In this document: piece by piece, positions 1 to 59,386 of the stretch
Position numbering within the stretch: the stretch's first letter is position 1
How the letters are laid out: every line of letters starts with the position of its first letter
Virus record (IMG/VR): IMGVR_UViG_3300011335_000447
Span: 1-59,386 of that record
Direction: 5' to 3' (one strand)
Source of the DNA: a virus
Lineage: Duplodnaviria > Caudoviricetes
Length of the DNA stretch: 59,386 bases
Translations under genes and position numbers: made by a program
Notes under the pieces: model-generated
What the model saw: the letters and a program-made list of their open reading frames with translations, nothing else
The model's database searches: none
What the model was told of the DNA's origin: nothing

Positions 1-121
1 TCCGATTATTTATGTTGCTAACGTAGGCAGCACATCAAATGTAGTCGCGTATTTGCAAATGGGGTCTACGGCAACAACTCAATCCATCCCAGTTACAATC
101 GCAACATCATCATACGCTTTG
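1..121. repeat. Exact 121-bp terminal overlap with 58736-58856; diverged homology continues to about 650 vs 59386
   Basis: Direct comparison; first mismatch at 122 (g) vs 58857 (t). Confidence 0.95.
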
Positions 122-232
122 GTGCAACCTGGAACTCCGATTAGTGGAAGCGGAACTGTTGGTATTTGGGTATCTGCCAGTGGTGTTGTTGCCTACGGCG
201 GTGTGACGCGCACTTACACAGCTTCAGCATAG
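1..232 (+). CDS. 3' part of the 130-aa virion protein also seen at 58575-58967 (partial, second copy/allele)
   Basis: Near-identical to 58736-58967; TAG at 230-232. Confidence 0.8.
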   Translation, partial: PIIYVANVGSTSNVVAYLQMGSTATTQSIPVTIATSSYALVQPGTPISGSGTVGIWVSASGVVAYGGVTRTYTASA

Positions 233-239
233 GTGCATT

Positions 240-668
240 ATGGGAAATGTAATGACGCCGTTTTTCCCACCAAAAGCGGCATTTATTCCAAAATTAGTTA
301 ATATAGCTGCGTCTGGACCTTATACAAACAGCTTTTACATTGATATCACAACGGCTCAAGCGGATAACGACATTATTTATGTAAATGGTTCAGCAACAAA
401 TCCTGGCTCAATAGCAACTCTTGCTTTTGTATACATTAACCTCCCCTCAACTGCGCGTACTAAAGTTTATACTTTTAACATTGGCAACATCACACTATCC
501 ACATCCTTCACCACCGCCATTGGCATTGTCGCAGCACAAAGCGGGACGAGTATTGACCTTAATGTAAACACAAGTATGCAAGTTGCTTTTAGCGCAACAG
601 GATACGGAACAAGCGGAGTTCCTATTGTAAGGCGTGTAAGTTCCACAGGCATAACTTTTTCTAGTTAA
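240..668 (+). CDS. Small beta-rich virion/tail protein, variant A (possible receptor-binding accessory)
   Basis: 142-aa S/T-rich ORF; homolog starts at 58975. Confidence 0.7.
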   Translation: MGNVMTPFFPPKAAFIPKLVNIAASGPYTNSFYIDITTAQADNDIIYVNGSATNPGSIATLAFVYINLPSTARTKVYTFNIGNITLSTSFTTAIGIVAAQSGTSIDLNVNTSMQVAFSATGYGTSGVPIVRRVSSTGITFSS

Positions 669-687
669 GGGGTTTAGAGTTTTATAA

Positions 688-1350
688 ATGCCCACAGCAA
701 TGACATTCACCAGTTTGCAGTCTGACGTTCGCTCTTATTGCGAACGTGGCGGGTCGGCTGTTGACGCTCAGTTTAACACCCAGCTTCCTGGGTTTATTAA
801 CTTGCGTGAACGTCAGATTGCGCGTGAACTTAAAATCCAAGGTTTTATCAATAACGTAAATACTTCATACACAACGTCCCTTGGTGTTTACCCAAAACCA
901 GACCGTTGGCGCGAAACCATTAGCATCAATGTCGGCACCAATGTCGGCACAGCAACGACGTTTAATACCCGCGTTACGCTTCTACCGCGTTCGTATGAAT
1001 ATATCCGCACATACTGGCCCGATGATACTCAGACCGGCACGCCTAAGTATTATGCTGATTATGACTATAATCACCTTATCTTCGTGCCAACACCGTCAAC
1101 AACTTTCCCGTATGAAATTAATTACTGGCAACTTCCGCCATTGTTAGACGACACTTCGCAAACAAATTGGTTGACAGAATACGCGCCCAACGCCTTGCTC
1201 CACGGCACGTTGGTTGAGGCGTTCACATACTTGAAGAACTCAGAACAATCAGCAGCTTGGTCCCAAGCCTATGATCGTGATATGGCGGCATTGAACAGCG
1301 AGGATTTGCAGAAAATTCTTGACCGCGCACAGAAAAGGAATACGGCGTGA
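688..1350 (+). CDS. Head-tail adaptor / tail tubular-like protein
   Basis: GTPKYY...PTP and TNWLTEYAPNALLHGTLVEA..YLK motifs typical of podovirus adaptor family. Confidence 0.7.
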   Translation: MPTAMTFTSLQSDVRSYCERGGSAVDAQFNTQLPGFINLRERQIARELKIQGFINNVNTSYTTSLGVYPKPDRWRETISINVGTNVGTATTFNTRVTLLPRSYEYIRTYWPDDTQTGTPKYYADYDYNHLIFVPTPSTTFPYEINYWQLPPLLDDTSQTNWLTEYAPNALLHGTLVEAFTYLKNSEQSAAWSQAYDRDMAALNSEDLQKILDRAQKRNTA

Positions 1351-2648
1351 CCGGTTTTACACAAGTATTCGGCGGCGGAACGCTTGACCCAGCGCAGCCT
1401 AGCTATAAGTCTTACACTGCCACTTCCAGCATTACGACCGTATGGCCAATTGAAGCCTCGACCAGCCAAAATGTGGTTGCGGCGATCAACGACATTAGCT
1501 TTGGAACTACGACTGGCTTAACCTTCACATTGCCGCCAGCCAATCAAGTCTCGGTTGGCTACAATGCTTTGTTTAATAACGTAGGCACCAGTGCCTTTAC
1601 GGTGCTGGCCAACGGCGGCGGCACGGTTCTCACAGCCACATCTGGCGCGGCTTGGTCGGCATATGTAACCGACAACACAACGGCTTCTGGCGCGTATCGC
1701 GTTTACCAAGCCGGTGCTGGTACGTCCTCGGCTTCGGCTGGTACGCTGGCCGGACTTGGTATCAAAGCAATCACCACAACGCTAAATCAAGAATATCCTG
1801 CGTACAGTGTTGCAGTAAGCACTCTGATTACAGCTTCATACCGTGCCGCTACGGTCGTTTACACGGGTGGTTCTGGCACGTTTACGTTTGACCCGCTGGC
1901 CACACTTACAACAGGCTGGTTTGTAAACCTTGTAAATCAGGGCACAGGTGCGATTGTTATTACGCCGCCAAGCGGGACTATTGATGGTTCTGCTACAAAG
2001 ACCATGAACCCTGGCGATAGCTGCATTGTCACGACTAACGGTTCTAATATGTTCACCGTCGGTTTTGGACAAGACGCTGTTTATGCGTTTTCGTTTATTA
2101 CAATCAACCTTGGCGTTGGCTTTAGCGGTAATTACACATTAAGCGGTTCAGAGCTTAATAAAACAGCAATTCAATTTACCGGAACTCTTGTTGGCGCGGT
2201 AAACATCATCGTTCCGTTTACAGCGCAACAATACTGGGTTGATAACTCAACGACCGGCGGCACTGGCTTTGCGTTCCTTGTAAAGACATCAACGCAAACC
2301 GGCGGCGCAGACGTTGAAAACGATGGCACTAACCCAAGACGCGAAATTCTATATTGCAATGCAACCATTGTAGTAAGCGCCGATACAACCGGCCTTAGCA
2401 CGCCGTTGGGTATTGGTGATGGTGGAACAGGTGCATCAACAGCCAGCGGGGCGCTTGTAAACCTTGGCGGTGGAACGGTTGGCATCCCGGTATTTCAATC
2501 AAATACAACGGCCTCGGCTCTGTCTAACCTTGGCGGTGGAACGGTTGGCATCCCGGTATTTCAATCAAATACAACGGCCTCGGCTCTTTCTTTGCTTGAT
2601 GCACCAAGCACTTTAGATGCGTTCACTTATGTTCAGATGTTCAGCTAA
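1347..2648 (+). CDS. Tail/virion structural protein, T/S/G-rich
   Basis: Coupled ORF in tail module; LGIGDGGTGASTA fibre-like repeat. Confidence 0.65.
   Translation: MTGFTQVFGGGTLDPAQPSYKSYTATSSITTVWPIEASTSQNVVAAINDISFGTTTGLTFTLPPANQVSVGYNALFNNVGTSAFTVLANGGGTVLTATSGAAWSAYVTDNTTASGAYRVYQAGAGTSSASAGTLAGLGIKAITTTLNQEYPAYSVAVSTLITASYRAATVVYTGGSGTFTFDPLATLTTGWFVNLVNQGTGAIVITPPSGTIDGSATKTMNPGDSCIVTTNGSNMFTVGFGQDAVYAFSFITINLGVGFSGNYTLSGSELNKTAIQFTGTLVGAVNIIVPFTAQQYWVDNSTTGGTGFAFLVKTSTQTGGADVENDGTNPRREILYCNATIVVSADTTGLSTPLGIGDGGTGASTASGALVNLGGGTVGIPVFQSNTTASALSNLGGGTVGIPVFQSNTTASALSLLDAPSTLDAFTYVQMFS
2460..2588 (+). repeat. 66-bp in-frame tandem duplication (NLGGGTVGIPVFQSNTTASALS x2)
   Basis: Copies start 2460 and 2526. 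Confidence 0.9.
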
Positions 2649-4204
2649 TGGCAGATTTAGTTCCCTTAAAGATAGCTTCTCAGCCAGGGTGCAAAAGAGA
2701 TGGCACGCTTCTGGAAGGGGACAACTATGTCGATACACAATGGTGCCGCTTTCAGCTTCGTAAGGGTTTGCCGCGTAAGATGGGCGGCTATCGTCGTCTG
2801 ACGGCTGAACTATCAGGTATCTCTCGCGGCCTTAACGTCTTTAACAGCGATCTAAACACCTACACTCATACTGGCTGGTCAGATGGTTTAGAGCGGTTCT
2901 TGCTCGACCAAAACGGCAACGTGTCGTCCATTTCTGACAGAACTCCTGCTGGTTTTACGGCTGATGCAAAGAACCTTTGGCAGTTTGATACTTTAGCAGA
3001 GGCAACAGGCATAGAGTCATATTTGCTTGCACATGCCGCACCAAATCTAACTGATATATCAAGTTCAACCGACGCGCCGGTTTACTACGGGGACGTTTTA
3101 GGCACGGCTGCATTGACTGCGACAACATCACCTGATGTATCTGGCGGTGTCATGTCTCTTGGACCATTTGCTGTAAGTTTTGGCAATTATGGTGTTGTTA
3201 ATTACACTAAAGAAGCAAACCCTAACGATGTAACTGGAGTATGGGAAAGCGTTAGACCAGCATCATCAAAGCTGGTGTATGGCCTTCCCGTTCGTGCCGG
3301 TGCCGGTAACGGTCCTTCTGGTTTAATCTGGGGCGTTGAGTCACTGATCCGCATGACATTCGTGGGTGGGACCGCAACATTCAACTTTGACAACATAACC
3401 TCTGCCTACAGTCTGTTGTCTTCTCAATGCATCATTGAGTATGACGGCATTTATTATTGGGCTGGCATAGATCACTTCTTGAGCTTTAACGGTGTTATTC
3501 AGGAAGTTGAAAACGGCATGAACCTTAACTGGTTCTACGACAACCTAAACTATGCTCAATCGCAGAAGGTGTTCGCCTTTAAGATTCCGCGTTGGGGCGA
3601 AATCTGGTGGTGTTATCCACGCGGCACCGCCACAGAATGTACCCATGCCGTGATCTATAACGTTCGGTTGTCGCGCATTTTAGGATACGCGGTTTGGTAC
3701 GATACCGAGCTTCCCAACGATGGCCGTTCTGCTGGCCAGTTTGCGCGTGTGTTCCGTTCGCCGCTGATGACGGGAACTAAAGTTGACCCAGATACCCTTA
3801 AGTACAAACTCTGGCAGCAAGAGTTTGGCACAGACGACATTGATGGCAACGACATCTTAGCCGTCCAGTCGTACTTTGAAACCAATGCCATCTGGCCAGC
3901 CGAGATGCAGGGCAGCAGCAACCGTGGTCTGTACGTGGATTACTTTGAACCTGACTTTGTGCAGTCTGGGGATATGACCGTCCAAGTCACCGGCTCTTAC
4001 TCAAACGCCCGTGCGGCCCAGGTCAGCAGCGACCCCGTATCGTTCCCGGCAACGGCGACTTCGGCTGAAAACCAAGTTGTGTATATTCGTGAACAACGCC
4101 GCCAGATGCGGTTTAAGTTTGAAAGCAACGTCGTGGGCGGCAACTACGAGATGGGCGACACGGTTGCCCAAGTTAGACCATCCGATGGCAGGATTACATC
4201 GTAA
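2648..4204 (+). CDS. Tail nozzle / stabilization protein (P22 gp10 / tubular B-like)
   Basis: 518 aa, PRKMGGY and EIWWCYP motifs, position before ejection genes. Confidence 0.65.
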   Translation: MADLVPLKIASQPGCKRDGTLLEGDNYVDTQWCRFQLRKGLPRKMGGYRRLTAELSGISRGLNVFNSDLNTYTHTGWSDGLERFLLDQNGNVSSISDRTPAGFTADAKNLWQFDTLAEATGIESYLLAHAAPNLTDISSSTDAPVYYGDVLGTAALTATTSPDVSGGVMSLGPFAVSFGNYGVVNYTKEANPNDVTGVWESVRPASSKLVYGLPVRAGAGNGPSGLIWGVESLIRMTFVGGTATFNFDNITSAYSLLSSQCIIEYDGIYYWAGIDHFLSFNGVIQEVENGMNLNWFYDNLNYAQSQKVFAFKIPRWGEIWWCYPRGTATECTHAVIYNVRLSRILGYAVWYDTELPNDGRSAGQFARVFRSPLMTGTKVDPDTLKYKLWQQEFGTDDIDGNDILAVQSYFETNAIWPAEMQGSSNRGLYVDYFEPDFVQSGDMTVQVTGSYSNARAAQVSSDPVSFPATATSAENQVVYIREQRRQMRFKFESNVVGGNYEMGDTVAQVRPSDGRITS

Positions 4205-4449
4205 TGGGTACTAATGTCATATCCCCCCAAGGCATGAACGCCGTGGAATGGACGGGGGCTATGGCTATGTATATGGATAAATTTGGCATTTTGCCCTCTA
4301 TCCAGAAGTCAGAAGACTGGAAATCTTGGGGTTCGGCTGCGTTACTTTTATCATCTTTAAATGGTATAATACTGCCAAACCCCTACGATTTCTCCGACTT
4401 TGAGACTTGGGCACAACGCTTTGTAGAAATATTAGCGAGTCGATCATGA
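4204..4449 (+). CDS. Hypothetical phage protein
   Basis: Coupled 81-aa ORF, PNPYDFSDFETWA motif. Confidence 0.65.
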   Translation: MGTNVISPQGMNAVEWTGAMAMYMDKFGILPSIQKSEDWKSWGSAALLLSSLNGIILPNPYDFSDFETWAQRFVEILASRS

Positions 4450-5681
4450 CAATGGGTTTAGTCAACGCGGCGCGACAGATTGAGGCTTATGGGAGAGGGC
4501 CGGATACCAGCCTAGCGCATATCTCGCCTGACGAATCCGCCATGCTGGATTACATGCAGGGCGGTAGGCGCATGAATCCCATTACGGGTCTGCCCGAGTA
4601 CAGTTTGTTTGGGAAGATTCTGAAGGTCGTTGCCCAGATCGGCGCTTCTACGGTTGGCTTTATGTATGGCGGTCCCCTCGGTGCCGCAGCGGCAAGTGCG
4701 GCTGTGTCTAAACTGACGGGCGGCTCTTGGAAATCGGCGCTGACAACGGGCGCAATATCGGGCCTAACGGCTGGCCTTGGTAGTTATGCGTCTGGCGCTC
4801 GCGGCCTAACCGGGGCCAATAGTCTGTTTCAATCGGGAAACTCATTGGCTGCTAATGCTGCTTCAAATGCAGCAAATGTATTAAAAACTGCAACACCAAC
4901 TATTGGATCAGCTTTTACTACTGGCACAAACTTAGCTATGCCTGGAATAACAAATGCTATCCCTGGGCTAACTGCTGCACCATCTTTTGTTTCTAGTGCA
5001 GCGCAAGCCGCTCCTGGAATAACAGGGGTTATCCCTGGACTAACAGCTTTACCAGCCGCTGCGTCAACGCTTGCTCCTTCTGCACTTGGTGCTTTTGGCT
5101 CAAATCTTATGAACTCCGGTTATGGCGCTTTAGGCGCTGCTGTCGGTGCGGCTATTCCAACTAAAGGAACCCCCGCGACCCCTCCCCCGCCCTTAACTCA
5201 ATTGCCATATGATCCTAACAATGTGTTTTCTTGGATGCGCCCAAATCGCGGAGCGTTAACCGAAGAACAAATTGAAAATAAAAAATTATTAACACCGACA
5301 ATTAACCCGACAGATATTTATAACCAACAATACCCATACGCAGACGGTGGCCCTGTTGGCATGGGCTTGCCTCAATCTGCGGCTGTGCCGCAGCTTATGT
5401 CTGCTGCTCAGTTTGGCTATCTAAATGCTCGTACCGGCGGCAGGATTGCTGGTCCCGGCGATGGCAAAAGCGACGACATCCCGGCGTTGCTTTCAAATGG
5501 CGAGCATGTGATTGATGCATCCACGGTTTCCGATCTTGGTAACGGCGACAACGACACTGGCCAGAAGCGATTAGAAGAAATCAAACAAAAAATCCGCAAC
5601 GGTGCGGGTCGTAAAAATCCTCATAAAGCCTCACCTAAACAAAAAGGTCTTGGGTTTTTGTTAAAAAGCGCACGGGCGTAG
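4446..5681 (+). CDS. Internal virion / DNA ejection protein
   Basis: GRGPDTSLAHISPDE...NPITGLPEY N-terminus, A/G-rich membrane-like segments, GPGDGKSDDIPALLSNGEHV C-terminus; ATG 4446 overlaps upstream stop. Confidence 0.7.
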   Translation: MTMGLVNAARQIEAYGRGPDTSLAHISPDESAMLDYMQGGRRMNPITGLPEYSLFGKILKVVAQIGASTVGFMYGGPLGAAAASAAVSKLTGGSWKSALTTGAISGLTAGLGSYASGARGLTGANSLFQSGNSLAANAASNAANVLKTATPTIGSAFTTGTNLAMPGITNAIPGLTAAPSFVSSAAQAAPGITGVIPGLTALPAAASTLAPSALGAFGSNLMNSGYGALGAAVGAAIPTKGTPATPPPPLTQLPYDPNNVFSWMRPNRGALTEEQIENKKLLTPTINPTDIYNQQYPYADGGPVGMGLPQSAAVPQLMSAAQFGYLNARTGGRIAGPGDGKSDDIPALLSNGEHVIDASTVSDLGNGDNDTGQKRLEEIKQKIRNGAGRKNPHKASPKQKGLGFLLKSARA

Positions 5682-5689
5682 GAAATAAA

Positions 5690-7609
5690 ATGGCATCTTC
5701 CACAAACACCAGTTATCAAACAGTCACAAACGTACTTGATCCGGCCACGCAAACGTTTAGGAACGCTGTATTTCCAAGTCTTTCTCGATTAGCAGGACGC
5801 ACGCCTACGGTTTATGGGGCTAATTGGGACACAAAAGCTGGGCCAAAGTTATACAACCCTGATGGCACCCCTCAACTTGACCCGAACAACGGGGAGCAAA
5901 TGTATGAGGGCGCATTTGTCCGCGACCCAGCCATCCCTCTAACGGCTGAGATAAACAAAGACATTACAGATGCGAACGAAATGGTTCGCAAAAATGTAGG
6001 CTCTGCCACACCTGGATTAACGCGAGGCGCTGCTAATATTAACAACGCTTCTGGAATGGATATTTACGGCGCTGGCGCAGGTGCATATGGCAAAGCCGGT
6101 GGACTTTACGATCAAGCCGCTGCTGGCCAATCTGGTTTAGCCGGTCAGGGTCAATTCAATGCCGCCACAGGTCAATTTGAACGTGCTGCTGAAGGTCAAT
6201 CTGGTTTAGCCGGTCAGGGTCAATTTAACGCTGCCACAGGTCAATTTGAACGTGCTGCTGAAGGTCAATCTGGTTTAGCCGGTCAGGGTCAATTTAATGC
6301 TGCCACAGGCCAATTTGAGCAAGCGGCTGGCACCAACACCGCCAATATGTACAGCCCGTATGCCCAACAAGCGCAGGGGCAGTATGGACAAGCCGGTGAT
6401 CTCTACGGTCAATCTACGGATGCCCTAGGGTTGTCTTCGGCCTCGCCGTATCTACAGGCCGCTGGTTTGTCATCTGCTCAAAATGTTGGGCAGTACATAA
6501 ACCCGTACAACGAGCAAGTAACAAATCGTATTGCTGAACTTGGCGCACGGAACTTGTCCGAGAATATTTTGCCTTCTGTTGGTAGCGATTTTATTAAAGC
6601 TGGCGGCTACGGTTCAACCCGTCAACGCGATTTAATTGGTCGTGCAGTGCGGGATACACAAGAATCAATCCTGGGCCAGCAAGCTCAAGCTCTTCAAGCT
6701 GGCTACGGCCAAGGACTTACGGCTTCTGCGGCTGATTTGGCGCGATATAGCAACTTGGCTGGTACGGCAGGTAGTCTTGGCACACAACAGCAACAGATTT
6801 TACAAAGTGCGGGTGCTGGTCTTGGGAACCTTGGCACTGCGTATTCTAACCTTGGGTCTACATATGCCGGTCTAGCAGGGTCCGACGCGGCCCGTCGTCT
6901 TCAAGCCGGTCAAGGGCTATCTGCAATCGGTCAAGCTAACATCCAAGCTAGTGAATCCGATCTGGCCCGTCGTCTTCAAGCTGGTCAAGGACTATCTGCA
7001 ATCGGTCAAGCTAACATCCAAGCTAGCCAAGCTGATCTGGCCCGTCGTCTTCAAGCTGGTCAAGGACTATCTGCAATCGGTCAAGCTAACATCCAAGCTA
7101 GCCAATCTGATCTGGCGCGGCAACTCGCGGCTGGTCAAGGACAAGCCGGTATTGGCGCTGGATTGGGTAATTTGATGCAAGCCAATCAACAGGGCCAACT
7201 TGCTGCGGGACAAGCCAATATTAATTTGGGTACAGCAACTCAAGCGGCAGGGTATAGAGATGCCGGAGCGTTGGCTGCGGTTGGTGAATCGAAACAAGCT
7301 CAAGATCAACGTGTTATTGACGCTAATAAAGCGCAAGTTGGAGCGGAAGGTGCCGCTATCTTTGATCCGGTATCTAGGGCAATTAGCGCGGCGGGTGGTA
7401 CACCTGGAGCGGCAACTTCTAGTCAAACTACAACATCTGCTCCTGGTGTAAGCCTTGCGGGGCAATTGGCAGGTGCAGCCGGAACTGTTGTCGCGGGGGC
7501 CAACCTCGTGAAAGCCAAAGGTGGCGCGATCAAGAAGGGTTCACTGAAGAAATCTAGTTACGGCAAATTGCCGAAGCGTGGACTTAGCATGTTTGCGAGG
7601 GCTGCATAA
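5690..7609 (+). CDS. Internal virion / ejection protein with Q/A/G-rich repeats
   Basis: YINPYNEQV and GGYGSTRQ motifs; SD aggaa. Confidence 0.7.
   Translation: MASSTNTSYQTVTNVLDPATQTFRNAVFPSLSRLAGRTPTVYGANWDTKAGPKLYNPDGTPQLDPNNGEQMYEGAFVRDPAIPLTAEINKDITDANEMVRKNVGSATPGLTRGAANINNASGMDIYGAGAGAYGKAGGLYDQAAAGQSGLAGQGQFNAATGQFERAAEGQSGLAGQGQFNAATGQFERAAEGQSGLAGQGQFNAATGQFEQAAGTNTANMYSPYAQQAQGQYGQAGDLYGQSTDALGLSSASPYLQAAGLSSAQNVGQYINPYNEQVTNRIAELGARNLSENILPSVGSDFIKAGGYGSTRQRDLIGRAVRDTQESILGQQAQALQAGYGQGLTASAADLARYSNLAGTAGSLGTQQQQILQSAGAGLGNLGTAYSNLGSTYAGLAGSDAARRLQAGQGLSAIGQANIQASESDLARRLQAGQGLSAIGQANIQASQADLARRLQAGQGLSAIGQANIQASQSDLARQLAAGQGQAGIGAGLGNLMQANQQGQLAAGQANINLGTATQAAGYRDAGALAAVGESKQAQDQRVIDANKAQVGAEGAAIFDPVSRAISAAGGTPGAATSSQTTTSAPGVSLAGQLAGAAGTVVAGANLVKAKGGAIKKGSLKKSSYGKLPKRGLSMFARAA
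6125..6320 (+). repeat. 69-bp in-frame tandem repeat x3
   Basis: Units at 6125, 6194, 6263 (GQSGLAGQGQFNAATGQFE). Confidence 0.9.
6890..7140 (+). repeat. 75-bp in-frame tandem repeat x3 plus partial
   Basis: Units at 6890, 6965, 7040 (ARRLQAGQGLSAIGQANIQAS). Confidence 0.9.
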
Positions 7610-9381
7610 TGGCGTTCAATCCGATGCAACAGCAGCAGTCTCCCGATATGCTGATGGCGATGATGACTGATCCACGCGCTACGCCACAGCAGCGCATGGC
7701 TGCGATGTCAGCCCTGAACACTATGAGGGGCGGAGCTATCGCCCCACAACAACCGCCGCAGATGACTGGCGACAGCACGGGCGTGAGCCAAATAGACCCA
7801 GCGTTTATGGCCGCTGTGCGACAAGAAGTAATGGGCCAAGGGCCAGAAGAACAACCTGAAATCCCTCAACGTCAAGCCGCGCCGGAAGCGCCGCAAGACC
7901 CTTCAACTGAAGCCTTGATGTCGGGCGCTGCTGATGCCAGCCGCGTTGCATCAATGGCGCATGGCGGAGCGGTGAGGGGGTATGCTGAAGGCGGCAAGCC
8001 GCAGAGTTTATCAGACTTGTTAGAAATAATTAACGACCCAACTGCTGACCCTGCTGACCGTGCAAGGGCTGAAGCATTAAGAAAAAAAGATCAAATTAAT
8101 AATTTTTACACAACAGGTGCTGGCAAAGATTCACCGCAATTTGTTAAAGACATTGACAAGCTTGATAAATACATCCCCGAACCTTCTTTTCTTCCTTCTT
8201 TAATTTATAAAGGGGCTAAAGCTGTTACAGATTTTGCTGTACCTAAAGTTACAAAGTATTTCACTGGTTACGATACAGCTCCTGCTGATGAAGCCGCCCC
8301 TACCGCTGAAACAGCTTCGGTTGATACTGCTGCTCCGGTTGTTGCCACTGCTCCGGTTGTTAAACCTCGGGTTGCGCCAGTCGTTAATGCTGGTGATGGT
8401 GTTCTTAAGGTTGGCCCAGAGATAGCTAACAAATTAATTAATGCGCCGCCAAACATTGCTCAAGATGTTCCAAAGAAGAAAGATTATTTTAAACTTCTTG
8501 AAGAAAAACTTACCGAAAATAAAAGCGGTATTTCTTCACAAGACAAATACATGGCGCTTCTTCAAGCCAGCTTGGGCACGATGGCGGCTGCTTCTCAGCC
8601 AGGGGCCAAGCTCCTTGGTTCAATCGGCCAAGGCGGAATGGCTGGCATTAAACAAATAGAAGACGCACGGGTTTTGCGTGCAAAAGAAAGGGCTGGCGAT
8701 CTTGATACCTACGCCAAACTTGCTGAAATTCAGCAAAAATCTAAAGAGAAAGTTTTATCTAAAGGGCAAGAAGCTATAGATACAAATTACGGGAAAGAGT
8801 ATGCGGACTTTTTAAGTCGCGGAGGGGCTAGTGTATCCGCAGGTCAGTTAAAGAATTTGTCTGATGCACGAAATATTATAACTGATGCCATTACCAATAA
8901 AAAAGATATAACTGGTCCCGTAGCTTCATTTGTTACTTCAGAAAATATGCCAAAATGGGTTGGGGGCTTTGCTGCTCCTGAAACTGTAACAGTACAGGAT
9001 ATGGTTAACAGTGTTGCCCAATCGAATCTTCGCGTTACTTTAGGTTCACAGTTTGCTCAAAAAGAAGGTGAAGGCGTTTTACAACGAGTTTTTAATCCAG
9101 CATTGTCGCCACAAGAAAATTTAAGAAGATTAGATATGATGATGTCTTCTATTGACTCAGCAAGCAAAGCAAAACAAGCGCAAGCAAAATTTTTTAAAGA
9201 AAACGATACTTTGGCAGGATATGAAGGACCATCAGTTGACGATTATTTATATGAGTTAAGAGATAATTTAGATAAAAGCGATAAAAATAACTTACGTAAA
9301 GGTAAAAAAACAAATTCTGCACCAATTGAACCTGGAAATTATACATTTGACCCAGACACTGGCGGGTTTACTCCTCAATGA
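7609..9381 (+). CDS. Internal virion / ejection protein
   Basis: 590 aa between ejection genes; AHGG/YAEGG motifs. Confidence 0.6.
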   Translation: MAFNPMQQQQSPDMLMAMMTDPRATPQQRMAAMSALNTMRGGAIAPQQPPQMTGDSTGVSQIDPAFMAAVRQEVMGQGPEEQPEIPQRQAAPEAPQDPSTEALMSGAADASRVASMAHGGAVRGYAEGGKPQSLSDLLEIINDPTADPADRARAEALRKKDQINNFYTTGAGKDSPQFVKDIDKLDKYIPEPSFLPSLIYKGAKAVTDFAVPKVTKYFTGYDTAPADEAAPTAETASVDTAAPVVATAPVVKPRVAPVVNAGDGVLKVGPEIANKLINAPPNIAQDVPKKKDYFKLLEEKLTENKSGISSQDKYMALLQASLGTMAAASQPGAKLLGSIGQGGMAGIKQIEDARVLRAKERAGDLDTYAKLAEIQQKSKEKVLSKGQEAIDTNYGKEYADFLSRGGASVSAGQLKNLSDARNIITDAITNKKDITGPVASFVTSENMPKWVGGFAAPETVTVQDMVNSVAQSNLRVTLGSQFAQKEGEGVLQRVFNPALSPQENLRRLDMMMSSIDSASKAKQAQAKFFKENDTLAGYEGPSVDDYLYELRDNLDKSDKNNLRKGKKTNSAPIEPGNYTFDPDTGGFTPQ

Positions 9382-11504
9382 CAATCTCAGTAACAGGTCC
9401 AGATGGCTCAACTTTTAATTTTTCTGATGAAACAAGTCGGGAAACAATAAGCAGTGCTTTGTCTAAACATTACGGCACTTCAACGTCTGAAGATGACGTT
9501 GATAAAGCCCCCCGAGAACTATCAGGCCTGGAAGATTTAAAACGTAAAGCTGGTGTTGCTCTTCGCGGTTTCGCACCTGGGGTTGTTTCAGGCGCTGGTT
9601 TTGCTGGAGGCGCTGCTTTGGGCGCTCAAGTTGGTCTTTTGGGTGGGCCTCTTGCGCCTGTAACGGTGCCAGTCGCTGGCCTTATTGGTGGTCTTGGCGG
9701 TTCTTATCTTGCGAACAAACTTTCTAAAGATGCGGTGCAAAACAAATTAGACGAATTAGGCGTTCCTAAAGCGGAAACTGAAGGTGAACGTTTATTGCAA
9801 ACAGGCGCTGAAACAGCAGCAAATGTGCTTACACCAGTCGGCGCTGGAAAAGCGTTGTTAAAGGCAGCGGCTGAAAAAGAGTTGTTAAAGACAGCAACTG
9901 AGACAGCAGCAAATGTACTTACACCAGTCGGCGCTGGAAAAGCGTTGTTAAAGGCAGGGGCTGAAAAAGCTGGTAAGTTTCTTGCCACGGCTCCCAAGAC
10001 GCAGTTGTTAGCTGCTGAAGCTGGTGCGCTTACAAGTGAAGCAACGGGAGACGAAACGGCTGGATTAAAAGCTGGTATTGGGATTCCTCTTGTATTGGGT
10101 GCGCTTGGAAAGTTTAAAGGCGCGGCACCTAAAAAAATTGAAATTAAAAAAGAATCTACAGAACTTTACAAAAAAGCGTTTAATTCAAATTTTAAAATTT
10201 CCGCAGATGATTTTAATGCCTTAGCTGATGATTTAGACACTACGATAAGGGCCGAATATAACCCTATTTTGCACCCGCAAATAACTCCAATTCTTAATTA
10301 TATAGAAAACCAAAAAGATTCTGGAAAAACTTTAAAAGAATTAGAACTTATTAGAAGAAGCATTGGTAAAAAAACAAATTCAGCTTTTAAATCTAATGAT
10401 CTTGATTCTGGGCGCGTTGGAAAAATTGCATTAGATAAAATTGATGAATTTTTTGAAAATCAGACAGACCCAGCAGTGACTGACCTGTTGAAGGCCAGAA
10501 CTCTTGCGTCCAAAAAACTTCGCATGTCTGGAATAGAAGAAATTCTTAGGGCCTCTAAAGATATTAACGATCCTAGTTATATAATTACAAAATTTAAATC
10601 TATTATAAAGAATCCATATAAATTTAATATGTATTCTCCAGATCAACAAAAAATTATAAAAAGCATAGTAAGCAGCCCATTACAATCTTTTGGTGAATTG
10701 TCACCTTCCTTGTCAGGTTTCGGGATAGCCAAGGGGGCGGCTTATGGTGCTGGCGCTGTTTTAAGCCCAGGCATTGCCGGTGGGGTTGCGGCAACATCTT
10801 TAGCCGCTAAGGTTCTAGCCAACAGAAATAGAAAACAAAAGATACAAGCACTAATGGATTCTATAGCTGGCGGCGGTAAGTTTGATGAAAACGTACTTAT
10901 TTCGCCTGGAATAGCTGGTGCAAAGGGCGCACTTGCTCCTAACGATCAGGAACAGCCGCAGTCTGCGCCCGTAGATACAAGCAGCATTGATTCACAGCAA
11001 TCAGAAGATGCTGCAATCGACCCGACATTTCAAAAAATGTTAGGGATTGAAAGTGCTACTGGGCAATTTGATAAGAAGGGCGATACCGTCATCTCCCCGG
11101 TCGGGGCCGTTGGTGCTGCTCAAATTATGGAAGATACCGCGCCAGAAGCGGCTGCACTTGCTGGCTTGGAGTATGATCGTGATCGTCTTTATAACGATGA
11201 AGAATACAACAAAGCACTAGGCAGTGCTTATTACAATAATCTTCTTAATGAATTTGGCGACCCAATTCTTGCCGCCGCTGCGTACAACGGTGGTATTGGC
11301 AGAGTTAAAACTGCAATTAAAAAATCAGAATCTTCGGGAAAGCCTTGGATTAATTTTGTTCCGTTAGAAACTCAAAATTACGTTGCTAAATTAATGCCAA
11401 AACAAGTTTCTGCTAACACCTACGCCGCAGGTGGCCCCGTTTACACGCACCCAGCCATTTCATCTATTCGCTCTAAACGCGCCGTGGGCAGGATGACGTC
11501 ATGA
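9378..11504 (+). CDS. Ejection protein with C-terminal lytic transglycosylase (SLT) domain
   Basis: IES...SPVGAVGAAQIM..TA, AAAAYNGGIGRV, ETQNYV. Confidence 0.85.
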   Translation: MTISVTGPDGSTFNFSDETSRETISSALSKHYGTSTSEDDVDKAPRELSGLEDLKRKAGVALRGFAPGVVSGAGFAGGAALGAQVGLLGGPLAPVTVPVAGLIGGLGGSYLANKLSKDAVQNKLDELGVPKAETEGERLLQTGAETAANVLTPVGAGKALLKAAAEKELLKTATETAANVLTPVGAGKALLKAGAEKAGKFLATAPKTQLLAAEAGALTSEATGDETAGLKAGIGIPLVLGALGKFKGAAPKKIEIKKESTELYKKAFNSNFKISADDFNALADDLDTTIRAEYNPILHPQITPILNYIENQKDSGKTLKELELIRRSIGKKTNSAFKSNDLDSGRVGKIALDKIDEFFENQTDPAVTDLLKARTLASKKLRMSGIEEILRASKDINDPSYIITKFKSIIKNPYKFNMYSPDQQKIIKSIVSSPLQSFGELSPSLSGFGIAKGAAYGAGAVLSPGIAGGVAATSLAAKVLANRNRKQKIQALMDSIAGGGKFDENVLISPGIAGAKGALAPNDQEQPQSAPVDTSSIDSQQSEDAAIDPTFQKMLGIESATGQFDKKGDTVISPVGAVGAAQIMEDTAPEAAALAGLEYDRDRLYNDEEYNKALGSAYYNNLLNEFGDPILAAAAYNGGIGRVKTAIKKSESSGKPWINFVPLETQNYVAKLMPKQVSANTYAAGGPVYTHPAISSIRSKRAVGRMTS
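9810..9968 (+). repeat. 90-bp spaced in-frame duplication (ETAANVLTPVGAGKALLKA)
   Basis: Copies at 9810 and 9900. Confidence 0.85.
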
Positions 11505-11713
11505 GTGATTTGCTAGTTCTTGAAGCTCGCCTGAATATGCACGAAGATATTTGTGCGGAGCGGTACGCTGACATCAAGAAGTCGTTTGAGCGTATTCATG
11601 TTGACCACGAGAAAATTTCAGGGCGAATTGATAAGATTGGTTTTTCCATCATTGGCCTGTTGATTGCGATGGTCGGCTGGCTATTAATTAACGGTGTTCC
11701 ATGGAAGGGTTAA
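11501..11713 (+). CDS. Small coiled-coil plus TM protein (lysis cassette)
   Basis: HEDICAERY motif and C-terminal TM helix. Confidence 0.6.
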   Translation: MSDLLVLEARLNMHEDICAERYADIKKSFERIHVDHEKISGRIDKIGFSIIGLLIAMVGWLLINGVPWKG

Positions 11714-12105
11714 GGGAAGACCTGATTGCCGAGGAAGGCATACGGCTAAAGCCGTACCTGTGCCCAGCCGGTAAGACCACCATTGGCATTGGCCGCAACC
11801 TGGATGACGTTGGCATTACCGAGGACGAGGCTATGGCTATGCTCGATAATGACATCGGGCGGGTTAAGGCCCAGCTTGCCAAGGCACTCCCCTGGCTGGA
11901 AACCAAGCCCCCCGGCGTTCAACGGGCCATAGCCAATATGACCTTCCAGATGGGCCTGGGGGCGCTGCTGAAGTTCAAGAAAATGCTCGCCGCCCTGCAA
12001 GCCAGGGATTATACTTCGGCCCGTACGGAAGCCCTGGATAGCGCCTGGGCCAAGCAGACTCCGCAACGTGCAAAGCGTGTAACTGATCTATTCAAGGAGG
12101 ATTAA
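11701..12105 (+). CDS. Endolysin, T4-lysozyme-like muramidase
   Basis: EEGIRLKPYLCPAGKTTIGIGRNL; NMTFQMG; DSAWAKQTPQRAKR. Confidence 0.9.
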   Translation: MEGLREDLIAEEGIRLKPYLCPAGKTTIGIGRNLDDVGITEDEAMAMLDNDIGRVKAQLAKALPWLETKPPGVQRAIANMTFQMGLGALLKFKKMLAALQARDYTSARTEALDSAWAKQTPQRAKRVTDLFKED

Positions 12106-12297
12106 ATGGACACGACAAAATGGTACGCTAGCAAGACTTTGTGGGTAAACTTAGTTGCCACCTTCGCCACCCTGACCGGGGCGTTTAATCTTGACTTGGG
12201 CCTGACGCCCGACGTTCAGGCGACCGTGGTAACGACCATTCTGGCGCTGGTTAATATTGGTCTGCGCTTCGTGACGACGACCCCTATTTCTAAGTGA
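12106..12297 (+). CDS. Holin
   Basis: KWYASKTLWVN, two TM helices, LRFVTTTP; SD aggagg. Confidence 0.75.
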   Translation: MDTTKWYASKTLWVNLVATFATLTGAFNLDLGLTPDVQATVVTTILALVNIGLRFVTTTPISK

Positions 12298-12533
12298 TCG
12301 GTCTGATTAAAACGGTCTTTGGGGCACTCGGGGCGATCTTCGGGTACTTCAAGGACCGGCAACTTATCAACGCTGGCAAAGCGGAACAGGCCAATGACAC
12401 TGCTCAAGCTACGCTGGACACCATTGCTAAGGTTGTTGTTCCTGTTACCGACGCTGATCGTAAGCGCGTGTGGGACCGTCTCCAAGCCAAGCGTGGACCC
12501 AAGCCGAGTGTGCCTGATGATCCCGCCGCCTGA
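12294..12533 (+). CDS. i-spanin (Rz-like)
   Basis: N-terminal TM then helical domain, after holin. Confidence 0.6.
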   Translation: MIGLIKTVFGALGAIFGYFKDRQLINAGKAEQANDTAQATLDTIAKVVVPVTDADRKRVWDRLQAKRGPKPSVPDDPAA

Positions 12534-12603
12534 CCTAGAAAGCCCAACGCGCTGGATGATGGACTACGCTGTCGTGTGGTCTGAACGGCTGGGGTGTGGA
12601 TAA
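12394..12603 (+). CDS. o-spanin (Rz1-like lipoprotein) overlapping the i-spanin
   Basis: MTLLKLRW...LIVSA-C lipobox, Pro-rich mature part, alternate frame. Confidence 0.65.
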   Translation: MTLLKLRWTPLLRLLFLLPTLIVSACGTVSKPSVDPSRVCLMIPPPDLESPTRWMMDYAVVWSERLGCG

Positions 12604-12868
12604 CATGAACTGGGGCGACATACTTAAAGCAATCATTCCCGTAGTCGTCGCGTCAATCGCTTGGTTACTGGGCGAAGTGAACGGCATGGGCATCCGCATG
12701 ACCAAGATTGAGGGTCAACTGCCTGTGCTGATTACGCCGCAAGGCATCCCGGCTGACAGCCCGATTTCGGCGGAAGCGCGGCACAAGATGCGTGAGGAAA
12801 TATTCATGCAGATGAACGACCTAAACGTCCGTCTGCGGTTGATGGAAGAGCGGCAGAAGCAGAAGTAA
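12596..12868 (+). CDS. Membrane-anchored hypothetical protein
   Basis: N-terminal TM, C-terminal coiled coil. Confidence 0.6.
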   Translation: MDNMNWGDILKAIIPVVVASIAWLLGEVNGMGIRMTKIEGQLPVLITPQGIPADSPISAEARHKMREEIFMQMNDLNVRLRLMEERQKQK

Positions 12869-12897
12869 ATAAAAGGGGGTGAGCCTAAGCCCACCCC
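12867..12897 (-). terminator. Intrinsic terminator between convergent operons
   Basis: Minus strand ggggtgggc-ttag-gctcacccc followed by cttttattt. Confidence 0.75.
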
Positions 12898-13031
12898 ATA
12901 TCTTCGTCGTCGCTCACAATCTGCGCCAAGGCGTTGCGTTAAGGATGTGAAATAAGATCAGTTTTTGCGAAATCGTCAAATCTGGGGGCGGTTCAAACAA
13001 ACTTAAGAACGCTTTAAATATTTTTTTCACT

Positions 13032-13337
13032 TTAAATCTCCATTTCTTTGTCTGCCAAATTCTGCATTCCCTCGAAGTAGCCGGTCACGATCACCTCGAT
13101 AAGATCAGACCACTCCTTCTGGCTAAACTCAGCCATGTCGGTCTTCTTCAGCCACTCTAAATACTCTCCAGCCCGTTCGCTGGATAGTTCCATTGCTTTC
13201 TTTTCGTTCTTAGTTGGGTCTATCATACAGTTGTCCTGACATTGTTTAGAGCAAAAGTGCAGTACTGGGCCGATAGCGCGTATGACCTTTGGGTCAAATT
13301 GAAAGCCTCGACTCTCCCGATGACATATGTGACACAT
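13032..13337 (-). CDS. Zn-finger plus DUF6511-like phage protein
   Basis: CHICHR...FCSKQC; MIDPTKNE...AGEYLE...KTD.AE. Confidence 0.6.
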   Translation of the reverse strand: MCHICHRESRGFQFDPKVIRAIGPVLHFCSKQCQDNCMIDPTKNEKKAMELSSERAGEYLEWLKKTDMAEFSQKEWSDLIEVIVTGYFEGMQNLADKEMEI

Positions 13338-14922
13338 CAAATTTATATTGCGTGATTTCATCAAATTTGCCGTTGCGTTTGATTTGTATAGAACTTGGCT
13401 TTCTTAATTCGTGCTTCCGCACAATCGCTTCCGTTACCAAAACTGGCGACTTCTTACCACTGCGACGAAACCACCAAGCCTTAGCTTTCTCAGCGGCAAA
13501 GCCAAAGTGTTCCAAGCAAACCCACTCGCTGTACTTCAAGAACCCACAGCCGTAAGTCACCTTGAGGCTGTCAGGCTTCCCAGCCTTGCGGTGTGTGGTA
13601 TACTGGACGCTATCAACATCAACCCAGTGCGTAAGGCTACCGCTTGATAGAACCGGCAATTCGCTGGCTTTAGATACAATCTGAATTTCGCGGGGGAACT
13701 CGTAGCCGCAATCGGGGCATTGCATACATGACAAATGCACAACGCTACGGCATTGGGGGCAGTTCTTAACCAAAGGACCGTCGCTAGGTTCGGTCTTCTC
13801 CCGGTGGTCTTTGTTCTTGACCCTGGCTTGATCGACAGGCCCGTGGCGCTGGATGTTACGGGCGAAGTCTAGAATCAAGCAGTCCTTCTTATCATCAGCA
13901 ATACGCATACCCCGGCCAACGATTTGTACGTACAAACCTGGGGACTTTGTAGGCCGCAAGACGGCGATCATGTCCACTTGCGGTGCATTGAAGCCTGTTG
14001 TCAGCACGCCCATAGAACACAACGCACGTATCTCACCGCGTTTAAACGCTGCAATCGTTTCGGCACGTTCGTCTTTGGGTGTGTCGCCAAAGATGGTACG
14101 GCAATCTACGCCCTCTTCGTTCAGCATTTCCGACAGATGGCGGCAGTGGTTTACGCCAGAGCCAAATACCAGCCAATGGTTACGGTCTTGGCCCCACTCA
14201 ATCATCTCTTCAACGGCTCGGCGGTTAATGCCTTCTTCGTCTACAGCTTCTTGCAACTCGGCCTGGATGAACTCTCCGCCTCTGGTATGGACGCCGCTGG
14301 TGTCTAGTTCTAACCGTGTGTTCTTGGTAATCAGGTTGCAGAGATAACCTTCTTTAACCGCATCGAGGACGCTGTAATCGTAGCAAACGTCATCAAACAA
14401 TGCCCCATCGCCCCGGTGCAGCATCCCGCTGTCCATGCGGTACGGCGTAGCCGTCAGCCCGATGATCCGCATCTTGGGGTTGGCTACGCGAAGGCTGTTC
14501 AGAAACTTCTGGTACATCGTGTTGACCTTGCGCGGTATCAAATGCGCTTCGTCTACGATTACGAAATCCACCTTCTGAAACAGGTGCGCTTTAGAATGTA
14601 CGGATTGGATTCCGCAGAACACAACGGTTGGGGTGTGTTGGCGCTTACCAATGCCAGCCGAATAGATGCCAGCGTCAGCCTCGGGCCATTGGCGCATCAT
14701 CTCTTCATGGTTCTGTTTAATCAGTTCCATAACGTGAGTGACAACTACGATCTTCATCTCGCCGTATTCCGCAATAGACCGGCGGCATATCTCGGACAGC
14801 ACAAGGCTCTTGCCGGTGCCGGTGGGCAGAACGATCAGCGGGTTGGCCGAATGGCCATCACCCTCAAACCACTCAAATACTGAATCAACCGATTGTTGTT
14901 GGTAAGGACGTAACTGTAGCAT
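13294..14922 (-). CDS. SF2 DEAH helicase (RadD-like) with Zn ribbon
   Basis: LRPYQ, PTGTGKS, DEAH, TAT, QIVGRGMR, CPQC..CPDC. Confidence 0.92.
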   Translation of the reverse strand: MLQLRPYQQQSVDSVFEWFEGDGHSANPLIVLPTGTGKSLVLSEICRRSIAEYGEMKIVVVTHVMELIKQNHEEMMRQWPEADAGIYSAGIGKRQHTPTVVFCGIQSVHSKAHLFQKVDFVIVDEAHLIPRKVNTMYQKFLNSLRVANPKMRIIGLTATPYRMDSGMLHRGDGALFDDVCYDYSVLDAVKEGYLCNLITKNTRLELDTSGVHTRGGEFIQAELQEAVDEEGINRRAVEEMIEWGQDRNHWLVFGSGVNHCRHLSEMLNEEGVDCRTIFGDTPKDERAETIAAFKRGEIRALCSMGVLTTGFNAPQVDMIAVLRPTKSPGLYVQIVGRGMRIADDKKDCLILDFARNIQRHGPVDQARVKNKDHREKTEPSDGPLVKNCPQCRSVVHLSCMQCPDCGYEFPREIQIVSKASELPVLSSGSLTHWVDVDSVQYTTHRKAGKPDSLKVTYGCGFLKYSEWVCLEHFGFAAEKAKAWWFRRSGKKSPVLVTEAIVRKHELRKPSSIQIKRNGKFDEITQYKFDVSHMSSGESRLSI

Positions 14923-15850
14923 TTTGGTTCCTAATTATGTTTCCATCATTGAGTTTGTATTCAATCCAGCCTTCACCGGCATCAGTTTGCGTTCCCGGCA
15001 TCAGGCCAGGGTTGTACAAATGATCCTTACAGCCAGACTTCTGTACTTCACGACTTAGTTCTTGTTTGTGCAGTTCGCACATCCATTTGCCGTTTTGAGC
15101 GGACGTTGAGTGAACGCAAGTGCGGCAATTCGGTGTTGGTATCTTATCGCTGTGGCAATTTTCAGTAAACGGACACCACTTACATTGGAACCATGCCGCG
15201 CTTTCAGATATACGCGGCGGGGGCTTATCGGCGCTAACGATCTTGTTGGCCCGATCTATGTAGTGCTTGGCCGCGTCAGGGTTTAACGCTGTAAAGCACG
15301 CTGTATCATCACGGCTCCCTGGCGTGCAAACCGTCAGGTAGTGCCACTTGATATTGAAGTAATGCATATATAATTGGGCTTGGGCGAAATAGATTTCGTC
15401 CCATTCTAACAAGGCGCGTGACTCGTCTTTTACCTTCAGCTTTATCAGCTTCTCAAACTTCTCGACGTTTACACACTTGTGTTCCCAGACGTGTTGTTCT
15501 GGGGAATGTTCTAGCCCGAAGATGATGCCGTCTAAGTGGCCGCGAATGTGACCGTCTTCAAAGCCAAACTGTTCGCCGTTTTCCTGATGGGTATGGAGCG
15601 ATATGCCATCCACCAGCCGCAAGCGGCCAGCCATCACTTCTTCGCTGTTGTGGCCGTCTGCAATGGCTTTAAGGGACTTGGCTGTCATCTTCTCCGCATT
15701 GACCCAGTGAAACTGGTTCCAGATGCGCCGTTCGCAAGCCGAGCCGATAGAAGACGCGCCGATGTAGCCCCGCTGATCTGAGGTGTACTGCTGTTCCATA
15801 GCATCGTTCATACGCATAAGCGTTGGATCGGGGAGACTGATAGGGACCAT
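14885..15850 (-). CDS. PD-(D/E)XK exonuclease (Cas4/RecB-like)
   Basis: YIGASSIG.AC.R, GHLDG, WEHK, QAQLYM, CKWCPF...C. Confidence 0.85.
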   Translation of the reverse strand: MVPISLPDPTLMRMNDAMEQQYTSDQRGYIGASSIGSACERRIWNQFHWVNAEKMTAKSLKAIADGHNSEEVMAGRLRLVDGISLHTHQENGEQFGFEDGHIRGHLDGIIFGLEHSPEQHVWEHKCVNVEKFEKLIKLKVKDESRALLEWDEIYFAQAQLYMHYFNIKWHYLTVCTPGSRDDTACFTALNPDAAKHYIDRANKIVSADKPPPRISESAAWFQCKWCPFTENCHSDKIPTPNCRTCVHSTSAQNGKWMCELHKQELSREVQKSGCKDHLYNPGLMPGTQTDAGEGWIEYKLNDGNIIRNQNATVTSLPTTIG

Positions 15851-16890
15851 CACAGAACAACCTCATAATGACTGCGAGTAGCTTCGCCATTTTTATAACT
15901 TCCCCTTATAAAGGGACGCCACCAGTAAACTCCATTTTTCTTTATTTTAAAGTGTCCGCGAACTAAATGCTTTCGTATCTCATAATCAGTCATGCCTTCT
16001 GAGAGAGCCGTTAGGCGATCACGTTTGGATAAAACTATTTTAACCACATTGTATGACATAAGTTCAGAACGTCCGTTTCTAACTCGTTTTTTATTAAGTT
16101 TCTTAAAATCTTGATTTTCAATTGCTATGTTATTACGAGAATTAAGAAGGGCTAATGTTGACAATAAAAGCCCACCCTCCGCCGCTATATCGCTAAACCA
16201 ATCTGACTTTTTTATATGGCTTTCAGGATCAACATAACAAAGTGATGGAAACATAGTTATGCGGTCTTCCAAAATCATTGCGGCTTTGCGCTCTTTATCA
16301 TTGAATTTGTCAAAAAAAGGATTCGTAAGCATAGCTGTATTTTTTTCCGCCCAATAAGAAGCAGTTTCGTTTAATAATTTTGTTACTTGTTCGGGAAGAT
16401 TTTTATCAACTAAAAATTCAGCTACATGGTTTATAGCTTGGCTGTATGTGTGATCGCCTACAGCAAAACACATATCTATTGGGCAAATTACAATACCAAT
16501 AATTGGATTTAGTTCTGGTGGTAATTTTTGTTTCCACATGCATGAAACTCTAAAATTTTGCCCAGAATCACCTAAATATTCTATTAGCATTCCAAATTTT
16601 TCAGGAACAATAGCTTCCGGCCTTGTCTTTGAATTATCCCAAGTTTTGTCGTCAGTCGCGGCACCGGCCCTTTCGATCCATGTCAATTTATAAGGAGGAC
16701 GGCACAACGGCATCGCCTCTAAAAGAGAAGACGGTTTTGATTTGTGAATCTGAAAAGCGGCATCCAAAGCAGTAGCCGACAACACAAATTTTTGTGCATC
16801 CTTAATCTTAGTAATAAGGCCATCTCTATAAAGACGCTCATTTACTATAGCCGGATGCGAAATATGAGCTATTACATCATCTGCTAACAT
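15850..16890 (-). CDS. Hypothetical protein, AT-rich
   Basis: ATG 16890 with SD ggaggag; C-terminal RKHLVRGHFK..WWRPFIRG motif. Confidence 0.7.
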   Translation of the reverse strand: MLADDVIAHISHPAIVNERLYRDGLITKIKDAQKFVLSATALDAAFQIHKSKPSSLLEAMPLCRPPYKLTWIERAGAATDDKTWDNSKTRPEAIVPEKFGMLIEYLGDSGQNFRVSCMWKQKLPPELNPIIGIVICPIDMCFAVGDHTYSQAINHVAEFLVDKNLPEQVTKLLNETASYWAEKNTAMLTNPFFDKFNDKERKAAMILEDRITMFPSLCYVDPESHIKKSDWFSDIAAEGGLLLSTLALLNSRNNIAIENQDFKKLNKKRVRNGRSELMSYNVVKIVLSKRDRLTALSEGMTDYEIRKHLVRGHFKIKKNGVYWWRPFIRGSYKNGEATRSHYEVVL

Positions 16891-16906
16891 TTTGTCTTTC
16901 TCCTCC

Positions 16907-16938
16907 AAAGAAAAGCCGGGGGCATTACACCCCCGGCT
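16907..16938 (-). terminator. Intrinsic terminator after SSB gene
   Basis: agccggggg/cccccggct stem with T-tract on minus strand. Confidence 0.8.
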
Positions 16939-16945
16939 AACCTTG

Positions 16946-17452
16946 CTACTTTTCCCAGGGCTTCTTCTTGGGACCGGTATTAGAAACCGCCGGTACAACA
17001 CGCACAGCCGTCGCTGGTGTGGCGGAAGCGTCTGAAGAAACGCTTTCGCTAATAGCAAAGAAACGAAATCTGTTTTCGTCCTCACCATTGTCGCTACGTT
17101 TCCCCATGGAAGCACGGACCTTTAAGGGAATATTATGCAGCATAGCTGTATTCTTGAACGGCTTGTCCAAAGTATTGGTTGATCGGAGCAAGTCTTTCAA
17201 AGCGCGGTTTGCAATTTCAACAGTTTTGTCGTTCTTGTTTACGACGTTCAGGTTTTCATAGAACTTACGGCCAACGTACTCGCCGTCGATAACCGTAAAT
17301 TCAAAGTTAATGTATTTTCCAAGGCCGTTTTTAGTTTCCTTGAAGTCGCTATCCGTTATCTCAACGACGTATTCACCAACAGGCAACAACGTCTTGACGG
17401 GACGATCTGATACAGCATCAGGGTTAAACTCAAATCCATGTAGTTCAGCCAT
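16946..17452 (-). CDS. Single-stranded DNA-binding protein (DUF669-like)
   Basis: LLPVGEY, GEYVGRKFYENLN, C-terminal KKPW. Confidence 0.8.
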   Translation of the reverse strand: MAELHGFEFNPDAVSDRPVKTLLPVGEYVVEITDSDFKETKNGLGKYINFEFTVIDGEYVGRKFYENLNVVNKNDKTVEIANRALKDLLRSTNTLDKPFKNTAMLHNIPLKVRASMGKRSDNGEDENRFRFFAISESVSSDASATPATAVRVVPAVSNTGPKKKPWEK

Positions 17453-17454
17453 AG

Positions 17455-18216
17455 TTATTCTCCTTTGGGTTCCATTGCTTTTGCAAGTTCGGTTGCGAAA
17501 GTCTCGTAGTCTAGCGACATAGATTCGGGCAGTGCCCAGCGGCTTTTGGCCACCCAGCCGGGGCGCTCTTGAGTGTGTAGAACACGCTCACCAGCACCAA
17601 CGGCTCGGGTCTTCTTCTGGTTAAAGCCTACGTCCGACTTCACAGTGTTTACACGGTAGTTCGCAAACATCAGAAGGTCACACCACTCCGAGATAATTGC
17701 TGAACCGCCTTTGTGGAGGTCTAGGGTGTAGCGGTCGTAGCTGTCTGTCAGCGGATCGTCGAACCTTTTAACCTGACTGTGCGCCAGAAATATGACCTGC
17801 ATATTTTTTTCATTACGGAGAAGATCAAACCCCTCCATAACGTTTCTCCACAGTTCAACGGCAAACGTGTATCCCTTGCCATAACCCATGTCCTCGATGT
17901 TAGCGATCTTGTGATTGACGGCTACCTGTTTGAAGATCAATTGCTCCATCCAATCGGCTGAATCCAGTACAACAGTTCCGAAGTCGTGGTCTTCGCTGTA
18001 CAGCGCACCGATAGATTCCATCACTTCATCGTATGATCGCGCCAGTGGGAAGGCCGTGACGTTAAGCGCGTCAAGACCTTCCTCAGTTTGAATGAACACT
18101 GGCTTGTCTGCTTGTGCGGCAAAGCTGCTCTTGCCGACCCCGTGAGTACCATAAAGAATAATACGTGGAGGGCGAACAACGCTGCCTTTCCGCAATGATT
18201 TAAGATTGATTGCCAT
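17455..18216 (-). CDS. AAA_24 / Sak4-like ATPase recombinase
   Basis: YGTHGVGKSS, VVLDSADW, GYGKGY, EWCD. Confidence 0.85.
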   Translation of the reverse strand: MAINLKSLRKGSVVRPPRIILYGTHGVGKSSFAAQADKPVFIQTEEGLDALNVTAFPLARSYDEVMESIGALYSEDHDFGTVVLDSADWMEQLIFKQVAVNHKIANIEDMGYGKGYTFAVELWRNVMEGFDLLRNEKNMQVIFLAHSQVKRFDDPLTDSYDRYTLDLHKGGSAIISEWCDLLMFANYRVNTVKSDVGFNQKKTRAVGAGERVLHTQERPGWVAKSRWALPESMSLDYETFATELAKAMEPKGE

Positions 18217-18217
18217 T

Positions 18218-18622
18218 TTACTTTTCCGTTCTGATTACGGTTACAGAAGTTTTTGCTGGTTCAATTGTCAGAGCCTTGCAAAAGTTTTTATAAAATTCTG
18301 GTTCGTTGTTTTCTAAATAGCGGAGTCCTTTCAGATCGAGTTCGGGTTTTTGTTTTACTGGTAACATATTTTCGGGGATACCAAGTTTCTGCACAAAATC
18401 CCAATCAACCTTACGGTTGAGGCGACCTGTGAGCGTGACCTTGTATGGTCCGACTTGGTGGGATTCAGAGCCTTCGATTTTTGATGTGAGAAAAGAGAGA
18501 ACCTCTTCCTCAATTTCAATGCGGCGTTTGTTTGCCGCAGTTTCTTCGTTCTTAGCGTCCATCCAATCGGCTGCTGCATCTTCAACAGTGCGATTGGAAA
18601 TCATTTTTGGTTTAAAGTTCAT
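18218..18622 (-). CDS. Conserved recombination-module protein
   Basis: WMDAK..E..A...R, RKVD, KPEL; SD gagg; upstream of Sak4-like gene. Confidence 0.7.
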   Translation of the reverse strand: MNFKPKMISNRTVEDAAADWMDAKNEETAANKRRIEIEEEVLSFLTSKIEGSESHQVGPYKVTLTGRLNRKVDWDFVQKLGIPENMLPVKQKPELDLKGLRYLENNEPEFYKNFCKALTIEPAKTSVTVIRTEK

Positions 18623-18667
18623 GTGTTCCTCGTTGGTTGCGGTTGATGGTACGTTCTAACAATTTGG

Positions 18668-18706
18668 AGATTGCAATATACAATACGTTATGTCAAACAC
18701 TATTTT
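18668..18706. promoter_or_regulatory. Divergent sigma70-like promoter region
   Basis: Minus TTGACA-17-CAATCT (18696-18668); plus ATACAA-17-TATTTT (18678-18706). Confidence 0.5.
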
Positions 18707-18725
18707 ATCTACCAAGGAGATTTAT

Positions 18726-18920
18726 ATGAAATTACGAAAATGGCTTGACCAACAGAAGCTCACAAATCGTGCTTTTGCAAAAATAATTAAAACTTCTGAG
18801 AGTGCGATAAATCGGTGGACGCGGACAGACACGCTGGGACGCATACCACGCCAGAAGTATATGGTGAGCATTGAGAAGGCAACAAACGGTAAAGTAAAAC
18901 CGCAGGATTTTTATTCGTGA
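18726..18920 (+). CDS. Cro-like HTH regulator
   Basis: MKLRKWL...FAKII..SESAINRW...IEKATNGKV.P.DF; SD aaggag. Confidence 0.8.
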   Translation: MKLRKWLDQQKLTNRAFAKIIKTSESAINRWTRTDTLGRIPRQKYMVSIEKATNGKVKPQDFYS

Positions 18921-19336
18921 GAAACGTTACCTTCACCGTGCCAGGACAACCTGTAGCGAAAGGCCGCGCCAGAATATCTACATATGGTGGTCACGTTCGT
19001 TCATACACACCAGAAAAAACGCGCCGGTATGAAAACCAAGTGTCGGCTTACGCTGCCGAAGCCATGAAAAATACGCCGCCGCTTGGTGGGCCTGTTGAAG
19101 TTGTTGTACAGGCGTTTATGATTGTGCCAGCTTCATGGTCGTTGAAAAAGCGGCTGTCAGCTATCGCCGGTCAAATCAAACCAGTTACAAAACCTGATTT
19201 GGATAATATCGTTAAAGCCCTCGACGGCATGAACGGCATCGTGGTCGTTGATGATTCGCAGATTGTTAAACTGACAGCTACCAAACAATACGCCGAAACT
19301 CCTCAATTAATCGTAACGGTTATAGGGCAAGAATGA
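18917..19336 (+). CDS. rusA: RusA-family Holliday junction resolvase
   Basis: GQPVAKGRAR, KPDLDNIVK, DDSQIV. Confidence 0.9.
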   Translation: MRNVTFTVPGQPVAKGRARISTYGGHVRSYTPEKTRRYENQVSAYAAEAMKNTPPLGGPVEVVVQAFMIVPASWSLKKRLSAIAGQIKPVTKPDLDNIVKALDGMNGIVVVDDSQIVKLTATKQYAETPQLIVTVIGQE

Positions 19337-21606
19337 CCGATTTCATTACGACGGCAACCCGGCTCGTAGAGCGGGGGTACTCGGTTATACCCATCATGCC
19401 TGGGGAGAAGCGCCCCGGTGAGTTCAAAGGCAACCAGTGGATCGGCATGAACCAATGGCAGCGGTTCTGCGAAAAGTCCCCAACCAAGTTTCAGTTGGAC
19501 ATCTGGGCCAAATGGCCAGAGCCGTCGATCTGTTTGGCTTTGGGACGGGCCAGCAACGTCACCGCTATAGATTTTGACTACGGATCGCCAGAAGTCCGAG
19601 CCGCGTTGGAGGCGTGTCTGCCGCCGTCCCCGGTCAAAAAGATGGGTGCCAAGGGCTATACGGCCATGTACCGGGGCTTTGCCGTGCTGTCCAAAAAATA
19701 CCTGTTGGACGGCGTTTCTGTGATTGAGGTGCTGGCTCACGGCAAGCAGACGGTCCTACCACCAAGCATCCACCCCGAGGGTATGCAATACAAGTGGCTG
19801 ACGCCTGACACGTTAGAGGATTTTACAGCCTCCGAGTTGCCCGAGCTGCCACATGACATACACGATAGAATTGCAAAGGCCCTAGAGCCTTTTCTACCAA
19901 AGGTGGAACCACTCACATCAGGTGGGCCGAATGTGAGCAGACTCACATCAGGTGGGCCAAGTGTGAGCCAAGGCGACAATGATAGCTTTTGGCGAGCTAT
20001 CAATGATAACGCATTGTTAAACCTGGATAGTTGGGTTTTAAGGCTGATCCCAGATGCCAAACGCGGGGCTAATCGCGGGTATCGGGCCATAGCGCATTGG
20101 CGGGACGGAGATGATTTCAATATTGGCATTACTCCTGACGGCATAAGGGACTTTACCCGTGAACCGGGCGGCATGACCGCCATTGATCTGGTTATGGCTG
20201 TGACAGGGGCAACCGTTGATGGGGCCACAACATGGCTACAGGATGCCCTAGGGATGCACCAGGAGGCCGTCTTTGATGCCAAGGTATTTGAGCCGCCCCC
20301 GGCCAAGGTCGCGCCTGTAGCGCCTTGGAAGAAGGCCGAGCCAGTGGCCGCACCGTTTAAACGCAAGTCTGTCTCCATGGAGCCAAGGGGCGCGGTGGGT
20401 AAGCTGACCCAGTACATCAATGAAACCGCCATTCGTCCCCAGCCGATCTTGGCCTTGGCAGCGGCTTTGTGTGCCATTGGCACCCTGGCAGGGCGCAAGT
20501 ACCGCAGCCCATCCAATCTGCGTACCAATCTGTATGCCATCAGCCTTGCAGACTCGGGGGCCGGTAAGAACCATAGCCGCCAGATCATTGACCGGCTTTT
20601 CAGCGACTTCCTGGGGGCCGAGAAGAAGATCGGCGGGTCCAAGATTGCGTCAGGGTCGGGCTTGCTGAGTGCGCTGCACCGCAGCCCGTCCATCTTGTTC
20701 CAGATTGACGAGTTCGGGATGTTCTTGGGGGCCATGCTCGACAAGCGCGGCCCGAAGCATTTGATCGAAATTATGTCGCACATGACCGAGTTGTTCACCT
20801 CCAGCAATTTGACCTACCACGGCATTGAGTACGCCGATCAGCGTGACCGCCCCCGGCAGGAAATCGTCCAGCCGTGCTTGTCGGTTTACGGCACCACAGT
20901 CCCCAATCACTTCTGGAAAGCTCTGGAAAGCAGCAACGCGGTAGATGGATCGCTGGCCAGGTTCTTGGTCTTTGAATCCGAGGAGAATTACCCCGACGAT
21001 CAAAACGCACCAGAGAAAGACCCGCCAGCCGATTTGATTGATCTGCTGACCAGAATAAACGCCGGGATCGGCGGCATAGCGTCCATGTTGGATGGTAGCC
21101 ACACGCCTGAATTGATGCACGCTTCATACGACGATGCCGCTACCAAAATGATTAAAGACATGAAGCTCGACACGACCAAGAAACTGAGGGCTTTAGAAGG
21201 CACGCCGTTCACATCGTTTTGGGCGCGGCGTGATGAGTTGACCATCAAGGTTGCCATGATCCACGCCATCGGCGGTGATCCTGAGAACCCGATCATCAAC
21301 ACTTACGATGTAGAATTCGCCCGAGCCATTGTAGATAGGTCGATCAATCAGTTGGTCGATGGTGTCGAGCGTTATGTATCAGACAACGCGGCTGAAAACT
21401 TTAGCAAGCGCGTGATCGAGATCGTCCGCAAGGCCGGTGGGTCGATTGATAAGTCCAGGCTGTATAAACAGACGTTATTCTTGGGCCGTGACAGAGACAC
21501 GACACTCAAGGCGCTTTTAGGTTCTGAGGATTTGATTGAAGTCATCAAAGAAACAGGCGGCAGACCTAAGACGACCTACCGCCTGAAAGACGCCGCACCA
21601 TTTTAA
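19333..21606 (+). CDS. Bifunctional primase-polymerase fused to DUF3987-like helicase
   Basis: GYSVIPI.PG.KRP, AIDFD, QTVLPPSIHP; ADSGAGKN, IDEFG, DGSLARF. Confidence 0.85.
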   Translation: MTDFITTATRLVERGYSVIPIMPGEKRPGEFKGNQWIGMNQWQRFCEKSPTKFQLDIWAKWPEPSICLALGRASNVTAIDFDYGSPEVRAALEACLPPSPVKKMGAKGYTAMYRGFAVLSKKYLLDGVSVIEVLAHGKQTVLPPSIHPEGMQYKWLTPDTLEDFTASELPELPHDIHDRIAKALEPFLPKVEPLTSGGPNVSRLTSGGPSVSQGDNDSFWRAINDNALLNLDSWVLRLIPDAKRGANRGYRAIAHWRDGDDFNIGITPDGIRDFTREPGGMTAIDLVMAVTGATVDGATTWLQDALGMHQEAVFDAKVFEPPPAKVAPVAPWKKAEPVAAPFKRKSVSMEPRGAVGKLTQYINETAIRPQPILALAAALCAIGTLAGRKYRSPSNLRTNLYAISLADSGAGKNHSRQIIDRLFSDFLGAEKKIGGSKIASGSGLLSALHRSPSILFQIDEFGMFLGAMLDKRGPKHLIEIMSHMTELFTSSNLTYHGIEYADQRDRPRQEIVQPCLSVYGTTVPNHFWKALESSNAVDGSLARFLVFESEENYPDDQNAPEKDPPADLIDLLTRINAGIGGIASMLDGSHTPELMHASYDDAATKMIKDMKLDTTKKLRALEGTPFTSFWARRDELTIKVAMIHAIGGDPENPIINTYDVEFARAIVDRSINQLVDGVERYVSDNAAENFSKRVIEIVRKAGGSIDKSRLYKQTLFLGRDRDTTLKALLGSEDLIEVIKETGGRPKTTYRLKDAAPF

Positions 21607-21830
21607 TTTTTTGCGGCGTATTTCTGAATCATTTCAGTTTGTATTTCTGGGAAGCGTTTAAACACTTCCAACAGCCGCACAACACCGCCGTGCGGTTCAG
21701 TCGTGCCAGATAGATAACGGTAAATGGTCCGCAGGTCGCAGCCAAACACGGCAGCGCATTGCACGCGGGTTAAATCGGCGGTCTTACACCAAGCCGTAAA
21801 AATCTTTTGGTCAGTTGTTAATTTTTTCAT
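21603..21830 (-). CDS. HTH DNA-binding protein
   Basis: LTRVQCAAVFGCDLRTIYRYLSG. Confidence 0.7.
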   Translation of the reverse strand: MKKLTTDQKIFTAWCKTADLTRVQCAAVFGCDLRTIYRYLSGTTEPHGGVVRLLEVFKRFPEIQTEMIQKYAAKN

Positions 21831-22005
21831 CAGGCATTTCCATGTAAAGGTTTGCGTTCGGGCCGCACGCGCCGAGGGCATCTCGGCAGGTAGACGTAAT
21901 TGCTCTGTGTGCATCTTGGTGACCGCAGTAGCCCAGCTCGTACTTAGGCCAGACGGCGTTGGCGCAGTTGATGCAATATTTAATTCGTTGGTCTGTGGCG
22001 GTCAT
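21811..22005 (-). CDS. Small Cys-rich hypothetical protein
   Basis: CINC...C...C.R..CGP.A. Confidence 0.6.
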   Translation of the reverse strand: MTATDQRIKYCINCANAVWPKYELGYCGHQDAHRAITSTCRDALGACGPNANLYMEMPDEKINN

Positions 22006-22316
22006 TGATCGTGTTTCATTTCATTGTGGTATTCAGCAGCCGCATCGCGTTCATCTGCGATGCAGTCGGAGGCGTGCAACATCATTTCTTCGTACAGCCG
22101 TTCGTTTTCGGTCACTTGGTCCCATTGTTCTGGCGTTGCAGCGCGGTCATTAACCATTATGTTCAGCACATCAATTTCGGGGTATTCGGCAGGTTCGCCA
22201 GCGCAATCGTATGTCGAACCGCGTGCTGGTGCGCCGGGGGTCATGGTATACAGAATAGAAAGATGAAAGTCGTTTTCACCGTCAAACGAGTGTGTGGTTT
22301 CGTAGGTGTGTTTCAT
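22002..22316 (-). CDS. Hypothetical acidic early protein
   Basis: MKHTYETT start with SD gagga; EPAEYPEI motif. Confidence 0.6.
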   Translation of the reverse strand: MKHTYETTHSFDGENDFHLSILYTMTPGAPARGSTYDCAGEPAEYPEIDVLNIMVNDRAATPEQWDQVTENERLYEEMMLHASDCIADERDAAAEYHNEMKHDQ

Positions 22317-22317
22317 T

Positions 22318-22605
22318 TTAGAATCCTCGGATAAATTGTTGCACCATTTCGACGGCGCGGTGGTCGTAACCGCCCACGGAAAAGCCTGGTGCGCTTTTCC
22401 AGTCGTACACGGTGGCCGGTACGGTTTCGCCGGTCGTGGCATCGACGAATAAAAGCGACCACTCCATAGTCGTTTTGTCGGGCTGGATCGGTTTGAACGG
22501 GTTTCCAAATATGGCGACCAGATCGGAGGCATCAGCCATAATGCGGCCTTGAAAGTGCGAGCCGTTTAAACAGGCTGTAGTCGATAGGTTGATTACTTTT
22601 TTCAT
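22318..22605 (-). CDS. Hypothetical early protein
   Basis: LVAIFGNP, DKTTMEW, ATVYDWK, SVGG motifs common in phage early proteins. Confidence 0.7.
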   Translation of the reverse strand: MKKVINLSTTACLNGSHFQGRIMADASDLVAIFGNPFKPIQPDKTTMEWSLLFVDATTGETVPATVYDWKSAPGFSVGGYDHRAVEMVQQFIRGF

Positions 22606-22640
22606 GGGTTCCTCGTTTAGGTTGATAGTCAACGGTTCAA

Positions 22641-22669
22641 GGTTTAGTGGCGTTCTGTCGTCGTGTCAA
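22641..22669 (-). promoter_or_regulatory. Sigma70-like promoter
   Basis: TTGACA-17-TAAACC. Confidence 0.6.
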
Positions 22670-22673
22670 GTTG

Positions 22674-22754
22674 TCAAAATGCTATCAGTGCGGAGTACAA
22701 CAGCACGGCTAGACCCGCACCGGCCAGGATTGAATAAAACAGATCGCGGGTCAT
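22674..22754 (-). CDS. 26-aa single-TM peptide
   Basis: MTRDLFYSILAGAGLAVLLYSALIAF; ATGA overlap with upstream ORF. Confidence 0.5.
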   Translation of the reverse strand: MTRDLFYSILAGAGLAVLLYSALIAF

Positions 22755-22840
22755 AGCGCACCTGTTGCAACAGCGTAGGCCACCACGGCCAGCAGCAAGC
22801 CGAGCCGCAAGAATAATTGCGTGCGAAGGGCTGGGGTCAT
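22751..22840 (-). CDS. 29-aa single-TM peptide
   Basis: MTPALRTQLFLRLGLLLAVVAYAVATGAL; ATGA overlaps at both ends. Confidence 0.5.
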   Translation of the reverse strand: MTPALRTQLFLRLGLLLAVVAYAVATGAL

Positions 22841-23106
22841 TGGTCAAGCTCAATATGTTGAGTGTCTATTAAAACAAATTCAAGCGGCCCGTCTTGCCAA
22901 TTTGCGTAAGCGGTTTCGATAATCGTCAAAGTTGGCATATGGCACAGGTCGTAATTTCCGCAGCCCTTGTCATTCACAAAATGTGTTTGTGCCCAAGCTC
23001 TTGCGACATCTAAAGAGCTACAAATTTTTATAATATCGCGCAAACCTCCGGCTGGATAATATTTCGGGCAGAAAAAAACCGCGTAATCTTTACCATTTGT
23101 AATCAT
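22837..23106 (-). CDS. Hypothetical early protein
   Basis: YYPAGGLRD motif, coupled ORF. Confidence 0.65.
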   Translation of the reverse strand: MITNGKDYAVFFCPKYYPAGGLRDIIKICSSLDVARAWAQTHFVNDKGCGNYDLCHMPTLTIIETAYANWQDGPLEFVLIDTQHIELDQ

Positions 23107-23381
23107 GTCGATGCACCTGTAGCGCGTGCGATGGCGTCGTTCAGCGCGTCTTGAGCCCTGGTGCTGGGGTGGTTTGATGACTCGTAAGTCACGCTCTCGA
23201 TATAATTAAGCGCCAGCCGTGCGGCTTCGAGCAAATCAGGAGCTGCGGCCATGAGGGCCGCAATGTGTGCGCCTTGGGCGGGGTTATCGGGTGAACTGTG
23301 GACGATGGCGACCATGTGGCCGCGTTCGTTTCGGATGTCGTGGCCGCTGTGCATTGTGGCGCGGGTTGAGGTGTATGTCAT
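23103..23381 (-). CDS. Hypothetical early protein
   Basis: LMAAAPDLLEA...AIARATG motif; SD aagga. Confidence 0.7.
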   Translation of the reverse strand: MTYTSTRATMHSGHDIRNERGHMVAIVHSSPDNPAQGAHIAALMAAAPDLLEAARLALNYIESVTYESSNHPSTRAQDALNDAIARATGAST

Positions 23382-23415
23382 GTGTTCGGTTTCCTTGTTG
23401 GGGTGCGGGGTGCGT

Positions 23416-23631
23416 TTAAACGGCTTCGAGGATTTGTTTTTTTGTTGCGCGGAGCGGGGCGGAAATCTGGCCATCGTGTAACCAAGCGCGGTGGGCCTCG
23501 CTGTATATCCAGCGCGTCCACTCGCGGTAGAGCGTGCGGGTCGGGTCGCGGCCCCAGCCGCGTGAGGTTTCGCGGCCAACGGTCTGGCCTGGTACGTAGC
23601 GTGTTTGGCCGTTTGTGAATGTGGTTTTCAT
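23416..23631 (-). CDS. Hypothetical early protein
   Basis: SD agga then ATG. Confidence 0.55.
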   Translation of the reverse strand: MKTTFTNGQTRYVPGQTVGRETSRGWGRDPTRTLYREWTRWIYSEAHRAWLHDGQISAPLRATKKQILEAV

Positions 23632-23643
23632 GGTGTGGGGTTC

Positions 23644-23847
23644 CTAATAGACGGGGATGGACAGGGGGGCGGGGTTCGCAGCGTGGTAGGCATCGGCGGC
23701 AGCTTCGAGGGTGGCTTCGAGGGCATCGGCGGCATCGGCGGCGGCCTCGTAAGCTGGGCCGGGGGCGTTGGCTTGTAGGACGCGGATGGCGGCGTTGTGG
23801 GCGTTTCCCACGGCGGTAAACAGGTTGTGCAATTCGGTCTTGGTCAT
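23644..23847 (-). CDS. Ala-rich hypothetical early protein
   Basis: SD aagga then ATG. Confidence 0.6.
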   Translation of the reverse strand: MTKTELHNLFTAVGNAHNAAIRVLQANAPGPAYEAAADAADALEATLEAAADAYHAANPAPLSIPVY

Positions 23848-23940
23848 CGGTGCGGGGTTCCTTGGGTTGTTTTTACAGTGTCATAAAGTCATGTTTGAGG
23901 GCGGGTGTAAAGTGTGTATTACATTACATGACTGTCATGT

Positions 23941-24387
23941 TCAGAGGGGCAGGGGGATCGGGTCCAGCGGAAACGAGCCGGTATCAGTCACAAACTTAGT
24001 CGGGCGGCCGTTATAGCAAATCAGTCTTAGCAATCCGTTGGGGGCGTACTTGCGAATGAGCGGGGGCCAGTCCGAGCCGCCGCAATTAAACGCGAAACGT
24101 TCGCCGGATTCGGATGCTACAATTAAATTGTGAATGTTTGATTTTGGCACGGGGCTGAACGACTCCACCGTGAATTCGTGCTGGCCATTCGCTAGTCGCT
24201 GGGGCTTGGGCTTGGGCGGCTGGGGAACGCGGGAGGGCTTGGCAGGGGCATCGGGCTTGATGCGTAGCAGGTGCGCCCCATTGCGTTTCGTCAGGTAGGA
24301 TTCTAAAGCCAGTATGGTGACGGTTTCGGCTGATAGTCCGATATGACCAGCCAAGATATTAGCTAGGCGGTTTATCTCATTTTCCAT
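23941..24387 (-). CDS. Hypothetical protein
   Basis: SD gggag, promoter upstream. Confidence 0.6.
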   Translation of the reverse strand: MENEINRLANILAGHIGLSAETVTILALESYLTKRNGAHLLRIKPDAPAKPSRVPQPPKPKPQRLANGQHEFTVESFSPVPKSNIHNLIVASESGERFAFNCGGSDWPPLIRKYAPNGLLRLICYNGRPTKFVTDTGSFPLDPIPLPL

Positions 24388-24426
24388 ATTACACACTCCC
24401 TGAAAAGTAGATTGTAGAAGGGGGGG

Positions 24427-24455
24427 AGTGTAGCGCGTTTTTAAACGTGTTGCAA
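24427..24455 (-). promoter_or_regulatory. Sigma70-like promoter
   Basis: TTGCAA-17-TACACT. Confidence 0.6.
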
Positions 24456-24541
24456 ATTGGGATGAAACGGGGCTTATGCACTAGTTAATAAGGTTATGAC
24501 GTAATGACATGGTAGGGTCATGGAGCCCGTGTAAACAGCCC

Positions 24542-24595
24542 CTCTGTACTACTACTTACTTATTATTAGTTATTATATATAGTAGTAGTAGAGAG
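24542..24595. repeat. Inverted repeat (14/15) around an AT-rich loop; candidate origin
   Basis: ctctgtactactact ... agtagtagtagagag. Confidence 0.6.
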
Positions 24596-24785
24596 ACAGA
24601 CCCCTCGGTTTTCTAGACCCCAGGGGGGAGGGGTATTTTTGTGTACTGTGTTGGGGGTTGGCTATGTGTACACGATAAAAAGGTTAAAAAGGCCTTTTTT
24701 GTGTTATAAGCCATTGATAACGCACAATAGATATAGATTATTTTATGGAAGTATTAACTATCTATAACCCCCGGCCCGATATTGG

Positions 24786-25076
24786 CTAGGTTGGGGGCGT
24801 GTAAACGCCCTTGGCCCGGCACCCTCGGATGAACCAGCTTGCAGCGGCTTTGGAATCGCAGCGGCTGGATCGGGTGCCGGGAAAAAGGCGGGTCCAATGC
24901 GAAGGGTCTGGGTACACTGTACCAAGTAACCAGTTCAGGCTTGCCATCTCCCCGGCCCTGTAATGACCTACGTCGTCGCCTATGCGGATCACATAGCGGG
25001 GCTCGCGTCCCTGGAGGTAGAAGCCTAGGGGCTCGTAGGTGGGTCGGTAGACGCGGGGCAAAAGAGGTGCGGACAT
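24786..25076 (-). CDS. Hypothetical protein
   Basis: MSAPLLPR...HWTRLFP...AAASWFIRGCRAKGVY.P; SD aagga. Confidence 0.55.
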   Translation of the reverse strand: MSAPLLPRVYRPTYEPLGFYLQGREPRYVIRIGDDVGHYRAGEMASLNWLLGTVYPDPSHWTRLFPGTRSSRCDSKAAASWFIRGCRAKGVYTPPT

Positions 25077-25137
25077 AATCCTTGCCGGGAGTGCGTGCGC
25101 GAGGACCGGGATTATACACACGCCCATTTCCCACGCA

Positions 25138-25166
25138 ATAAAAAACCCCGGCTTGCTAGGCCGGGG
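25138..25166 (-). terminator. Intrinsic terminator
   Basis: ccccggc/gccgggg stem with T-tract on minus strand. Confidence 0.75.
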
Positions 25167-25185
25167 CTTTGGGGGGGGAGGGTGG

Positions 25186-25356
25186 CTAGGCGAAAGTATG
25201 CACAACGTCCGCAAGCATAACCGTAACTTCATAATTCTTTTTAGCCTTTAGCAGAGCGGCAGCTTTTTGTTGCGCGGCATAACTGCTTGTCGCATATAGA
25301 TCAAATCGTTTACCGCGATAGAATGCAATGTAGGGGCGTTCATTTGTTTCAGTCAT
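25186..25356 (-). CDS. 56-aa early protein (not in ORF track)
   Basis: MTETNERPYIAFYRGKRFDLYATSSYAAQQKA...; SD aagga. Confidence 0.7.
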   Translation of the reverse strand: MTETNERPYIAFYRGKRFDLYATSSYAAQQKAAALLKAKKNYEVTVMLADVVHTFA

Positions 25357-25405
25357 GGTTCATTCCTTCAAGGTGATGGGGCGGCACCATGCCGCCCCGT
25401 TAGCG

Positions 25406-25978
25406 TTAACCTACGTTGATAGAGCCGCCGCAATGGCAAACGGGCAACCCAGCATCCACATTTTTTTGCGCCGTGCGGCATGACCAGCCGCAATCATCGC
25501 ACACCAACTTAATCATGCGAGTACCCTGCTTTTTTGTGGGCCGTTGCGACAGGTCTAAAGCAGCGTGTTTAAACGCTGGAAGGCTTGGGAGAATGGCGGC
25601 AATCCACTCTGACAGTTCAACGCTAGGCGGGGTGGACGTCCATGGTGCCAATAGGCCAACGGCCTTGGCGACTTTAGCAAAACCCTTGCCATGGCCAGCA
25701 CCAAGGCCAGCGGCAACGTGCGCGACCTCGTGTACGATAGACACAATCGTCTGGGCCGGGTCGGCAACGCGGGGCGAGAAAAACATCTCATGTGTACCAT
25801 CGGCACTAGCAGCGGAAGGCCAGACTTGAGCAATGGCATTCTTTGAGTTCTTGCCACGCGTGCCGATAGGCTGGCCAATGCTTAGGCGGATCGGTGCTGC
25901 GATAGGGTAGCCAGCATCAGCAAATCGGACTTTCACGGCGGATAGTGCGGCATTCAGAAATTGTTCACGTGTTGACAT
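25406..25978 (-). CDS. SprT-like zinc metalloprotease with C-terminal Zn ribbon
   Basis: IVHEVAH...GHGKGF; KQGTRMIKLVCDDCG..PVCHCG; SD aaggag. Confidence 0.8.
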   Translation of the reverse strand: MSTREQFLNAALSAVKVRFADAGYPIAAPIRLSIGQPIGTRGKNSKNAIAQVWPSAASADGTHEMFFSPRVADPAQTIVSIVHEVAHVAAGLGAGHGKGFAKVAKAVGLLAPWTSTPPSVELSEWIAAILPSLPAFKHAALDLSQRPTKKQGTRMIKLVCDDCGWSCRTAQKNVDAGLPVCHCGGSINVG

Positions 25979-26210
25979 GGTACAAGGCTCCTTAGTTGTT
26001 TCTAACAATGTCAACATGACATGATGTTTACACGATGCAAGCACCAATGGCAACATGACAGCTTTTTAATGTTAGCAGAACAATACCTGAACAAATCGAA
26101 TGTCAGGGTGTCATGATGCATGGGTAGCGCACGCAATGAGGCGCTTGCATGGGCTTCTAATGCAATCCTAACCAATGCGTGCAATGTGCGATGCGCGTGC
26201 GCGTGATGCG

Positions 26211-26322
26211 TGTATAGCCGACTATGGATAGCTAGCAATGCATAGCAAGCTATGGATAGCAAGCTATGTATCCCTGACAATGGATAGCAAGCTATGTATA
26301 GCCGACTATGCATAGCAAGCTA
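26211..26322. repeat. Eight tandem 14-bp units, consensus TGNATAGCAAGCTA
   Basis: Period-14 array read directly. Confidence 0.9.
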
Positions 26323-26481
26323 TGGACCCCACGGAGGCACTTTGACGACGACGCGGCGGCTGCGAGTTTAAAGTTAACCCCCTCCGCCCCATGCCCCAAA
26401 ATTTTTTACAATTTTTATTTTCCGCTTGCGCCCTCCACACTTCGTATGCAATGTGTGTGTACTAACATCATAAGGACTGCC

Positions 26482-26880
26482 ATGACCTTTACCAAGTTTG
26501 AAAGCCAAATTATTAAAATGTTAAAAGTCCGCAAGGACATCTGGATTGACGATGCTGTTAGCCAAGACCCTGGCGCACCTACAATAAGGGGAATCAGGTT
26601 GAAGCGTGTAAAGGAGACGGAGGTACGCGGCCCTGATAGTTACCACCCGTTCACTTACACTGGCTGGTTGTATTACGGTCAATCGTTTGCGATTGAGACA
26701 GATTTCAGCAAAAGCAAAAACCCATTATCTAACGACCAATTAGATTGGATGGATAAGTTCGCCAGGGTTGCCGGTCAATACATTGAGGTCCGCATTTTGC
26801 AAGATGTTGAAGACGCGCTTGGCAAGGAAGAACCCCAGCCGTGGAGTGAGTACGAAATGCGTGTGACGAAGATTAAGTAG
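26482..26880 (+). CDS. VRR-NUC-like protein, catalytic motif degenerate
   Basis: FAIET...LSNDQLDWMDKF...GQYIEVR..QDV. Confidence 0.5.
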   Translation: MTFTKFESQIIKMLKVRKDIWIDDAVSQDPGAPTIRGIRLKRVKETEVRGPDSYHPFTYTGWLYYGQSFAIETDFSKSKNPLSNDQLDWMDKFARVAGQYIEVRILQDVEDALGKEEPQPWSEYEMRVTKIK

Positions 26881-26882
26881 TC

Positions 26883-27062
26883 ATGCGCCGCAAGATTAAG
26901 AAGACCATGGCCAACAACCCGCCAGAAGTGGCCGCGCTCAACAAAACGTTCAACGGCCCTCAGTTTAAGTTAGGCAGAAAACCCAAGCGCCGCGAATGGC
27001 CCGTTGACCCAGACCGGGACCGGAAGATTGCCGAGTTCCTGGCAAAGAAGGCAGAAAAATGA
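26883..27062 (+). CDS. 59-aa basic hypothetical protein
   Basis: ATGA overlap with next gene; KIAEFLAK. Confidence 0.55.
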   Translation: MRRKIKKTMANNPPEVAALNKTFNGPQFKLGRKPKRREWPVDPDRDRKIAEFLAKKAEK

Positions 27063-28195
27063 AATCTTGCACTCGCTGTCTGAACACCGAGACTGCCGAC
27101 ACCATCTCTTTCAACACGGCTGGTACTTGCAGCGTCTGCGTTCAAGTCGAGCATAAGTTGGATGTGGTTGATTGGGAGGAGCGTAAGATGGAATTACATT
27201 CCATCGTCACTCAAGCCCAACAGCGTGACGGCCAGTACGACTGCATCGTGCCGTTCTCTGGCGGCAAGGACTCGACCTACCAGCTTTGGTATGTGGTGAC
27301 GCAGTTGAAACTCCGGCCCTTAGTTGTGCGGTACAACCACTGGGGCAACCGCGCTGTGTTGGAGCGCAACAATGCTCGGACGTTTAAACGGCTTGGTGTT
27401 GAGGTAATTGACTTCAAGCCGAATTGGAAAGTTGTTCAGGCCACGATGTTGGAAGCACTTTCCCGCAAGGGTGACTCGTGCTGGCATTGTCACACGGGTG
27501 TCTACTCGTTTCCAATGCACATGGCGATTAAGTTCAACACGCCTTTAATTTTCTGGGGTGAGAGCCTGAAGGAGTACCAGTCCTGGCTTGACCCAACGGC
27601 TAAAGAGAATGTGGACGAGGTGCGGTTTAATCGTGCCATGAACCTTGGCATGACGGCTGATGATATGTGGGAGTTTCTTAAAGACGAGAACCCACACTTA
27701 GACCGGCGCGATTTGATTTGGCACACGTATCCCTCCAAGGCTGATTTGGATAAGCTGAATGTTCAAAGCATTTGCCTTGGTGACTATGTGAAGTGGGACA
27801 CCCGCAATCAAGTGGCCTTGATTAAAGAACACCTTGGCTGGGAGGGTGATGAGGTTGAGGGCATCCCACCTGAGTTTGATTACGAGAAGATCGAGTGTCA
27901 GTTCCAAGGCGTGCGCGATTGGCTTAAGTTCATCAAGCGCGGCTTTGGCAGAACCAACCATTTAGCCAACATTGAGATACGGCATGGGCGTATGGACCGC
28001 ATTGATGGGGCGCTATTGGCCGCACAATACGACGGTAAAGAGCCAGCCAGTCTTGGGTGGTTCCTTCAGACGGTTGGGATTACGCGAGATGAATTTTACA
28101 AGATTGCCTTGAACCATGTTGTTGATCCATGGGAATTTGACGCATCAGCCATTGTGGCTGGCTCAGAACTTCCAGACATGAAAGATTGGATATGA
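27059..28195 (+). CDS. N-acetyl sugar amidotransferase (WbuX/PseA/PtmG family)
   Basis: CTRC..CSVC, YDCIVPFSGGKDS PP-loop, FWGE, KFIKRGFGR, EIRHGRM.R. Confidence 0.9.
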   Translation: MKSCTRCLNTETADTISFNTAGTCSVCVQVEHKLDVVDWEERKMELHSIVTQAQQRDGQYDCIVPFSGGKDSTYQLWYVVTQLKLRPLVVRYNHWGNRAVLERNNARTFKRLGVEVIDFKPNWKVVQATMLEALSRKGDSCWHCHTGVYSFPMHMAIKFNTPLIFWGESLKEYQSWLDPTAKENVDEVRFNRAMNLGMTADDMWEFLKDENPHLDRRDLIWHTYPSKADLDKLNVQSICLGDYVKWDTRNQVALIKEHLGWEGDEVEGIPPEFDYEKIECQFQGVRDWLKFIKRGFGRTNHLANIEIRHGRMDRIDGALLAAQYDGKEPASLGWFLQTVGITRDEFYKIALNHVVDPWEFDASAIVAGSELPDMKDWI

Positions 28196-28734
28196 AAAAA
28201 CTATTGATAGCTGCTTCTGTGTTGGGGCTTGCGGCTCCCGCGCAAGCGACCACCATCCAGGTCTGCACAGGCGAGTTCGCTCTCTGCGCGGCCAGCCCGA
28301 CAACTCCTGTCGCCGGTCAGACCATCACCGTCAACGGTAAGGTGTTCTCTCTCGGCACCTCGGTTTGCCCCGTCCTTAAGGGACCGGCATTGGCCGATAT
28401 GGACCTGACGGGTGGCTCATGCGCCAACCCCGGTCCCGGTAAAGTCTGGAGCTTGTTCCAGCCCCGTGACAGCTACCCACAAGCGCCGACTTGGGCTGAT
28501 GCTCCGGCAGCGTTCCGTAAGTTCACGACGACGACAGCGGCTGGTGGCGGCATGTCTAACATGTTCAGCTTTCCCTGCACTGTCAGGCCAAACAAGATCA
28601 ACGGCACGAAGCTTGCCGATTGCTATGGCCCAATGAATGAAAGCCCAACTGGCGTTGCGGTACTTGCCGGTACTGAGGTAATGACGCAATCACCGGCTGG
28701 TGCGGCTGATCCTGTTGGTGGGCCAACGCCGTAG
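28192..28734 (+). CDS. Secreted Cys-containing protein
   Basis: Signal peptide MKKLLIAASVLGLAAPAQA; six Cys. Confidence 0.7.
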   Translation: MKKLLIAASVLGLAAPAQATTIQVCTGEFALCAASPTTPVAGQTITVNGKVFSLGTSVCPVLKGPALADMDLTGGSCANPGPGKVWSLFQPRDSYPQAPTWADAPAAFRKFTTTTAAGGGMSNMFSFPCTVRPNKINGTKLADCYGPMNESPTGVAVLAGTEVMTQSPAGAADPVGGPTP

Positions 28735-29387
28735 TGCTGAAACGCAGGATCATTGCGAAGTTCTTAATCGAGGACGGCAAGCTCGTTAAGTACAGACAGT
28801 TTACTTTTGACCGACGAACGGCTGGCAATCCGACAACAACTGCTAGGCTATACGAAGACTTGCGTGTTGATGAGATGTACTTCTGCGCTACAAACGTAAT
28901 TGACCCAGCCATGATACGGGCCGTGACATCTGAAGTGTTCACCCCCGTGACCGTGGCTGGGTCTATTCATTCCATGCGTCAAGTGGACGAACTGATTCAA
29001 GACAGCGGCGCAGATAAAGTAGTCGTTAAAGACGCTGATCTTGGGGAAAAAGTCGCTCAAAAATATGGTCGTCAGGCCGTGGTCTGGCCTATTGACTATC
29101 ACACTAAGTGTGTAGAAGATGTGCCCAGTTGCGCAGGTGAAGTTCTGTTAACGGACATTGACCGCGATGGAATTGGCAAGGGGTTTGACTTGGACGTATT
29201 GAAGCGCCAGTGGAATGTTCCGGTTGTGATTGCCGGTGGTTGCGGAAAATTAGATCACGCTTTGCAAGCGTTCAATGCTGGCGCTGACGGCGTTGCGATT
29301 TCATCCATGTTTTTCTTTACTGATAAATCACCAATCAAACTCAGAAGCTGGCTTGTAAGCGAAGGCGCAGCCGTGAGGACTACATGA
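28734..29387 (+). CDS. HisF-like cyclase subunit (WbuZ/AglZ type)
   Basis: MLKRRII, LVK..QF, GNP, DE, GADKV, IDRDG.GKGFD, AGGCG. Confidence 0.85.
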   Translation: MLKRRIIAKFLIEDGKLVKYRQFTFDRRTAGNPTTTARLYEDLRVDEMYFCATNVIDPAMIRAVTSEVFTPVTVAGSIHSMRQVDELIQDSGADKVVVKDADLGEKVAQKYGRQAVVWPIDYHTKCVEDVPSCAGEVLLTDIDRDGIGKGFDLDVLKRQWNVPVVIAGGCGKLDHALQAFNAGADGVAISSMFFFTDKSPIKLRSWLVSEGAAVRTT

Positions 29388-29427
29388 CTCGTACAACCGA
29401 AGAATTTAAAAGAATTGGAAATTAACA

Positions 29428-29697
29428 ATGAAAAACTTACTTGAACAAGTCTATGGCCGTTATTCCAATCTCTTTGACGAACTTGAGGCTGTTGCGATCA
29501 TTCTTCTATCCATCGCCATCTGTACATTTATCGGCGTTCTTGCTGCGTGGGTTGGTGATTACTGGTGGGGTGTTCTGGGTCGGCTTGGCATCAACTCTCC
29601 GGTCAGTTGGATATGCGGCATGGCGCTGGGGTTTGCTCAAGTCGTAGCGTGTGGTTATTTTTGCGTTCGGCGTTTGCTGTTGGGCAGGTGGCTGTGA
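29428..29697 (+). CDS. Membrane protein
   Basis: Two hydrophobic segments. Confidence 0.5.
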   Translation: MKNLLEQVYGRYSNLFDELEAVAIILLSIAICTFIGVLAAWVGDYWWGVLGRLGINSPVSWICGMALGFAQVVACGYFCVRRLLLGRWL

Positions 29698-29933
29698 GCG
29701 AACCAACAGAAATGGAACTGCGCGTGGCGAAGGCTATCACGCGAGAATGCCAACTCGCTAAAGGCGACCCAGTGCTAATGGCCCGCGCTGCGATCCGCGC
29801 TATGCGCGAGCCTTACCCTGAGATGGCCGAGGCTGCGATACGAACGTTTGTCCGAGAGAACGGCGGCATTGAACACGCGCCGTATATGACTTGGCGGGCT
29901 ATGATCGACGCGGCCTCGCCGCAGGAGGAGTGA
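29694..29933 (+). CDS. Hypothetical phage protein
   Basis: ARAAIRAMREP..EM..A...WRAMIDAA motif; GTG start. Confidence 0.7.
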   Translation: MSEPTEMELRVAKAITRECQLAKGDPVLMARAAIRAMREPYPEMAEAAIRTFVRENGGIEHAPYMTWRAMIDAASPQEE

Positions 29934-30295
29934 TGAAGCCCACCAGTGACGAAGCATACGCTGCGTACCAGGAGCGCAAGCGCACCAACCCTGAGTACAA
30001 GGCGAAAGCCCGTGAGCGGACAGGGGAATGGATCAAGGACAACCAAGAGAAGCGCATGGCGCATAAGGCAGTTAGAAGCGCTCTTGGTAAGGGGCTGCTG
30101 GTTAAACCGTATTGTTGTGATGACTGCGGCGCTCGAGCCAAGGTTATTGACGGGCATCACGACGACTACACCAAATTACTTGAAGTTAGGTGGCTATGCC
30201 GGTCTTGCCACATAACCGCGCATAACCCAAATAAGAAGCCACCGAAGTGGGGTCGTACACCCCGCGCAGCCTCGCCGCAGGACGACAAGCCATGA
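29933..30295 (+). CDS. HNH-type endonuclease-like protein
   Basis: CDDCG...GHHDDYTKLLEVRWLCRSCH..AH; SD aggagg. Confidence 0.8.
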   Translation: MKPTSDEAYAAYQERKRTNPEYKAKARERTGEWIKDNQEKRMAHKAVRSALGKGLLVKPYCCDDCGARAKVIDGHHDDYTKLLEVRWLCRSCHITAHNPNKKPPKWGRTPRAASPQDDKP

Positions 30296-30543
30296 CCACC
30301 CCTCAAAGTGAGCTTGAGGCGCTGACGGTGCGTGGCCGCACAGGCAAGCGTCATGCAATGTTTGGTCCGTTGCCGATTAACGCAATTCTCACCGCGCTTA
30401 AAAATTATTTGATACCGCAAAGCTGCGTAGTGGTGTGCGAACGATATGCGGCTAATTATTGCGGAATGAATGCGCATTTTGAAAGCGGTGTAACTCGCTG
30501 CACATACACCGATTGCCCCCTCAGATTGAAGGCCACAACATGA
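30292..30543 (+). CDS. Cys-rich hypothetical protein, paralog of 31467-31739
   Basis: MTTP, ILTAL, CV.VC, DCPL shared. Confidence 0.6.
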   Translation: MTTPQSELEALTVRGRTGKRHAMFGPLPINAILTALKNYLIPQSCVVVCERYAANYCGMNAHFESGVTRCTYTDCPLRLKATT

Positions 30544-31376
30544 CCACCCCCCGCGAGGCGCTTTATGTGATCGGCTGCTCGTGGGGAAACGATAGCCTTG
30601 CTGCCGCGCAATTTTTGAAAGAGCAAGGCATTAACAATGCTATTTGCCTGTTTAACGACACCGGTTGGTCAATGCCAAAACGTGGCAACCATGAGAGTTG
30701 GCTTGATCGTGTCGCTAGATTGGAAGCCTGGGCGGTGTCGGTTGGATTTGGCGTTGCTAGGACAAATTCTGTTGGTATGGAGGCTCTTGTTCGGCAACGC
30801 AAAGCATGGCCGCGCCAGGGGATGCAGTTTTGCACAGAAGAATTAAAAATAAAACCGACGATTAAATGGCTTGAGGTAAACGACCCAGACAGGCGTGCAG
30901 TATTTGTCAATGGAAAACGCCGCGCCGAAAGCATCAACAGATCAAAGACCGTCGAATGGATAGAAGATAGCACCTCTCATGGTGGCCGCAGGCTATGGCA
31001 ACCTCTATATTTGCATGATGAAAAAATGCGTGACGCCCTGATTATTCGTGCTGGTCACGATGTGCTGCCGCACAAATCCAAAGAGTGCATGGTCTGCGTG
31101 AATGAGAACCGTAAAGGTTTACGCGAAACGCCGGAAGTTGCGATTGTGACAATCGAAAGAATTGAAAACTCAATCCCGCCTAGCAAAAAAACAGGAAAAC
31201 ATAAAACAATGTTTCGGCCAGCGAGTAAAATGGGAGCGTGTGGAATTAGAGAAGTGGTTGAGTGGGCAAGGTCAGACCCAGGCAGATACAACCCAAATCA
31301 ATATGATTTATTGGCCGCGATAAACGGCCCAAGCGACACGGATACGGGCTGTGACGCTGGATATTGCGCGTCATAA
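30540..31376 (+). CDS. PAPS-reductase / PP-loop family protein
   Basis: SWGNDS, FNDTGW, FCTEELKIKP, GKRRAES.NR, ECMVC. Confidence 0.8.
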   Translation: MTTPREALYVIGCSWGNDSLAAAQFLKEQGINNAICLFNDTGWSMPKRGNHESWLDRVARLEAWAVSVGFGVARTNSVGMEALVRQRKAWPRQGMQFCTEELKIKPTIKWLEVNDPDRRAVFVNGKRRAESINRSKTVEWIEDSTSHGGRRLWQPLYLHDEKMRDALIIRAGHDVLPHKSKECMVCVNENRKGLRETPEVAIVTIERIENSIPPSKKTGKHKTMFRPASKMGACGIREVVEWARSDPGRYNPNQYDLLAAINGPSDTDTGCDAGYCAS

Positions 31377-31379
31377 CAA

Positions 31380-31739
31380 ATGAAACACGCACCAGATTGC
31401 GATTGGCATTGCGACCAATATTGGTGGGAATGTACGTGCGGAATTGAAAAAGGAAGGATTGCCACTGTGACCACCCCCCGCGAGGCGCTTGAGGAACTTG
31501 ACGCCGCTTTAGGTGGAGTAAAAAGCACGGCAGTTGATCGGTACGAGTCTGTTTATTCGATGGACGTTGACGAAATCCTCACCGCGCTCGCCCCTCACTT
31601 TCTACCGGCGGGATGCGTGGCGGTGTGTAAGAAGTGCAAATCCCCAGAACAATCTAAGTTCTTCGCGGGCGCATATCACTGGTCATGGTCGGATTGTAAA
31701 CAAATAGACTGCCCCCTCAAACCGAAGGACACGCCATGA
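31380..31739 (+). CDS. Cys-rich hypothetical protein (alternative GTG start at 31467)
   Basis: Strong SD aaggaagg before GTG 31467. Confidence 0.6.
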   Translation: MKHAPDCDWHCDQYWWECTCGIEKGRIATVTTPREALEELDAALGGVKSTAVDRYESVYSMDVDEILTALAPHFLPAGCVAVCKKCKSPEQSKFFAGAYHWSWSDCKQIDCPLKPKDTP

Positions 31740-31951
31740 ATGACACCCCCGCGCCGAGGTTCACGGCTGAACAGTTCAAGAGCGCATCAATAGCGATACG
31801 CATGGCAACGCCTGACCAGAAGTTCGCCATGAACACCCTGGCCGATATGTTTGCCCAAGCCGCCGCCGACCTCGCAGCCGCGCCGACGATAACGACTTGC
31901 CCCGGCCCGACTAACAACGACATTCCCCCACCAGCGATGAGCATCACATGA
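31736..31951 (+). CDS. Hypothetical protein
   Basis: ATGA-coupled. Confidence 0.55.
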   Translation: MNDTPAPRFTAEQFKSASIAIRMATPDQKFAMNTLADMFAQAAADLAAAPTITTCPGPTNNDIPPPAMSIT

Positions 31952-32289
31952 CCAACCCCACATACACCGCAGAGCAGATGCGTGATGCGCTGAGACACCA
32001 CTCATCAGCCATCGACCTCTCAGTTGTTGATAACATGCTCCGCCAAGGCGCGGGTGCGATGGAAGAAAACGCGGAACTAAAGAAGTTTATAGCGTCTGGA
32101 ACGGCGGTGATGCTGACAGATTGCAACTCAATTGTAATCACACTCAAAGAGCGCGTGAAGGTGCTGGAAGATGCGGTTAAGGACGCAATAGACCACATGA
32201 CTTCTGACGGCCATGAAGGCCAGATGAAAGATTGCTGGATGTGCCTACTCGTTGAACGCATGAACGCAGCCCTCAAGGAGACAAAATGA
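31948..32289 (+). CDS. Hypothetical coiled-coil protein
   Basis: ATGA-coupled. Confidence 0.6.
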   Translation: MTNPTYTAEQMRDALRHHSSAIDLSVVDNMLRQGAGAMEENAELKKFIASGTAVMLTDCNSIVITLKERVKVLEDAVKDAIDHMTSDGHEGQMKDCWMCLLVERMNAALKETK

Positions 32290-32810
32290 TTGCCTCTCTC
32301 CCGATCCACAAGTACGTCTGGGTTGACTCCAGCTTTATCCGCACTGATGCGGAAGGCTTTGAGCCAGCGGTGTGGTTCGGGCTGGTCAGCCAGTATGGCC
32401 GCGCCTGGGGGCTGAACGTCATGCTGGAGTGCGGTGCTATCTACCGCAGTTTACCGCCCCATGCGGTGGCGTTCTGCAGTGACCCAAAACCAACATGGGA
32501 CGTAACCGACGCACAGTTATGGGACTGTTACGCCGATAAGTTCCAATTGCATGAGTATGCGTATCTGAGAGAGTCCCGTGTAAAGACTGGCAAACATAAT
32601 GGTGTCTACCTGTTCACAGCAGCTTTCATTGACGATGCGTTTACACGCACACCAGAGCAAGGCAAAGAATTTAGCTTTATCGAGTTAACGAACGGACGCC
32701 TGACGATACAACCAACCAACCGCACGTTGTTTGAGGACAAATCATTCACGATAGACACCGGCACACCGAAAGACTTGGTGACTCAAAACACGGTCTGGTC
32801 GTGCGAATGA
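32286..32810 (+). CDS. Conserved hypothetical phage protein
   Basis: GAIYRSLP.HA, QLWDC, GVYLFT, L.NG....QPTNR. Confidence 0.75.
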   Translation: MIASLPIHKYVWVDSSFIRTDAEGFEPAVWFGLVSQYGRAWGLNVMLECGAIYRSLPPHAVAFCSDPKPTWDVTDAQLWDCYADKFQLHEYAYLRESRVKTGKHNGVYLFTAAFIDDAFTRTPEQGKEFSFIELTNGRLTIQPTNRTLFEDKSFTIDTGTPKDLVTQNTVWSCE

Positions 32811-32953
32811 CCGTTACCCCTGCCAAGTTCATCTGTCTACGTGAACACCCTGAAAACGCACGATGGGGTTTGGGATGTGGGCGTGAGTGGACTGGAACTG
32901 CTAACTGAGGTTGTCCGTTTTGCAGCGCGTTTTATGTGAAGGAAATTAAATGA
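32807..32953 (+). pseudogene. Zn-ribbon mini-gene interrupted by in-frame TGA (32906-32908)
   Basis: C..CGREW..*GCPFC..YV; ATGA overlaps at both ends. Confidence 0.55.
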
Positions 32954-34035
32954 CTTTATGGCCGTATCATTCTGAAGATGAAATCAACGCCGTTGTTGAA
33001 GTGCTTCGCTCTGGTAAAACAAATTACTGGTCAGGTCCAAACGGGCAAGCGTTTGAATCAGAATTTGCTCAATTTACCGGAGCGAAGCATGCTATTTCTG
33101 TTACCAACGGCACGACCGCGTTAGAAGTTGCGCTTCATGCCATTCAAAACCCCAATGCGGAGGTTATTGTTCCGTGTCGAACGTTCATGGCAACTGCGAG
33201 TGCGGTTGTCACGGCTGGAATGGTCCCGGTTTTGGCGGATATTGACCCCCAAACGCTGAATGTGAACGTTGATTTGCTTGAAGATCGGCGCACACCCAAC
33301 ACTTTGGCTGTGATTGTGGTGCATTACGCGGGTTTGCCGTGTGATATGGAGTCGATTTGCGCTTGGGCCGAAAAACATTCGATCATAGTCCTTGAGGACT
33401 GCGCTCACGCGCATGGTTCTCGCATAAACGGCCAGCACGTTGGCACTTTTTGCTCGATTGGGTGCTTTTCGTTCTGCGTTGGCAAGATCATGTCCACTGG
33501 CGGCGAGGGTGGCATGGTTATTACGAACTATCCCGAGGTCCATAAGCGCATGGCGGCACGGCGCGATCACGGGCGCTATCAGATGATGGGTTCTAAGGAC
33601 ATGACCCAGTTCCAATGGACTGTTGAGGAGTATGGAACAAATCTGCGTATGACTGAAATGCAGTCTGCGATTGGCCGGTTGCAGCTACAGAAGTTGGACG
33701 GCTGGGTTCGTCGGCGCAATGCGATAGCCAATCGGTACAATTTGATTCTGGATGGGATTGATACGCCAAAGAACGTCACACACGGGCGTTACCTTTACAT
33801 GGCGACAATTGATGACCGTGATGCGCGTATGGCCCGTTTACAGGAAATGGGTATTGCTGCGCGGTTGGGTGGTTGTCCGAACATTGGGCATGAGGCGGTG
33901 TTTGGCGGCATGGCGGCGCATTGCCCAAATGCAGATGCCGTTGGCGAGCGGACTATTTCATTGCCGGTGTATCCGACAATGACGAATGATGAAGTCGAGA
34001 AGGTGTGTGACGCGGTGAAAATCGTATGCGCCTAG
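32950..34035 (+). CDS. DegT/DnrJ PLP-dependent sugar aminotransferase (PglE/LegC-like)
   Basis: NGTTAL, EDCAHAHG, SFCVGK, GEGGM, NLRMTEMQSAIG. Confidence 0.92.
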   Translation: MTLWPYHSEDEINAVVEVLRSGKTNYWSGPNGQAFESEFAQFTGAKHAISVTNGTTALEVALHAIQNPNAEVIVPCRTFMATASAVVTAGMVPVLADIDPQTLNVNVDLLEDRRTPNTLAVIVVHYAGLPCDMESICAWAEKHSIIVLEDCAHAHGSRINGQHVGTFCSIGCFSFCVGKIMSTGGEGGMVITNYPEVHKRMAARRDHGRYQMMGSKDMTQFQWTVEEYGTNLRMTEMQSAIGRLQLQKLDGWVRRRNAIANRYNLILDGIDTPKNVTHGRYLYMATIDDRDARMARLQEMGIAARLGGCPNIGHEAVFGGMAAHCPNADAVGERTISLPVYPTMTNDEVEKVCDAVKIVCA

Positions 34036-34496
34036 ACGACGAAATTGTTCACACCTACCGACAGTCCCGCAAGTGCTTTTTGGCTGGTGATTTGAAGGGC
34101 GCGGAGTATTGCTACCGTGAAAACAGGAGAGAGCATGGCATTGATTTATATTATGAGGTGGATTTGCCTCAACACCTTATGTTTGTTCACCCTGTTGGGA
34201 CTGTTCTTGGTCGAGGTGTTTATGGTGATTATCTTTGTGTTTACCAAAATGTTGGAGTTGGTTCTAACCTTGATGGGTCGCGTCCTACGCTCGGGCGCGG
34301 AGTTGTACTTTTCCCTGGATGCAAAATTCTGGGAGATACAAAGATTGGCAACAACGTATTTGTCCAAGCCAACACGGTAGTCCACAACAAGACGATCCCA
34401 TCGAACTCAATTGTCTACCCTAACAACGGCGGGTGTACTTACGATTTGACGACAAAAAATGTAATTAAAGAAATCTTTAAGGTGACTCATGGTTAA
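34026..34496 (+). CDS. Left-handed beta-helix acetyltransferase (serine acetyltransferase-like)
   Basis: HPVGTVLG, YQNVGVG, hexapeptide repeats. Confidence 0.75.
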   Translation: MRLDDEIVHTYRQSRKCFLAGDLKGAEYCYRENRREHGIDLYYEVDLPQHLMFVHPVGTVLGRGVYGDYLCVYQNVGVGSNLDGSRPTLGRGVVLFPGCKILGDTKIGNNVFVQANTVVHNKTIPSNSIVYPNNGGCTYDLTTKNVIKEIFKVTHG

Positions 34497-34641
34497 ACGT
34501 ACAAAAAAATTAAGAATTAACATTACTATTACGCCTGAATTATTAAAACGTATTGACGCTATTGTTACTTCTTACGAACGCAGTCGTTTTGTTAACGAAG
34601 CGTGTGTTGAAAAATTAAATAAAAGAAAAGAAATTAAATGA
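34489..34641 (+). CDS. Ribbon-helix-helix DNA-binding protein (not in ORF track)
   Basis: RINITITPELLKRID...RSRFVNEA. Confidence 0.7.
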   Translation: MVKRTKKLRINITITPELLKRIDAIVTSYERSRFVNEACVEKLNKRKEIK

Positions 34642-35345
34642 GCGTCCTCTATTTGATTACGGCTCGGGGCGGCTCAAAGGGCGTGCCGAAGAAGAACCTC
34701 CGCATGATTGGCGGATTGTCATTGGTGGGCTGGAAAGCCGAGGTCGCCAAGCAAGTTATTACACCGGAAGATGATCTGGTGATTTCGAGTGAATGTCCTG
34801 AGATTTTGAGGGAAGCGCGGGATCACGGGGTGTCTGTACCGTTTGTCAGACCTGATGCGTTGGCGACCGACACGGCTTCGTCTGCGGATGTGATTTCTCA
34901 CGCAATGGATTATTTGCAAGGTGACTACAATACGGTTGTGTTGTTGGAGCCGAGTGCACCGTTTACAACGCCCGAGCATTTGGTGACTGCGCTAACGATG
35001 AAAGATGCGAAGCAAGCGCACCTGATTGTTGGGATGAAGCACACCGAGCCGCACACGACCTTCATTGGCGAGCAGCCCGACGATGATTTTGTCACGCCAA
35101 TTATTGTGAAGATGGATCGTGTTGGCCGCAATTTGCGTCGGCAGGATTTAAAGCAAGAGTGGACGATGAACGGCGGGTTGTACGTTTTTGATGCGAGTAT
35201 GTTTAAACACAAGCGGTCCATTTACGGCGGAGCCAGGAACTACGGCTTGTTGATGGACCGTTGGCACAGCATTGAGATTGATTCGATGCACGATCTGGAA
35301 ATGGCTCAGTACGCTTTCAGCAAGGGATATGTGAGTTTACCATGA
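34638..35345 (+). CDS. neuA: CMP-nonulosonic acid synthetase (NeuA/LegF family)
   Basis: ARGGSKGVPKKN, FVRP..LATD, NGGLY, SIEIDS..D. Confidence 0.9.
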   Translation: MSVLYLITARGGSKGVPKKNLRMIGGLSLVGWKAEVAKQVITPEDDLVISSECPEILREARDHGVSVPFVRPDALATDTASSADVISHAMDYLQGDYNTVVLLEPSAPFTTPEHLVTALTMKDAKQAHLIVGMKHTEPHTTFIGEQPDDDFVTPIIVKMDRVGRNLRRQDLKQEWTMNGGLYVFDASMFKHKRSIYGGARNYGLLMDRWHSIEIDSMHDLEMAQYAFSKGYVSLP

Positions 35346-36046
35346 CGTTCATTATTTGTGAGGCGGGGATTAACCACTGCGGCTCTCTTGATCGCGCATT
35401 GAAGATGGTCGAAAGCGCGGCTGAATGTGGCGCTGATGCCGTTAAGTTCCAATCGTTCACCGCGACCGAGTTAGGGTACGAGCCGAAGTTGACGGAGTTC
35501 CTTCGGGGTGTGGAGTTGTCGAAGGACGATCATTTCAAGCTGAAGATGAAGGCCGACAAGTGCGGCATTGAGTTCATGTCCACGCCGTTTGATACGAAAT
35601 GGTGCGACTTCCTGGTTGATGAGATTGGCGTGAAGCGCATTAAGATTTCAAGCGGGAAGGTCAAAGACCGTCTGTTTGTTGAGCATGTGTTGGACTGTGG
35701 ACTTCCCGTGATTGCCAGTAACGGCATGGTTACTGCCAATATGTTTAATAGACATTTTCGTTATAGAGATAAATTTACAGCTTTGTATTGTGTGTCTGAG
35801 TATCCGACGCCGCTTTACATGTTAAATTTCGGAAACATTAAAAAATTAAGTAAAGATTTTCAGCGCGTCGGCTTTTCCGATCATACCGTTGGAATAGAGG
35901 CCAGCATTATTGCTGCTGCATCTGGCGCGTCTGTGATTGAGAAGCACTTTTCATTAGATAAGACGCTCCCCGGCCCCGACCACGTTTGCAGCCTGGAGCC
36001 TGACCAATTTAAAGAGATGGTCCGACAGATCAGGCTGGTGGCGTAA
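35342..36046 (+). CDS. neuB: Nonulosonic acid synthase (NeuB/LegI family), lacking C-terminal SAF domain
   Basis: EAGINHCG, GADAVKFQ, STPFD, KISSG, YPTP, GFSDHT, IEKHF, GPDH..SL.P. Confidence 0.9.
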   Translation: MTFIICEAGINHCGSLDRALKMVESAAECGADAVKFQSFTATELGYEPKLTEFLRGVELSKDDHFKLKMKADKCGIEFMSTPFDTKWCDFLVDEIGVKRIKISSGKVKDRLFVEHVLDCGLPVIASNGMVTANMFNRHFRYRDKFTALYCVSEYPTPLYMLNFGNIKKLSKDFQRVGFSDHTVGIEASIIAAASGASVIEKHFSLDKTLPGPDHVCSLEPDQFKEMVRQIRLVA

Positions 36047-37077
36047 TGTTGTCTGGGGGGACACGCAAGATTGAGGTGAAGGACTTGCTTTCTCGACGGT
36101 CTGTTGTTTCTGATTTGTCCCCGGTTCACAAACTGGTCAACCAACGGCGCGTGGTCATTACCGGCGCGGGTGGGTCAATTGGTTCTGAACTGGCCCGACA
36201 GGTCTACGCCCTTGACCCGCAATCTCTGACTTTGATCGACAACAGCGAGTACCACCTTTACGCCATAGGTACGGCATTGCCTCACACCAATCGTTTGTTG
36301 GGTGATGTGCGCGACACCAATCGGATTTACGAGATATTTAAGGCGCTCAAGCCGGAGGTTGTGTTTCACGCTGCTGCGTTGAAGCACGTTCCGATTGTGC
36401 AATCCAATCCGATTGAGGGGATTAAGACCAACGTATTTGGCACGCAGAATGTGGTTGATGCTGCGATTGTTGTGGAGGCTGAGACGTTGGTGATGGTATC
36501 GACTGACAAGGCAGTTAATCCGGTGAGCGTGATGGGGGCGACGAAGCGCGTTGCCGAGATGTACGTTCGGGCCGCTGGGTACAGCGTTGTGCGGTTTGGG
36601 AATGTGTTGGGTTCTTCCGGCTCGGTGGTTCCATTGTTTGAGGCGCAGATCGCCAAGGGTGGGCCGATCACGCTGACCGACGAGGACGTTGAGCGTTATT
36701 TCATGACGATTGATGAGGCGGTTGAGTTGGTGTTGTTGGCCGCTACGGGCCAGCGAGCAACGTATGTGTTGGACATGGGCGAGCCGGTGAATGTTGGGGC
36801 ACTGGCTCGCGACATGATCCGGTTGGCGGGGAAGATGCCCGACAGTGAGATTAAGGTTGAGTTGACGGGTTTGCGCCCAGGTGAGCGGCTTCACGAGGAG
36901 TTGTTTTACTCCAAGGAGACGGTGAAGCCGTCTGGCATGGGCGGGATATTGTTGGCTGATTCGGTGGTTCATTCCAACGTGGGGTCTGCGATTGGCCGGT
37001 TGGAGGAGTTGGTTCGGATCGGATTGGTCGAGGAATCATTGGCTGTTTTATGGAGGTCTGTCCGTGTCGGGTCGTAA
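36046..37077 (+). CDS. UDP-GlcNAc 4,6-dehydratase catalytic domain (PglF/CapD/WbpM family)
   Basis: TGAGGSIGSEL, HAAALKHVP, STDKAVNP, RFGNVLGSSGSV, GLRPGERLHEEL. Confidence 0.92.
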   Translation: MLSGGTRKIEVKDLLSRRSVVSDLSPVHKLVNQRRVVITGAGGSIGSELARQVYALDPQSLTLIDNSEYHLYAIGTALPHTNRLLGDVRDTNRIYEIFKALKPEVVFHAAALKHVPIVQSNPIEGIKTNVFGTQNVVDAAIVVEAETLVMVSTDKAVNPVSVMGATKRVAEMYVRAAGYSVVRFGNVLGSSGSVVPLFEAQIAKGGPITLTDEDVERYFMTIDEAVELVLLAATGQRATYVLDMGEPVNVGALARDMIRLAGKMPDSEIKVELTGLRPGERLHEELFYSKETVKPSGMGGILLADSVVHSNVGSAIGRLEELVRIGLVEESLAVLWRSVRVGS

Positions 37078-37681
37078 GGTTTTAATAACGGGAAGTGAGG
37101 GGCATCTTGGCCGTGCGCTGCGTGCGGCGTTCACCGCGCAGGGGGATTTTGTTCTTGGAATGGACTTGCCTGGGATCGGGGTTGATCTTGAGTGCGATTT
37201 AGATAACGACCCTATCGAAAACCTCATATGGGACATTCGCTACCTCAAGCCTGAGATTGTTATTTGCAATGCAAAAGTGCGGAAGTGGGAGGCTCATCAC
37301 GCGCTTGCTAAGTGTGCCACCCAAGCAATCGTCAACATTGGCTCGATCTACGGAGTATTAGGAAGTGACCCGTCGCTCTACGAAGGTACGGAAGTCGAGC
37401 CAACTCCAGCGTGGTACGCGGCCAGCAAGGGCGCACTCATTGCGCTCACCAAATGGCAAGCAACCAACTTCGCTCCTGTTCGTTCCAACGCTGTTTGTCC
37501 AGGTGGAATTTTTAGAGGACACTCTGAAGAATTTAACAAACGCTATTCTAAAAGGGTTCCTCTCGGGCGCATGGCAACCGAGGACGATATTGTAGGGCCG
37601 GTGCTGTTTCTGTGTTCCGACGCGGCGCGTTACATCACTGGCCAAGTGCTGATGGTCGATGGAGGATATTCGTCGTGGTAG
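37064..37681 (+). CDS. SDR oxidoreductase (PtmA-like)
   Basis: TGSEGHLG, SIYG, YAASK, PGGI, VPLGRMA, GQVLMVDGG; SD ggagg. Confidence 0.85.
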   Translation: MSGRKVLITGSEGHLGRALRAAFTAQGDFVLGMDLPGIGVDLECDLDNDPIENLIWDIRYLKPEIVICNAKVRKWEAHHALAKCATQAIVNIGSIYGVLGSDPSLYEGTEVEPTPAWYAASKGALIALTKWQATNFAPVRSNAVCPGGIFRGHSEEFNKRYSKRVPLGRMATEDDIVGPVLFLCSDAARYITGQVLMVDGGYSSW

Positions 37682-38247
37682 ACATTGCTATTATAGGAAA
37701 TGGATCGCACGCCAAGATGATTGGTAATTTGTTTTTGTCTGGTACAAAAACTTACGCACGACTTGTTTATTCAGATAAAATTGTTTGTCTTAATGTAAAA
37801 AAAATAATTGTTGGCATTGGTAATAGACCAACACTCAAAGATTCGGATTTGTTTAAAAGAAAAAAAACATTTAATTTAAACAACGTTGCGTGTCTCAAAG
37901 TAAAATCAAAAAACGCTATTATCTTAGGAAAAATATTTAACGCCGTTCAAGTCATGCCGGGGGCTGTTATTAATTACGGAGCGTTGGTGCGAGAGAACAC
38001 CATCATCAACACCGCTGCGGTTGTCGAGCATGATTGCGATGTTGGCGCACATTGCCACATTGCGCCCAACGCTACGCTGTGCGGCGGGGTGAAGGTTGGC
38101 GAACTGACGCACATTGGCGCGGGGTCTGTTGTGCTTCAGGGAATTACGATTGGATCGGGCTGCGTTGTTGGCGCTGGCTCGGTCGTGACCAAAGACATGC
38201 CTGACAACACCACATGGATAGGGACGAAGTTCCATGACCGAGTTTAA
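37675..38247 (+). CDS. Sugar N/O-acetyltransferase (PglD/NeuD/LegH family)
   Basis: IGNGSHAK, VGIGN, IINTAAVVEHDC, hexapeptide repeats. Confidence 0.88.
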   Translation: MVDIAIIGNGSHAKMIGNLFLSGTKTYARLVYSDKIVCLNVKKIIVGIGNRPTLKDSDLFKRKKTFNLNNVACLKVKSKNAIILGKIFNAVQVMPGAVINYGALVRENTIINTAAVVEHDCDVGAHCHIAPNATLCGGVKVGELTHIGAGSVVLQGITIGSGCVVGAGSVVTKDMPDNTTWIGTKFHDRV

Positions 38248-39193
38248 CCGCGTAACCGTTGTCAGTAATTCTCGCGCCGAAGACGGGCCGTTAGAATCTG
38301 TAATTAAAGTTATGCCTGGATGTTCTGTAACACGGTTTATTTCAGATGGCATGTCTCCAGCCGTTGCGATTGCCCAAGCAATTATTTACTTCACTGTTGC
38401 GTTTGAAACACAAAAGCCAAAACTTGTTGTTTTGTTAGGAGACAGGTATGAAACGCTTGCGGCTGCGCTGGCGTCTATGTTCTCGGCTATACCCATTGCC
38501 CACATTGGTGGCGGAGAAACCACTATTGGAGCATTTGATGACGCCATGCGTCATAGCATCAGTCATATGGCATCGCTTCATTTTGTGGCTGCAAATGAGT
38601 TTGCCGCTAAGTTAATAAACATGGGTATTGAACCAAATAACATTTTTACAAGCGGAGCTTCAGGATTAGACGGCGTTGAAGGCAATAGCGCCAAACGTGA
38701 TAAAAACGAAATATTAGTTACGTATCATTCAGAAACACGATTACCAGATTACGGCATTAATAATTTTAAAAAAGCTCTTTTAATTTTAGATAAATATTAC
38801 AAAGACGGTTACAACATTATTTTTTGCGGCGTAAATAACGACCCTGGCTCAGAAGAAATTAACAAAATAATTAAAGATTATTGTGATCTACGTTCATGCG
38901 CCAACATTTCTCCAAGCATGAATCACAGTGATTATGTGAAGAAAATGCAGCACGCTTCTCTTGTTGTTGGCAACTCTTCTGCTGGCGTAATTGAAGCTCC
39001 TTGGGTTGGAGTTCCCAGCATTAACATTGGAGATCGTCAAAAAGGACGCCCATTGGCTAGTTCTGTTTACAAATCTATTAATCAAATTGAAGCTGCTTTA
39101 AAACACAAAGAAGATTGGAATCCGTTTTATAAAAACGGTGCTGCTCCTAGAATTGCTTCTAGAATTAAACATTGGCTTAACAATGAAAAATAA
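38234..39193 (+). CDS. neuC: Hydrolysing UDP-sugar 2-epimerase (NeuC/LegG family)
   Basis: SRAE, LGDRYE, HIGGGE, DDAMRHSIS, GNSSAG..EAP, NIGDRQKGR. Confidence 0.9.
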   Translation: MTEFNRVTVVSNSRAEDGPLESVIKVMPGCSVTRFISDGMSPAVAIAQAIIYFTVAFETQKPKLVVLLGDRYETLAAALASMFSAIPIAHIGGGETTIGAFDDAMRHSISHMASLHFVAANEFAAKLINMGIEPNNIFTSGASGLDGVEGNSAKRDKNEILVTYHSETRLPDYGINNFKKALLILDKYYKDGYNIIFCGVNNDPGSEEINKIIKDYCDLRSCANISPSMNHSDYVKKMQHASLVVGNSSAGVIEAPWVGVPSINIGDRQKGRPLASSVYKSINQIEAALKHKEDWNPFYKNGAAPRIASRIKHWLNNEK

Positions 39194-39344
39194 TTTAACC
39201 CAGCTAAACGTCAGGCTTTCTATGAATTTAATTGAAGAATTAGAAAAATTTTGCAATAATGGATTAATGTACAAACAAGAAGTTGTTGAGCTTGCTATTA
39301 GACGTTTTTTAAATGCAGAAAAATCTAAAGTTAAAAATGCATAA
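39183..39344 (+). CDS. Ribbon-helix-helix protein
   Basis: QLNVRLSMNLIEELEKFC...KQEVVELAIRRFL. Confidence 0.65.
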   Translation: MKNNLTQLNVRLSMNLIEELEKFCNNGLMYKQEVVELAIRRFLNAEKSKVKNA

Positions 39345-39579
39345 AATTCCAAAAATTTGTATTAACAATGATTTGCCAGATGGCATTTTAATTGGTTACG
39401 ACAATTTGGGGACCGTTGTTTGTTGTCTTGAGTTTCATCCCAATTATAATTTTTATTTTGGCAGTGAAAATTATAGAGATTTAGTTTGCGAATGGAGCGT
39501 TTGCAGATCACATGCGCTTAGAATTGCAACAATTATTTCCTGGAGAGAAAGTAATTACTTTTGCATTGGGAACGCATAA
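39337..39579 (+). CDS. Hypothetical protein
   Basis: AT-rich ORF overlapping upstream stop. Confidence 0.4.
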   Translation: MHKIPKICINNDLPDGILIGYDNLGTVVCCLEFHPNYNFYFGSENYRDLVCEWSVCRSHALRIATIISWRESNYFCIGNA

Positions 39580-39594
39580 TTTTAGGAAAATAAA

Positions 39595-40095
39595 ATGTTA
39601 AATATTCCACCCGACATTGAGCGTGACGCTATATTTGTAAAAATATATTTGCAAACTGGAGACGGTTTGGATGCGTGTAAACGCGCTGGCTTTGTTATTA
39701 ATGGTTATGACGACCGAACTGTTGCGGAATATTTGCTTGACCGGCTGGACATTCAAGCTGCATTGCAGTTGGCCAAAGAGTCTCAAAATTACAAACCAGC
39801 CGTGGTAGAAATCACGCGAGAAAGCATCATATCTGATTTGGACACAATTCATCAATCAGCTATGTTTGATAAAGACTACACCCCGGCTATTGCTGCTAAA
39901 AAATTGCAAGCGCAACTTATGGGCGTATTGCAAGAAAATGTGCAAGTTACACACAAGATGGATGTGACGCGCATGACCGATGAGCAATTGATTAACATGA
40001 TAGCCTTAAAATCTAAACGTGAAGATTTAAGAATGATTGACATCACGCCTGTCGGGTTAGGTCAGATTAAAAGCACCGCAACAACCAGTATTTAA
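39595..40095 (+). CDS. terS: Terminase small subunit
   Basis: FVKIYL..G....AC.RAGF, YLL, ITRESIISDL; upstream of TerL. Confidence 0.7.
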   Translation: MLNIPPDIERDAIFVKIYLQTGDGLDACKRAGFVINGYDDRTVAEYLLDRLDIQAALQLAKESQNYKPAVVEITRESIISDLDTIHQSAMFDKDYTPAIAAKKLQAQLMGVLQENVQVTHKMDVTRMTDEQLINMIALKSKREDLRMIDITPVGLGQIKSTATTSI

Positions 40096-40106
40096 AGGAA
40101 GTATTT

Positions 40107-40289
40107 ATGGCAATTAAATCTAAAGTAAACTCTTCTGGTAACTATACGCAGCCTGGAATGCGTAAAAAACTTTTTAGCCAAATTAAATCAAGTGCTACGC
40201 AGGGCACTGGAGCAGGACAATGGAGCGCCAGAAAGGCTCAGCTTCTTGCTAAGCAGTACAAGGCTAAAGGCGGAGGTTTTAAAGACTAG
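40107..40289 (+). CDS. Small basic protein (N-half of DUF5872-like)
   Basis: NYTQPGMRK, GQWSARKAQLL..Y...GGG. Confidence 0.7.
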   Translation: MAIKSKVNSSGNYTQPGMRKKLFSQIKSSATQGTGAGQWSARKAQLLAKQYKAKGGGFKD

Positions 40290-40291
40290 TT

Positions 40292-40525
40292 ATGAAAAAA
40301 CCACAGACCTCCCTTAAAAATTGGACATCGCAAGAGTGGGGCACCAAATCCGGTAAGCCCTCTAGCAAAACAGGCGAACGCTATCTTCCAAAGGCTGCGA
40401 TTAAAGCATTGTCTCCGCAAGAATATGCAGCGACAACAAAAGCCAAACGCATTGGAAAATCTAAAGGTAAACAATTTGTTCCTCAACCCCCAAAGATTGC
40501 TAGAAAAACTTCTGGTTATAGATAA
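40292..40525 (+). CDS. Small basic protein (C-half of DUF5872-like)
   Basis: QTSLKNWT.Q.W.TKSGK, GERYLP, QFVPQP. Confidence 0.7.
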   Translation: MKKPQTSLKNWTSQEWGTKSGKPSSKTGERYLPKAAIKALSPQEYAATTKAKRIGKSKGKQFVPQPPKIARKTSGYR

Positions 40526-40533
40526 TAAAAATA

Positions 40534-43140
40534 ATGACTGACGAACCTTCTTTAGATGATTTTGCTTTCGAGTTATTGCGCCGTCGTCAAGCGCGAGAGA
40601 ACTTCTCGGACTTCATGAAGTATTTGCACGGCCTTCCCCCGCCGAAACACATGAAGTTTCTGTGCGATAAACTTCAAGATAAAATGAGCCGCAAGGGCGA
40701 CCGGCTTCTGGTTTGCTTTCCCCCTGGCCACGGTAAAAGCACGGTTTCTTCGCTCTATTACCCCGCGTTCTATCTATCTAAAAACCCAACGCACAACATC
40801 ATTACAGTTAGTCACACTGAATCTTTTGCTGAACAGTGGGGCCGTAAGGTTCGTAACTTGATGATGAGCGACGAATACAAGTTTTTGTTTCCAGAAATAA
40901 AAGTTGCAGAAGATAGCCGCTCGGCTGGCCGGTGGGATTTGGTCAACGGCGGCTCGTATTATGCTACGGGTGTCGGCGGCACGGTGACGGGCCGAAGGGC
41001 AGATTGCTTGGCCGGGGATACGATTTTACAAACGCCCAACGGCACTATCCGCATTGAAGATATTGACGTTTGCCCGTCTCCCTGTTATGTTCTGTCTTAT
41101 GACACAGAACGGACGACTGACAGTTCACCAACCTACCGTAGAGTTATTGCTGTTGCACGGCGCAAAACGTCTGAGCGATTTCGAGTTCACACTTCCAATG
41201 GAAGTGTTCTTGAAGCAACGGGAAACCATTTGGTCTTTAACCAAAGGGGTTTCGTCAAGGTCGAAACCTTATGTGTTGGTGACTTACTCTTGCGGAGTGT
41301 GCCAAACACCGAAGTCCACAACGATGGCAGAGGCGGCGAAAAGGACAAGGAAAGGCAGAACGGAATTTTATTGCAGTTTCCCATGTTCAACTCGGGCGAA
41401 CAACGTAGCGCGTGGAATGGTTTTTCAAAGAACGTGCAACGCTTGTGGGGAACCGTTGGGACCAAGATCAAAGACTGGGGTTTCAAAAAGAACTTGCTCG
41501 GAAAAATGTCGGTTAAAAATATTAAGAGAAGTAGGGGTAAGGCGCAGAATACCTGGAGATTGGCGCAATCGTATTTGCGAGACTTGTCAAAAGCCGTTTA
41601 CGGTATCGACAAAAGTATCAACTGGAAAATATTGTTCCAGAACTTGCTCAAGCACCGCCCACAGAGAAAGAATGTCTGGGAAAAACAATCCCGGCTATCT
41701 TCATGGTGGAGAGACAAAGGGCGCTCGCTCCATACGCTTTTCTCATGCGGAGGAGAGAACACAGAAGGGTTGGATGGATTTGCGCTGGCTTATAATACAG
41801 CGGGACGGAAAGGCTTGCGTGGTTTGCAAGAAAGCGCCCAAACGCCAACTTCACTGCCATCATATAAATTTGAATCCGAAAGACAACAGACACGAAAACT
41901 TGGTGGCTCTCTGCCGCCCGTGCCATACGAAACTTCATGCAGCGGAGCGTTCAAAACCGAAAGTGATACTGTTTCCTTGGTTGAGCGAGTATGCGAAGAA
42001 ATCTTTGTCTACGACATAGAAGTAGAGGACACCCACTGCTTCTTCGCCAACGGCATCCTAGTCCACAACTGCGTAATCTGCGACGATCTTTTGAAAGGCG
42101 TTGATGACGCAGAATCAAAACTTGTACGCGATAATATGTGGGATTGGTGGGGTTCTGATTTATCAACTCGTCTGAAGCCTAGCGGCGTGATGGTAATTAT
42201 TGGCACACGCTGGCACCTAGATGACATCATTGGCCGAGTCATGGCCGCTGAGAAGCAGAAGGGTGGCGACAAGTGGGACAAGGTTATTCTCCCGGCTCTG
42301 GCTAAAGACAAAGACCCATTAGGGCGTAAAGAAGGTGAAGCCCTCTGGCCGGAGTGGGAAAGTGAAGTTGCTCTGGCTCGGAGGCGTAACCAGCCGTCGA
42401 TGACTTCTCGGCAGTGGGAATCTCTGTATCAACAAAGCCCAGTTCTTGATTCTGGTAACGTCATCAAACGAGACTGGATCAAAATTTGGAACCAACGCGA
42501 ACCGCCTAAATGTGATTTTATTCTTCAAAGCTGGGATACGGCTATTACATCTAAAAACAAAAGTGCTTTTTCAGTTTGTTTGACGTTTGGAATTTTTACA
42601 GAAGATAAAACGGATTTGCCGTCAATTATCTTGTTGTCCCGCTGGCGGGGCCGTGTGGATTACCCTGAACTCCGCAAAATGGCTCAAAGGCTGGCTAATA
42701 ATTATTTAGACGATAATTTAGAAGTGCCTATGACCGGCAATTTTAAAAAACCTCCAGACATGATTTTGATTGAAGCCAAAGCCACGGGGGAACCTTTGAT
42801 AGCTGATTTGAACCGTGCCGGTATCTCTGCAACACGGTTCAATCCGAACAAGCATGGAGATAAGAACGCTCGACTTTTGCTGACAACGGACATTTTTGAG
42901 AATGGCCGATTTTACGTCCCTGGCCAGCCCCCAAATTACACACTTCCTAGGCGATGGGCCGAAGGCTATGTAAATTCTTTAATTTCATTCCCGGCTTCAG
43001 ATTCACGAGATGATGCCGACGCAACCAGCCAAGCTATTATTCGGATGAAAACCAGTGGCTGGATTAAGAACAGCCTTGATGCTATAGAAGAAGTTCCTTT
43101 CCGCGTAACAAAACGTGCAAACGGGGCACTTTATGGTTAA
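40534..43140 (+). CDS. terL: Terminase large subunit precursor containing an intein
   Basis: PPGHGKS Walker A, GRRAD/CVICDD Walker B split by intein, TRWH.DD, YQQ.P, SWDTA, DD.ADA nuclease. Confidence 0.93.
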   Translation: MTDEPSLDDFAFELLRRRQARENFSDFMKYLHGLPPPKHMKFLCDKLQDKMSRKGDRLLVCFPPGHGKSTVSSLYYPAFYLSKNPTHNIITVSHTESFAEQWGRKVRNLMMSDEYKFLFPEIKVAEDSRSAGRWDLVNGGSYYATGVGGTVTGRRADCLAGDTILQTPNGTIRIEDIDVCPSPCYVLSYDTERTTDSSPTYRRVIAVARRKTSERFRVHTSNGSVLEATGNHLVFNQRGFVKVETLCVGDLLLRSVPNTEVHNDGRGGEKDKERQNGILLQFPMFNSGEQRSAWNGFSKNVQRLWGTVGTKIKDWGFKKNLLGKMSVKNIKRSRGKAQNTWRLAQSYLRDLSKAVYGIDKSINWKILFQNLLKHRPQRKNVWEKQSRLSSWWRDKGRSLHTLFSCGGENTEGLDGFALAYNTAGRKGLRGLQESAQTPTSLPSYKFESERQQTRKLGGSLPPVPYETSCSGAFKTESDTVSLVERVCEEIFVYDIEVEDTHCFFANGILVHNCVICDDLLKGVDDAESKLVRDNMWDWWGSDLSTRLKPSGVMVIIGTRWHLDDIIGRVMAAEKQKGGDKWDKVILPALAKDKDPLGRKEGEALWPEWESEVALARRRNQPSMTSRQWESLYQQSPVLDSGNVIKRDWIKIWNQREPPKCDFILQSWDTAITSKNKSAFSVCLTFGIFTEDKTDLPSIILLSRWRGRVDYPELRKMAQRLANNYLDDNLEVPMTGNFKKPPDMILIEAKATGEPLIADLNRAGISATRFNPNKHGDKNARLLLTTDIFENGRFYVPGQPPNYTLPRRWAEGYVNSLISFPASDSRDDADATSQAIIRMKTSGWIKNSLDAIEEVPFRVTKRANGALYG
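41005..42069 (+). mobile_element. Intein (355 aa) in TerL
   Basis: CLAGDT block A, ATGNHLV block B, VYDIEV..THCFFANGILVHN blocks F/G, +1 Cys. Confidence 0.93.
41273..42019 (+). CDS. HNH homing endonuclease with Zn fingers, nested in the +1 frame of the intein (start uncertain; frame open from 41054)
   Basis: CxxC...CSxxC repeats, MSGKNNP, RDGKACVVC...HCHHI...DNRHENLVALCRPCH..LH. Confidence 0.88.
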   Translation: MLVTYSCGVCQTPKSTTMAEAAKRTRKGRTEFYCSFPCSTRANNVARGMVFQRTCNACGEPLGPRSKTGVSKRTCSEKCRLKILREVGVRRRIPGDWRNRICETCQKPFTVSTKVSTGKYCSRTCSSTAHRERMSGKNNPGYLHGGETKGARSIRFSHAEERTQKGWMDLRWLIIQRDGKACVVCKKAPKRQLHCHHINLNPKDNRHENLVALCRPCHTKLHAAERSKPKVILFPWLSEYAKKSLSTT

Positions 43141-43176
43141 GATACCTATTGTCTCTGTATTTTTAAGTAAATCTGT

Positions 43177-45591
43177 ATGGCCATAGATCGCGCAACCGCC
43201 TCTATACTTGGTTTAAATGATATAACTGGCGGCGATGCTAGTGGTGAAGAATTAAACATTCCTCAAATTGACCCTACGTTTGCCGATGGCGCGTCAATCA
43301 CGCCTGAAGAAGATGGTGGAGAAACTATTGATTTTCAACCACAGGCTGATGAATCCAAACCAGTGGATCACGATGACAATCTGGCCGAATACATGGAGGA
43401 TGATGACCTTCAATCTTTAGCTAACGACATCATTGATTACGTTGGTGAAGACCGAAAATCCCGCGCCGATTGGGAATCTATGTTGTCTCAAGGTTTGACC
43501 TACCTTGGCTTAAAGATTGAAGATAGGTCTATCCCCTTTAGCGGTGCGGCTGGGGTCTTTGATCCAATCTTATTAGAAGCTGTAATTCGTTGGCACGCGA
43601 CGGCTAGCGCCGAGTTAATGCCAGCGTCAGGTCCGGTTAAGACTCAAATCATTGGCCAACCAACGCCGGAAACAGAAGCCCAGGCTTCCCGCGTTAAAGA
43701 GTTTATGAATTATTACTTGATGGAAGGCGCACCTGAGTGGGTTGAACAAAACGACCAAATGTTGTTTTGGCTTCCTCTGGTTGGCTGCACGTTTAAGAAA
43801 ACTTACCAAGACCCCATTTTAAACAGAGTAGTTAGCCCCTTTATTCTACCTCAAGACTTTGTTGTTTCATTTAGCACCGATAATTTAGAGACTTGCCCCC
43901 GCGCTACGCACATCATCAACATGTCTCCCAAAGACATGAAAATGCGTCAGATCAGCGGGTTTTACCGTGATGTTGAATTAAAAGAACCTGATTATTTAGA
44001 TGAAAAAAACTCGTCGTTAAAAGACAAATCTACCTACACTCAAGGTTTAACTACACCCACAGATTCAGACGAAGCGCCTTATGACGTATATGAGTGCCAT
44101 ATTGACCTAGACTTGGTTGGTTTTGAGCATAAAGAAGCCGAAAACGACGATAGCGAAGAAGAGCCTACTGAAACTGGCTTGCCGCTGCCGTACATCGTCA
44201 CAGTCGAGACTGGTTCTAGAAAAGTTCTGTCGATCCGCCGGAACTGGAAAGAAAAAGACCAAACTTATTCTAAAATTCAATATTTTACGCACTTTAAGTT
44301 TGTCCCCGGCCTTGGGTTCTACGGTATTGGCTATGCCCATATTTTGGGTAATACGGCCAAGGGCGCTACATCTTTGCAAAGGCAAATGATAGACGCCGCC
44401 ACCCTGGAGATGTTCCCAGGCGGTCTAAAAGTGAAGGGTATGAGGGGCGACGACAGCAACGTCATGATTGGCCCCTGCGAGTTCCGCGAATTGGATACCG
44501 GAGGGATGCCCATTCAACAGGCCATTATGACGATGCCCTATAAGGGGCCGTCTCCCGTATCTATGGAGCTTTGGAAAGCCACCCGCGAGAACGGGGAGCG
44601 CCTTGGCGGTATGACTGAGGTAGCGGTTGGAGAAGGCCGTCAGGACGCCCCTGTAGGCACCACAGTAGCCCTTCTAGAAGCTTCTAACCGAGTGCAGTCT
44701 GCTACCCTCAAAGCTGCCCACCGCGCCTACAGACGCGAATTTAAGTTATTTGCGGCCCTGTTTGGCCAGTTCTTGCCGGAAGAGCCATATCCATGGCCGG
44801 TAGCCGGTGGTCCGAACGTCATTATGAGGGCTGACTTCTCGGATCAAATTGACGTTATCCCCGTCAGCGATCCCAACATTACGTCCTCTGCCCAGCGCAT
44901 GATGCGTGCCGAAGCCCTGCTTCGATTTGCAACTCAAGCCCCAAATTTGCACGATCAATATCAGGCTTACCGCCAGATGTACGTGGAAATGGGCATAGAC
45001 GAAAAGCGGATTACTGCGCTTCTGCCTCCCAAGGAAGAAGCCAAGCCGATGGACCCGTTGAGCGAAAACCAGAACTTTTTAAACGGCAAGCCCGTCAAAG
45101 TTGGCGCGTACCAAGACCATGATGCCCATATTGCATCTCACACGGTTTTGATGCAGCAAAAGCCTGAGTTGGTAACGGTCCCGGCGCATATTGCCGAGCA
45201 TGAAGCCGCCAAGATGCGGGTTCAGGTTGAACAGATTCTGGGTCAGGCGCTTCCGCCTGAAGGCCAGCAATTGCCGCCTGAAGTTGAAAACCAAATTGCC
45301 GTTTTGGTTGCCAAAGCGATGCAACAGATTTCTAAACCGCAAGGTGGAGAAGACCCCACCCCTGGTCAGATTGCTATGGAGCAGCTTAAAGTTGAAGCCG
45401 CTAAAGTTCAGGCTAAGTTGCAAGAAATTCAATCTAACACCAGCAGCAAGGCATTTACTGAAACGTTAAAGTTAAAATCTAGCCGCGAGGACCGCCTGAC
45501 TCGTGAGCGTATTGCCATGTTGAGTTACGAAAAAGACAGGCAGAAACAAATTTCCCAACCAAAGACTTTCGGGACAAGGAGCAAATTCTAA
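43177..45591 (+). CDS. Portal protein
   Basis: 804 aa after TerL; NLAE, SRADW, GPVKT, PGLGFYG.G, APVGTTVAL, PVSDPN. Confidence 0.88.
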   Translation: MAIDRATASILGLNDITGGDASGEELNIPQIDPTFADGASITPEEDGGETIDFQPQADESKPVDHDDNLAEYMEDDDLQSLANDIIDYVGEDRKSRADWESMLSQGLTYLGLKIEDRSIPFSGAAGVFDPILLEAVIRWHATASAELMPASGPVKTQIIGQPTPETEAQASRVKEFMNYYLMEGAPEWVEQNDQMLFWLPLVGCTFKKTYQDPILNRVVSPFILPQDFVVSFSTDNLETCPRATHIINMSPKDMKMRQISGFYRDVELKEPDYLDEKNSSLKDKSTYTQGLTTPTDSDEAPYDVYECHIDLDLVGFEHKEAENDDSEEEPTETGLPLPYIVTVETGSRKVLSIRRNWKEKDQTYSKIQYFTHFKFVPGLGFYGIGYAHILGNTAKGATSLQRQMIDAATLEMFPGGLKVKGMRGDDSNVMIGPCEFRELDTGGMPIQQAIMTMPYKGPSPVSMELWKATRENGERLGGMTEVAVGEGRQDAPVGTTVALLEASNRVQSATLKAAHRAYRREFKLFAALFGQFLPEEPYPWPVAGGPNVIMRADFSDQIDVIPVSDPNITSSAQRMMRAEALLRFATQAPNLHDQYQAYRQMYVEMGIDEKRITALLPPKEEAKPMDPLSENQNFLNGKPVKVGAYQDHDAHIASHTVLMQQKPELVTVPAHIAEHEAAKMRVQVEQILGQALPPEGQQLPPEVENQIAVLVAKAMQQISKPQGGEDPTPGQIAMEQLKVEAAKVQAKLQEIQSNTSSKAFTETLKLKSSREDRLTRERIAMLSYEKDRQKQISQPKTFGTRSKF

Positions 45592-46499
45592 TGGACTCAA
45601 TGCGTAAAAATGCTCAAAAAATGATGCCGCATATTATGGCTCTAAATAAGAATCCGACGATGGGCATGAAGAATGACCGTCAACCAGCCCCGGCTGTTAG
45701 CAAGCTCGTTGCCTTTGCCAAAGGCGGCAAAGTTATGGCTAAGGGCGGTGCCGCCGACATGAAACAGGATAAAGCCCTGCTGGCGCGTCACAACAGACTT
45801 ATGCACCCCGGCCAGAAGTCCAAGTTGAAGAACGGTGGGATGGTGAGTAAGTATGCAGAAGGTGGTTCAGTAAAAAAAGAAATAAAAAAACCCATTAAAC
45901 CTGAACCTTTGAAGGATTTGACTTCAGAAGATAAGAAAAAAGCCAAAATGGGCATTAATCCCTATCCTGGCCGTTCGGAAGACATGGAATATGCCAAAGG
46001 CGGTCCTGCCAAAAAAGGCATGGGCATTATGATTGGCATTAAATTCGGCAAACCCAAGGCGCACGCCAAAGGCGGCAAAGTTAAGGGCGACAAAAAGAAA
46101 GTCATGGGCACTGTTGGCGAAGCTAAAGCCATGATGGCCGCTTTGCAAAAAGCACGCCGCCCCGCAACCCCGATGCCGGGGACTCCCATGGCTGGCCTTG
46201 GCATGGCTCCCCCGATGGCTCCCCCGATGGCTCCCCCGATGGCTCCCCCGATGAAGCACGGTGGCAAGGTCATGAAAAAGGCTAATGGCGGTATGTCTCG
46301 CCCACTTCAAGCCCAACGGATGCAGATGCCTCCGCGCATGGCTCCGCGCATGGCTCCCTCAATGGCTGGCATGGGTGCCCCAATGATGAGAAGGGGTGGT
46401 AAGGTCATGAAGAAAGCCGCTGGCGGCGTTGCCAAACTTCGCAAGAAGTCACCAATGCCGAAGCCAATCAAAATGGTCAATTATCCAAGAGGTGGTTGA
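45591..46499 (+). CDS. Basic low-complexity protein with about ten xxGG motifs
   Basis: FAKGG, YAEGG, HAKGG, MKHGG, MRRGG etc.; K/M/P-rich linkers; SD aaggag. Confidence 0.7.
   Translation: MDSMRKNAQKMMPHIMALNKNPTMGMKNDRQPAPAVSKLVAFAKGGKVMAKGGAADMKQDKALLARHNRLMHPGQKSKLKNGGMVSKYAEGGSVKKEIKKPIKPEPLKDLTSEDKKKAKMGINPYPGRSEDMEYAKGGPAKKGMGIMIGIKFGKPKAHAKGGKVKGDKKKVMGTVGEAKAMMAALQKARRPATPMPGTPMAGLGMAPPMAPPMAPPMAPPMKHGGKVMKKANGGMSRPLQAQRMQMPPRMAPRMAPSMAGMGAPMMRRGGKVMKKAAGGVAKLRKKSPMPKPIKMVNYPRGG
46203..46250 (+). repeat. 12-bp tandem repeat x4 (MAPP)
   Basis: atggctcccccg. Confidence 0.9.
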
Positions 46500-46553
46500 T
46501 ATGTCGCGCCCCGTAAAAAACATTCGCCGTAAAGAAGGCAAAAACAAATAGCT

Positions 46554-46718
46554 ATGCCAGTCGTCAGCAAAAGCCAAAATCGTTTTATGCGTGCAGCAGC
46601 TTCCCGGCCAGCAATGGCTAGGAAGCTGGGCATAAAGCAATCTGTAGCTAAAGAATTTATAAAAACAAAAAAGGGTAAGTCGCTATCTAACTTGCCGGAG
46701 AAAGTGAAGAAAAAATGA
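46554..46718 (+). CDS. 54-aa basic phage protein (not in ORF track)
   Basis: MPVVSKSQNRFMRAAA..P...KLGIKQSVAKEF...LPEKV; ATGA overlap. Confidence 0.7.
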   Translation: MPVVSKSQNRFMRAAASRPAMARKLGIKQSVAKEFIKTKKGKSLSNLPEKVKKK

Positions 46719-47005
46719 GTGCAGACCTGTTGGCAAGGAAGGTCACGGCAAGGTTAAGGGAAATTCGGGAAGATAAAATAAACGCACTCCGAAGATGCAA
46801 GCCCCGCGCCCCGATGGTTATTGAAGGCGCAGCAGTCCCCGCAGCTACGGCTGAAGAAATTGCTTTTTTTGCAATAGATACGAACGCAACTATAGATGCG
46901 ATCAACATGCTTATGTTGGTCGTGGAGGAAGAGTACAAAAAATTAACAAATCCAGAAGACCCCGTTGAAGATATTAACCAAAAGGCAAGGATAAATTATG
47001 GCTAA
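46715..47005 (+). CDS. Hypothetical head-module protein
   Basis: Coupled ORF before GroES-like gene. Confidence 0.65.
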   Translation: MSADLLARKVTARLREIREDKINALRRCKPRAPMVIEGAAVPAATAEEIAFFAIDTNATIDAINMLMLVVEEEYKKLTNPEDPVEDINQKARINYG

Positions 47006-47477
47006 TTCAAAATCACTTCCATATGTGGAAGAACACGAAGTTAAAGAATCACTCACTATAATTAATAAACAATTTGTTGAACTTACCGGGAAAGAGTTCG
47101 GATTTCGTCCAGCCGGATATTATATTGCGGTTAAAATTTATGTCAGATCAGATGAGTTGTCGGTTATTGACATGCCCGATGGTTCAAAGAAAACTCTTTG
47201 GACGCCTCCAGTAATGCAGAAACAAGACGCACTTGAATCTTGCTGTGCGCTTGTTGTTGCTATTGGCCCCGGTTGTTTTAAAAACCGCGACACTGGTGAA
47301 CCATGGGCTGATGGCCCAACTTGCCGCATAGGTGACTGGGTTGCCATTCCTCGTGCTTCTACATGGCTGACGAATTGGCGCGGTGTGGCAATTGGTGTTT
47401 TGCCAGACGACAAAATTATTGGAACGGTAGAAGACCCAGCCGATCTTTCCTCTGTGTATGTTCCTCCAAAAATATAG
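46998..47477 (+). CDS. groES: GroES-like co-chaperonin
   Basis: RPAGYYIAV, LVVAIGP, CRIGDWV, LPDDKIIGTV. Confidence 0.8.
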   Translation: MANSKSLPYVEEHEVKESLTIINKQFVELTGKEFGFRPAGYYIAVKIYVRSDELSVIDMPDGSKKTLWTPPVMQKQDALESCCALVVAIGPGCFKNRDTGEPWADGPTCRIGDWVAIPRASTWLTNWRGVAIGVLPDDKIIGTVEDPADLSSVYVPPKI

Positions 47478-47486
47478 GCAAGAAAC

Positions 47487-48614
47487 ATGAAATTTTTACC
47501 AACTATTTTTTATGCTCCAGAAGGCACTGGTCAAAACTCTATTTCCGAACCAAAAGTTACTCAAAACTTAACGGGTGAAGAGGAGTTCAATGATGAAGAG
47601 ATTGAGCTTTCGGAGGGTGGTGAAGTTGAAGCATCTGAAGCTGTTGAAGCTCCTAAAGAGGCTGAAGACACAAAAAAGACGTTTAAACGCCGTGGACCAA
47701 AACGTTATGCAACGTTAACTCATGAGCGTGATGAAGCTCGTAATTACGCTCAACAACTTCAAAATGAACTTGAAAGTGAACGTCAACGCGCTGTTGAATT
47801 AGAGAACAAAGCTAATGAGGCTTCTAACGTAGCAATGCATAGTTATGCTGCTAAAGCTGAGTCTGATTTGCGCGAAGCTCGTTCTTTTCACTTGTCTGCC
47901 ATTGAAAGCGGCGACCCCGGCAAAATTACAGAAGCAGCAGAACGGCTGGCCTCTACCAAATCAACAATGGATGACGTTGAGGCTTGGAAAAAGTCTGAGA
48001 AGAACAAGCCAGCCGAGCAGCCTCGGCAGCAACAGGCACAGCAGCAACAAAAGCTGCAAATTCCTGAACTTCCGCCAGAAGTTAAAGGCTGGGTCATGGA
48101 AAACCGCTATTTTGACGCAGTTGAACGCGATAGAAATGGCGATGTTGTCTTTGACCGATCTGGAAGACCTGTTCAAAACCCTGATTACGACGACCGTATG
48201 CATATTGAGGCTACTTTGTTTGCTACCAGCCTTGAACGCGACATTACAAATGGCCAAGTAAACTTCAAAGTTGCTTCACCTGAGTATTTTCAGGCCGTTG
48301 AAGAGCATATGTCTCAAAAGTTTCCTGACTACTTTGGTGAAGAAGAACAAGAACAAGAACAGCCCAGGCAGCAATCAAAAAAAGCATCTCCCGTTGCTGC
48401 GCCCAGCCGTTCAATGTCGTCTGGTGGTCAAGCAACAGGATCGTCAAGTAAATTTAAATTAACTGGCGATCAAGTTCGATTTGTTAAGAAAATGGTTGAT
48501 AATGGTGGAGGCCCAAAATATCCACAAGGTCACCCCCAGCAGTTTAAACCAATGTCTTTTTCTGACGCTAAAGTCAGCTATGCTCGTCGTATTATGAACA
48601 AAACAAACACTTAA
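47487..48614 (+). CDS. Capsid scaffolding protein
   Basis: Acidic N-terminus, coiled coil, W...N..F, SPEYF, SPVA, KLT..Q. Confidence 0.7.
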   Translation: MKFLPTIFYAPEGTGQNSISEPKVTQNLTGEEEFNDEEIELSEGGEVEASEAVEAPKEAEDTKKTFKRRGPKRYATLTHERDEARNYAQQLQNELESERQRAVELENKANEASNVAMHSYAAKAESDLREARSFHLSAIESGDPGKITEAAERLASTKSTMDDVEAWKKSEKNKPAEQPRQQQAQQQQKLQIPELPPEVKGWVMENRYFDAVERDRNGDVVFDRSGRPVQNPDYDDRMHIEATLFATSLERDITNGQVNFKVASPEYFQAVEEHMSQKFPDYFGEEEQEQEQPRQQSKKASPVAAPSRSMSSGGQATGSSSKFKLTGDQVRFVKKMVDNGGGPKYPQGHPQQFKPMSFSDAKVSYARRIMNKTNT

Positions 48615-48628
48615 TAGGAGATTTAATT

Positions 48629-49126
48629 ATGGGCCGTAAACCGCGCAATTCTGAAACTCGTGAGAGTACCACTCGTGCTGCAACCAGTCGTTCTGCTATG
48701 AGGACTACTCACCAGTCTCGGTTTTATATTCCAAAAGAAGTTATTCCTAAAAACATGACCTATGCTTGGGTTGCAATTACGTTTGATAATGCTGGAACGC
48801 AAAATAAAGACAATTGGAACCGCAAATATAGGGCAGGTTGGAATCCTGTACCTCGTGACCGTCATCCTGAATTGTTTCCGCCCGTGCCAAATATTGGTTT
48901 TGGGTCAGACGACAGCGCACACATTGATGAAGGCGGTTTAGTTCTTTGCGAAAAACCAACCGCTGATGTAAACCGTGATAAGGCTACCCTTGAGCGAAGA
49001 GCAAGACAACAAATGGAGGGCACGCAGTGGACGCAATCTTCTGGGTCCAACCCATTTGCTCAAACGATGCCACGATTTGATGAATCTAAAACTGAATTTG
49101 GCCATAGAGCAGAATTTAAAGAATAA
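48629..49126 (+). CDS. Conserved head-module protein
   Basis: YAWV, GWNPV...HPE, GGLVLCEKP; SD aggag. Confidence 0.7.
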   Translation: MGRKPRNSETRESTTRAATSRSAMRTTHQSRFYIPKEVIPKNMTYAWVAITFDNAGTQNKDNWNRKYRAGWNPVPRDRHPELFPPVPNIGFGSDDSAHIDEGGLVLCEKPTADVNRDKATLERRARQQMEGTQWTQSSGSNPFAQTMPRFDESKTEFGHRAEFKE

Positions 49127-49133
49127 ATTACGG

Positions 49134-49170
49134 GGTGGTCAGGGTTAAAAAACCTTGACCACACCTTTCC
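49134..49170 (+). terminator. Hairpin / probable terminator
   Basis: tggtcagggtt-aaaa-aaccttgacca then ctttc. Confidence 0.55.
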
Positions 49171-49221
49171 CTTGCCGGAGTGTGTGATAAAGGCCATCCT
49201 GGCCACCCCACCATTTATGTG

Positions 49222-49250
49222 CTTACATACAGCTCAATTTATGGTAATGT
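49222..49250 (+). promoter_or_regulatory. Promoter for capsid genes
   Basis: CTTACA-17-TAATGT with TG extension. Confidence 0.55.
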
Positions 49251-49266
49251 AATTCTTCTTATAGCT

Positions 49267-49350
49267 CCCGCAATAGCGGGTTATCGACGCCAGTTACGTT
49301 ATCTGGTCGGGCAAAAAAGCCCGTTATCGACGGCGGTTACGTTATCCGCT
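49267..49350 (+). ncRNA. Candidate tandem structured cis-regulatory RNA in capsid leader
   Basis: Two units of hairpin-TTATCGACG-hairpin(loop TTACGTTAT) with compensatory stem changes. Confidence 0.6.
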
Positions 49351-49426
49351 CCGACCACAGGCAGTGGTAATCAGTAAAACCTAGGTTTTTGCGTCAATTG
49401 TGGCGCATCTGAACGGAGTATATAAC

Positions 49427-50029
49427 ATGGCTTACGGCGCAAGTGGTGGCTTTGGCCTCCAGCCGCTTAACAGCGGAAACGGTGTCACCTTCAACGGTGT
49501 TACCAACCAATACAATCTCCCCGCTACGGGCGGTCAGACGATCTTCCAGGGCGATCCAGTAGCTCTTTCCACCGCTGGTGTCATTATTCGTGGCACTGCC
49601 GGTTCAGCAATTACTGGTGTTTTCCAAGGTTGCAAATATCAAGACTCCTCGGGTATCTGGCAATTTGTAAACTACTTCAACGGCGCAACGGCTTTCCTTT
49701 CGGGTAACGTCCCGGTAGCGATGGTCATTGATGACCCGATGGCGCAATACACAGTCACTGAAGGTGATGGTACAGGCGCTTCTGGCACTCCTCTGGCCGC
49801 TTCGGCCCCTGGATTGAACGCCAATTTCCTGTACACGGCTGGCAGTACCCGAACGGGCGTTTCAGCCGTTACGCTTAACAATTCAACTGCAAGCTCTGCT
49901 TCTGGCCTTAACATGCGGGTAACTTCTATTGATCCTCGCGTTGGTAATGCTGTTGGCGCGTTCGCTAACTGGATTGTTCAAATCAACAATGGCCAGCGTT
50001 CTGCTGGAACACCGGGGCATATTATTTAG
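49427..50029 (+). CDS. Capsid decoration / minor capsid protein
   Basis: FGLQP, IFQGDPV, GVFQGC.Y, DDP; SD ggag; directly before MCP. Confidence 0.75.
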   Translation: MAYGASGGFGLQPLNSGNGVTFNGVTNQYNLPATGGQTIFQGDPVALSTAGVIIRGTAGSAITGVFQGCKYQDSSGIWQFVNYFNGATAFLSGNVPVAMVIDDPMAQYTVTEGDGTGASGTPLAASAPGLNANFLYTAGSTRTGVSAVTLNNSTASSASGLNMRVTSIDPRVGNAVGAFANWIVQINNGQRSAGTPGHII

Positions 50030-50061
50030 TCCCGTAACGCTTTTGGCCTAGGAGCAAACAT

Positions 50062-50967
50062 ATGACTATTAATACCAGTTCAATCCAACAACTTCTCCGC
50101 CCAGGTTTGGCGGAAGTTTTTGGTGATTATCCAATGTATCCTGCTGAATACACGGAAATCTTTACCACCCAAACTTCAGATAAAGCAGTTGAAATCGAAG
50201 TTGAAATGAAACTGCTTGGCCTCGCCTCGATCAAAGGTGAAGGAGCGCCAACGCAGTTCCAAGACATGGGACAGCGCGTTATCTCGACCTACTACCACCG
50301 CTACACTAGCGTTGGTTTCATCATCACCCGTCAGGCGATGAAGGACAATCTGTATGAGTCGCAGTTCCCACTTCAAGCGCAGTCTCTCCGTAATTCAATG
50401 CTGCAAAGCAAAGAAGTCAACGGCGCGTCAGTCTTGAACAACGGCTTCTCTTCCTCGTTCCCCGGTGGCGATGGTCAGCCTCTCTTCTCGACCGCGCACC
50501 CGATTGATACTGGCACGTTCGCCAACACGCCAAGCGTGCAGGTGGACTTGAACGAATCGTCGCTGCAAGACGCTATCGTAACTATCTCGCAGTTCCGCGA
50601 TCAAGCTGGCCTCATCACGATGACGAAGCCAACCAAACTGATTGTTCCGCCGCAGCTTCAGTTCACGGCTGACCGTATCCTGCATTCTCAATTCCGCACG
50701 GGTACTGCCAACAACGACATCAATGCAATCTACAACATTGGTGCCGTGCCACAGGGCTATCGCGTCAACCACTTCTTGACCGATACCAATGGCTGGTTCC
50801 TCATGACTGACGCACCCAATGGTTTGAAACATTACGTTCGTGAAGCTTTGGAAACTGACGTTTTCACTGATTTTACCAGTGACAATTTGTTAGCCAAAGC
50901 TATCGAGCGTTATTCGTTCGGTTGGTCTAATCCGCGTGGTTCGTTTGGCAGCTCGGGCGCTACCTAA
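50062..50967 (+). CDS. Major capsid protein
   Basis: LRPGL, K.EG, DNLY, KE..GA.VLN, DGQPLFS.AHP, KLIVPP.L, ERYSFGWS.PRG. Confidence 0.9.
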   Translation: MTINTSSIQQLLRPGLAEVFGDYPMYPAEYTEIFTTQTSDKAVEIEVEMKLLGLASIKGEGAPTQFQDMGQRVISTYYHRYTSVGFIITRQAMKDNLYESQFPLQAQSLRNSMLQSKEVNGASVLNNGFSSSFPGGDGQPLFSTAHPIDTGTFANTPSVQVDLNESSLQDAIVTISQFRDQAGLITMTKPTKLIVPPQLQFTADRILHSQFRTGTANNDINAIYNIGAVPQGYRVNHFLTDTNGWFLMTDAPNGLKHYVREALETDVFTDFTSDNLLAKAIERYSFGWSNPRGSFGSSGAT

Positions 50968-50992
50968 TAACCCCGAAGGTTAAATAGAGAAC

Positions 50993-51030
50993 AGGGTCAT
51001 CGTGCCGCAAAAAGGTGCGGTGACCCTTTT
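50993..51030 (+). terminator. Intrinsic terminator after MCP
   Basis: agggtcatcg.../...cggtgaccct-ttt. Confidence 0.75.
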
Positions 51031-51054
51031 CACAACAAACAGTGAGGCGTCATT

Positions 51055-51810
51055 ATGACAACTTTCTTTGATAGCATCAAAATGGGGCGTGCGGTTTATA
51101 ACCGCAATTCCGTCCCTTCTACTGGGTATATGGAGGACGAAATTTATGGCGTCCCGCTGACTCAGACTTACGTTTACCAAGTGGGTACAGCGTCCACTTC
51201 TTTGGCCAGCGGCGTGTTCTATGCGTCGTCTGCCATTGCGGGTACGTTGACCGGCACGGGCGCTTTGGTCAGCAGCGGCGTTGCTACCTTTGACGTTCCG
51301 CGTTGCGTGTCCATTACGGCTTCCAGCAATATGTCAACGACGACATTTACCTTTCAAGGTACGGATGCGTATGGTGCGCCACTTACTGCGTCTGTGCTTG
51401 GCCCGACCGGCAATACCTTCGGCAATTCTGGTTCTGTTGTTAATACGCTTTCGGCCTTTAAGACCGTCACCACCGCATCTGCGAATGGCGCGGCCACTGG
51501 CCTGTTGGCGATTGGTAACTCGGATACCTACGGCTTGCCTTATCGCCTTTCTAACGTTGGCGAAGCTCTTGGGGCTTATATTAACGGTGGAACGGCGTCG
51601 ATTGCTCCGACTTACACCGCTGGTTTGGCTGCTACGGGCGTTGCTACTGCGACCACCGCTGATGTTCGTGGAACGGTTGCACTGGCTACGGCTGTTCTGG
51701 CCAACGGCTCCAGGTACGTCACCTTCCAGTTTATCACCCCGAACGATGGGACTTTGGCTGGCAGCGATACCAAAGAAAATACGTATGGCGTAACGCCATA
51801 TTCTGGTTAA
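51055..51810 (+). CDS. T/S/A/G-rich virion protein (decoration-like)
   Basis: DVPR.V, GTD.YG, AFKTV, D..GLP, DVRGT. Confidence 0.7.
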   Translation: MTTFFDSIKMGRAVYNRNSVPSTGYMEDEIYGVPLTQTYVYQVGTASTSLASGVFYASSAIAGTLTGTGALVSSGVATFDVPRCVSITASSNMSTTTFTFQGTDAYGAPLTASVLGPTGNTFGNSGSVVNTLSAFKTVTTASANGAATGLLAIGNSDTYGLPYRLSNVGEALGAYINGGTASIAPTYTAGLAATGVATATTADVRGTVALATAVLANGSRYVTFQFITPNDGTLAGSDTKENTYGVTPYSG

Positions 51811-51818
51811 ATGTAAAT

Positions 51819-51853
51819 CGCCGGGGTGTGGCCGTCATGCCCCGGCGTTTATT
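51819..51853 (+). terminator. Intrinsic terminator
   Basis: cgccgggg/ccccggcg then tttatt. Confidence 0.7.
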
Positions 51854-51884
51854 ATTGACGGCAAACTAGGCAAGGAAATAACCC

Positions 51885-52799
51885 GTGACAGAATCTCATT
51901 TAGCTCAAGCAGCACCTACAGCGATCATGCACGCCCCGACTCGTAAGGCGGTCAACATTATTGCTATGGGTTCAAGCCGTTCCGACTTCTTCCAGGCGCA
52001 GCTTATGGAAACGCGCCCTGAAATCCTGCAAAACGCGGAAACGTGGTGCATTAACTATATGGGCGCACAAATTCGTTGCGATCGTATTATTCACGTTGAC
52101 CCCGTTCACCCCTATTTGGGCCACCCCGTTGTCCGTGATATGTGCGAATACGCGCTGAAGGACAACACCCCGTTCTATACGTCGTGGCCGCACCCGCGTT
52201 ATCCCAACCATGTCGTTTACCCGTTTGCTCGGGTTATGGCTTCGTTTGGCGGAATCACCTATTACAACACCAGCGTTTCGTATGCTATCGCGCTGGCTTT
52301 GGCCGATGGGTTTAACGAAATCGGCCTGTTTGGGTGCGATTTCTCATATCCTGATGTGCATTTAGCTGAATCTGGCCGTGCGTGTTGCGAGTTCTACATG
52401 GGTATTGGTACTCAGCGCGGTGTTCGTTTTGCCGTTGCCCAGAACTCAACACTGATGGATATGTACAACCGCCAGCAGCCCTATGGCTGGTTTGTTGACC
52501 CCAACCATCCCCCTGGCATGGGTGGAAAAATAATGACTGCTCAACAGATTTTAGCTCATGAAGAGCGCATTAAGAATCCGCCTAAACTAGCTGCTCAGTT
52601 TCAAGTAATACAAGTGGCTAGCCCTTCAGTTATTCAGCCAATTGCGGCTCCGCAGCCAGCTATGGGTGTTGGCGGAGAACATGCTATGTATGATGCTATG
52701 TTGGGAGGGCCACTCCCATTAAGAAATGGCCATGACCCTTCTTCTATTGGAGTAGCAAATGCGCCCAGTAATATTCAGTTTCCCCACACAAACGGTTAA
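51885..52799 (+). CDS. Putative nonulosonyl/sialyltransferase-like protein (Maf/DUF115, Cst-II GT42, GT29-like fold)
   Basis: VNIIAMGSS, WCIN, HVD, NTSVSYAIALALADGFNEIGLFGCDFSY. Confidence 0.65.
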   Translation: MTESHLAQAAPTAIMHAPTRKAVNIIAMGSSRSDFFQAQLMETRPEILQNAETWCINYMGAQIRCDRIIHVDPVHPYLGHPVVRDMCEYALKDNTPFYTSWPHPRYPNHVVYPFARVMASFGGITYYNTSVSYAIALALADGFNEIGLFGCDFSYPDVHLAESGRACCEFYMGIGTQRGVRFAVAQNSTLMDMYNRQQPYGWFVDPNHPPGMGGKIMTAQQILAHEERIKNPPKLAAQFQVIQVASPSVIQPIAAPQPAMGVGGEHAMYDAMLGGPLPLRNGHDPSSIGVANAPSNIQFPHTNG

Positions 52800-53409
52800 C
52801 AGCGTTTGTGCTACGCAGACGACTACGGCCACAGATCAGCTTCTTGTTCTTAATGGATCGTTGTCTAATTTTAACGCTGGTGTAACGCCTTTTGCGGTGA
52901 CTGTAGCGCCCGGTATTCAGCGGTCGATTACGCTTACATCAACGGGAAACATTAGCTCATCGACCTTTACAATTTCGGGTATTGATACGTCTGGGTATGC
53001 TGTATCTACAACGCTTACTGGGCCAAACAATGCTACGGCCACGACTGTGGCTGAATTCTTCAAAGTCACAGCAATCTCAGTTGGGACTATTGCAACCACA
53101 GCTTTCACGGCTGGTGTCGGAATTACCGGCACCAGTCGCTGGGCTGTTGTTGATACTTTCCAGAACCCAGTGGTTGTGACGGTAGCAATCAATACGGCCA
53201 CAAGTGCGCCGGTTTCTATCCAGCACACTTTTGACCCGATTTCTACGTCCACAAGCCCAATGATAATCGCAGCTACTGGGTTGACGAGTATTACAACTTC
53301 TACAAACCTTAGCTACTCCGAAAACGCCACGGCTTATCGTGCCATCTTTATTGCAACCGGCACGGCAACTGGCGCGGCTCAAGTCAATATTATCCAATCG
53401 GGGTACTAA
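52759..53409 (+). CDS. Thr/Ser-rich virion protein
   Basis: Beta-rich, FTISG.D..G, GPN, IQSG end. Confidence 0.7.
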   Translation: MRPVIFSFPTQTVNSVCATQTTTATDQLLVLNGSLSNFNAGVTPFAVTVAPGIQRSITLTSTGNISSSTFTISGIDTSGYAVSTTLTGPNNATATTVAEFFKVTAISVGTIATTAFTAGVGITGTSRWAVVDTFQNPVVVTVAINTATSAPVSIQHTFDPISTSTSPMIIAATGLTSITTSTNLSYSENATAYRAIFIATGTATGAAQVNIIQSGY

Positions 53410-53414
53410 CCCCG

Positions 53415-53669
53415 ATGGCCCGTGGCAAGAAAGATCAAATGCGCGGGATGACTGTTTCAGGCGGCTACAAGTTGTCTGTAGCTAAGGGCGCTGGTTTGAC
53501 CGCTAAGGGTAGGGCTTCAATCAATCGGCGCACAGGGAGCAATTTAAAGCCCCCTGCGCCGAACCCTAAGAGCAAAGCTGATGCTGGCCGTAAAAAAAGC
53601 TTTTGCGCTAGGTCACGAAGCTGGAATGGTGAACGTGGCAAAGCCGCTAGAAAAAGGTGGGCTTGTTAG
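53415..53669 (+). CDS. Small basic protein (DUF6321-like)
   Basis: GLTAKGR...GSNLKPP...RKKSFCAR...W.C. Confidence 0.75.
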   Translation: MARGKKDQMRGMTVSGGYKLSVAKGAGLTAKGRASINRRTGSNLKPPAPNPKSKADAGRKKSFCARSRSWNGERGKAARKRWAC

Positions 53670-54362
53670 ATGACGCTTACCGGCACATATGATTTTGGCG
53701 TTAATACCGAGCTTGATAGCGTAATCGTTGAGGCTTACGAACGTATGGGCCGTGAGGCTTCAGACTTGTCGGCCAATGACGTACAGAGTGCTATTCGTAG
53801 CCTTAGCTATCTGTGTGCAGAATGGGCTAATAAGGGTGTTAACCTTTGGGAAGTCACGCTTAACAGTTCAGCCCTGACTTTGGGCCAGACAAGCCTAACG
53901 CTGAACTCGAAGAACGTGGAAATGTTCCAAGTCTACCGGCGCACCACCAGCGGCGGGATTAACACGGACATTATGCTCTCGCCCATCAGTAGGGCGGATT
54001 ATGCGTCTATCCCCAACAAACAGCAGCAAGCCCCACCGACTCAGTACTACTTTGAGCGCACCATTACGCCGACAGTGTACTTTTGGCCTACGCCAGACCT
54101 ATCAACCTATACGTTGTTTTATTACACCATGAACTTCACGCAAGACCCAGGGAACCCAACTAATACCCTGGATGTTCCCCAGCGTTGGTTTGATGCTATG
54201 GCAGCGGGTATGGCTGCACGTTTAGCGGTGAAATGGGCACCTGAGAAGGCTAGTCTGCTGCAAGGGCTGGCAGAGATAGCCTACCAAGCCGCTGCTGCTG
54301 AAGACCGCGAAAAGGTGCCTACGGTCATTAAACCCAGCATGTTGTATGGCAGGTGGGCATGA
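53670..54362 (+). CDS. Head-tail adaptor protein
   Basis: EAYER.G, RSL, EWANKGVNLW, ISR.DY..IPNK, PTQY, WPTPD. Confidence 0.75.
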   Translation: MTLTGTYDFGVNTELDSVIVEAYERMGREASDLSANDVQSAIRSLSYLCAEWANKGVNLWEVTLNSSALTLGQTSLTLNSKNVEMFQVYRRTTSGGINTDIMLSPISRADYASIPNKQQQAPPTQYYFERTITPTVYFWPTPDLSTYTLFYYTMNFTQDPGNPTNTLDVPQRWFDAMAAGMAARLAVKWAPEKASLLQGLAEIAYQAAAAEDREKVPTVIKPSMLYGRWA

Positions 54363-54754
54363 GCCGGTTATCTCCATTACACCGTCGCGCTAGGGCACCG
54401 ATTGATATTGATACCAAAAGCCCCCGTTCTGTCGCCGTTTGCGATGGCTGTGGGTTTTGGACGATGCACAGCCATTTGGTTGAGAAAATGGAGTATCGCG
54501 GCGGTTCCGTGCCGGTGGGTACAAACTTATACGTTTGCGGCGTTTGCGATGACGTTCCGAACCCGTATTACTCCAAATTGGTACTTCCGCCCGATCCGGT
54601 TCCAATCAAGAACCCCAGGCCGGAAAACCCCGCTCTTAATCCTACACCTATGTTGTTCATTGTTGCGGATTACAACATGCCGATCATTACGGGCGTTAAT
54701 CCGCAAGATGGTACTAACGAAGGATTCAACTTCCTTTCTGGGAACAATCCCTAA
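54359..54754 (+). CDS. Zn-finger-containing phage protein
   Basis: CDGCGF...VCGVC.D...DP.PI.NPRP. Confidence 0.7.
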   Translation: MSRLSPLHRRARAPIDIDTKSPRSVAVCDGCGFWTMHSHLVEKMEYRGGSVPVGTNLYVCGVCDDVPNPYYSKLVLPPDPVPIKNPRPENPALNPTPMLFIVADYNMPIITGVNPQDGTNEGFNFLSGNNP

Positions 54755-56928
54755 TGCCTAACGTCCTCATAACGGAATTAGATCAACGCACAACTATTCT
54801 TGATACTGATGCGTTTATTGTGCAGCCAGCGGCTGGCCCTCCAGCGCAATACGTAACTGCGTCTACCGTAGCCACTTACATTGGCACAATTTCTGGAACG
54901 ACTTATAGCGCCAGCACTGGTCTTTCCCTTTCTACCAGCAACTATTTTAGTATTACCAATACAGCCGTAACTGCTGGGACTTATGGCGGCGTATCTAGCG
55001 TTCCGGTTTTGGCGATCAACGCCCAAGGCCAAGTAACCAGCGCGTCTACAGCTCCAATTTCAATTACGTCTACCCAAGTAAGTGGAGCTGGTACAGTTAC
55101 ATCCGTAGATGTTTCTGGCGGACTTACAGGCCTATCTTATAATGGCGGTCCTATTACTTCGTCTGGAACCATCACGGCTTCTGGTACGCTCGGTTTAGGC
55201 TATGGCGGCACTTCAGCAACAACGGCTATTGCTGCCTTCAATGCATTATCCCCCACTACGACTTCTGGCGACATGATCTACCGCACTTCCACGGGGAATG
55301 TGCGTCTGCCAATTGGCTCTAGCGGCCAGATTCTAACGGCTAGCAATGGCATCCCAGTTTGGACAACAAGCACAACGGCTGGTGCTGGTACGGTTACTTC
55401 AGTTGATGTATCTGGAGGTGGTACTGGAATTACATATAGCGGCGGTCCAATCACTTCGTCTGGTACAATCACCGCTTCTGGTACGCTTGGTGTTGGCTAC
55501 GGTGGTACGTCAGCCACTACTGCGATTGCTGCCTTCAACGCTCTGTCTCCGACCACAACTTCTGGCGACCTGATTTATCGTACCTCTACTGGTAACGTGC
55601 GGCTTGCGATTGGTTCTAGTGGACAGCTTTTGACGGCCAGCGGCGGTTTACCAGTTTGGATAAACGCTTCCTCTGGCGGTACGGTTAACTACGTAGATGT
55701 CTCTGGAGGCGGCACCGGCTTGACGTTTAATGGTGGCCCAATCACAGCATCTGGCACCATTACGGCAACCGGCACGCTTGATTTGGGTTACGGCGGTACG
55801 TCAGCTACGACGGCGGTTGCGGCTTTCAACGCATTAGCTCCGACGACCACATCTGGAGATACAATTTATCGCACATCTACAGGAAACGTGCGGTTAGCCA
55901 TTGGTACTAGCGGCACTGTTCTTACCGCTAGTGGAGGTCTTCCGGTTTGGATAACGCCTTCTTCTGGTACAGTTACATCAATTGATGTGTCCGGCGGCGG
56001 TACTGGTCTGTCATTTAATGGTGGACCCGTTACTTCTGCTGGCACCATTACGGCAACTGGCACGCTTGGTGTTGGCTTTGGCGGCACATCAGCCACCACG
56101 GCCATTGCGGCCTTCACGGCACTGTCCCCAACAACGACATCTGGCGATCTTATTTACCGCGTCAGCGCGGCTGGAGCGAACGTCCGTCTAGCCATTGGCA
56201 CTAGCGGAACTATCCTTACGGCTAGTAACGGCGTTCCTGTTTGGTCAGCTAACAACGGTACAGTCAACTACGTTGACGTTTCTGGCGGCAATACAGGGTT
56301 GACGTTTAACGGTGGTCCCGTCACGGCTTCCGGCACAATCACGGCTTCTGGTACTTTAGTTGTGAGTGCAGGTGGTACGGGCGCAGCTACGTTGACTGGC
56401 GTTCTTAAAGGAACTGGCACTACGGCCATCATAGCCGCTACGGCTGGTACGGATTTTGTATCCCCCATTGTTGCAACTAACTTTACGGAAAAACAGACGT
56501 TTGCTGGTGCGACCAGTATCTTGGCAGCGGCGTTTACAAATTCTGCTGAAACGGTAACTCTTTCTACGTTGGCGGCTACGGGCACGCTTAATTACGACAT
56601 TACGAGCCAGTCTGTTTTGTATTACACCGGAAATTCTACGGCTAACTTCATACCCAACTTCCGTGGGTCGTCTGGTAATACGTTGACTTCTATTCTCGCA
56701 ACCGGACAAGCCGTTTCGGCAGTCTGGGCTGTGACGATGGGAACAACGGCTTTTTATAGCACAGCCGTTCAGATTGACGGCAGCACGACTGGCGTAACAC
56801 TTAAATGGCAAGGCGGAGCAGCCCCTACGGCTGGTAACGCTAGCAGCGTTGATGCGTACACTTACACAATCATAAAAACCGCATCTACGTCATTTACAGT
56901 GTTAGCCGCGCAAACTCAGTTCGCTTAA
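54754..56928 (+). CDS. Tail fibre with about 4.5 internal ~100-aa repeats, very T/S/G-rich
   Basis: GTVTSVDVSGG..GPIT.SGTIT..GGT.ATT..TTTSGD.IY...RL.IG...PVW repeats; WQGG.AP..DAY.Y C-terminus. Confidence 0.8.
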   Translation: MPNVLITELDQRTTILDTDAFIVQPAAGPPAQYVTASTVATYIGTISGTTYSASTGLSLSTSNYFSITNTAVTAGTYGGVSSVPVLAINAQGQVTSASTAPISITSTQVSGAGTVTSVDVSGGLTGLSYNGGPITSSGTITASGTLGLGYGGTSATTAIAAFNALSPTTTSGDMIYRTSTGNVRLPIGSSGQILTASNGIPVWTTSTTAGAGTVTSVDVSGGGTGITYSGGPITSSGTITASGTLGVGYGGTSATTAIAAFNALSPTTTSGDLIYRTSTGNVRLAIGSSGQLLTASGGLPVWINASSGGTVNYVDVSGGGTGLTFNGGPITASGTITATGTLDLGYGGTSATTAVAAFNALAPTTTSGDTIYRTSTGNVRLAIGTSGTVLTASGGLPVWITPSSGTVTSIDVSGGGTGLSFNGGPVTSAGTITATGTLGVGFGGTSATTAIAAFTALSPTTTSGDLIYRVSAAGANVRLAIGTSGTILTASNGVPVWSANNGTVNYVDVSGGNTGLTFNGGPVTASGTITASGTLVVSAGGTGAATLTGVLKGTGTTAIIAATAGTDFVSPIVATNFTEKQTFAGATSILAAAFTNSAETVTLSTLAATGTLNYDITSQSVLYYTGNSTANFIPNFRGSSGNTLTSILATGQAVSAVWAVTMGTTAFYSTAVQIDGSTTGVTLKWQGGAAPTAGNASSVDAYTYTIIKTASTSFTVLAAQTQFA

Positions 56929-56941
56929 AAAGGCGCATAAT

Positions 56942-57829
56942 ATGCCTTTAATTGCACGACGCGCTGTTACATCATCCCGCGCTTACGGGATGTTTGCAAA
57001 AGCTGCTCCCAAAACAACACCCACCGTTGAATACCTCGTCGTCGCTGGCGGTGGTGGTGGTGGGTGTGCTGGTGGCGGCGCTGGTGGATTTAGAACTGCC
57101 ACAGGATTAGCTGTAACTGCGGGTGTTTCTTATACTGCAACTGTTGGGCTTGGCGGTGCAGGTTCTTCTGGTTCGCCAGGAAGCGGTTTATCAATCGGAG
57201 CAAATGGCTCTGATTCAGTGTTTTCGTCAATCACATCTACTGGTGGTGGTCGAGGCGGAAATTCAGATGTTACAACTCAAAACGGTGCCAATGGTGGGTC
57301 TGGCGGTGGTGAAGGTTTTGGCCGTGGAACTGGCTCCTTCGGAAACGGCAATACGCCTTCCACATCCCCATCTCAAGGCAATGACGGTTCGCTTGGTTAC
57401 TCTGATTTAGCTACATTCACCAAAGGTGGTGGCGGTGGTGGAGCATCTGCCGCGAGTGCGTATGCAGGAAACAACAGCACTGGTGGCACGGGTGGTGCTG
57501 GCACAGCATCAAGCATTTCTGGCTCATCCGTAACTTACGCTGGCGGTGGCGGCGGGAGTGGTTTGGCGCAGGGCTCTGGCGGGGCTGGTGGTGGTGGTGC
57601 CGGTGTTGCATCAGGAACTGCAAATCCTGGCACAGTTAATACTGGAGGCGGCGGTGGGGGCCAAAATAATGGCAATACCGCTGCTGGTGCAGGCGGCTCA
57701 GGCATCGTTATTATTCGTTATTCGGACACATATTCTGCCGCAGCATCTACAACGGGATCACCGACAGTCACCGTTTCTGGCGGCTACAGAATTTACACAT
57801 GGACAGGTTCTGGAACCATCACGTTTTAA
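56942..57829 (+). CDS. Glycine-rich tail-associated protein
   Basis: VEYLVVAGGGGG, GGGAGGFR, YAGGGGG, NTGGGGGG, GGSGIVIIRY. Confidence 0.8.
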   Translation: MPLIARRAVTSSRAYGMFAKAAPKTTPTVEYLVVAGGGGGGCAGGGAGGFRTATGLAVTAGVSYTATVGLGGAGSSGSPGSGLSIGANGSDSVFSSITSTGGGRGGNSDVTTQNGANGGSGGGEGFGRGTGSFGNGNTPSTSPSQGNDGSLGYSDLATFTKGGGGGGASAASAYAGNNSTGGTGGAGTASSISGSSVTYAGGGGGSGLAQGSGGAGGGGAGVASGTANPGTVNTGGGGGGQNNGNTAAGAGGSGIVIIRYSDTYSAAASTTGSPTVTVSGGYRIYTWTGSGTITF

Positions 57830-57864
57830 TTACCAACAATCGGTTTGCATTTACAAAAAAACAC

Positions 57865-58230
57865 ATGGCACATTTTGTTGAATTAGACGCTAACAACGTA
57901 GTTCTACGAGGTATCGTTGTTAATAATGCCGAAACCGTAGACGAAAACGGCGTGGAAAAAGAATATATTGGTGCAGCTTTTTGTGAACGCCTGTTAGGCG
58001 GGGTCTGGAAACAAACCAGCTATAATGCTAATATCCGCAAGCGTTACGCTGGTATTGGCTACACTTATGACGCTGGCCTAGATGCGTTTATCACGCCCCA
58101 GCCATACCCCTCTTGGGCGCTAGACGAGAACGCAGACTGGCAAGCACCTGTGCCAAGGCCCGACGATGGTAAGGTGTACGGGTGGGATGAAGAGGCGCTA
58201 GCCTGGGTAGAAATTAAAGGAATCATTTAA
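57865..58230 (+). CDS. Tail-fibre-associated protein
   Basis: MAHFVELD, WKQTSYN..IRKRYAGIGYTYD, P.PYPSW, WQAPVP.P. Confidence 0.8.
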   Translation: MAHFVELDANNVVLRGIVVNNAETVDENGVEKEYIGAAFCERLLGGVWKQTSYNANIRKRYAGIGYTYDAGLDAFITPQPYPSWALDENADWQAPVPRPDDGKVYGWDEEALAWVEIKGII

Positions 58231-58575
58231 ATGGCTTTTACAGCAACGCAGTATTTGTTTAAGGCGTCTATCATAACAGCCACAACTGCTAATACAGTTG
58301 GCAGTTACACCGTACCGGCCAGTACAAGAGGCATGATTTTGGGCCTTACGTTGAGCAATACTGCCACTTCAAATAAAATGAATTATGCAGACATTGGTTT
58401 AAATAATGGGTCAACAACTTATTTTATTGCTGGAAAAACACCGATCCCCCCCGGCGGGTCTGTAGTTGCAATTGGAGTTGAAAAACACGTATTACCAACA
58501 GGAGGCTCAATTCAAATAACTGCGTATGCAACTGGTGGGCTTGATGCAATCGCAACTATTGTGGAGATAACCTGA
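58231..58575 (+). CDS. Small virion protein
   Basis: YTVPAST...IPPGGS..K.VL. Confidence 0.7.
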   Translation: MAFTATQYLFKASIITATTANTVGSYTVPASTRGMILGLTLSNTATSNKMNYADIGLNNGSTTYFIAGKTPIPPGGSVVAIGVEKHVLPTGGSIQITAYATGGLDAIATIVEIT

Positions 58576-58967
58576 TGACAACTTTTATTGGTCGTGGGCC
58601 GGGAACTTCTCCGACCACAGATTTTTTTCCTTTAAGTGCTGCATCTGCTAGCAATCCTGTAATTAATATTGCTGCTTTAACCGCAACGGCTGGTGGCACA
58701 CCAATTCATGTAGCAGACGCAAATGCTTATGACCTTCCGATTATTTATGTTGCTAACGTAGGCAGCACATCAAATGTAGTCGCGTATTTGCAAATGGGGT
58801 CTACGGCAACAACTCAATCCATCCCAGTTACAATCGCAACATCATCATACGCTTTGTTGCAACCTGGGACTCCGATTAGTGGAAGCGGAACTGTTGGTAT
58901 TTGGGTATCTGCCAGTGGTGTTGTTGCTTACGGCGGCGTGACGCGTACTTACACAGCTTCGGCATAG
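58575..58967 (+). CDS. Small T/S-rich virion protein
   Basis: 130-aa coupled ORF. Confidence 0.7.
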   Translation: MTTFIGRGPGTSPTTDFFPLSAASASNPVINIAALTATAGGTPIHVADANAYDLPIIYVANVGSTSNVVAYLQMGSTATTQSIPVTIATSSYALLQPGTPISGSGTVGIWVSASGVVAYGGVTRTYTASA

Positions 58968-58974
58968 GTGCATC

Positions 58975-59386
58975 ATGGGAAATGTAATGACGCCGTTTTC
59001 TCCACCAGAAGCGGCATTTATTCCTAGAGTAATTAACATATTTGCATCTGGACCGTACACAGGCAGTTTTTATAGTGATATTACAACCGCTCAAGCAAAA
59101 AATAATATTTTTTATATAAGTGGTACGGCAACAGACGCTTTTGGTAGCACTACAAAATTAATGTACATTAGCCTTCCTTCAACAGCGGCATCTAAAGTTT
59201 ATACTTTTAATATTGGTAACATTACGCAGCAACCGACCAGCGGACCTACCGCTGAAACCATTATGGGAGTTGTTGCGGCAAAAGTTGGTGCTGCAATTGT
59301 CTTTAATGCAAACACAAGTATTCAAATTGCCTTTATCGCATCAGGTTATGGAAGTGATGGCATTCCTACAATATGGCAACTAAGCG
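58975..59386 (+). CDS. Variant B of the 142-aa protein at 240-668 (truncated by window end)
   Basis: MGNVMTPFSPPEAAFIP...SKVYTFNIGNIT... open to end. Confidence 0.75.
   Translation, partial: MGNVMTPFSPPEAAFIPRVINIFASGPYTGSFYSDITTAQAKNNIFYISGTATDAFGSTTKLMYISLPSTAASKVYTFNIGNITQQPTSGPTAETIMGVVAAKVGAAIVFNANTSIQIAFIASGYGSDGIPTIWQLS

Follow-up and report, generated by a model that had tools for sequence, protein, structure and literature searches.

Does a tailed phage carry a whole route to an activated sialic-acid-like sugar and, if so, which sugar would be made and where would it be used? These questions are raised by a viral record of IMG/VR, a linear metagenome contig of 59,386 bp (the whole stretch analyzed here, called the window), in which a sequence-only reading had marked ten genes of an apparently complete CMP-legionaminic-acid-type pathway. 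All ten are open frames on the + strand at the starts given in that reading, and in HMM searches each matches the family expected for it. Summed, they take 7,944 bp, or 13% of the window, which agrees with the earlier estimate of about 8 kb spent on sugar genes. The stops and starts of adjoining cluster genes overlap by 1–14 nt. Profile and PHROG matches in the window comprise terminase, portal, capsid/major head, tail, helicase, primase, and other phage families.

The first issue is whether the block belongs to the phage. It had been claimed that it is not flanking host DNA; the opposite view, that host DNA was mis-assembled onto a phage or caught as the flank of a prophage, can draw on the window being a linear contig from a metagenome, with completeness put at 79%. 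However, the gene order is common to 13 other viral contigs of IMG/VR, with neighboring genes alike and NeuB 51–79% identical. One of these contigs, the genome G001 (60,427 bp, with an exact 127-bp direct terminal repeat, CheckV 100% complete), is collinear with the window and carries the block across its assembly ends. Both edges of the block are bridged by contigs from other sequencing runs (run X5: 25005–27037, 27011–30277, and 36779–40294, with 0–1 differences to the window; run X9: 25001–27121), and no chimeric join is found there. The GC content of the block lies within the range seen over the remainder of the window, the nearest cellular NeuB is only 45% identical, and no integrase match was obtained among the ORFs scanned in the window. 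A host origin is thus scarcely credible. The dN/dS values were 0.00–0.43 over 12 genes (the ten of the cluster, the phrog_3704 gene, and the small terminase candidate) in up to six pairs, two pairs with saturated dS giving no value; the cluster genes are under constraint. Far from being a chimera, the block is genuine and has long resided in a family of ~60-kb tailed phages.

The survey of related phages shows that this legionaminic-acid-type gene set is conserved in a family of ~60-kb freshwater phages. In all seven relatives covering the stretch (L003–L009), the genes for WbuX, WbuZ, DegT, the small acetyltransferase, the cytidylyltransferase, NeuB, and the dehydratase are kept in the same order. 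The block had also been described as interleaved with ordinary phage genes. An insert with such genes and small ORFs (29428..32810, +; PHROG matches) does separate WbuZ from DegT, but its content varies among relatives. Its endonuclease (29891–30295, +) and PAPS-reductase/DndC-like protein (30513–31376, +), both assigned by PHROG, have no match in any of L003–L009, and in one contig from run X10, position 29691 is followed directly by 31468, the shorter side of the joint being only 24 letters. The phrog_3704 protein of the insert (32286–32810, +; PHROG match) is one of 637 proteins in a large phage family with unassigned function. The proposed location just upstream of terS held in part: an ORF at 39595..40095 (+) lies directly upstream of terL and is 75–100% identical in relatives, but it has no family match in Pfam, NCBIfam, or PHROG and is a candidate small terminase subunit by position. 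The large subunit (40534..43140, +; phrog_38, 303 bits; Terminase_6N/6C, Intein_splicing) starts the packaging/structural module. It contains an intein, matched by N- and C-terminal intein models; in terL of relatives, residues 1–166 are joined straight to 512 onward.

The second issue is the product. The legionaminic acid route is known from Legionella and Acinetobacter. From known bacterial pathways we infer both the product and the succession of reactions, with host UDP-GlcNAc as the substrate and a CMP-activated 5,7-diamino-3,5,7,9-tetradeoxy-nonulosonate of legionaminic-acid type as the end point. The 4-keto sugar would be formed by a soluble, retaining PglF-type UDP-GlcNAc 4,6-dehydratase (36046..37077, +; Polysacc_synt_2, PF02719, 335.1 bits). 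Among PDB entries, C. jejuni WlaL/PglF scores highest (5BJU, 228.8 bits, vs. 130.5 bits for H. pylori PseB, 2GN4); STDKAV and M-G-A-T-K of the phage enzyme align with PglF residues, and the STDK motif is retained. The 4-amino group would come from a PLP-dependent sugar aminotransferase of the DegT family in the PglE/LegC role (32950..34035, +; PF01041, 324.9 bits), with the lysine motif SFCVGK at residue 174. It matches best 7L7X (249.9 bits, vs. 115 bits for H. pylori 2FN6), the bacillosamine-route aminotransferase forming UDP-2-acetamido-4-amino-2,4,6-trideoxy-D-glucose.

For the next step, acetylation to UDP-diNAcBac, there are two candidates. The small hexapeptide (left-handed-beta-helix) acetyltransferase related to serine acetyltransferases (34026..34496, +; PF00132, 32.8 bits) reaches 60.5 and 50.2 bits with the EpsC/CysE models, both under the cut-offs, and in the PDB it comes closest to serine acetyltransferases, with no more than 36 bits. 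It has only 52 relatives in a large protein collection, yet it is found wherever the site is covered (7/7 of L003–L009), which makes it a candidate for the N-acetylation or, alternatively, for an O-acetylation. The second, a predicted PglD/NeuD/PerB-type sugar N-acetyltransferase (37675..38247, +; GTG start with GGAGG ahead), scores 133.9 bits with TIGR03570, under the cut-off of 160.8, and matches PerB (91.3 bits), Neisseria PglB (77.1), and PglD (57.5) in the PDB; it is absent from half of the 14 family contigs covering its site (L005, L008, G001, L097, L098, L101, and L105). UDP would then be removed and C2 epimerized by an N-terminally shortened hydrolyzing NDP-sugar 2-epimerase of NeuC/LegG type (38234..39193, +; TIGR03568, 240.1 bits, cut-off 235.9). 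The best PDB matches of this protein, at 141.4 bits, are 5XVS and 5ZLR, annotated as GDP/UDP-N,N'-diacetylbacillosamine 2-epimerase (hydrolyzing).

Condensation with PEP is assigned to a putative minimal NeuB-family nonulosonate synthase of 234 aa, consisting of the TIM-barrel domain only (35342..36046, +; PF03102, 204.9 bits; best PDB match 6NCS, of 290 aa, 143.2 bits). It scores 241.3 bits with the NeuB model (TIGR03569) and 169.1 bits with the PseI model; both values are under the cut-offs, as the protein does not extend over the final ~75 positions of the model. In the alignment, the SAF domain and a loop of ~14 residues are lost, and the conserved Glu134 position is Lys in the window, Lys or Arg being noted at this site. 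In N. meningitidis NeuB, the SAF domain bears Arg314, which is listed among the conserved residues of catalysis. With these losses and the missed equivalog cut-off, neither the activity nor the substrate of the predicted NeuB is assured. The sequence-only reading had named NeuB phylogeny as a check, and in a tree of 102 rows (search mode 'quick'; SH-aLRT as the only branch support), NeuB sequences of phages and short ones from metagenomes make up a clade of 17 rows (SH-aLRT 99) nested in a group of 29 (SH-aLRT 96). NeuC and DegT are both present in the loci of all seven cellular members of this group, WbuX or WbuZ in six, and SDR in four. The tree includes no experimentally characterized NeuB, LegI, or PseI, and the 'Leg' label is based on gene context and on PDB/HMM rankings. 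The CMP-sugar would be formed by a cytidylyltransferase of the NeuA/LegF/PseF family, the predicted CMP-nonulosonate synthetase (34638..35345, +; PF02348, 50.3 bits), with the N-terminal motif ARGGSKGVPKKN and 106.5 bits, under the cut-off, with the PseF model.

In bacteria, Neu5Ac is made by enzymes of the NeuC, NeuB, and cytidylyltransferase families. It can therefore be asked whether these three make CMP-Neu5Ac directly from UDP-GlcNAc, with the dehydratase, aminotransferase, and acetyltransferase leading to separate diNAcBac. In the PDB, the cytidylyltransferase does match CMP-Neu5Ac synthetases best (6IFD, 92.6 bits; 1EYR, 80.8 bits), and a passage of a 2019 preprint lists neuA, neuB, neuC, capD, pseA, an aminotransferase, and pglD of the Lake Biwa viral genome LBVG_26 in one sentence, reads them as genes for N-acetylneuraminic acid, LPS, or capsule, and suggests a change of the host surface (10.1101/655167). 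However, the NeuC match to the diNAcBac-specific hydrolyzing epimerase is far ahead of the next one (68.3 bits), the nearest cellular NeuB kin all lie in NeuC + DegT loci, and the genes are held in one tight block, which makes the direct Neu5Ac route improbable. A product of legionaminic-acid rather than pseudaminic type is supported, because the dehydratase is nearest to PglF, the aminotransferase to 7L7X, and NeuC to the diNAcBac 2-epimerase, and because the NeuB model outscores the PseI model and the NeuB kin in the tree come from NeuC + DegT loci.

It is proposed that WbuX and WbuZ would then convert one N-acetyl group to an acetamidino group. The WbuX/PseA/PtmG-type N-acetyl sugar amidotransferase (27059..28195, +) scores 321.1 bits with TIGR03573 (cut-off 203.2), retains the PP-loop (SGGKDS at residue 67), matches best 8WEX, an 'N-acetyl sugar amidotransferase' (87.6 bits), and is 84–90% identical in the seven relatives. 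Its expected HisF-like partner, WbuZ (28734..29387, +), matches PF00977 at 87.7 bits and is 71–86% identical in the same relatives, but with TIGR03572 it reaches 143.6 bits, under the cut-off of 299.7. WbuZ shares this with NeuD, the cytidylyltransferase, the dehydratase, and the aminotransferase, all of which are under their NCBIfam equivalog cut-offs. No HisH/WbuY glutaminase was found in the phage cluster. The ORF embedded between the two genes (28186..28734, +) was considered for this role and rejected, as it has a signal-peptide-like N-terminus and no match in Pfam, NCBIfam, or PHROG; it is present in five of the seven relatives (L003, L004, L005, L008, and L009), not found in L006 and L007, and probably codes for a secreted protein rather than a pathway enzyme. 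The family assignments thus support the route from UDP-GlcNAc through UDP-diNAcBac and legionaminic acid to the CMP-sugar, with a putative WbuX/WbuZ acetamidino module.

The short SDR oxidoreductase of 205 aa (37064..37681, +; PF13561, 85.9 bits; GTG start with GGAGG ahead), a PtmA-like protein in the sequence-only reading, may tailor or epimerize the sugar and could change the stereochemistry of the product. Its best matches are NF006619/PRK09186 in NCBIfam (103.8 bits) and 6UH2 in the PDB (89 bits). A stereoisomer or derivative (8-epimer, 4-epimer, or O-acetylated) made through SDR and the small acetyltransferase, instead of legionaminic acid itself, is conceivable, if rather doubtful. The SDR is conserved across the family, though constraint on it is weaker than on any other gene of the block (dN/dS 0.14–0.43), and the small acetyltransferase has no homologue across 80 bacterial NeuB loci. 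On the other hand, SDR homologues adjoin NeuB in many otherwise ordinary bacterial loci, and stereochemistry is not readable from sequence alone. In the prophage-borne pair EpaA/EpaB of Acinetobacter baumannii, which acts on a 5,7-diamino nonulosonate, EpaB works together with EpaA (PMC12053666), and no such partner was seen in the phage.

The last issue is where the sugar would be used. No glycosyltransferase family match was obtained in 68 scanned ORFs of the window or in 13 extra ORFs of G001, a search in which HMMs can miss one. As a recognizable transferase was not found, use at the host surface is considered most likely, a conclusion less certain than the pathway. Host transferases would put the phage-made sugar into surface glycoconjugates during infection, altering or sustaining the surface structure, e.g., to block superinfection or to keep progeny from re-adsorbing to cell debris. 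Alternatively, a phage or host transferase that was not recognized might decorate capsid or tail proteins with the acetamidino-nonulosonate, which would change virion adsorption, stability, or recognition. The cluster lies directly upstream of the terminase/structural genes, shares their strand with overlapping start and stop codons, and is kept in all family members, as expected for a particle-linked function; many ORFs of the structural module are also without a family match. The absence of glycosyltransferase matches in either genome speaks against such decoration, as does the lack of above-chance promoter or terminator signals that would mark out a late operon, so it is judged unlikely. 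We regard a real phage block, the proposed pathway, and use at the host surface as the joint best explanation, and a probable one.

The closest known counterpart is the bacterial legionaminic route (PglF/PglE/PglD, LegG/NeuC, LegI/NeuB, and LegF/NeuA), with which the phage has six enzyme families in common. What distinguishes the phage version, apart from being carried by a phage, is a dehydratase consisting of the soluble domain alone, a shortened NeuC and SDR, a NeuB with Lys in place of Glu134 and no SAF domain, and an additional small acetyltransferase that occurs throughout the phage family, the PglD-like enzyme being optional. Among cellular sequences, those closest to the phage NeuB clade come from Polaromonas/Ramlibacter loci (L027, L046, L050, and L026) and from L084, L085, and L021, which unite WbuX, WbuZ, cytidylyltransferase, SDR, NeuB, NeuC, DegT, and dehydratase as the phage does. 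However, identity to the phage is only 27–50%, the gene order differs, NeuB of 335–343 aa keeps the SAF domain, and the small acetyltransferase is missing there. Compared to the WbuX/WbuY/WbuZ and PseA/PtmG systems, the phage likewise has a WbuX that passes the family cut-off and keeps its PP-loop intact, next to a HisF-like protein, but a secreted-protein ORF in the position of the HisH-like glutaminase. The gene set listed for LBVG_26 is the same as that of the phage, a likeness by gene list and not by sequence (10.1101/655167). EpaA/EpaB likewise combine a phage-carried adh_short_C2 SDR with a cytidylyltransferase-like protein; this pair of tailoring genes sits on temperate prophages and relies on the host pathway (PMC12053666), whereas in the phage described here an integrase was not found and the genes cover the whole predicted route to the CMP-sugar.

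The ten genes that a sequence-only reading had assigned to a nonulosonate pathway all lie on the + strand of the window between 27059 and 39193, in the order WbuX, WbuZ, DegT aminotransferase, SAT-like small acetyltransferase, cytidylyltransferase, NeuB, dehydratase, SDR, NeuD/PglD-like acetyltransferase, and NeuC, and profile searches in Pfam and NCBIfam placed each of them in the expected family. They amount to 7,944 bp, 13% of the window, in line with the 8 kb or so estimated before, and the starts proposed for the SDR (37064) and NeuD (37675) genes are GTG codons with GGAGG 8–10 nt upstream. Adjacent cluster genes show start/stop overlaps of 1–14 nt, and the GC content of the block is unremarkable when compared to the rest of the window. 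Purifying constraint is indicated by pairwise dN/dS values of 0.00–0.43, obtained in up to six pairs for 12 genes (the ten of the cluster, the phrog_3704 gene, and the terS candidate) with dS saturated in two comparisons; within the block it is weakest for SDR (0.14–0.43) and NeuD (0.17–0.35). A scan of 25500–41000 found promoters and terminators at the level of chance (19 against 16.6 expected and 18 against 18.1, respectively). The genes between WbuZ and DegT vary among relatives, and an endonuclease and a PAPS-reductase-like gene are located there in the window only. A contig from another sequencing run, X10, joins 29691 to 31468 with three other letters between them (the shorter side has only 24 letters), skipping these two genes, which are missing from the related contigs too; the 29691–31468 segment may be a mobile insert. 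The designation of the phrog_3704 protein (32286–32810) as a ‘ferredoxin’ was considered and found unsupported: there was no Pfam match, atlas scores were at most 0.83, and the source names in this family of 637 proteins, where given, are ‘hypothetical protein’. The gene is absent from two related contigs (L003 and L004) and was left out of the pathway gene count.

The proposal that the block is part of the phage, and not flanking host DNA, was borne out by a complete relative, by 13 related viral contigs, and by contigs bridging the block edges. The window, which is a linear record of IMG/VR with a completeness rating of 79%, encodes terminase, portal, major head protein, SU10-type adaptor, and tail and lysis proteins, together with a helicase, a primase-polymerase, a Sak4-like protein, a Cas4-like exonuclease, and RusA (PHROGs, Pfam); its replication genes also include an SSB-like protein. 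Neither an integrase nor a DNA polymerase was found among the window ORFs scanned, and no tRNA gene was found in the window. IMG/VR searches with WbuX and NeuB yielded eight related contigs, and a profile search enlarged the family to 13 contigs carrying the cluster besides the window. The order from WbuX to the dehydratase, followed by terL, is kept in all seven contigs covering this stretch, with 46–97% protein identity. One of the 13, G001 (60,427 bp, exact 127-bp terminal repeat, rated 100% complete), is collinear with the window, from which only a few hundred bases are missing by this comparison. The G001 assembly ends inside the cluster, between SDR and dehydratase, so the cluster spans both ends. 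A complete viral genome thus contains the block, which related viruses share. No chimeric join was detected at the block edges, both of which are spanned with 0–1 differences by contigs of other runs, namely X5 (25005–27037, 27011–30277, and 36779–40294), which shares its study with a possible source sample, and X9 (25001–27121), from a different study; this evidence consists of contigs only, so depth is uninformative on coverage breaks. An X10 joint at 36435–39885 was disregarded, since one of its sides is just 22 letters long. When the block was compared with 50,697 phage records by megablast, nothing matched, and tblastn with NeuB matched three of these records at 27–31% identity, one of them a Moritella contig.

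Other features of these genomes are worth describing. The SU10 adaptor family matches two separate window genes, 688–1350 and 53670–54362 (98.5 and 41.6 bits), and a weak match of the portal to SU10_portal was noted (24 bits, under the 30-bit cut-off); together these matches point to a podovirus-like particle of SU10 type. The large terminase gene (40534–43140) contains an intein at approximately residues 167–511, recognized by Intein_splicing and by models of both splicing ends, N- and C-terminal. Five relatives show both flanks (L002, L003, L005, L006, and G001); in them, residues 1–166 run straight into 512 onward, and because of this the intein is regarded as particular to the window genome. 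The first ~50 codons of the window ORF 26308–26880 correspond to the terminal part of an MT-A70 methyltransferase gene. G001 has this gene intact (L091:8438–9145), and the window seems to retain only a remnant of it. A G001 region without window counterpart (L091:9794–13073) encodes a MoxR-like AAA+ ATPase, an unassigned ORF, and a DUF2201 metallopeptidase/VWA protein.

The assignment of the block to the UDP-diNAcBac route, leading to a sugar of the legionaminic-acid type, optionally in acetamidino form, was likewise proposed before and is supported, at the level of prediction, by family matches, PDB rankings, and the gene context of NeuB. PglF-type 4,6-dehydratases use Thr-Asp-Lys catalytic residues and have Met instead of the SDR Tyr. 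The phage dehydratase (Polysacc_synt_2, 335.1 bits) contains STDK and M-G-A-T-K (M-x-x-x-K) motifs aligning with the PglF residues, and its best PDB match is Campylobacter jejuni PglF/WlaL (5BJU, 228.8 bits), a retaining UDP-GlcNAc 4,6-dehydratase, whereas Helicobacter pylori PseB (2GN4) scores 130.5 bits and inverting FnlA/CapE enzymes are also well below PglF. The aminotransferase (PF01041, 324.9 bits), a candidate for the C4 amination that would yield the D-gluco 4-amino sugar and in which the PLP lysine motif is present, matches 7L7X best, with 249.9 bits versus 115.3 for 2FN6, which we take to be H. pylori PseC. The enzyme of 7L7X has been shown to make UDP-2-acetamido-4-amino-2,4,6-trideoxy-D-glucose (PMC8040287). 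On NCBIfam models, PseC (243.5) is ahead of LegC (182.3) for this protein, both under their cut-offs. NeuC belongs to the hydrolysing NeuC/LegG family (TIGR03568, 240.1 bits, cut-off 235.9), and its best PDB match, 5XVS, is annotated as ‘GDP/UDP-N,N'-diacetylbacillosamine 2-epimerase (hydrolyzing)’ (141.4 bits, with 68.3 for the runner-up). No match to PseG or PseH was found in the window with NCBIfam. The cytidylyltransferase is a predicted CMP-nonulosonate synthetase (PF02348, CTP_transf_3, 50.3 bits, cut-off 22.6) with the nucleotide-binding motif present; its PDB matches are CMP-Neu5Ac synthetases. The D-glycero-D-galacto configuration of the product is putative, as sequence gives no stereochemistry.

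Less uniform results were obtained for acetyltransferases, as candidates for 4-N-acetylation, and for the acetamidino module. The NeuD/PglD-like protein of the window scores 133.9 bits, under the cut-off of 160.8, and its gene is present in seven and absent from seven of the 14 family contigs covering the site. The SAT-like protein (34026–34496), of the hexapeptide family, may be the core acetyltransferase of the family, because it is present in every contig covering its site, in comparison with 7/14 for the PglD/NeuD-like gene, and has no counterpart among 80 bacterial NeuB loci. As to the acetamidino module claimed by the sequence-only reading, the amidotransferase stands: WbuX is a PP-loop N-acetyl sugar amidotransferase (TIGR03573, 321.1 bits, cut-off 203.2) with an intact SGGKDS and resembles the solved enzyme 8WEX. 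The partners fared less well, since WbuZ is HisF-like (PF00977, 87.7 bits) but stays under the cut-off of the WbuZ model (143.6 versus 299.7), and no glutamine amidotransferase, HisH-like or other, was matched anywhere in the window with Pfam or NCBIfam. In some bacterial loci (L046, L022), WbuX directly adjoins WbuZ as well. The ORF 28186–28734, which overlaps both WbuX and WbuZ, was considered as HisH and rejected, with no GATase match even at E ≤10 and a signal peptide present. It encodes 182 aa with several cysteines, matches no family, and is 80–88% conserved in five of seven relatives.

The most unusual enzyme is NeuB. With 234 aa, it consists of the TIM barrel only (PF03102, 204.9 bits), and it scores 241.3 bits with the NeuB model versus 169.1 with the PseI model, both under cut-offs. 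Equivalents of Glu25, Lys53, His215, Glu234, His236, and Asp247, including the metal-binding histidines, are kept; the Glu134 position is Lys in the window and the SAF domain with Arg314 is absent. The whole phage clade differs from its cellular relatives by the loss of a ~14-residue loop and of the SAF domain, and by Lys or Arg in place of the Glu of the cellular ‘SGE’. The best solved relative, 6NCS, is short too (290 aa). A large NeuB survey, in its available text, lists E134 of the meningococcal enzyme among potentially catalytic residues, names Arg314 as the only conserved catalytic residue of the SAF domain, and notes SAF-less NeuB in environmental bacteria, with phages and viruses unmentioned there (PMC8208679). 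In a large protein collection, the best 79 clusters (49–95% identity) are all SAF-less, 220–246 aa long, and metagenomic, on contigs of at most 62 kb, and SAF-carrying proteins first appear at ≤48% identity; among 185,579 species genomes, identity reaches 45% in the best match. A tree was built from 102 NeuB sequences by a quick search and labelled by gene context without characterised reference sequences; in it, phage and short sequences form a 17-row clade (SH-aLRT 99) within a 29-row group (96). All seven cellular members of this group (Polaromonas, three Ramlibacter, a Pseudomonadales, a Nitrospinaceae, and a gammaproteobacterial assembly) have NeuC and DegT in their loci, six of them also WbuX or WbuZ and four SDR, so that in this context-labelled tree the phage enzyme groups with genes of Leg-type loci. 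Polaromonas and Ramlibacter are among the sources of the cellular NeuB and dehydratase genes closest to those of the phage; no host is claimed, because similar dehydratase scores were obtained for Armatimonadetes, Pontibacillus, and Bifidobacteriaceae. Other enzymes are pared down as well: NeuC is ~30 N-terminal residues short of its model, SDR has 205 aa, and the dehydratase is the soluble domain alone. The SAF-less NeuB, short NeuC, and soluble PglF domain are natural minimal forms that could clarify the roles of the missing parts and might find use in making legionaminic-acid derivatives.

The debatable issue is what the sugar is used for. It must pay for itself during infection, because it takes 13% of a 60-kb genome and purifying selection acts across the family. 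No glycosyltransferase family was matched in 68 window ORFs and 13 further ORFs of G001 (Pfam, NCBIfam, PHROGs). It is therefore preferred here to assume that host transferases would put the phage-made CMP-sugar on host surface glycoconjugates. The main rival explanation is that the phage virion is glycosylated with the sugar. One version of it assumes a particle coated with a self-made acetamidino-legionaminic-acid-type sugar by a transferase of an undescribed kind, the SAF-less NeuB carrying out condensation with the Lys at the Glu134 position perhaps replacing Arg314. This is considered improbable; if true, it would give the first tailed phage shown with a self-made sialic-acid-like glycan. 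DNA as the target was set aside, with no hydroxymethylase, thymidylate-synthase-like gene, or DNA polymerase among the ORFs scanned; the PAPS-reductase-like gene, weighed under the same proposal, is absent from relatives. Once the acceptor is identified, it could be decided if lytic phages use sialic-acid-like sugars to remodel the host surface, as preferred here, or to glycosylate their own virions.

A viral cluster of this kind has already appeared in print, in one sentence of a Lake Biwa virome preprint reporting the viral genome LBVG_26 with neuA, neuB, neuC, capD, pseA, an aminotransferase, and pglD; its authors suggest host-surface alteration by these genes (10.1101/655167). Beyond this sentence, a legionaminic acid pathway encoded by a phage was not analysed anywhere in the literature searched. 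Within the reach of these searches, no printed precedent was met for reading the genes as this pathway, for their conservation across the family, for the minimal NeuB, or for the lack of a transferase. Prophage-borne nonulosonate tailoring genes, EpaA/EpaB, are documented (PMC12053666), and sugar pathways of giant viruses also seem to be on record. A second, larger viral group was observed in IMG/VR (L106–L172; contigs of 15–155 kb), with NeuB at 35–43% and dehydratase at ~30–37% identity, and NeuC absent in nearly all. Its cluster in L106 (3610–13647) has a PseB-like dehydratase, a HemL-like aminotransferase, a cytidylyltransferase, a Gfo/Idh/MocA-type oxidoreductase, a full-length NeuB with SAF, a PseH-like acetyltransferase, and a weak glycosyltransferase match, and by its predicted gene content is a different viral nonulosonate-type pathway. 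Viral nonulosonate clusters may thus be more widespread than one would gather from the literature searched. When compared to the nearest bacterial loci, the phage cluster shows 27–50% identity and a different gene order, which argue for a cluster acquired long ago.

Follow-up and report, generated by a model that had tools for sequence, protein, structure and literature searches.

The terminase gene (terL) of the window, by which we mean the whole 59,386-nucleotide stretch of viral DNA that was analysed, holds an intein whose central part is coding in two frames at once: the TerL frame (frame 0) runs through it without a stop, and the +1 frame contains a gene for a multi-zinc-ribbon HNH protein, a putative homing endonuclease (Table 1). 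This dual-frame layout is real, not an artefact, and is kept by selection. The overall explanation that we favour, and regard as probable, is that of an intein accompanied by a +1 nuclease that is made separately and homes. The arrangement as such is not new, and the window element is a further instance of one already described; the available text of a 2015 publication notes homologous inteins of Brucella phages whose HNH endonuclease is out of frame (PMC4422536).

Table 1. Coordinates of the terL precursor, its intein and the nested +1-frame gene in the window
Feature	Position	Strand	Details
terL precursor gene	40534..43140	+	868 codons + stop; ORF list; Pfam Terminase_6N, Terminase_6C; phrog_38 E 1.1e-89
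N-extein, 157 aa	40534..41004	+	ends ..TGRRAD directly ahead of Walker B strand
+1-frame open stretch	40988..42019	+	343 codons stop to stop; TAG 42017-42019
Intein, 355 TerL-frame codons	41005..42069	+	Cys1, TGNH (block B), ..FFANGILVHN, then Cys+1
N-terminal splicing domain, intein residues 1-102	41005..41310	+	AlphaFold2 pLDDT 73-92 per 10-residue block
Probable HNH endonuclease gene	41279..42019	+	246 codons from conserved GTG; second GTG 41273
Zinc-ribbon region	41291..41650	+	Cys columns invariant or nearly invariant; first ribbon pLDDT 92-95
Frame-0 read-through spacer, intein residues 103-313	41311..41943	+	stop-free
HNH catalytic domain	41804..41950	+	D251, C255/C258, H269-H270, N282, C287/C290, H291, H295
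C-terminal splicing domain, intein residues 314-355	41944..42069	+	pLDDT about 90

What identifies the insert as an intein? The limits of the N-extein follow from alignment with 17 intein-bearing TerL genes and 24 intein-less relatives, and the insertion point reads GRRAD|CVICDD; the first-pass annotation had proposed a 355-codon intein splitting TerL at exactly this motif, and both its coordinates and its content agree with the ORF list and the alignments. The features of a class 1 intein (Cys1, TGNH, ..VHN and Cys+1) are all present, with C1, H75, H354 and N355 invariant and T72 nearly invariant in 12 lineages. A HINT fold is indicated by the match of the TerL frame to Pfam Intein_splicing (residues 191-512, E 5.1e-11, 43.1 bits vs a cut-off of 35.8), by the match of the intein, in two stretches, to solved mini-inteins in a PDB profile search (E 1.8e-23), and by the pLDDT of both halves. 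Judged by these signatures, the TerL insert is a class 1 intein at the Walker B strand, and TerL minus the intein amounts to 513 aa. Between the HINT halves, which AlphaFold2 models with pLDDT near 90, the spacer (residues 103-313) has values <50; frame-0 conservation, high over 41005-41300 and over 41965-42069, mostly scores at or below 0 across it, and the PDB profile search returned nothing at profile positions about 100-286. It was rightly remarked at first pass that the middle of the intein lacks an endonuclease motif in the TerL frame yet remains open: the spacer has no family match and 0 stops. A group I or group II intron was considered and rejected, as the host frame is open throughout and Rfam gave no match within 40500-43200 at E values of up to 1.

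The +1 frame, already open 17 nt upstream of the intein, yields an ORF of 321 aa (41054..42019) when counted from the first TTG, and the numbering of the HNH residues starts at this TTG 41054. Its product matches PHROG 1271 ‘HNH endonuclease’ over residues 80-304 (E 7.7e-25) and, in PDB profile searches, the HNH domains of IscB (E 1.8e-8), McrA and phage GVE2 HNH, with Pfam scores staying under the cut-offs (HNH, 17.0 vs 21.4 bits; HNH_3, 18.8 vs 24.8). The catalytic signature H270, N282, H295, C255/C258 and C287/C290 is invariant in a 15-sequence nuclease alignment, all 20 invariant columns of which are retained in the window copy, and the zinc ribbons are marked by Cys pairs at residues 80/83, 107/111, 128/131, 148/152, 175/178 and 194/198 of the +1 ORF. 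The nuclease model has a mean pLDDT of 76.7; searched as a whole against the PDB with Foldseek it gave nothing at E <=0.001 (best McrA, E 0.016), and its highest-ranking matches, though weak, were without exception HNH nucleases. From these matches and conserved residues, the +1 frame holds a genuine multi-zinc-ribbon HNH gene, with nuclease a putative function. Its TAG falls within the C-terminal splicing block (..VYDIEVED..). Zinc fingers, HNH domain and stop agree with the first-pass annotation; the dual-coding stretch that it estimated at ~750 bp comes to ~740 nt (41279-42019) when counted from the conserved start.

Are both frames maintained by selection? Across the nuclease core, TerL-frame stops number 0 in 12 of 12 related lineages, where 6-15 would be expected. 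Synonymous recoding of the window's core introduces a mean of 14.4 TerL-frame stops, and none of 5000 recodings is stop-free, as against the 0 observed; in each of the 12 lineages the probability of zero stops by recoding is <=0.0004. Over the entire intein, frame 0 has no stops in any of the 12 lineages, +1 has 1-9, mostly at the edges, and +2 has 14-36. At the protein level, it is frame 0 that is conserved up to about 41290, the +1 frame from there to about 41965, and frame 0 again after this second switch, with a +1 peak in the region of the HNH catalytic domain. In two close pairs, 12 core substitutions are silent in +1 but alter frame 0, vs 3 of the converse kind (tallied within the core limits of the recoding test; one-sided binomial about 0.02, by hand). 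This shows that selection preserves the nuclease protein sequence and bars TerL-frame stops, constraining the codon choice of the nuclease. The first-pass annotation had made its case dependent on selection on the +1 frame, and the conservation switch, the recoding and the substitution tally make such selection clear.

Where does the nuclease begin? Comparison best supports GTG 41279 or else GTG 41273, which lies close by. A start codon is conserved in the column of GTG 41279 in 10 of 13 lineages, by way of a GGT glycine codon in 9/9, and the nucleases of the split locus L014 and the free-standing locus L026 begin 5-6 residues ahead of the first CxxC. Thus, translation of the nuclease probably starts at one of these two GTGs by internal initiation. 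Of the starts suggested earlier, GTG 41273 survives as an alternative, whereas ATG 41198 and ATG 41324 do not lie in conserved start columns. No convincing Shine-Dalgarno sequence precedes GTG 41279, nor is there a consistent motif at the candidate starts across lineages; an AAGG is found 12 nt upstream of GTG 41273, a long spacing. The terL and portal starts of the window phage likewise have no Shine-Dalgarno sequence, and a loosely defined motif occurs at 28 of its 46 ORF starts. Over the N-terminal splicing domain the +1 frame is open beyond expectation (P <0.1 in 9 of 13 lineages, <0.05 in 3), which is suggestive of selection on this upstream openness; an earlier nuclease start is therefore possible.

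The same openness, together with the fact that the window's +1 frame is open from ahead of the intein, could be taken to indicate ribosomal frameshifting from the TerL frame, which would produce a fusion of N-extein, N-intein and HNH. This route, which the first-pass annotation had listed next to internal initiation, appears very unlikely: over the stretch from the intein start to the zinc ribbon the +1 frame has 8 stops in L013 and 7 in L017, L058 has one only 8 codons ahead of the CxxC, and the split and free-standing nucleases start just before the CxxC, as described above. Internal initiation is thus the likely part of that proposal. Could the change of frame itself have been faked by an assembly or sequencing error, the nuclease truly being in frame? 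The window does come from a metagenome assembly, and one relative, L022, has an in-frame nuclease. However, contig pieces of three other runs (X5, X9 and X10), which span most of the intein, have 0 differences and 0 gaps relative to it, and the compensating indels against which the first-pass annotation had warned occur in none of them; the same +1 offset is found by a DNA scan in 27 of the 95 fetched loci, among which 41 isolate Brucella phage records are counted; and avoidance of frame-0 stops would be pointless if frame 0 were unread. We consider the chance of such an error virtually negligible.

Turning to mobility, this intein is missing from all 25 close TerL relatives, whose C-exteins are 67-99% identical to that of the window; 24 have empty sites and one a different, 143-aa mini-intein. 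One contig of run X5 represents the allele minus exactly 1065 nt. Sporadic presence and precise empty sites, as befit a homing element, are thus both found. The N-extein of the window is nearest to L115/L116 (96-97% aa) and the C-extein to L098/L099/L120 (99%), the change of nearest relative falling at the intein. On these comparisons the intein element looks mobile. In the empty alleles the +1 position is Met, not Cys, in 16 of 24, and Cys+1 occurs in six; homing into Met+1 alleles would have to involve co-conversion of the flank; alternatively, such alleles may be poor targets. Three natural kinds of empty site occur, with Met+1 (as in L099), Cys+1 (L112) and Ala+1 (L117). Derivation of the L122 mini-intein by deletion was considered and rejected (identity to the window's intein of 30% over 102 aligned N-terminal columns; 14/21 residues in blocks F/G).

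Not every member of the nuclease family is intact: L009 has an internal stop, and in Brucella phage Tb the first Cys has become TGA. Given these decayed relatives, it is possible for the intein to persist without an active nuclease. Hence one might view the window's +1 ORF, too, as the relic of a dead nuclease, open only as part of an essential gene and inherited vertically after homing had ceased, and the lack of a strong ribosome-binding site before the candidate starts could be read in the same way. The one RNA run that was compared (X20) gave no cover, an outcome that is neutral as to expression. Frame-0 selection, however, cannot guard the +1 frame from stops, and yet 343 codons are stop-free; the invariant columns are all retained, with the core conserved in +1; and absence of the intein from every close relative fits a recent gain. 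We therefore think it quite unlikely that the ORF is a relic. The published account of the Brucella phages also cites, in its available text, HNH proteins that aid cos-type terminases (PMC4422536), and the idea taken from there, that the nested HNH protein helps the terminase in packaging and is not a homing endonuclease, gains from the location of its gene within terL. A packaging factor ought to be kept with the terminase in relatives, but all 25 close TerL relatives do without a nested HNH, so packaging does not need it; in addition, the nuclease family also has free-standing genes next to unrelated ones (L026, L077) and, in nested form, members within C5 DNA methylase genes. A helper function is, in our judgement, extremely unlikely, and a separately made homing nuclease continues to be the preferred reading.

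How does the window element relate to known systems? As the first-pass annotation stated, arrangements of this kind are rarely described yet not unprecedented, and the actinobacteriophage reports to which it refers do exist, but the closest precedent is the Brucella phage element in the 2015 publication named at the outset. The terL intein of Brucella phages Tb and Pr (Perisivirus) shares with the window's the insertion site (..RAD|C .. FFANGILVHN|CVI.DD) and the +1 offset, and Tb and window are homologous in nuclease, with 33% identity (E 4e-21), as well as in precursor, with 31% (E 7e-80); site, offset and nuclease together place the window in the Tb type. The Tb record (NC_019446.1) annotates gp07 as ‘intein present’ and gp08 as ‘putative HNH endonuclease’, and contains a note that reads ‘intron-encoded’. 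Tb differs in having the TGA at the first Cys of its first zinc ribbon, with 8 stops in +1 farther upstream, because of which its nuclease is N-terminally shorter (235 open codons vs 343 in the window); its host and phage are otherwise unrelated to those of the window. Actinobacteriophage non-canonical inteins, the subject of a 2025 preprint (Gosselin, Arsenault, Gogarten; bioRxiv 10.1101/2025.01.02.630785), resemble the window element, as far as the available text goes, in that the homing endonuclease is off the extein/splicing frame, often in terL, and in the model proposed, in which an intein was invaded by a nuclease gene that had been free-standing; by contrast, the out-of-frame case described there is endonuclease VII-like and in ‘frame 3’, and the HNH inteins are in frame. 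In the DNA methylase insertion of ShiLan-type phages, as the accessible part of PMC11855218 presents it, an HNH is likewise off-frame in a stop-free host gene, but there is no splicing domain, whereas the window nuclease is enclosed by a complete intein. The ‘fractured genes’ described in the available text of PMC2677866 have a free-standing endonuclease gene between split intein halves, an organization matched by L014, whose nuclease is homologous to the window's; in the window, however, nothing interrupts the TerL frame, and splicing would therefore occur in cis. Finally, among canonical in-frame HNH inteins, the terL intein of L022 has a homologous HNH, but that of the window is offset by one base and hence must be made separately.

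The 27 nested loci are always offset by +1 and never by +2, a regularity that is not significant, as it comes from about three independent host contexts. Insertion site and offset are both shared by 15 IMG/VR loci, the short contig L082 and Tb (L001), and at 7 loci the nuclease relatives lie at +1 within C5 methylase genes. L014 has the order TerL-N plus intein-N, HNH ORF, intein-C plus TerL-C; L022 has the homologous HNH in frame within a terL intein; L026 and L077 are free-standing. In the IMG/VR scan for close relatives a single nuclease protein as query found 1 distant locus, and an alignment query worked instead; a word-indexed search of a 5.8-billion-cluster protein collection found only 2 called relatives, both on short contigs. 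A broader reading that joins these observations is conceivable, if on balance doubtful. The nuclease family would span every stage of union with inteins, from free-standing through split and nested +1 to in-frame; the start codon would be built into the conserved Gly-Asp motif of the intein (GGT GAY read as GTG), interlocking the two; and the element would now be homing into mostly Met+1 terL alleles, installing Cys+1 by co-conversion, leaving Cys+1 ‘scars’ in the six empty alleles and setting the terL recombination breakpoint.

As to mechanism, the preferred explanation would operate as follows in this environmental tailed phage. The TerL frame would be read straight through the intein as N-HINT half, unstructured spacer of ~211 residues and C-HINT half; the halves would dock and splice the insert out to give the 513-aa terminase, splicing being expected because the catalytic residues are intact and terL is essential. 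The spacer DNA would double as a separate +1 gene for the multi-zinc-ribbon HNH endonuclease, a kind of nuclease that other phages have in free-standing form; most likely it is made through internal initiation at one of the GTG codons 41279 and 41273, just past the N-terminal splicing domain. The nuclease would most likely cut intein-less terL alleles of co-infecting relatives, and repair would then copy the intein and some flanking extein into the cut allele, that is, accomplish homing.

Two selfish functions, splicing and homing, can in this way be encoded by the same DNA and yet reside on separate polypeptides. Evolution of the nuclease gene has to obey a rule of ‘no stop in the other frame’, and the intein loop has to accommodate about 210 residues whose sequence is arbitrary. 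Nested loci and their split, in-frame and free-standing relatives form a natural series that bears on the hypothesis of an invasion of pre-existing mini-inteins by endonuclease genes. Such nested genes are annotated poorly by gene callers, as seen from the 2 called relatives vs the 27 nested loci found by the DNA scan, and terminase-based phage phylogenies should remove inserts of this kind beforehand.

The insert in the large terminase gene (terL) carries the residue set of a predicted class-1 intein: Cys1, the block B motif TGNH, a C-terminal ..FFANGILVHN and Cys as the first C-extein residue. Pfam Intein_splicing matches residues 191-512 of the terL ORF, and an intron reading of the insert was rejected, the region having no match to any intron family. 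For the intein read in the TerL frame (frame 0) together with 11 relatives, AlphaFold2 gives a confident HINT fold formed by residues 1-102 and 314-355 (block means mostly 85-92), and every block of residues 103-313 falls below 50, without confident structure; solved mini-inteins match only the two ends (the 1-102 and 314-355 sides) and nothing in the middle part. The product of the +1 open frame inside the intein matches PHROG 1271 'HNH endonuclease' (E 7.7e-25, residues 80-304). Pfam HNH models score below cut-offs on it, and a profile of the window nuclease and 14 relatives matches the HNH domains of the IscB, McrA and phage GVE2 HNH structures (best E 1.8e-8). The window copy retains every invariant Cys pair together with the His, Asn and His residues. 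When modelled from GTG 41279, the product has a mean pLDDT of 76.7 (92-95 in the first zinc ribbon, 75-94 in the HNH domain), and Foldseek returns only weak matches for this model, all of them HNH nucleases (best McrA, E 0.016). Because the intein residues, the +1 open frame, the HNH matches and the invariant residues are all present, the observation made in the first-pass annotation, a terL intein with an HNH nuclease in another frame, was right in every particular.

Features of the terminase region and of related loci (window positions unless a locus is named)
Feature	Position	Length	Remarks
ORF upstream	39595-40095	166 aa	possible small terminase subunit, judged by position; no PHROG match
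Two small Lys-/Gly-rich ORFs	40107-40525	60 and 77 aa	between the 166-aa ORF and terL
terL, large terminase subunit	40534..43140	868 aa	Pfam Terminase_6N and Terminase_6C; phrog_38, E 1.1e-89
Intein	41005-42069	355 codons	between ..TGRRAD and CVICDD..; alignment with relatives
+1 open frame inside the intein	40988-42016	343 codons	TAG 42017-42019
Mini-intein of a relative	L122:2572-3000	143 aa	no endonuclease; exactly at the window's insertion site
TerL of a relative with a LAGLIDADG intein	L117:1516-4071		intein canonical, in frame; in the P-loop (..PPGHGK|ALALD .. THN|STV..)
Methylase-nested nuclease loci			L039, L075, L076, L078-L080, L090 (also L089)

The record (59,386 bases, classed as linear and estimated to be 79% complete) holds tailed-phage modules, with a helicase, primase, Cas4-like exonuclease, portal, major head protein and tail proteins, and no tRNA genes over its whole length. 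Its 31 bases at 42042-42072, comprising intein block G and the Cys+1 codon, are the only part matched, with one difference, by abundant unrelated contigs of two other sequencing runs (X5 and X9; depth up to 157) that diverge on both flanks; other inteins of the same community appear to have this block in nearly identical DNA.

Could the second frame be an artefact, and if not, is it maintained? Over 40900-42200, contigs of three other runs show no other letters, no gaps and no indel (27-29 of 30 bins covered), so that compensating indel errors, the caveat raised by the first-pass annotation itself, are excluded. A nuclease alignment yielded 80 IMG/VR loci, kept of 163 matching, plus 15 loci from species genomes. 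Among these 95, the nuclease lies at +1 within a far longer open frame in 27, in the same frame in one (L022), at +2 in none, and only in its own ORF in 66, including a split form (L014) and a short contig (L082) that is open from end to end in its other frame. The window's insertion site is common to 15 of the 27 nested loci, plus L082 and Brucella phage Tb. Every nested case among L002-L096, the loci fetched by this alignment, is offset by +1 from the frame of its host gene (27/27; +2 0/27), which is not significant, there being only about three independent host contexts.

Dropping near-duplicates (L005, L011, L016, L001) and truncated contigs (L003, L082) left 12 non-redundant lineages, in which the intein has no stop in the TerL frame (12/12); its +1 frame has 1-9 stops, most of them near the edges, and its +2 frame 14-36. 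When the nuclease core of these 12 is recoded synonymously with each locus's extein codon usage (5000 trials), 6-15 TerL-frame stops are predicted, a stop-free outcome arising in at most 0.04% of trials in each. Frame 0 shows high mean pairwise similarity over 41005-41300 and 41965-42069, and +1 does so over 41275-41965. In the close pairs L004/L005 and L015/L016, 12 substitutions within the core limits of the recoding test are silent in +1 but change frame 0 and three do the opposite, while 10 change both frames and two are silent in both.

Where, then, would translation of the nuclease begin? One column of the +1 alignment, lying three residues ahead of the opening Cys of the first CxxC, is occupied by GTG or ATG in 10 of 13 lineages (GTG 41279 in the window). 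This codon comes from reading the conserved Gly-Asp motif of the intein in a frame shifted by one base: wherever Gly-Asp stands there, its glycine codon is GGT (9/9 loci), though GGT makes up only 12-26% of glycine codons in those genes, and L007 has ATG because Asp-Asp stands in its place. In the split relative L014 the nuclease begins 6 residues ahead of the first Cys, at a GTG that has GGAG 11 nt upstream of it, and in the free-standing L026 it begins 5 residues ahead of that Cys. A second group of terL inteins has +1 stops that come within 8 codons of the CxxC on its upstream side, and across the N-splicing domain such stops number 8 in Brucella phage Tb and 7 in L017. The conserved column, the L014 and L026 starts and these stops together argue against frameshifting and make internal initiation directly ahead of the zinc ribbon the favoured route. 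An earlier start is possible, upstream +1 openness exceeding expectation at P <0.1 in 9/13 lineages. It also counts against internal initiation at these sites that no good Shine-Dalgarno motif precedes the candidate starts, AAGG at a distance of 12 nt from GTG 41273 being all there is; the terL and portal genes of this phage likewise start without one.

Of the 26 close relatives recovered by a C-extein scan, 25 span the junction, and the window's intein occurs in none of these 25: the site is empty in 24 and holds a different mini-intein in L122. The latter might be taken for a deletion derivative of the window's intein, but the two are only 30% identical over the N-terminal 102 aligned columns, and it therefore represents a separate invasion. 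L117, with 86% C-extein identity to the window and Ala at the Walker B +1 position, carries the LAGLIDADG intein, so that two sites in the terL of this phage group hold three or more different inteins. Among the 24 empty alleles the C-extein opens with Met in 16, with Cys in six, and with Ala and Gly in one each. The six with Cys (L107, L111-L114, L118) could have lost an intein and kept its scar, or could be preferred targets; L112-L114 are identical to the window over its first 18 C-extein bases, and L111 has one difference there. A 2085-nt X5 contig with flanks about 85% alike passes from 40988 to 42076 through only 22 intervening letters; it has exactly 1065 nt fewer and is therefore an intein-less allele, with Ala at +1. 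In the window, the N-extein (40534-41004) is nearest to L115/L116 (96-97% aa), the C-extein (42070-43137) to L098/L099/L120 (99% aa), and nucleotide similarity profiles change partner at the intein. The terL gene is thus recombinant, the breakpoint lying at the intein or close to it, and such a switch would be the expected, if indirect, trace of homing with co-conversion of the flanks, or of recombination at a nuclease site.

Homologous nucleases also occur in frame inside a terL intein (L022), as a gene of its own between the two halves of a split intein (L014), free-standing (L026, L077), at +1 within C5 cytosine DNA methylase genes that lack intein motifs (seven loci), and again at +1 within inteins inserted elsewhere, upstream of the P-loop (L023/L024, L033, L037, L058; ..WH..A[IL]|CLP .. 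VLVHN|CEHL..), the L023 host gene being terL by Pfam Terminase_6C. The terL of Brucella phages Tb, Pr and others (41 records of a phage collection) has a homologous intein at the window's site, with the same +1 offset and a nuclease 33% identical to the window's; this homologue is the closest known case. Inteins with the endonuclease in another frame or on the opposite strand have been described in a preprint proposing that free-standing nuclease genes invaded inteins (10.1101/2025.01.02.630785); in the accessible text of that source the out-of-frame case is endonuclease VII-like and the HNH cases are in frame, whereas in the window the HNH is out of frame. An HNH out of frame in a methylase, without an intein, is reported in PMC11855218, whose ShiLan-type arrangement is that of the methylase-nested loci, and Walker B is an insertion site among mycobacteriophage TerL inteins (PMC5050341). 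We infer translation of the nuclease, splicing and cleavage in the window. Its intein with the nested HNH is real, selected and probably mobile; the arrangement itself is already known in kind, and the window adds another example of it.

Follow-up and report, generated by a model that had tools for sequence, protein, structure and literature searches.

The capsid genes are headed by a structured leader in a separate transcription unit

In the window, which comprises the entire virus record of an uncultured freshwater phage with 59,386 bases (59.4 kb) that is estimated to be 79% complete, genes for capsid proteins are preceded by a leader of about 170 nucleotides. The features that delimit this region are the following:

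49132..49165, plus strand: terminator-like hairpin followed by TTTCCCTT, located 3' of an upstream gene encoding a 165-residue protein (stop at 49126); inverted repeat with 15-nt arms that are 87% complementary
49223..49250, plus strand: sigma-70-type promoter with extended -10 element, read directly from the sequence (TTACAT at 49223-49228, a 16-nt spacer and TG-n-TAATGT at 49242-49250)
49427-50029, plus strand: gene of a 200-residue protein, the first behind the leader (phrog_37556, function unknown)
50062-50967, plus strand: gene of the major capsid protein (phrog_371)
51055-51810, plus strand: gene of a 251-residue protein, the third served by the leader
51819..51847, plus strand: strong terminator-like hairpin of 13 pairs (9 of them G-C) followed by TTTATTATTG, which ends the capsid transcription unit

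The capsid genes form a transcription unit of their own, which begins with the promoter at 49223-49250, ends with the terminator at 51819-51847 and has the element as its 5' leader; its genes span 49427..51810, and more virion genes are located beyond the terminator. On its 5' side, the hairpin at 49132..49165 sets this unit apart from upstream head genes, and equivalent hairpins followed by T runs are found in relatives (e.g. at 8183-8218 of locus L234). The promoter-like site that a previous sequence-only reading had placed before the element was found to be of the sigma-70 type and to be kept in relatives. It scores 8 of 12 matches and is unlisted by a simple promoter scanner with a cut at 9 of 12; at the same place, diverged relatives carry a TTGACA-like -35 element with a spacing of about 17 nucleotides (as read by eye), which in L025 takes the form TTGACA-N17-TATAAT. 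Transcription is predicted to start near 49257. Among the large open reading frames scanned in the window, no phage RNA polymerase was seen. The label 'decoration' that had been attached to the first gene is not retained, its sole match being phrog_37556, whose function is unknown.

Transcription of the leader is reflected in contigs from lake metatranscriptomes, which join it to the capsid genes. Contigs from RNA libraries bridging the leader and the genes cover 49276-50342 (depth 26) and 49274-50294 (depth 23), with an upstream depth of 0-12 in the same runs, and a contig in library X20 begins at 49222, while the leader is uncovered in library X18; contigs of this kind cannot prove a 5' end, and carry-over of DNA into RNA libraries is possible. 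The view of the leader as transcribed RNA is supported by its location on the sense strand downstream of a promoter and by its connection to the capsid genes in RNA-library contigs.

Organization of the leader

Downstream of the promoter, a hairpin (H1), the linker UUAUCGAC and a second hairpin (H2) with the loop UUACGUUAU follow each other and are all three repeated, before the sequence GCUCCG, three more helices, the SD sequence and the AUG at 49427. The individual parts are:

49267..49280, plus strand: H1, hairpin CCCGC-AAUA-GCGGG, first element of module 1 (sequence, minimum-energy fold)
49281..49288, plus strand: linker 1, UUAUCGAC, with an invariant CGA that is always one nucleotide 5' of the H2 stem
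49289..49307, plus strand: H2, 5-bp stem GCCAG/CUGGU with the 9-nt loop UUACGUUAU at 49294-49302 (36.4 bits with covariance model R1)
49308..49323, plus strand: H1', hairpin CGGGC-AAAAAA-GCCCG, first element of module 2 (sequence, alignment, fold)
49324..49331, plus strand: linker 2, UUAUCGAC (sequence)
49332..49350, plus strand: H2', 5-bp stem GGCGG/CCGCU with the loop UUACGUUAU at 49337-49345, candidate switch hairpin (39.8 bits with R1)
49348..49353, plus strand: anti-SD GCUCCG, predicted to pair with 49414-49419 (minimum-energy fold, RNAalifold consensus)
49354..49368, plus strand: H3, hairpin ACCAC-AGGCA-GUGGU, found in 12 of 12 leaders, among which 5 stem sequences occur
49371..49412, plus strand: helix UCAG (49371-49374):CUGA (49409-49412) of the minimum-energy fold, enclosing the palindrome hairpin at 49376-49389 and H5
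Within 49371..49412, plus strand: H5, pairing 49390-49396 with 49401-49407, seen in 11 of 12 leaders
49414..49429, plus strand: translation initiation region CGGAGU with the SD sequence GGAG at 49415-49418, the spacer AUAUAAC and the AUG at 49427-49429 (sequence)

At the level of the DNA, the two units read CCCGC-AATA-GCGGG TTATCGACG CCAG-TTACGTTAT-CTGG T (49267-49307) and CGGGC-AAAAAA-GCCCG TTATCGACG GCGG-TTACGTTAT-CCGC T (49308-49350), exactly to the base as had been described before. The hairpins reported to follow were equally recovered: ACCAC/GTGGT occupies 49354-49368 and AAAACCTAGGTTTT 49376-49389, and the stem that precedes the SD sequence extends over 49390-49407. The proposed invariant 9-nt linker is indeed the same in both units, but its single-stranded part encompasses 8 nucleotides (UUAUCGAC), since the final G of the supposed linker forms a pair with the T that follows the stem, which turns H2 into a 5-bp stem with a closing G.U pair. 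The first three bases of the anti-SD sequence coincide with the last three of the 3' strand of H2'. In an alignment of leaders (A4), AAUCAG and AUCUGA are conserved, and no ATG is found within the leader.

The tandem element is not a product of chance. A repeat search locates a 37-nt direct repeat with 81% identity and a spacing of 43 nucleotides at its position, and the 22-nt pattern TTATCGACG-N4-TTACGTTAT has two perfect matches in the 59,386 bases of the window, both of them in the leader. A third match to the pattern with three mismatches is located on the minus strand at 17271-17292 and is unreported by the covariance model R1 at E<=1. From shuffled sequences, 0.03 matches are expected, and none of 100 shuffles reaches three.

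Conservation and covariation of the module in related phages

Of the related loci examined, 28 out of 31 contain two to three modules at the same place (three for example in L234), and the comparison of their sequences defines the module as a variable H1, a single-stranded CGA located one nucleotide before the 5-bp H2, and an H2 loop of 7-9 nucleotides surrounding the sequence (U/C)ACGU. The CGA (C7, G8, A9) is invariant in each of three alignments of modules (24 of 24 in A1, 18 of 18 in A2 and 17 of 17 in A3) and among 21 distinct modules, whose loops nearly always contain a CG. In the set of 24 modules, the CG is found in every loop, in most cases as part of ACGU, with UCGU, CCGU, UCGA or ACGG as cores of the others. 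The loops of the second unit diverge strongly among close relatives (CCCUCGUUC, UCGAACU, CAAUCGUAU), a behavior that fits either a changing specificity or a relaxed constraint.

Conversely, the stems of H2 vary while retaining their pairing. In the 21 distinct modules, which originate from 15 sources, 105 of 105 cells contain standard pairs and all five pairs change on both sides, the outer pair including 10 cases of GU. The covariation score of 0.909 compares to 0.278 +/- 0.044 in shuffled alignments (with none of 500 reaching the observed value) and to at most 0.186 if the partners are slid. In a hand-made set of modules, in which the inner four pairs but not the outer one had served as selection criterion, the outer pair is formed in 17 of 17 cases by five types of pairs. 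H1, H1' and H3 also covary, as illustrated by the counts of two pairs in H1 (CG:7 UA:3 and GC:7 UG:2 AU:1). The modules of the leader are a conserved structured RNA, and the compensatory changes that had been noticed between the two units of the window extend to the relatives, where all five stem pairs covary.

When applied to 444,394 bases, the covariance model R1 reports 31 matches at E<=3.9e-4, which are all on the plus strand and all in capsid leaders. It identifies exactly the two tandem modules in the window and only the tandem pair in four of five whole related records, whereas in the fifth record three modules were found if the leader was searched alone; the element occurs once per genome. 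No match was obtained at E<=0.01 in five whole genomes of sister clades, which contain different tandem modules in the form of hairpin-pseudoknots at the same place; in more distant relatives, the leader is missing altogether. In every clade where a leader is present, it is highly structured, whatever its type. A pattern scan of viral sequences returned 31 contigs, and among the 18 of these that were new to the comparison, only the close relative L236 and L234 with its three modules are real instances. In bacterial genome contigs, a degenerate version of the tandem pattern retrieved at least 120 stretches, of which 80 were examined. Three of these 80 loci (L124, L132 and L144) contain two copies that are both able to form a 4-bp stem, and they are GC-rich repeats. 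R1 detects no tandem match in the 80 loci (with a best score of 22 bits), from which absence is not implied, as the pattern is too loose for GC-rich genomes.

The described pattern of conservation bears on two explanations that would not involve an RNA recognized by a binder. In principle, inverted repeats with a conserved spacer could be protein sites, and the element might thus act at the level of DNA, either as operator for a DNA-binding protein or as a cruciform or single-strand hairpin signal. We assign this possibility a nearly negligible probability, since the half-sites change freely but stay complementary and include G.U pairs that are meaningful only in RNA, all matches share the same orientation relative to the gene, and the sequence is located downstream of the promoter. 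Alternatively, the hairpins might either stabilize the abundant capsid mRNA against decay that depends on its 5' end or fix a kinetic rate of translation, in both cases without trans-acting binder. With hairpins that begin within about 10 nucleotides of the predicted 5' end, highly structured leaders in all clades that have one and no binder found, this explanation deserves consideration, although we regard it as unlikely: stabilizing hairpins require neither an invariant CGA at fixed distance nor conserved loops or duplicated modules, and stems that drift next to selectively preserved loops and linkers speak for recognition.

Relationship to known RNA elements

Known families were investigated with Rfam 15, where a covariance-model match at or near the gathering score defines membership. 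No match was found in the whole window at the gathering score, and at E<=10 the segment 49100-49450 displays only a chance-level similarity to Mg-II (11.6 bits compared to a gathering score of 40), which is located upstream of the element. The same applies to 15 related loci encompassing 120,309 bases, which contain no match, in line with the initial statement that the element does not resemble a recognized riboswitch. In the literature, we found no description of the motif, with the supplementary alignments of a catalogue of structured RNAs from IMG/VR being outside of this comparison. As described in its report, this catalogue contains about 10,000 candidates, five of which are located upstream of a major-capsid-protein domain (PMC10690425). 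What is new is the motif, whereas the kind of control is already known.

Among characterized RNAs, the guanidine-II riboswitch (mini-ykkC) shares several properties with the leader. It is portrayed as an ON switch of translation that sequesters the SD sequence, where an anti-SD competes with the folded state of two tandem small hairpins capped by ACGR (PMC5558903). The leader similarly contains two tandem small covarying hairpins with conserved loops that include ACG, and it is predicted to follow the logic of a translational switch. It differs by its loops of 7-9 nucleotides with the sequence UYACGU(U)AU in place of ACGR tetraloops, by a core that in most cases is ACGU with a U at the position of the R, and by the absence of the two fixed G-C pairs underneath the loop, where we find GC:18 AU:3 followed by AU:10 GC:8 CG:2 UA:1. 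Moreover, its modules add the invariant CGA and the extra hairpin H1, are present in two or three copies in relatives, and precede phage capsid genes instead of genes for guanidine carboxylase or SugE-type proteins.

In light of this resemblance, the tandem hairpins could be the aptamer halves of a riboswitch for a small molecule or ion, whose binding would stabilize H2' and expose the SD sequence, possibly by a loop-loop contact of the palindromic ACGU or CG with a logic as in guanidine-II. Besides the tandem covarying hairpins, the loops containing ACG and the predicted anti-SD switch, the small number of about 9-10 conserved bases per module is as in very small riboswitches, and the CG is the sole loop feature kept in all 24 modules. 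We nevertheless consider a small-ligand riboswitch quite unlikely. No Rfam family, including mini-ykkC, matches at E<=10, the loops of 7-9 nucleotides are not tetraloops and the pairs below them are not fixed, some relatives have three copies, and non-palindromic loops of the second unit leave only 2-3 bp for kissing. Additionally, unrelated modules occupy the same site in sister clades with none being present in more distant relatives, capsid genes provide a non-metabolic context, and the 80 bacterial loci examined yielded no instance, the pattern used to retrieve them being too loose for GC-rich genomes to imply absence. The specific version of a new class of very small riboswitch with guanidine-II-like logic, in which ligand-dependent docking of the CG-containing loops gates capsid translation, appears distinctly improbable. 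If it were true, a small molecule made by host or phage would gate capsid translation and the modules of sister clades would represent different classes of sensors that have been exchanged in one and the same leader.

Substrates of ANTAR proteins such as EutV, AmiR and NasR provide a second comparison. In these RNAs, as outlined in one report, the second hairpin and an alternative 'off' structure exclude each other, and the bound RNA is locked in its 'on' fold (PMC3369931). As in the leader, they contain two tandem small stem-loops (two or three in relatives of the phage). However, the loops of ANTAR RNAs comprise six nucleotides, the first being A and the fourth G, whereas the leader loops of 7-9 nucleotides contain A-C-G, with the A and G two positions apart, and the second ANTAR hairpin shares sequence with the 5' base of an intrinsic terminator, whereas the competitor in the leader is the predicted anti-SD:SD helix. 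Also, a search confined to the phage record, which is estimated to be 79% complete, detected no ANTAR domain (PF03861, no match at E<=1). In phage Mu, the protein Com is described to activate translation of mom by binding to a short hairpin, which adjoins a structure in which the translation start is hidden (PMC6483171). In the leader, a geometry with a module hairpin beside a start-hiding structure is predicted. It contains tandem modules before capsid genes, whereas Mu employs a single hairpin with another motif before a DNA-modification gene.

Phage translational operators include the coat operators of MS2 and PP7, the T4 gp32 pseudoknot, the T4 gp43 hairpin and the autoregulation of the P22 scaffold. 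Like the module hairpins, these are small structures before phage genes, either hairpins or pseudoknots, in which the loop is fixed and the stems are free; a phage protein reads them and thereby doses synthesis. Unlike the leader, they repress and overlap the ribosome site, whereas its modules are located about 70-130 nucleotides upstream, are duplicated and should activate by the logic of the fold. A similarity to nut sites of the lambda type concerns the linear conserved box that precedes a 5-bp hairpin with conserved loop, which in the leader corresponds to UUAUCGAC and the H2 stem. Its promoter-proximal position and the strong terminator at 51819-51847, which ends the unit before more virion genes, would suit a nut-like or put-like signal for processive antitermination that allows the polymerase to read through terminators into these genes. 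Such a role is highly improbable. There is no terminator inside the leader and no boxA-like sequence, and the loops of 7-9 nucleotides are not the GNRA-like pentaloops that are generally known to be read by the arginine-rich protein N in lambda; no N-like gene or protein was identified, and the predicted anti-SD coupling points to translation.

Several contacts within the leader were considered and rejected. A linker-linker helix UCGA:UCGA proposed by RNAalifold loses its outer pairs without compensation in the variants GCGA, ACGA and CCGA, where only CGA is invariant. Kissing of two ACGU loops is possible for canonical loops and is reduced to 2-3 bp with non-palindromic loops of the second unit, and we have kept it only as part of the riboswitch explanation. 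For a linker-to-loop pseudoknot, there is no consistent complementarity, with CGAAG linkers occurring together with ACGU loops, and pairing of the H2' loop with the spacer between SD and AUG (GUUAU:AUAAC in the window) is lost in relatives with other loops or spacers and is regarded as local to the clade.

A predicted switch acting on the ribosome site

For tailed phages that depend on the polymerase of their host, and above all for uncultured ones from freshwater, there is very little knowledge on how the most abundant protein is timed and dosed. The leader is a clean RNA supported by covariation, in which a recognition module is defined and a switch that acts on the ribosome site is predicted; all evidence for this switch consists of thermodynamic predictions with an assumed 5' end. 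In these predictions, RNAalifold pairs GCUCC with GGAGY in the alignment of leaders, and the minimum-energy fold pairs the SD sequence with the CCUC 3' of H2' in 10 of 12 leaders of the main clade, whereas in the other two a second GGAG, located in codons 5-6, is the partner of the anti-SD. The predicted probability of H2' is at most 0.02 in all 12 full leaders including the window, and forcing its formation costs 2.9-9.4 kcal/mol. Conversely, if the RNA is cut before the SD sequence, this probability rises to 0.36-0.99 (0.77 in the window) and equals or exceeds 0.5 in 9 of 12 leaders. According to these predictions, H2' folds while the RNA is nascent and is absent from the full leader, and a covarying hairpin that is not the ground state looks like the signature of a switch.

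Other results speak against such a switch. The whole leader folds modestly better than shuffled sequences (z = -2.25, with 6 of 200 shuffles folding as well), the anti-SD:SD helix is nearly invariant and does not show two-sided covariation, and the SD sequence often finds other partners if H2' is forced in silico. In the distant but module-bearing leaders L025 and L051, no anti-SD adjoins the last module, and in L042 the CUCC is located in the loop of a hairpin between the modules, which suggests that the coupling to the SD sequence may be clade-specific.

From these results we tentatively favor a translational ON-switch, in which a binder would lock the module hairpins and free the ribosome site, a proposal that we regard as nearly evenly balanced between being right and wrong. 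The leader would thus probably decide when the capsid proteins are made. In the proposed mechanism, H2' would form first on the nascent RNA. Once the SD sequence has been transcribed, the anti-SD, H3 and the UCAG:CUGA helix would fold into a three-way junction that buries it, and this more stable anti-SD:SD junction would displace H2' and turn off translation of the 200-residue protein and the capsid protein. A trans-acting binder would recognize CGA plus loop in two or three modules simultaneously and lock H2 and H2', thereby keeping the anti-SD occupied and translation on. Such a switch would permit the use of a strong promoter read by the host while capsid synthesis stays timed or dosed. 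Out of the three roles that the sequence-only reading had offered, a tandem aptamer, a translational operator and an assembly RNA, the operator is best compatible with the predicted overlap of the anti-SD with H2' and the sequestration of the ribosome site. No support was obtained for an assembly RNA, the element being part of an mRNA leader in a phage with double-stranded DNA that occurs once per genome.

With different tandem modules at the same spot in sister clades and distant relatives that do not have the leader, the locus has the appearance of a natural experiment on the exchange of post-transcriptional control. With a length of about 170 nucleotides, the leader is short and amenable to direct tests by which a new ligand or a new regulator that binds RNA could be discovered, and if module and binder were orthogonal between clades, they could serve as compact parts for translational control.

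Candidates for the binder

As the presumed binder, we consider a phage-specific RNA-binding protein probable; it would most likely act as a dimer or oligomer and be restricted to this phage lineage. A protein is favored because the copy number varies between two and three and because sister clades carry quite different modules at the same place, and we infer that this combination is closer to lineage-specific codes between protein and RNA than to a conserved aptamer. In scans of 35 proteins of the window against Pfam and PHROG, no zinc-finger or RNA-binding family was listed. A profile of presence and absence obtained by tblastn, which may miss diverged small proteins, compared 85 open reading frames of the window between five module-bearing and five other genomes and singled out a 96-residue frame at 46715-47005 and an 81-residue frame at 4204-4449. 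Neither of them matches a Pfam or PHROG family, and we consider both as weak leads.

The 165-residue protein encoded upstream of the leader belongs to no known family, with 27 homologues that are all unnamed or annotated as 'hypothetical' and a protein atlas that only lists a 'hypothetical protein'. Its N-terminus is rich in arginine.

Tandem modules in the leader of the capsid genes

The element is located in the gap between the genes of a 165-residue and a 200-residue protein, within the following arrangement of genes and signals.

Features of the window around the capsid leader
40534-43140, large terminase with intein
43177-45591, portal
3' of the portal and 5' of the GroES-like gene, 302-aa gene and several small genes
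46998-47477, GroES-like gene
between the GroES-like and 165-aa genes, 375-aa gene, acidic and Gln-rich
48629-49126, 165-aa gene
between the 165-aa and 200-aa genes, intergenic gap of 300 nt holding the element
49132-49165, terminator-like hairpin opening the gap
49223-49250, promoter-like TTACAT-16 nt-TG-n-TAATGT, downstream of this hairpin
49415-49418, plus strand, Shine-Dalgarno sequence (SD) GGAG, from a read of 48900-49700
49427, plus strand, ATG of the 200-aa gene, from the same read
49427-50029, 200-aa gene, phrog_37556, unknown function
50062-50967, major capsid protein, phrog_371
51055-51810, 251-aa gene
51819-51847, closing hairpin of the capsid unit, 13 bp, G+C-rich, with T-rich tail

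Each module consists of a hairpin H1, a linker containing CGA and a hairpin H2, which are followed in the second copy by H1', linker and H2'. In the read of 48900-49700, every base of the two units described in the sequence-only reading (49267-49307 and 49308-49350) matches, and the additional hairpins that it had listed at 49354-49368 (H3), at 49376-49389 and ahead of the SD are present, the latter at 49390-49407. Its 9-nt linker needs one correction: the final G is base-paired with the nucleotide 3' of the stem, which leaves an 8-nt linker, UUAUCGAC, and gives H2 a stem of 5 bp. There is no ATG within the leader. A 22-nt core, TTATCGACG-N4-TTACGTTAT, is found in two perfect copies in the 59,386-base window, both in the capsid leader, and a pattern scan of the window returned a third match with three mismatches on the minus strand (17271-17292), which our covariance model of the module, R1, did not report at E<=1. 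In shuffled sequence 0.03 matches are expected, and three were reached in none of 100 shuffles.

Conservation and covariation of the module

A search of IMG/VR with the capsid protein identified 103 related stretches, 80 of which were kept, and the upstream position was inspected in 31 loci (L003-L027, L034, L035, L042, L048, L051 and L053). At the equivalent site, the module is present in 28 of these 31, in either two or three copies, which answers the question of conservation in relatives raised by the sequence-only reading; other G+C-rich hairpins take its place in L027, L034 and L035. Capsid identity of the module-bearing loci ranges from 59 to 99%. At 64% identity, L042 retains the full order H1-CGA-H2-H1'-CGA-H2' with entirely different stem sequences.

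Among 24 module sequences, CGA is invariant and always found one nucleotide 5' of the stem, and every loop contains CG, usually as (U/C)ACGU(U)AU. In a hand-made alignment of 17 modules, all 85 stem cells are paired; since the inner four pairs served as selection criterion, only the outer H2 pair constitutes an independent test, and this position is paired in 17/17 modules with five pair types. The alignment collected by R1 (27 matches, 21 distinct, from 15 sources) shows pairing in 105/105 stem cells of the 21 modules and changes on both sides of all five pairs, as read from an alignment whose fitting to the model favours pairing. The covariation score of this model-fitted alignment is 0.909 compared to 0.278 +/- 0.044 in shuffles, none of 500 reaching the former value, and it amounts to at most 0.186 if partners are slid. 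The G.U pairs at the outer stem position (10 of 21 modules) and the single orientation of the matches argue for a module that would act as RNA rather than as DNA site. Pairing is also preserved through differing sequences in H1, H1' and H3, the latter being present in 12/12 leaders with five different stems.

Specificity and relation to known families

When applied to 53 sources (444,394 bases), R1 returned 31 matches at E<=3.9e-4 from 17 sources, all on the plus strand and all in the capsid leader, besides five weak matches (E 0.05-0.87) including the degenerate second module of L019. In four of five whole related records, the tandem pair accounts for every match below E = 0.02, and one of these four, G001, the contig of L008, has the pair at both ends; the fifth, L025, harbors three modules with 6-bp stems that were found on searching the leader alone (E 8e-5 to 0.013). 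In five whole genomes of sister clades there was no match at E<=0.01. A degenerate tandem pattern was also searched in bacterial genomes where, among the matches listed, none of the 80 loci examined was convincing, these being G+C-rich chance matches.

The initial impression that no riboswitch could be recognized agrees with Rfam 15, which at gathering thresholds matched nothing in the window or 15 related loci, and for which the sole match at E<=10 over 49100-49450 was to Mg-II, at chance level and located 5' of the element. Literature searches did not retrieve a description of the motif. It may nevertheless be listed among the roughly 10,000 structured RNA candidates catalogued from IMG/VR (PMC10690425), five of which are mentioned as preceding a capsid-protein domain. 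The element belongs to no catalogued family, and we rate it as a real and new cis-regulatory RNA motif of a general kind that is already known, with high confidence in its fold and location.

A predicted switch at the ribosome-binding site

RNAalifold analysis of 11 leaders predicts the GCUCC directly 3' of H2' to pair with the SD GGAGY. In the window, this anti-SD (GCUCCG, 49348-49353) has G, C and U in common with the 3' strand of H2' (49332-49350). The minimum-energy fold of the window contains H1, H2 and H1' but lacks H2', whose loop and 3' strand are together with GCUCCG paired with the SD, the spacer and the start region, in a three-way junction completed by H3 and a UCAG:CUGA helix. The SD is paired with the CCUC after H2' in 10/12 main-clade minimum-energy folds; the remaining two leaders have their anti-SD paired with another GGAG, located in codons 5-6. 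In six close relatives (L008, L009, L010, L018, L019, L023), ACGGAGC in codons 4-6 of the 200-aa gene repeats the SD-like ACGGAG; the window has ACGGCGC instead (codons 5-6, at 49439-49445). The N-terminus M-A/S-Y-G of the 200-aa protein is kept across all clades.

In all 12 full leaders, the predicted probability of H2' is at most 0.02 and forcing its formation costs 2.9-9.4 kcal/mol; for an RNA ending just 5' of the SD the predicted probability is 0.36-0.99, with at least 0.5 in nine of the 12. Since compensatory change keeps H2', yet the complete leader excludes it from its predicted equilibrium fold, H2' looks like the hairpin of a regulatory switch and would have to arise at some point, whether under kinetic control or with assistance. 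A binder locking the SD-free state would be expected to activate translation, because the recognizable hairpins belong to that state. The anti-SD helix is nearly invariant and without two-sided covariation, an anti-SD adjoining the last module is absent in L025 and L051, and in L042 CUCC is found in the loop of an inter-module hairpin. Compared to shuffles, the leader as a whole gains little in folding stability, with a z of -2.25. We place moderate confidence in the predicted translational switch.

By mechanism, the closest systems would be ANTAR dual hairpins, where protein binding holds a pair of small hairpins in place and so prevents an alternative fold (PMC3369931), guanidine-II, whose tandem ACGR hairpins are described as translational ON switch (PMC5558903), and Mu Com/mom, where a translation-inhibition structure is opened once a phage-encoded protein has bound to a hairpin (PMC6483171). 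The element does not share the defining features of ANTAR and guanidine-II RNAs, which concern the size and sequence of the loop, the fixed closing pairs, the terminator and the gene context.

Sister clades and candidate binding proteins

We favour a lineage-specific RNA-binding protein, probably a dimer or oligomer, as reader of the modules, because their copy number varies from two to three, because recognition would involve a loop and a single-stranded triplet at fixed distance, and because sister clades carry other tandem modules at the equivalent position. In the latter, a hairpin loop is complementary to sequence located 2-9 nt farther 3', giving pseudoknot pairs (GGACAG/CUGUC, UACCG/CGGUA, GGCAG/CUGCC, GCGA/UCGC), with 1-4 units per leader compared to 0.08-0.4 in shuffles.

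Pseudoknot units in sister-clade leaders
L040, 3091-3200
L049, 3184-3280
L033, 3224-3255
L028, 2528-2560
L038, 3219-3250
L043, 3302-3335

These clades (60-68% capsid identity) show two copies of a unit made up of an H-type pseudoknot with a 4-6-bp hairpin and a further hairpin behind it, and loop and downstream partner covary between phages. In distant relatives (45-49% capsid identity), only 14-26 nt precede the 200-aa gene in 13/13 loci (L054-L078), and the deposited phage DSL-LC04 (L239, 2303-2321) has 17 nt in the equivalent gap; neither these 13 loci nor DSL-LC04 contain promoter or leader. Because of this short gap, the promoter-plus-leader cassette is regarded as a clade-specific insertion with an exchanged sensor part, which is closer in kind to the protein-RNA codes of individual phages than to a conserved aptamer. 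Many of the distant relatives appear to be marine; the five head genes are retained in this group and tightly packed.

No ANTAR domain was found in the phage record, an IMG/VR entry whose completeness is estimated at 79% for its 59,386 bases. The 165-aa protein, which has no known family and only unnamed relatives, is a speculative RNA-binding candidate; its N-terminus (48629-48740) is rich in Arg, Ser and Thr in module-bearing phages (MGRKPRNSETRESTTRAATSRSAMRTT...) and differently charged in pseudoknot-type phages. When 85 ORFs of the window were profiled for presence in ten genomes, five with modules and five others, the ORFs 46715-47005 and 4204-4449, both without Pfam or PHROG match, stood out as weak leads to the binder.

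Transcription of the leader

Judged from the hairpin at 49132-49165, the promoter and the hairpin at 51819-51847, the capsid genes form a separate transcription unit of about 2.6 kb. Three modules are located directly 3' of a near-consensus promoter in L025 (TTGACA-N17-TATAAT), L026 and L234 (TTGACA-N17-TAATTT). As judged by eye, a TTGACA-like -35 element and a spacing of roughly 17 nt are kept at this position in relatives despite otherwise unalignable flanks, which is good evidence that the modules would constitute the extreme 5' end of a host-polymerase transcript. A scan of large ORFs in the window revealed no phage RNA polymerase, in agreement with a host-type promoter.

The sequence-only reading had considered that the region might not be transcribed. 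Six runs of lake-water metatranscriptomes contain part of the stretch, and four of these were examined, with DNA carry-over being possible. In two studies, contigs of depth 23-26 start at 49274 or 49276, span the leader and the 200-aa gene and reach into the capsid gene without loose contig end in this stretch, the upstream depth in both runs being 0-12; in a third run, the contig begins at 49222. These contigs are fair evidence for a leader that belongs to the capsid message and, as they cannot define RNA ends, a weak hint that the 5' end lies close to the start predicted at about 49257.

Other features of the genomes

The capsid leader is found at both ends of the 61.8-kb contig G001 (737-811 and 61583-61657), with copies differing in the unit-2 loop (CCCUCGUUC vs UUACGUUAC), most simply because strain variants occurring together at a single locus were assembled at either contig end; the assembly break looks to fall exactly in the element. 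The window contains no tRNA genes. Its terminase intein comprises residues 191-512 (Pfam Intein_splicing, E 5.1e-11), between the N- and C-terminal terminase domains. The stretch 27059-37077, largely missing from more distant relatives in the gene profile, is a block of auxiliary-type genes: one has a weak match to QueC, that at 30513-31376 resembles a PAPS reductase gene, and those at 32950-34035 and 36046-37077 encode an aminotransferase and a nucleotide-sugar epimerase, respectively. Positions 1-190 recur with two mismatches at 58736-58925, about 460 bases before the record end, with copies diverging afterwards, and would represent either a partial terminal redundancy or a duplicated small-gene region.
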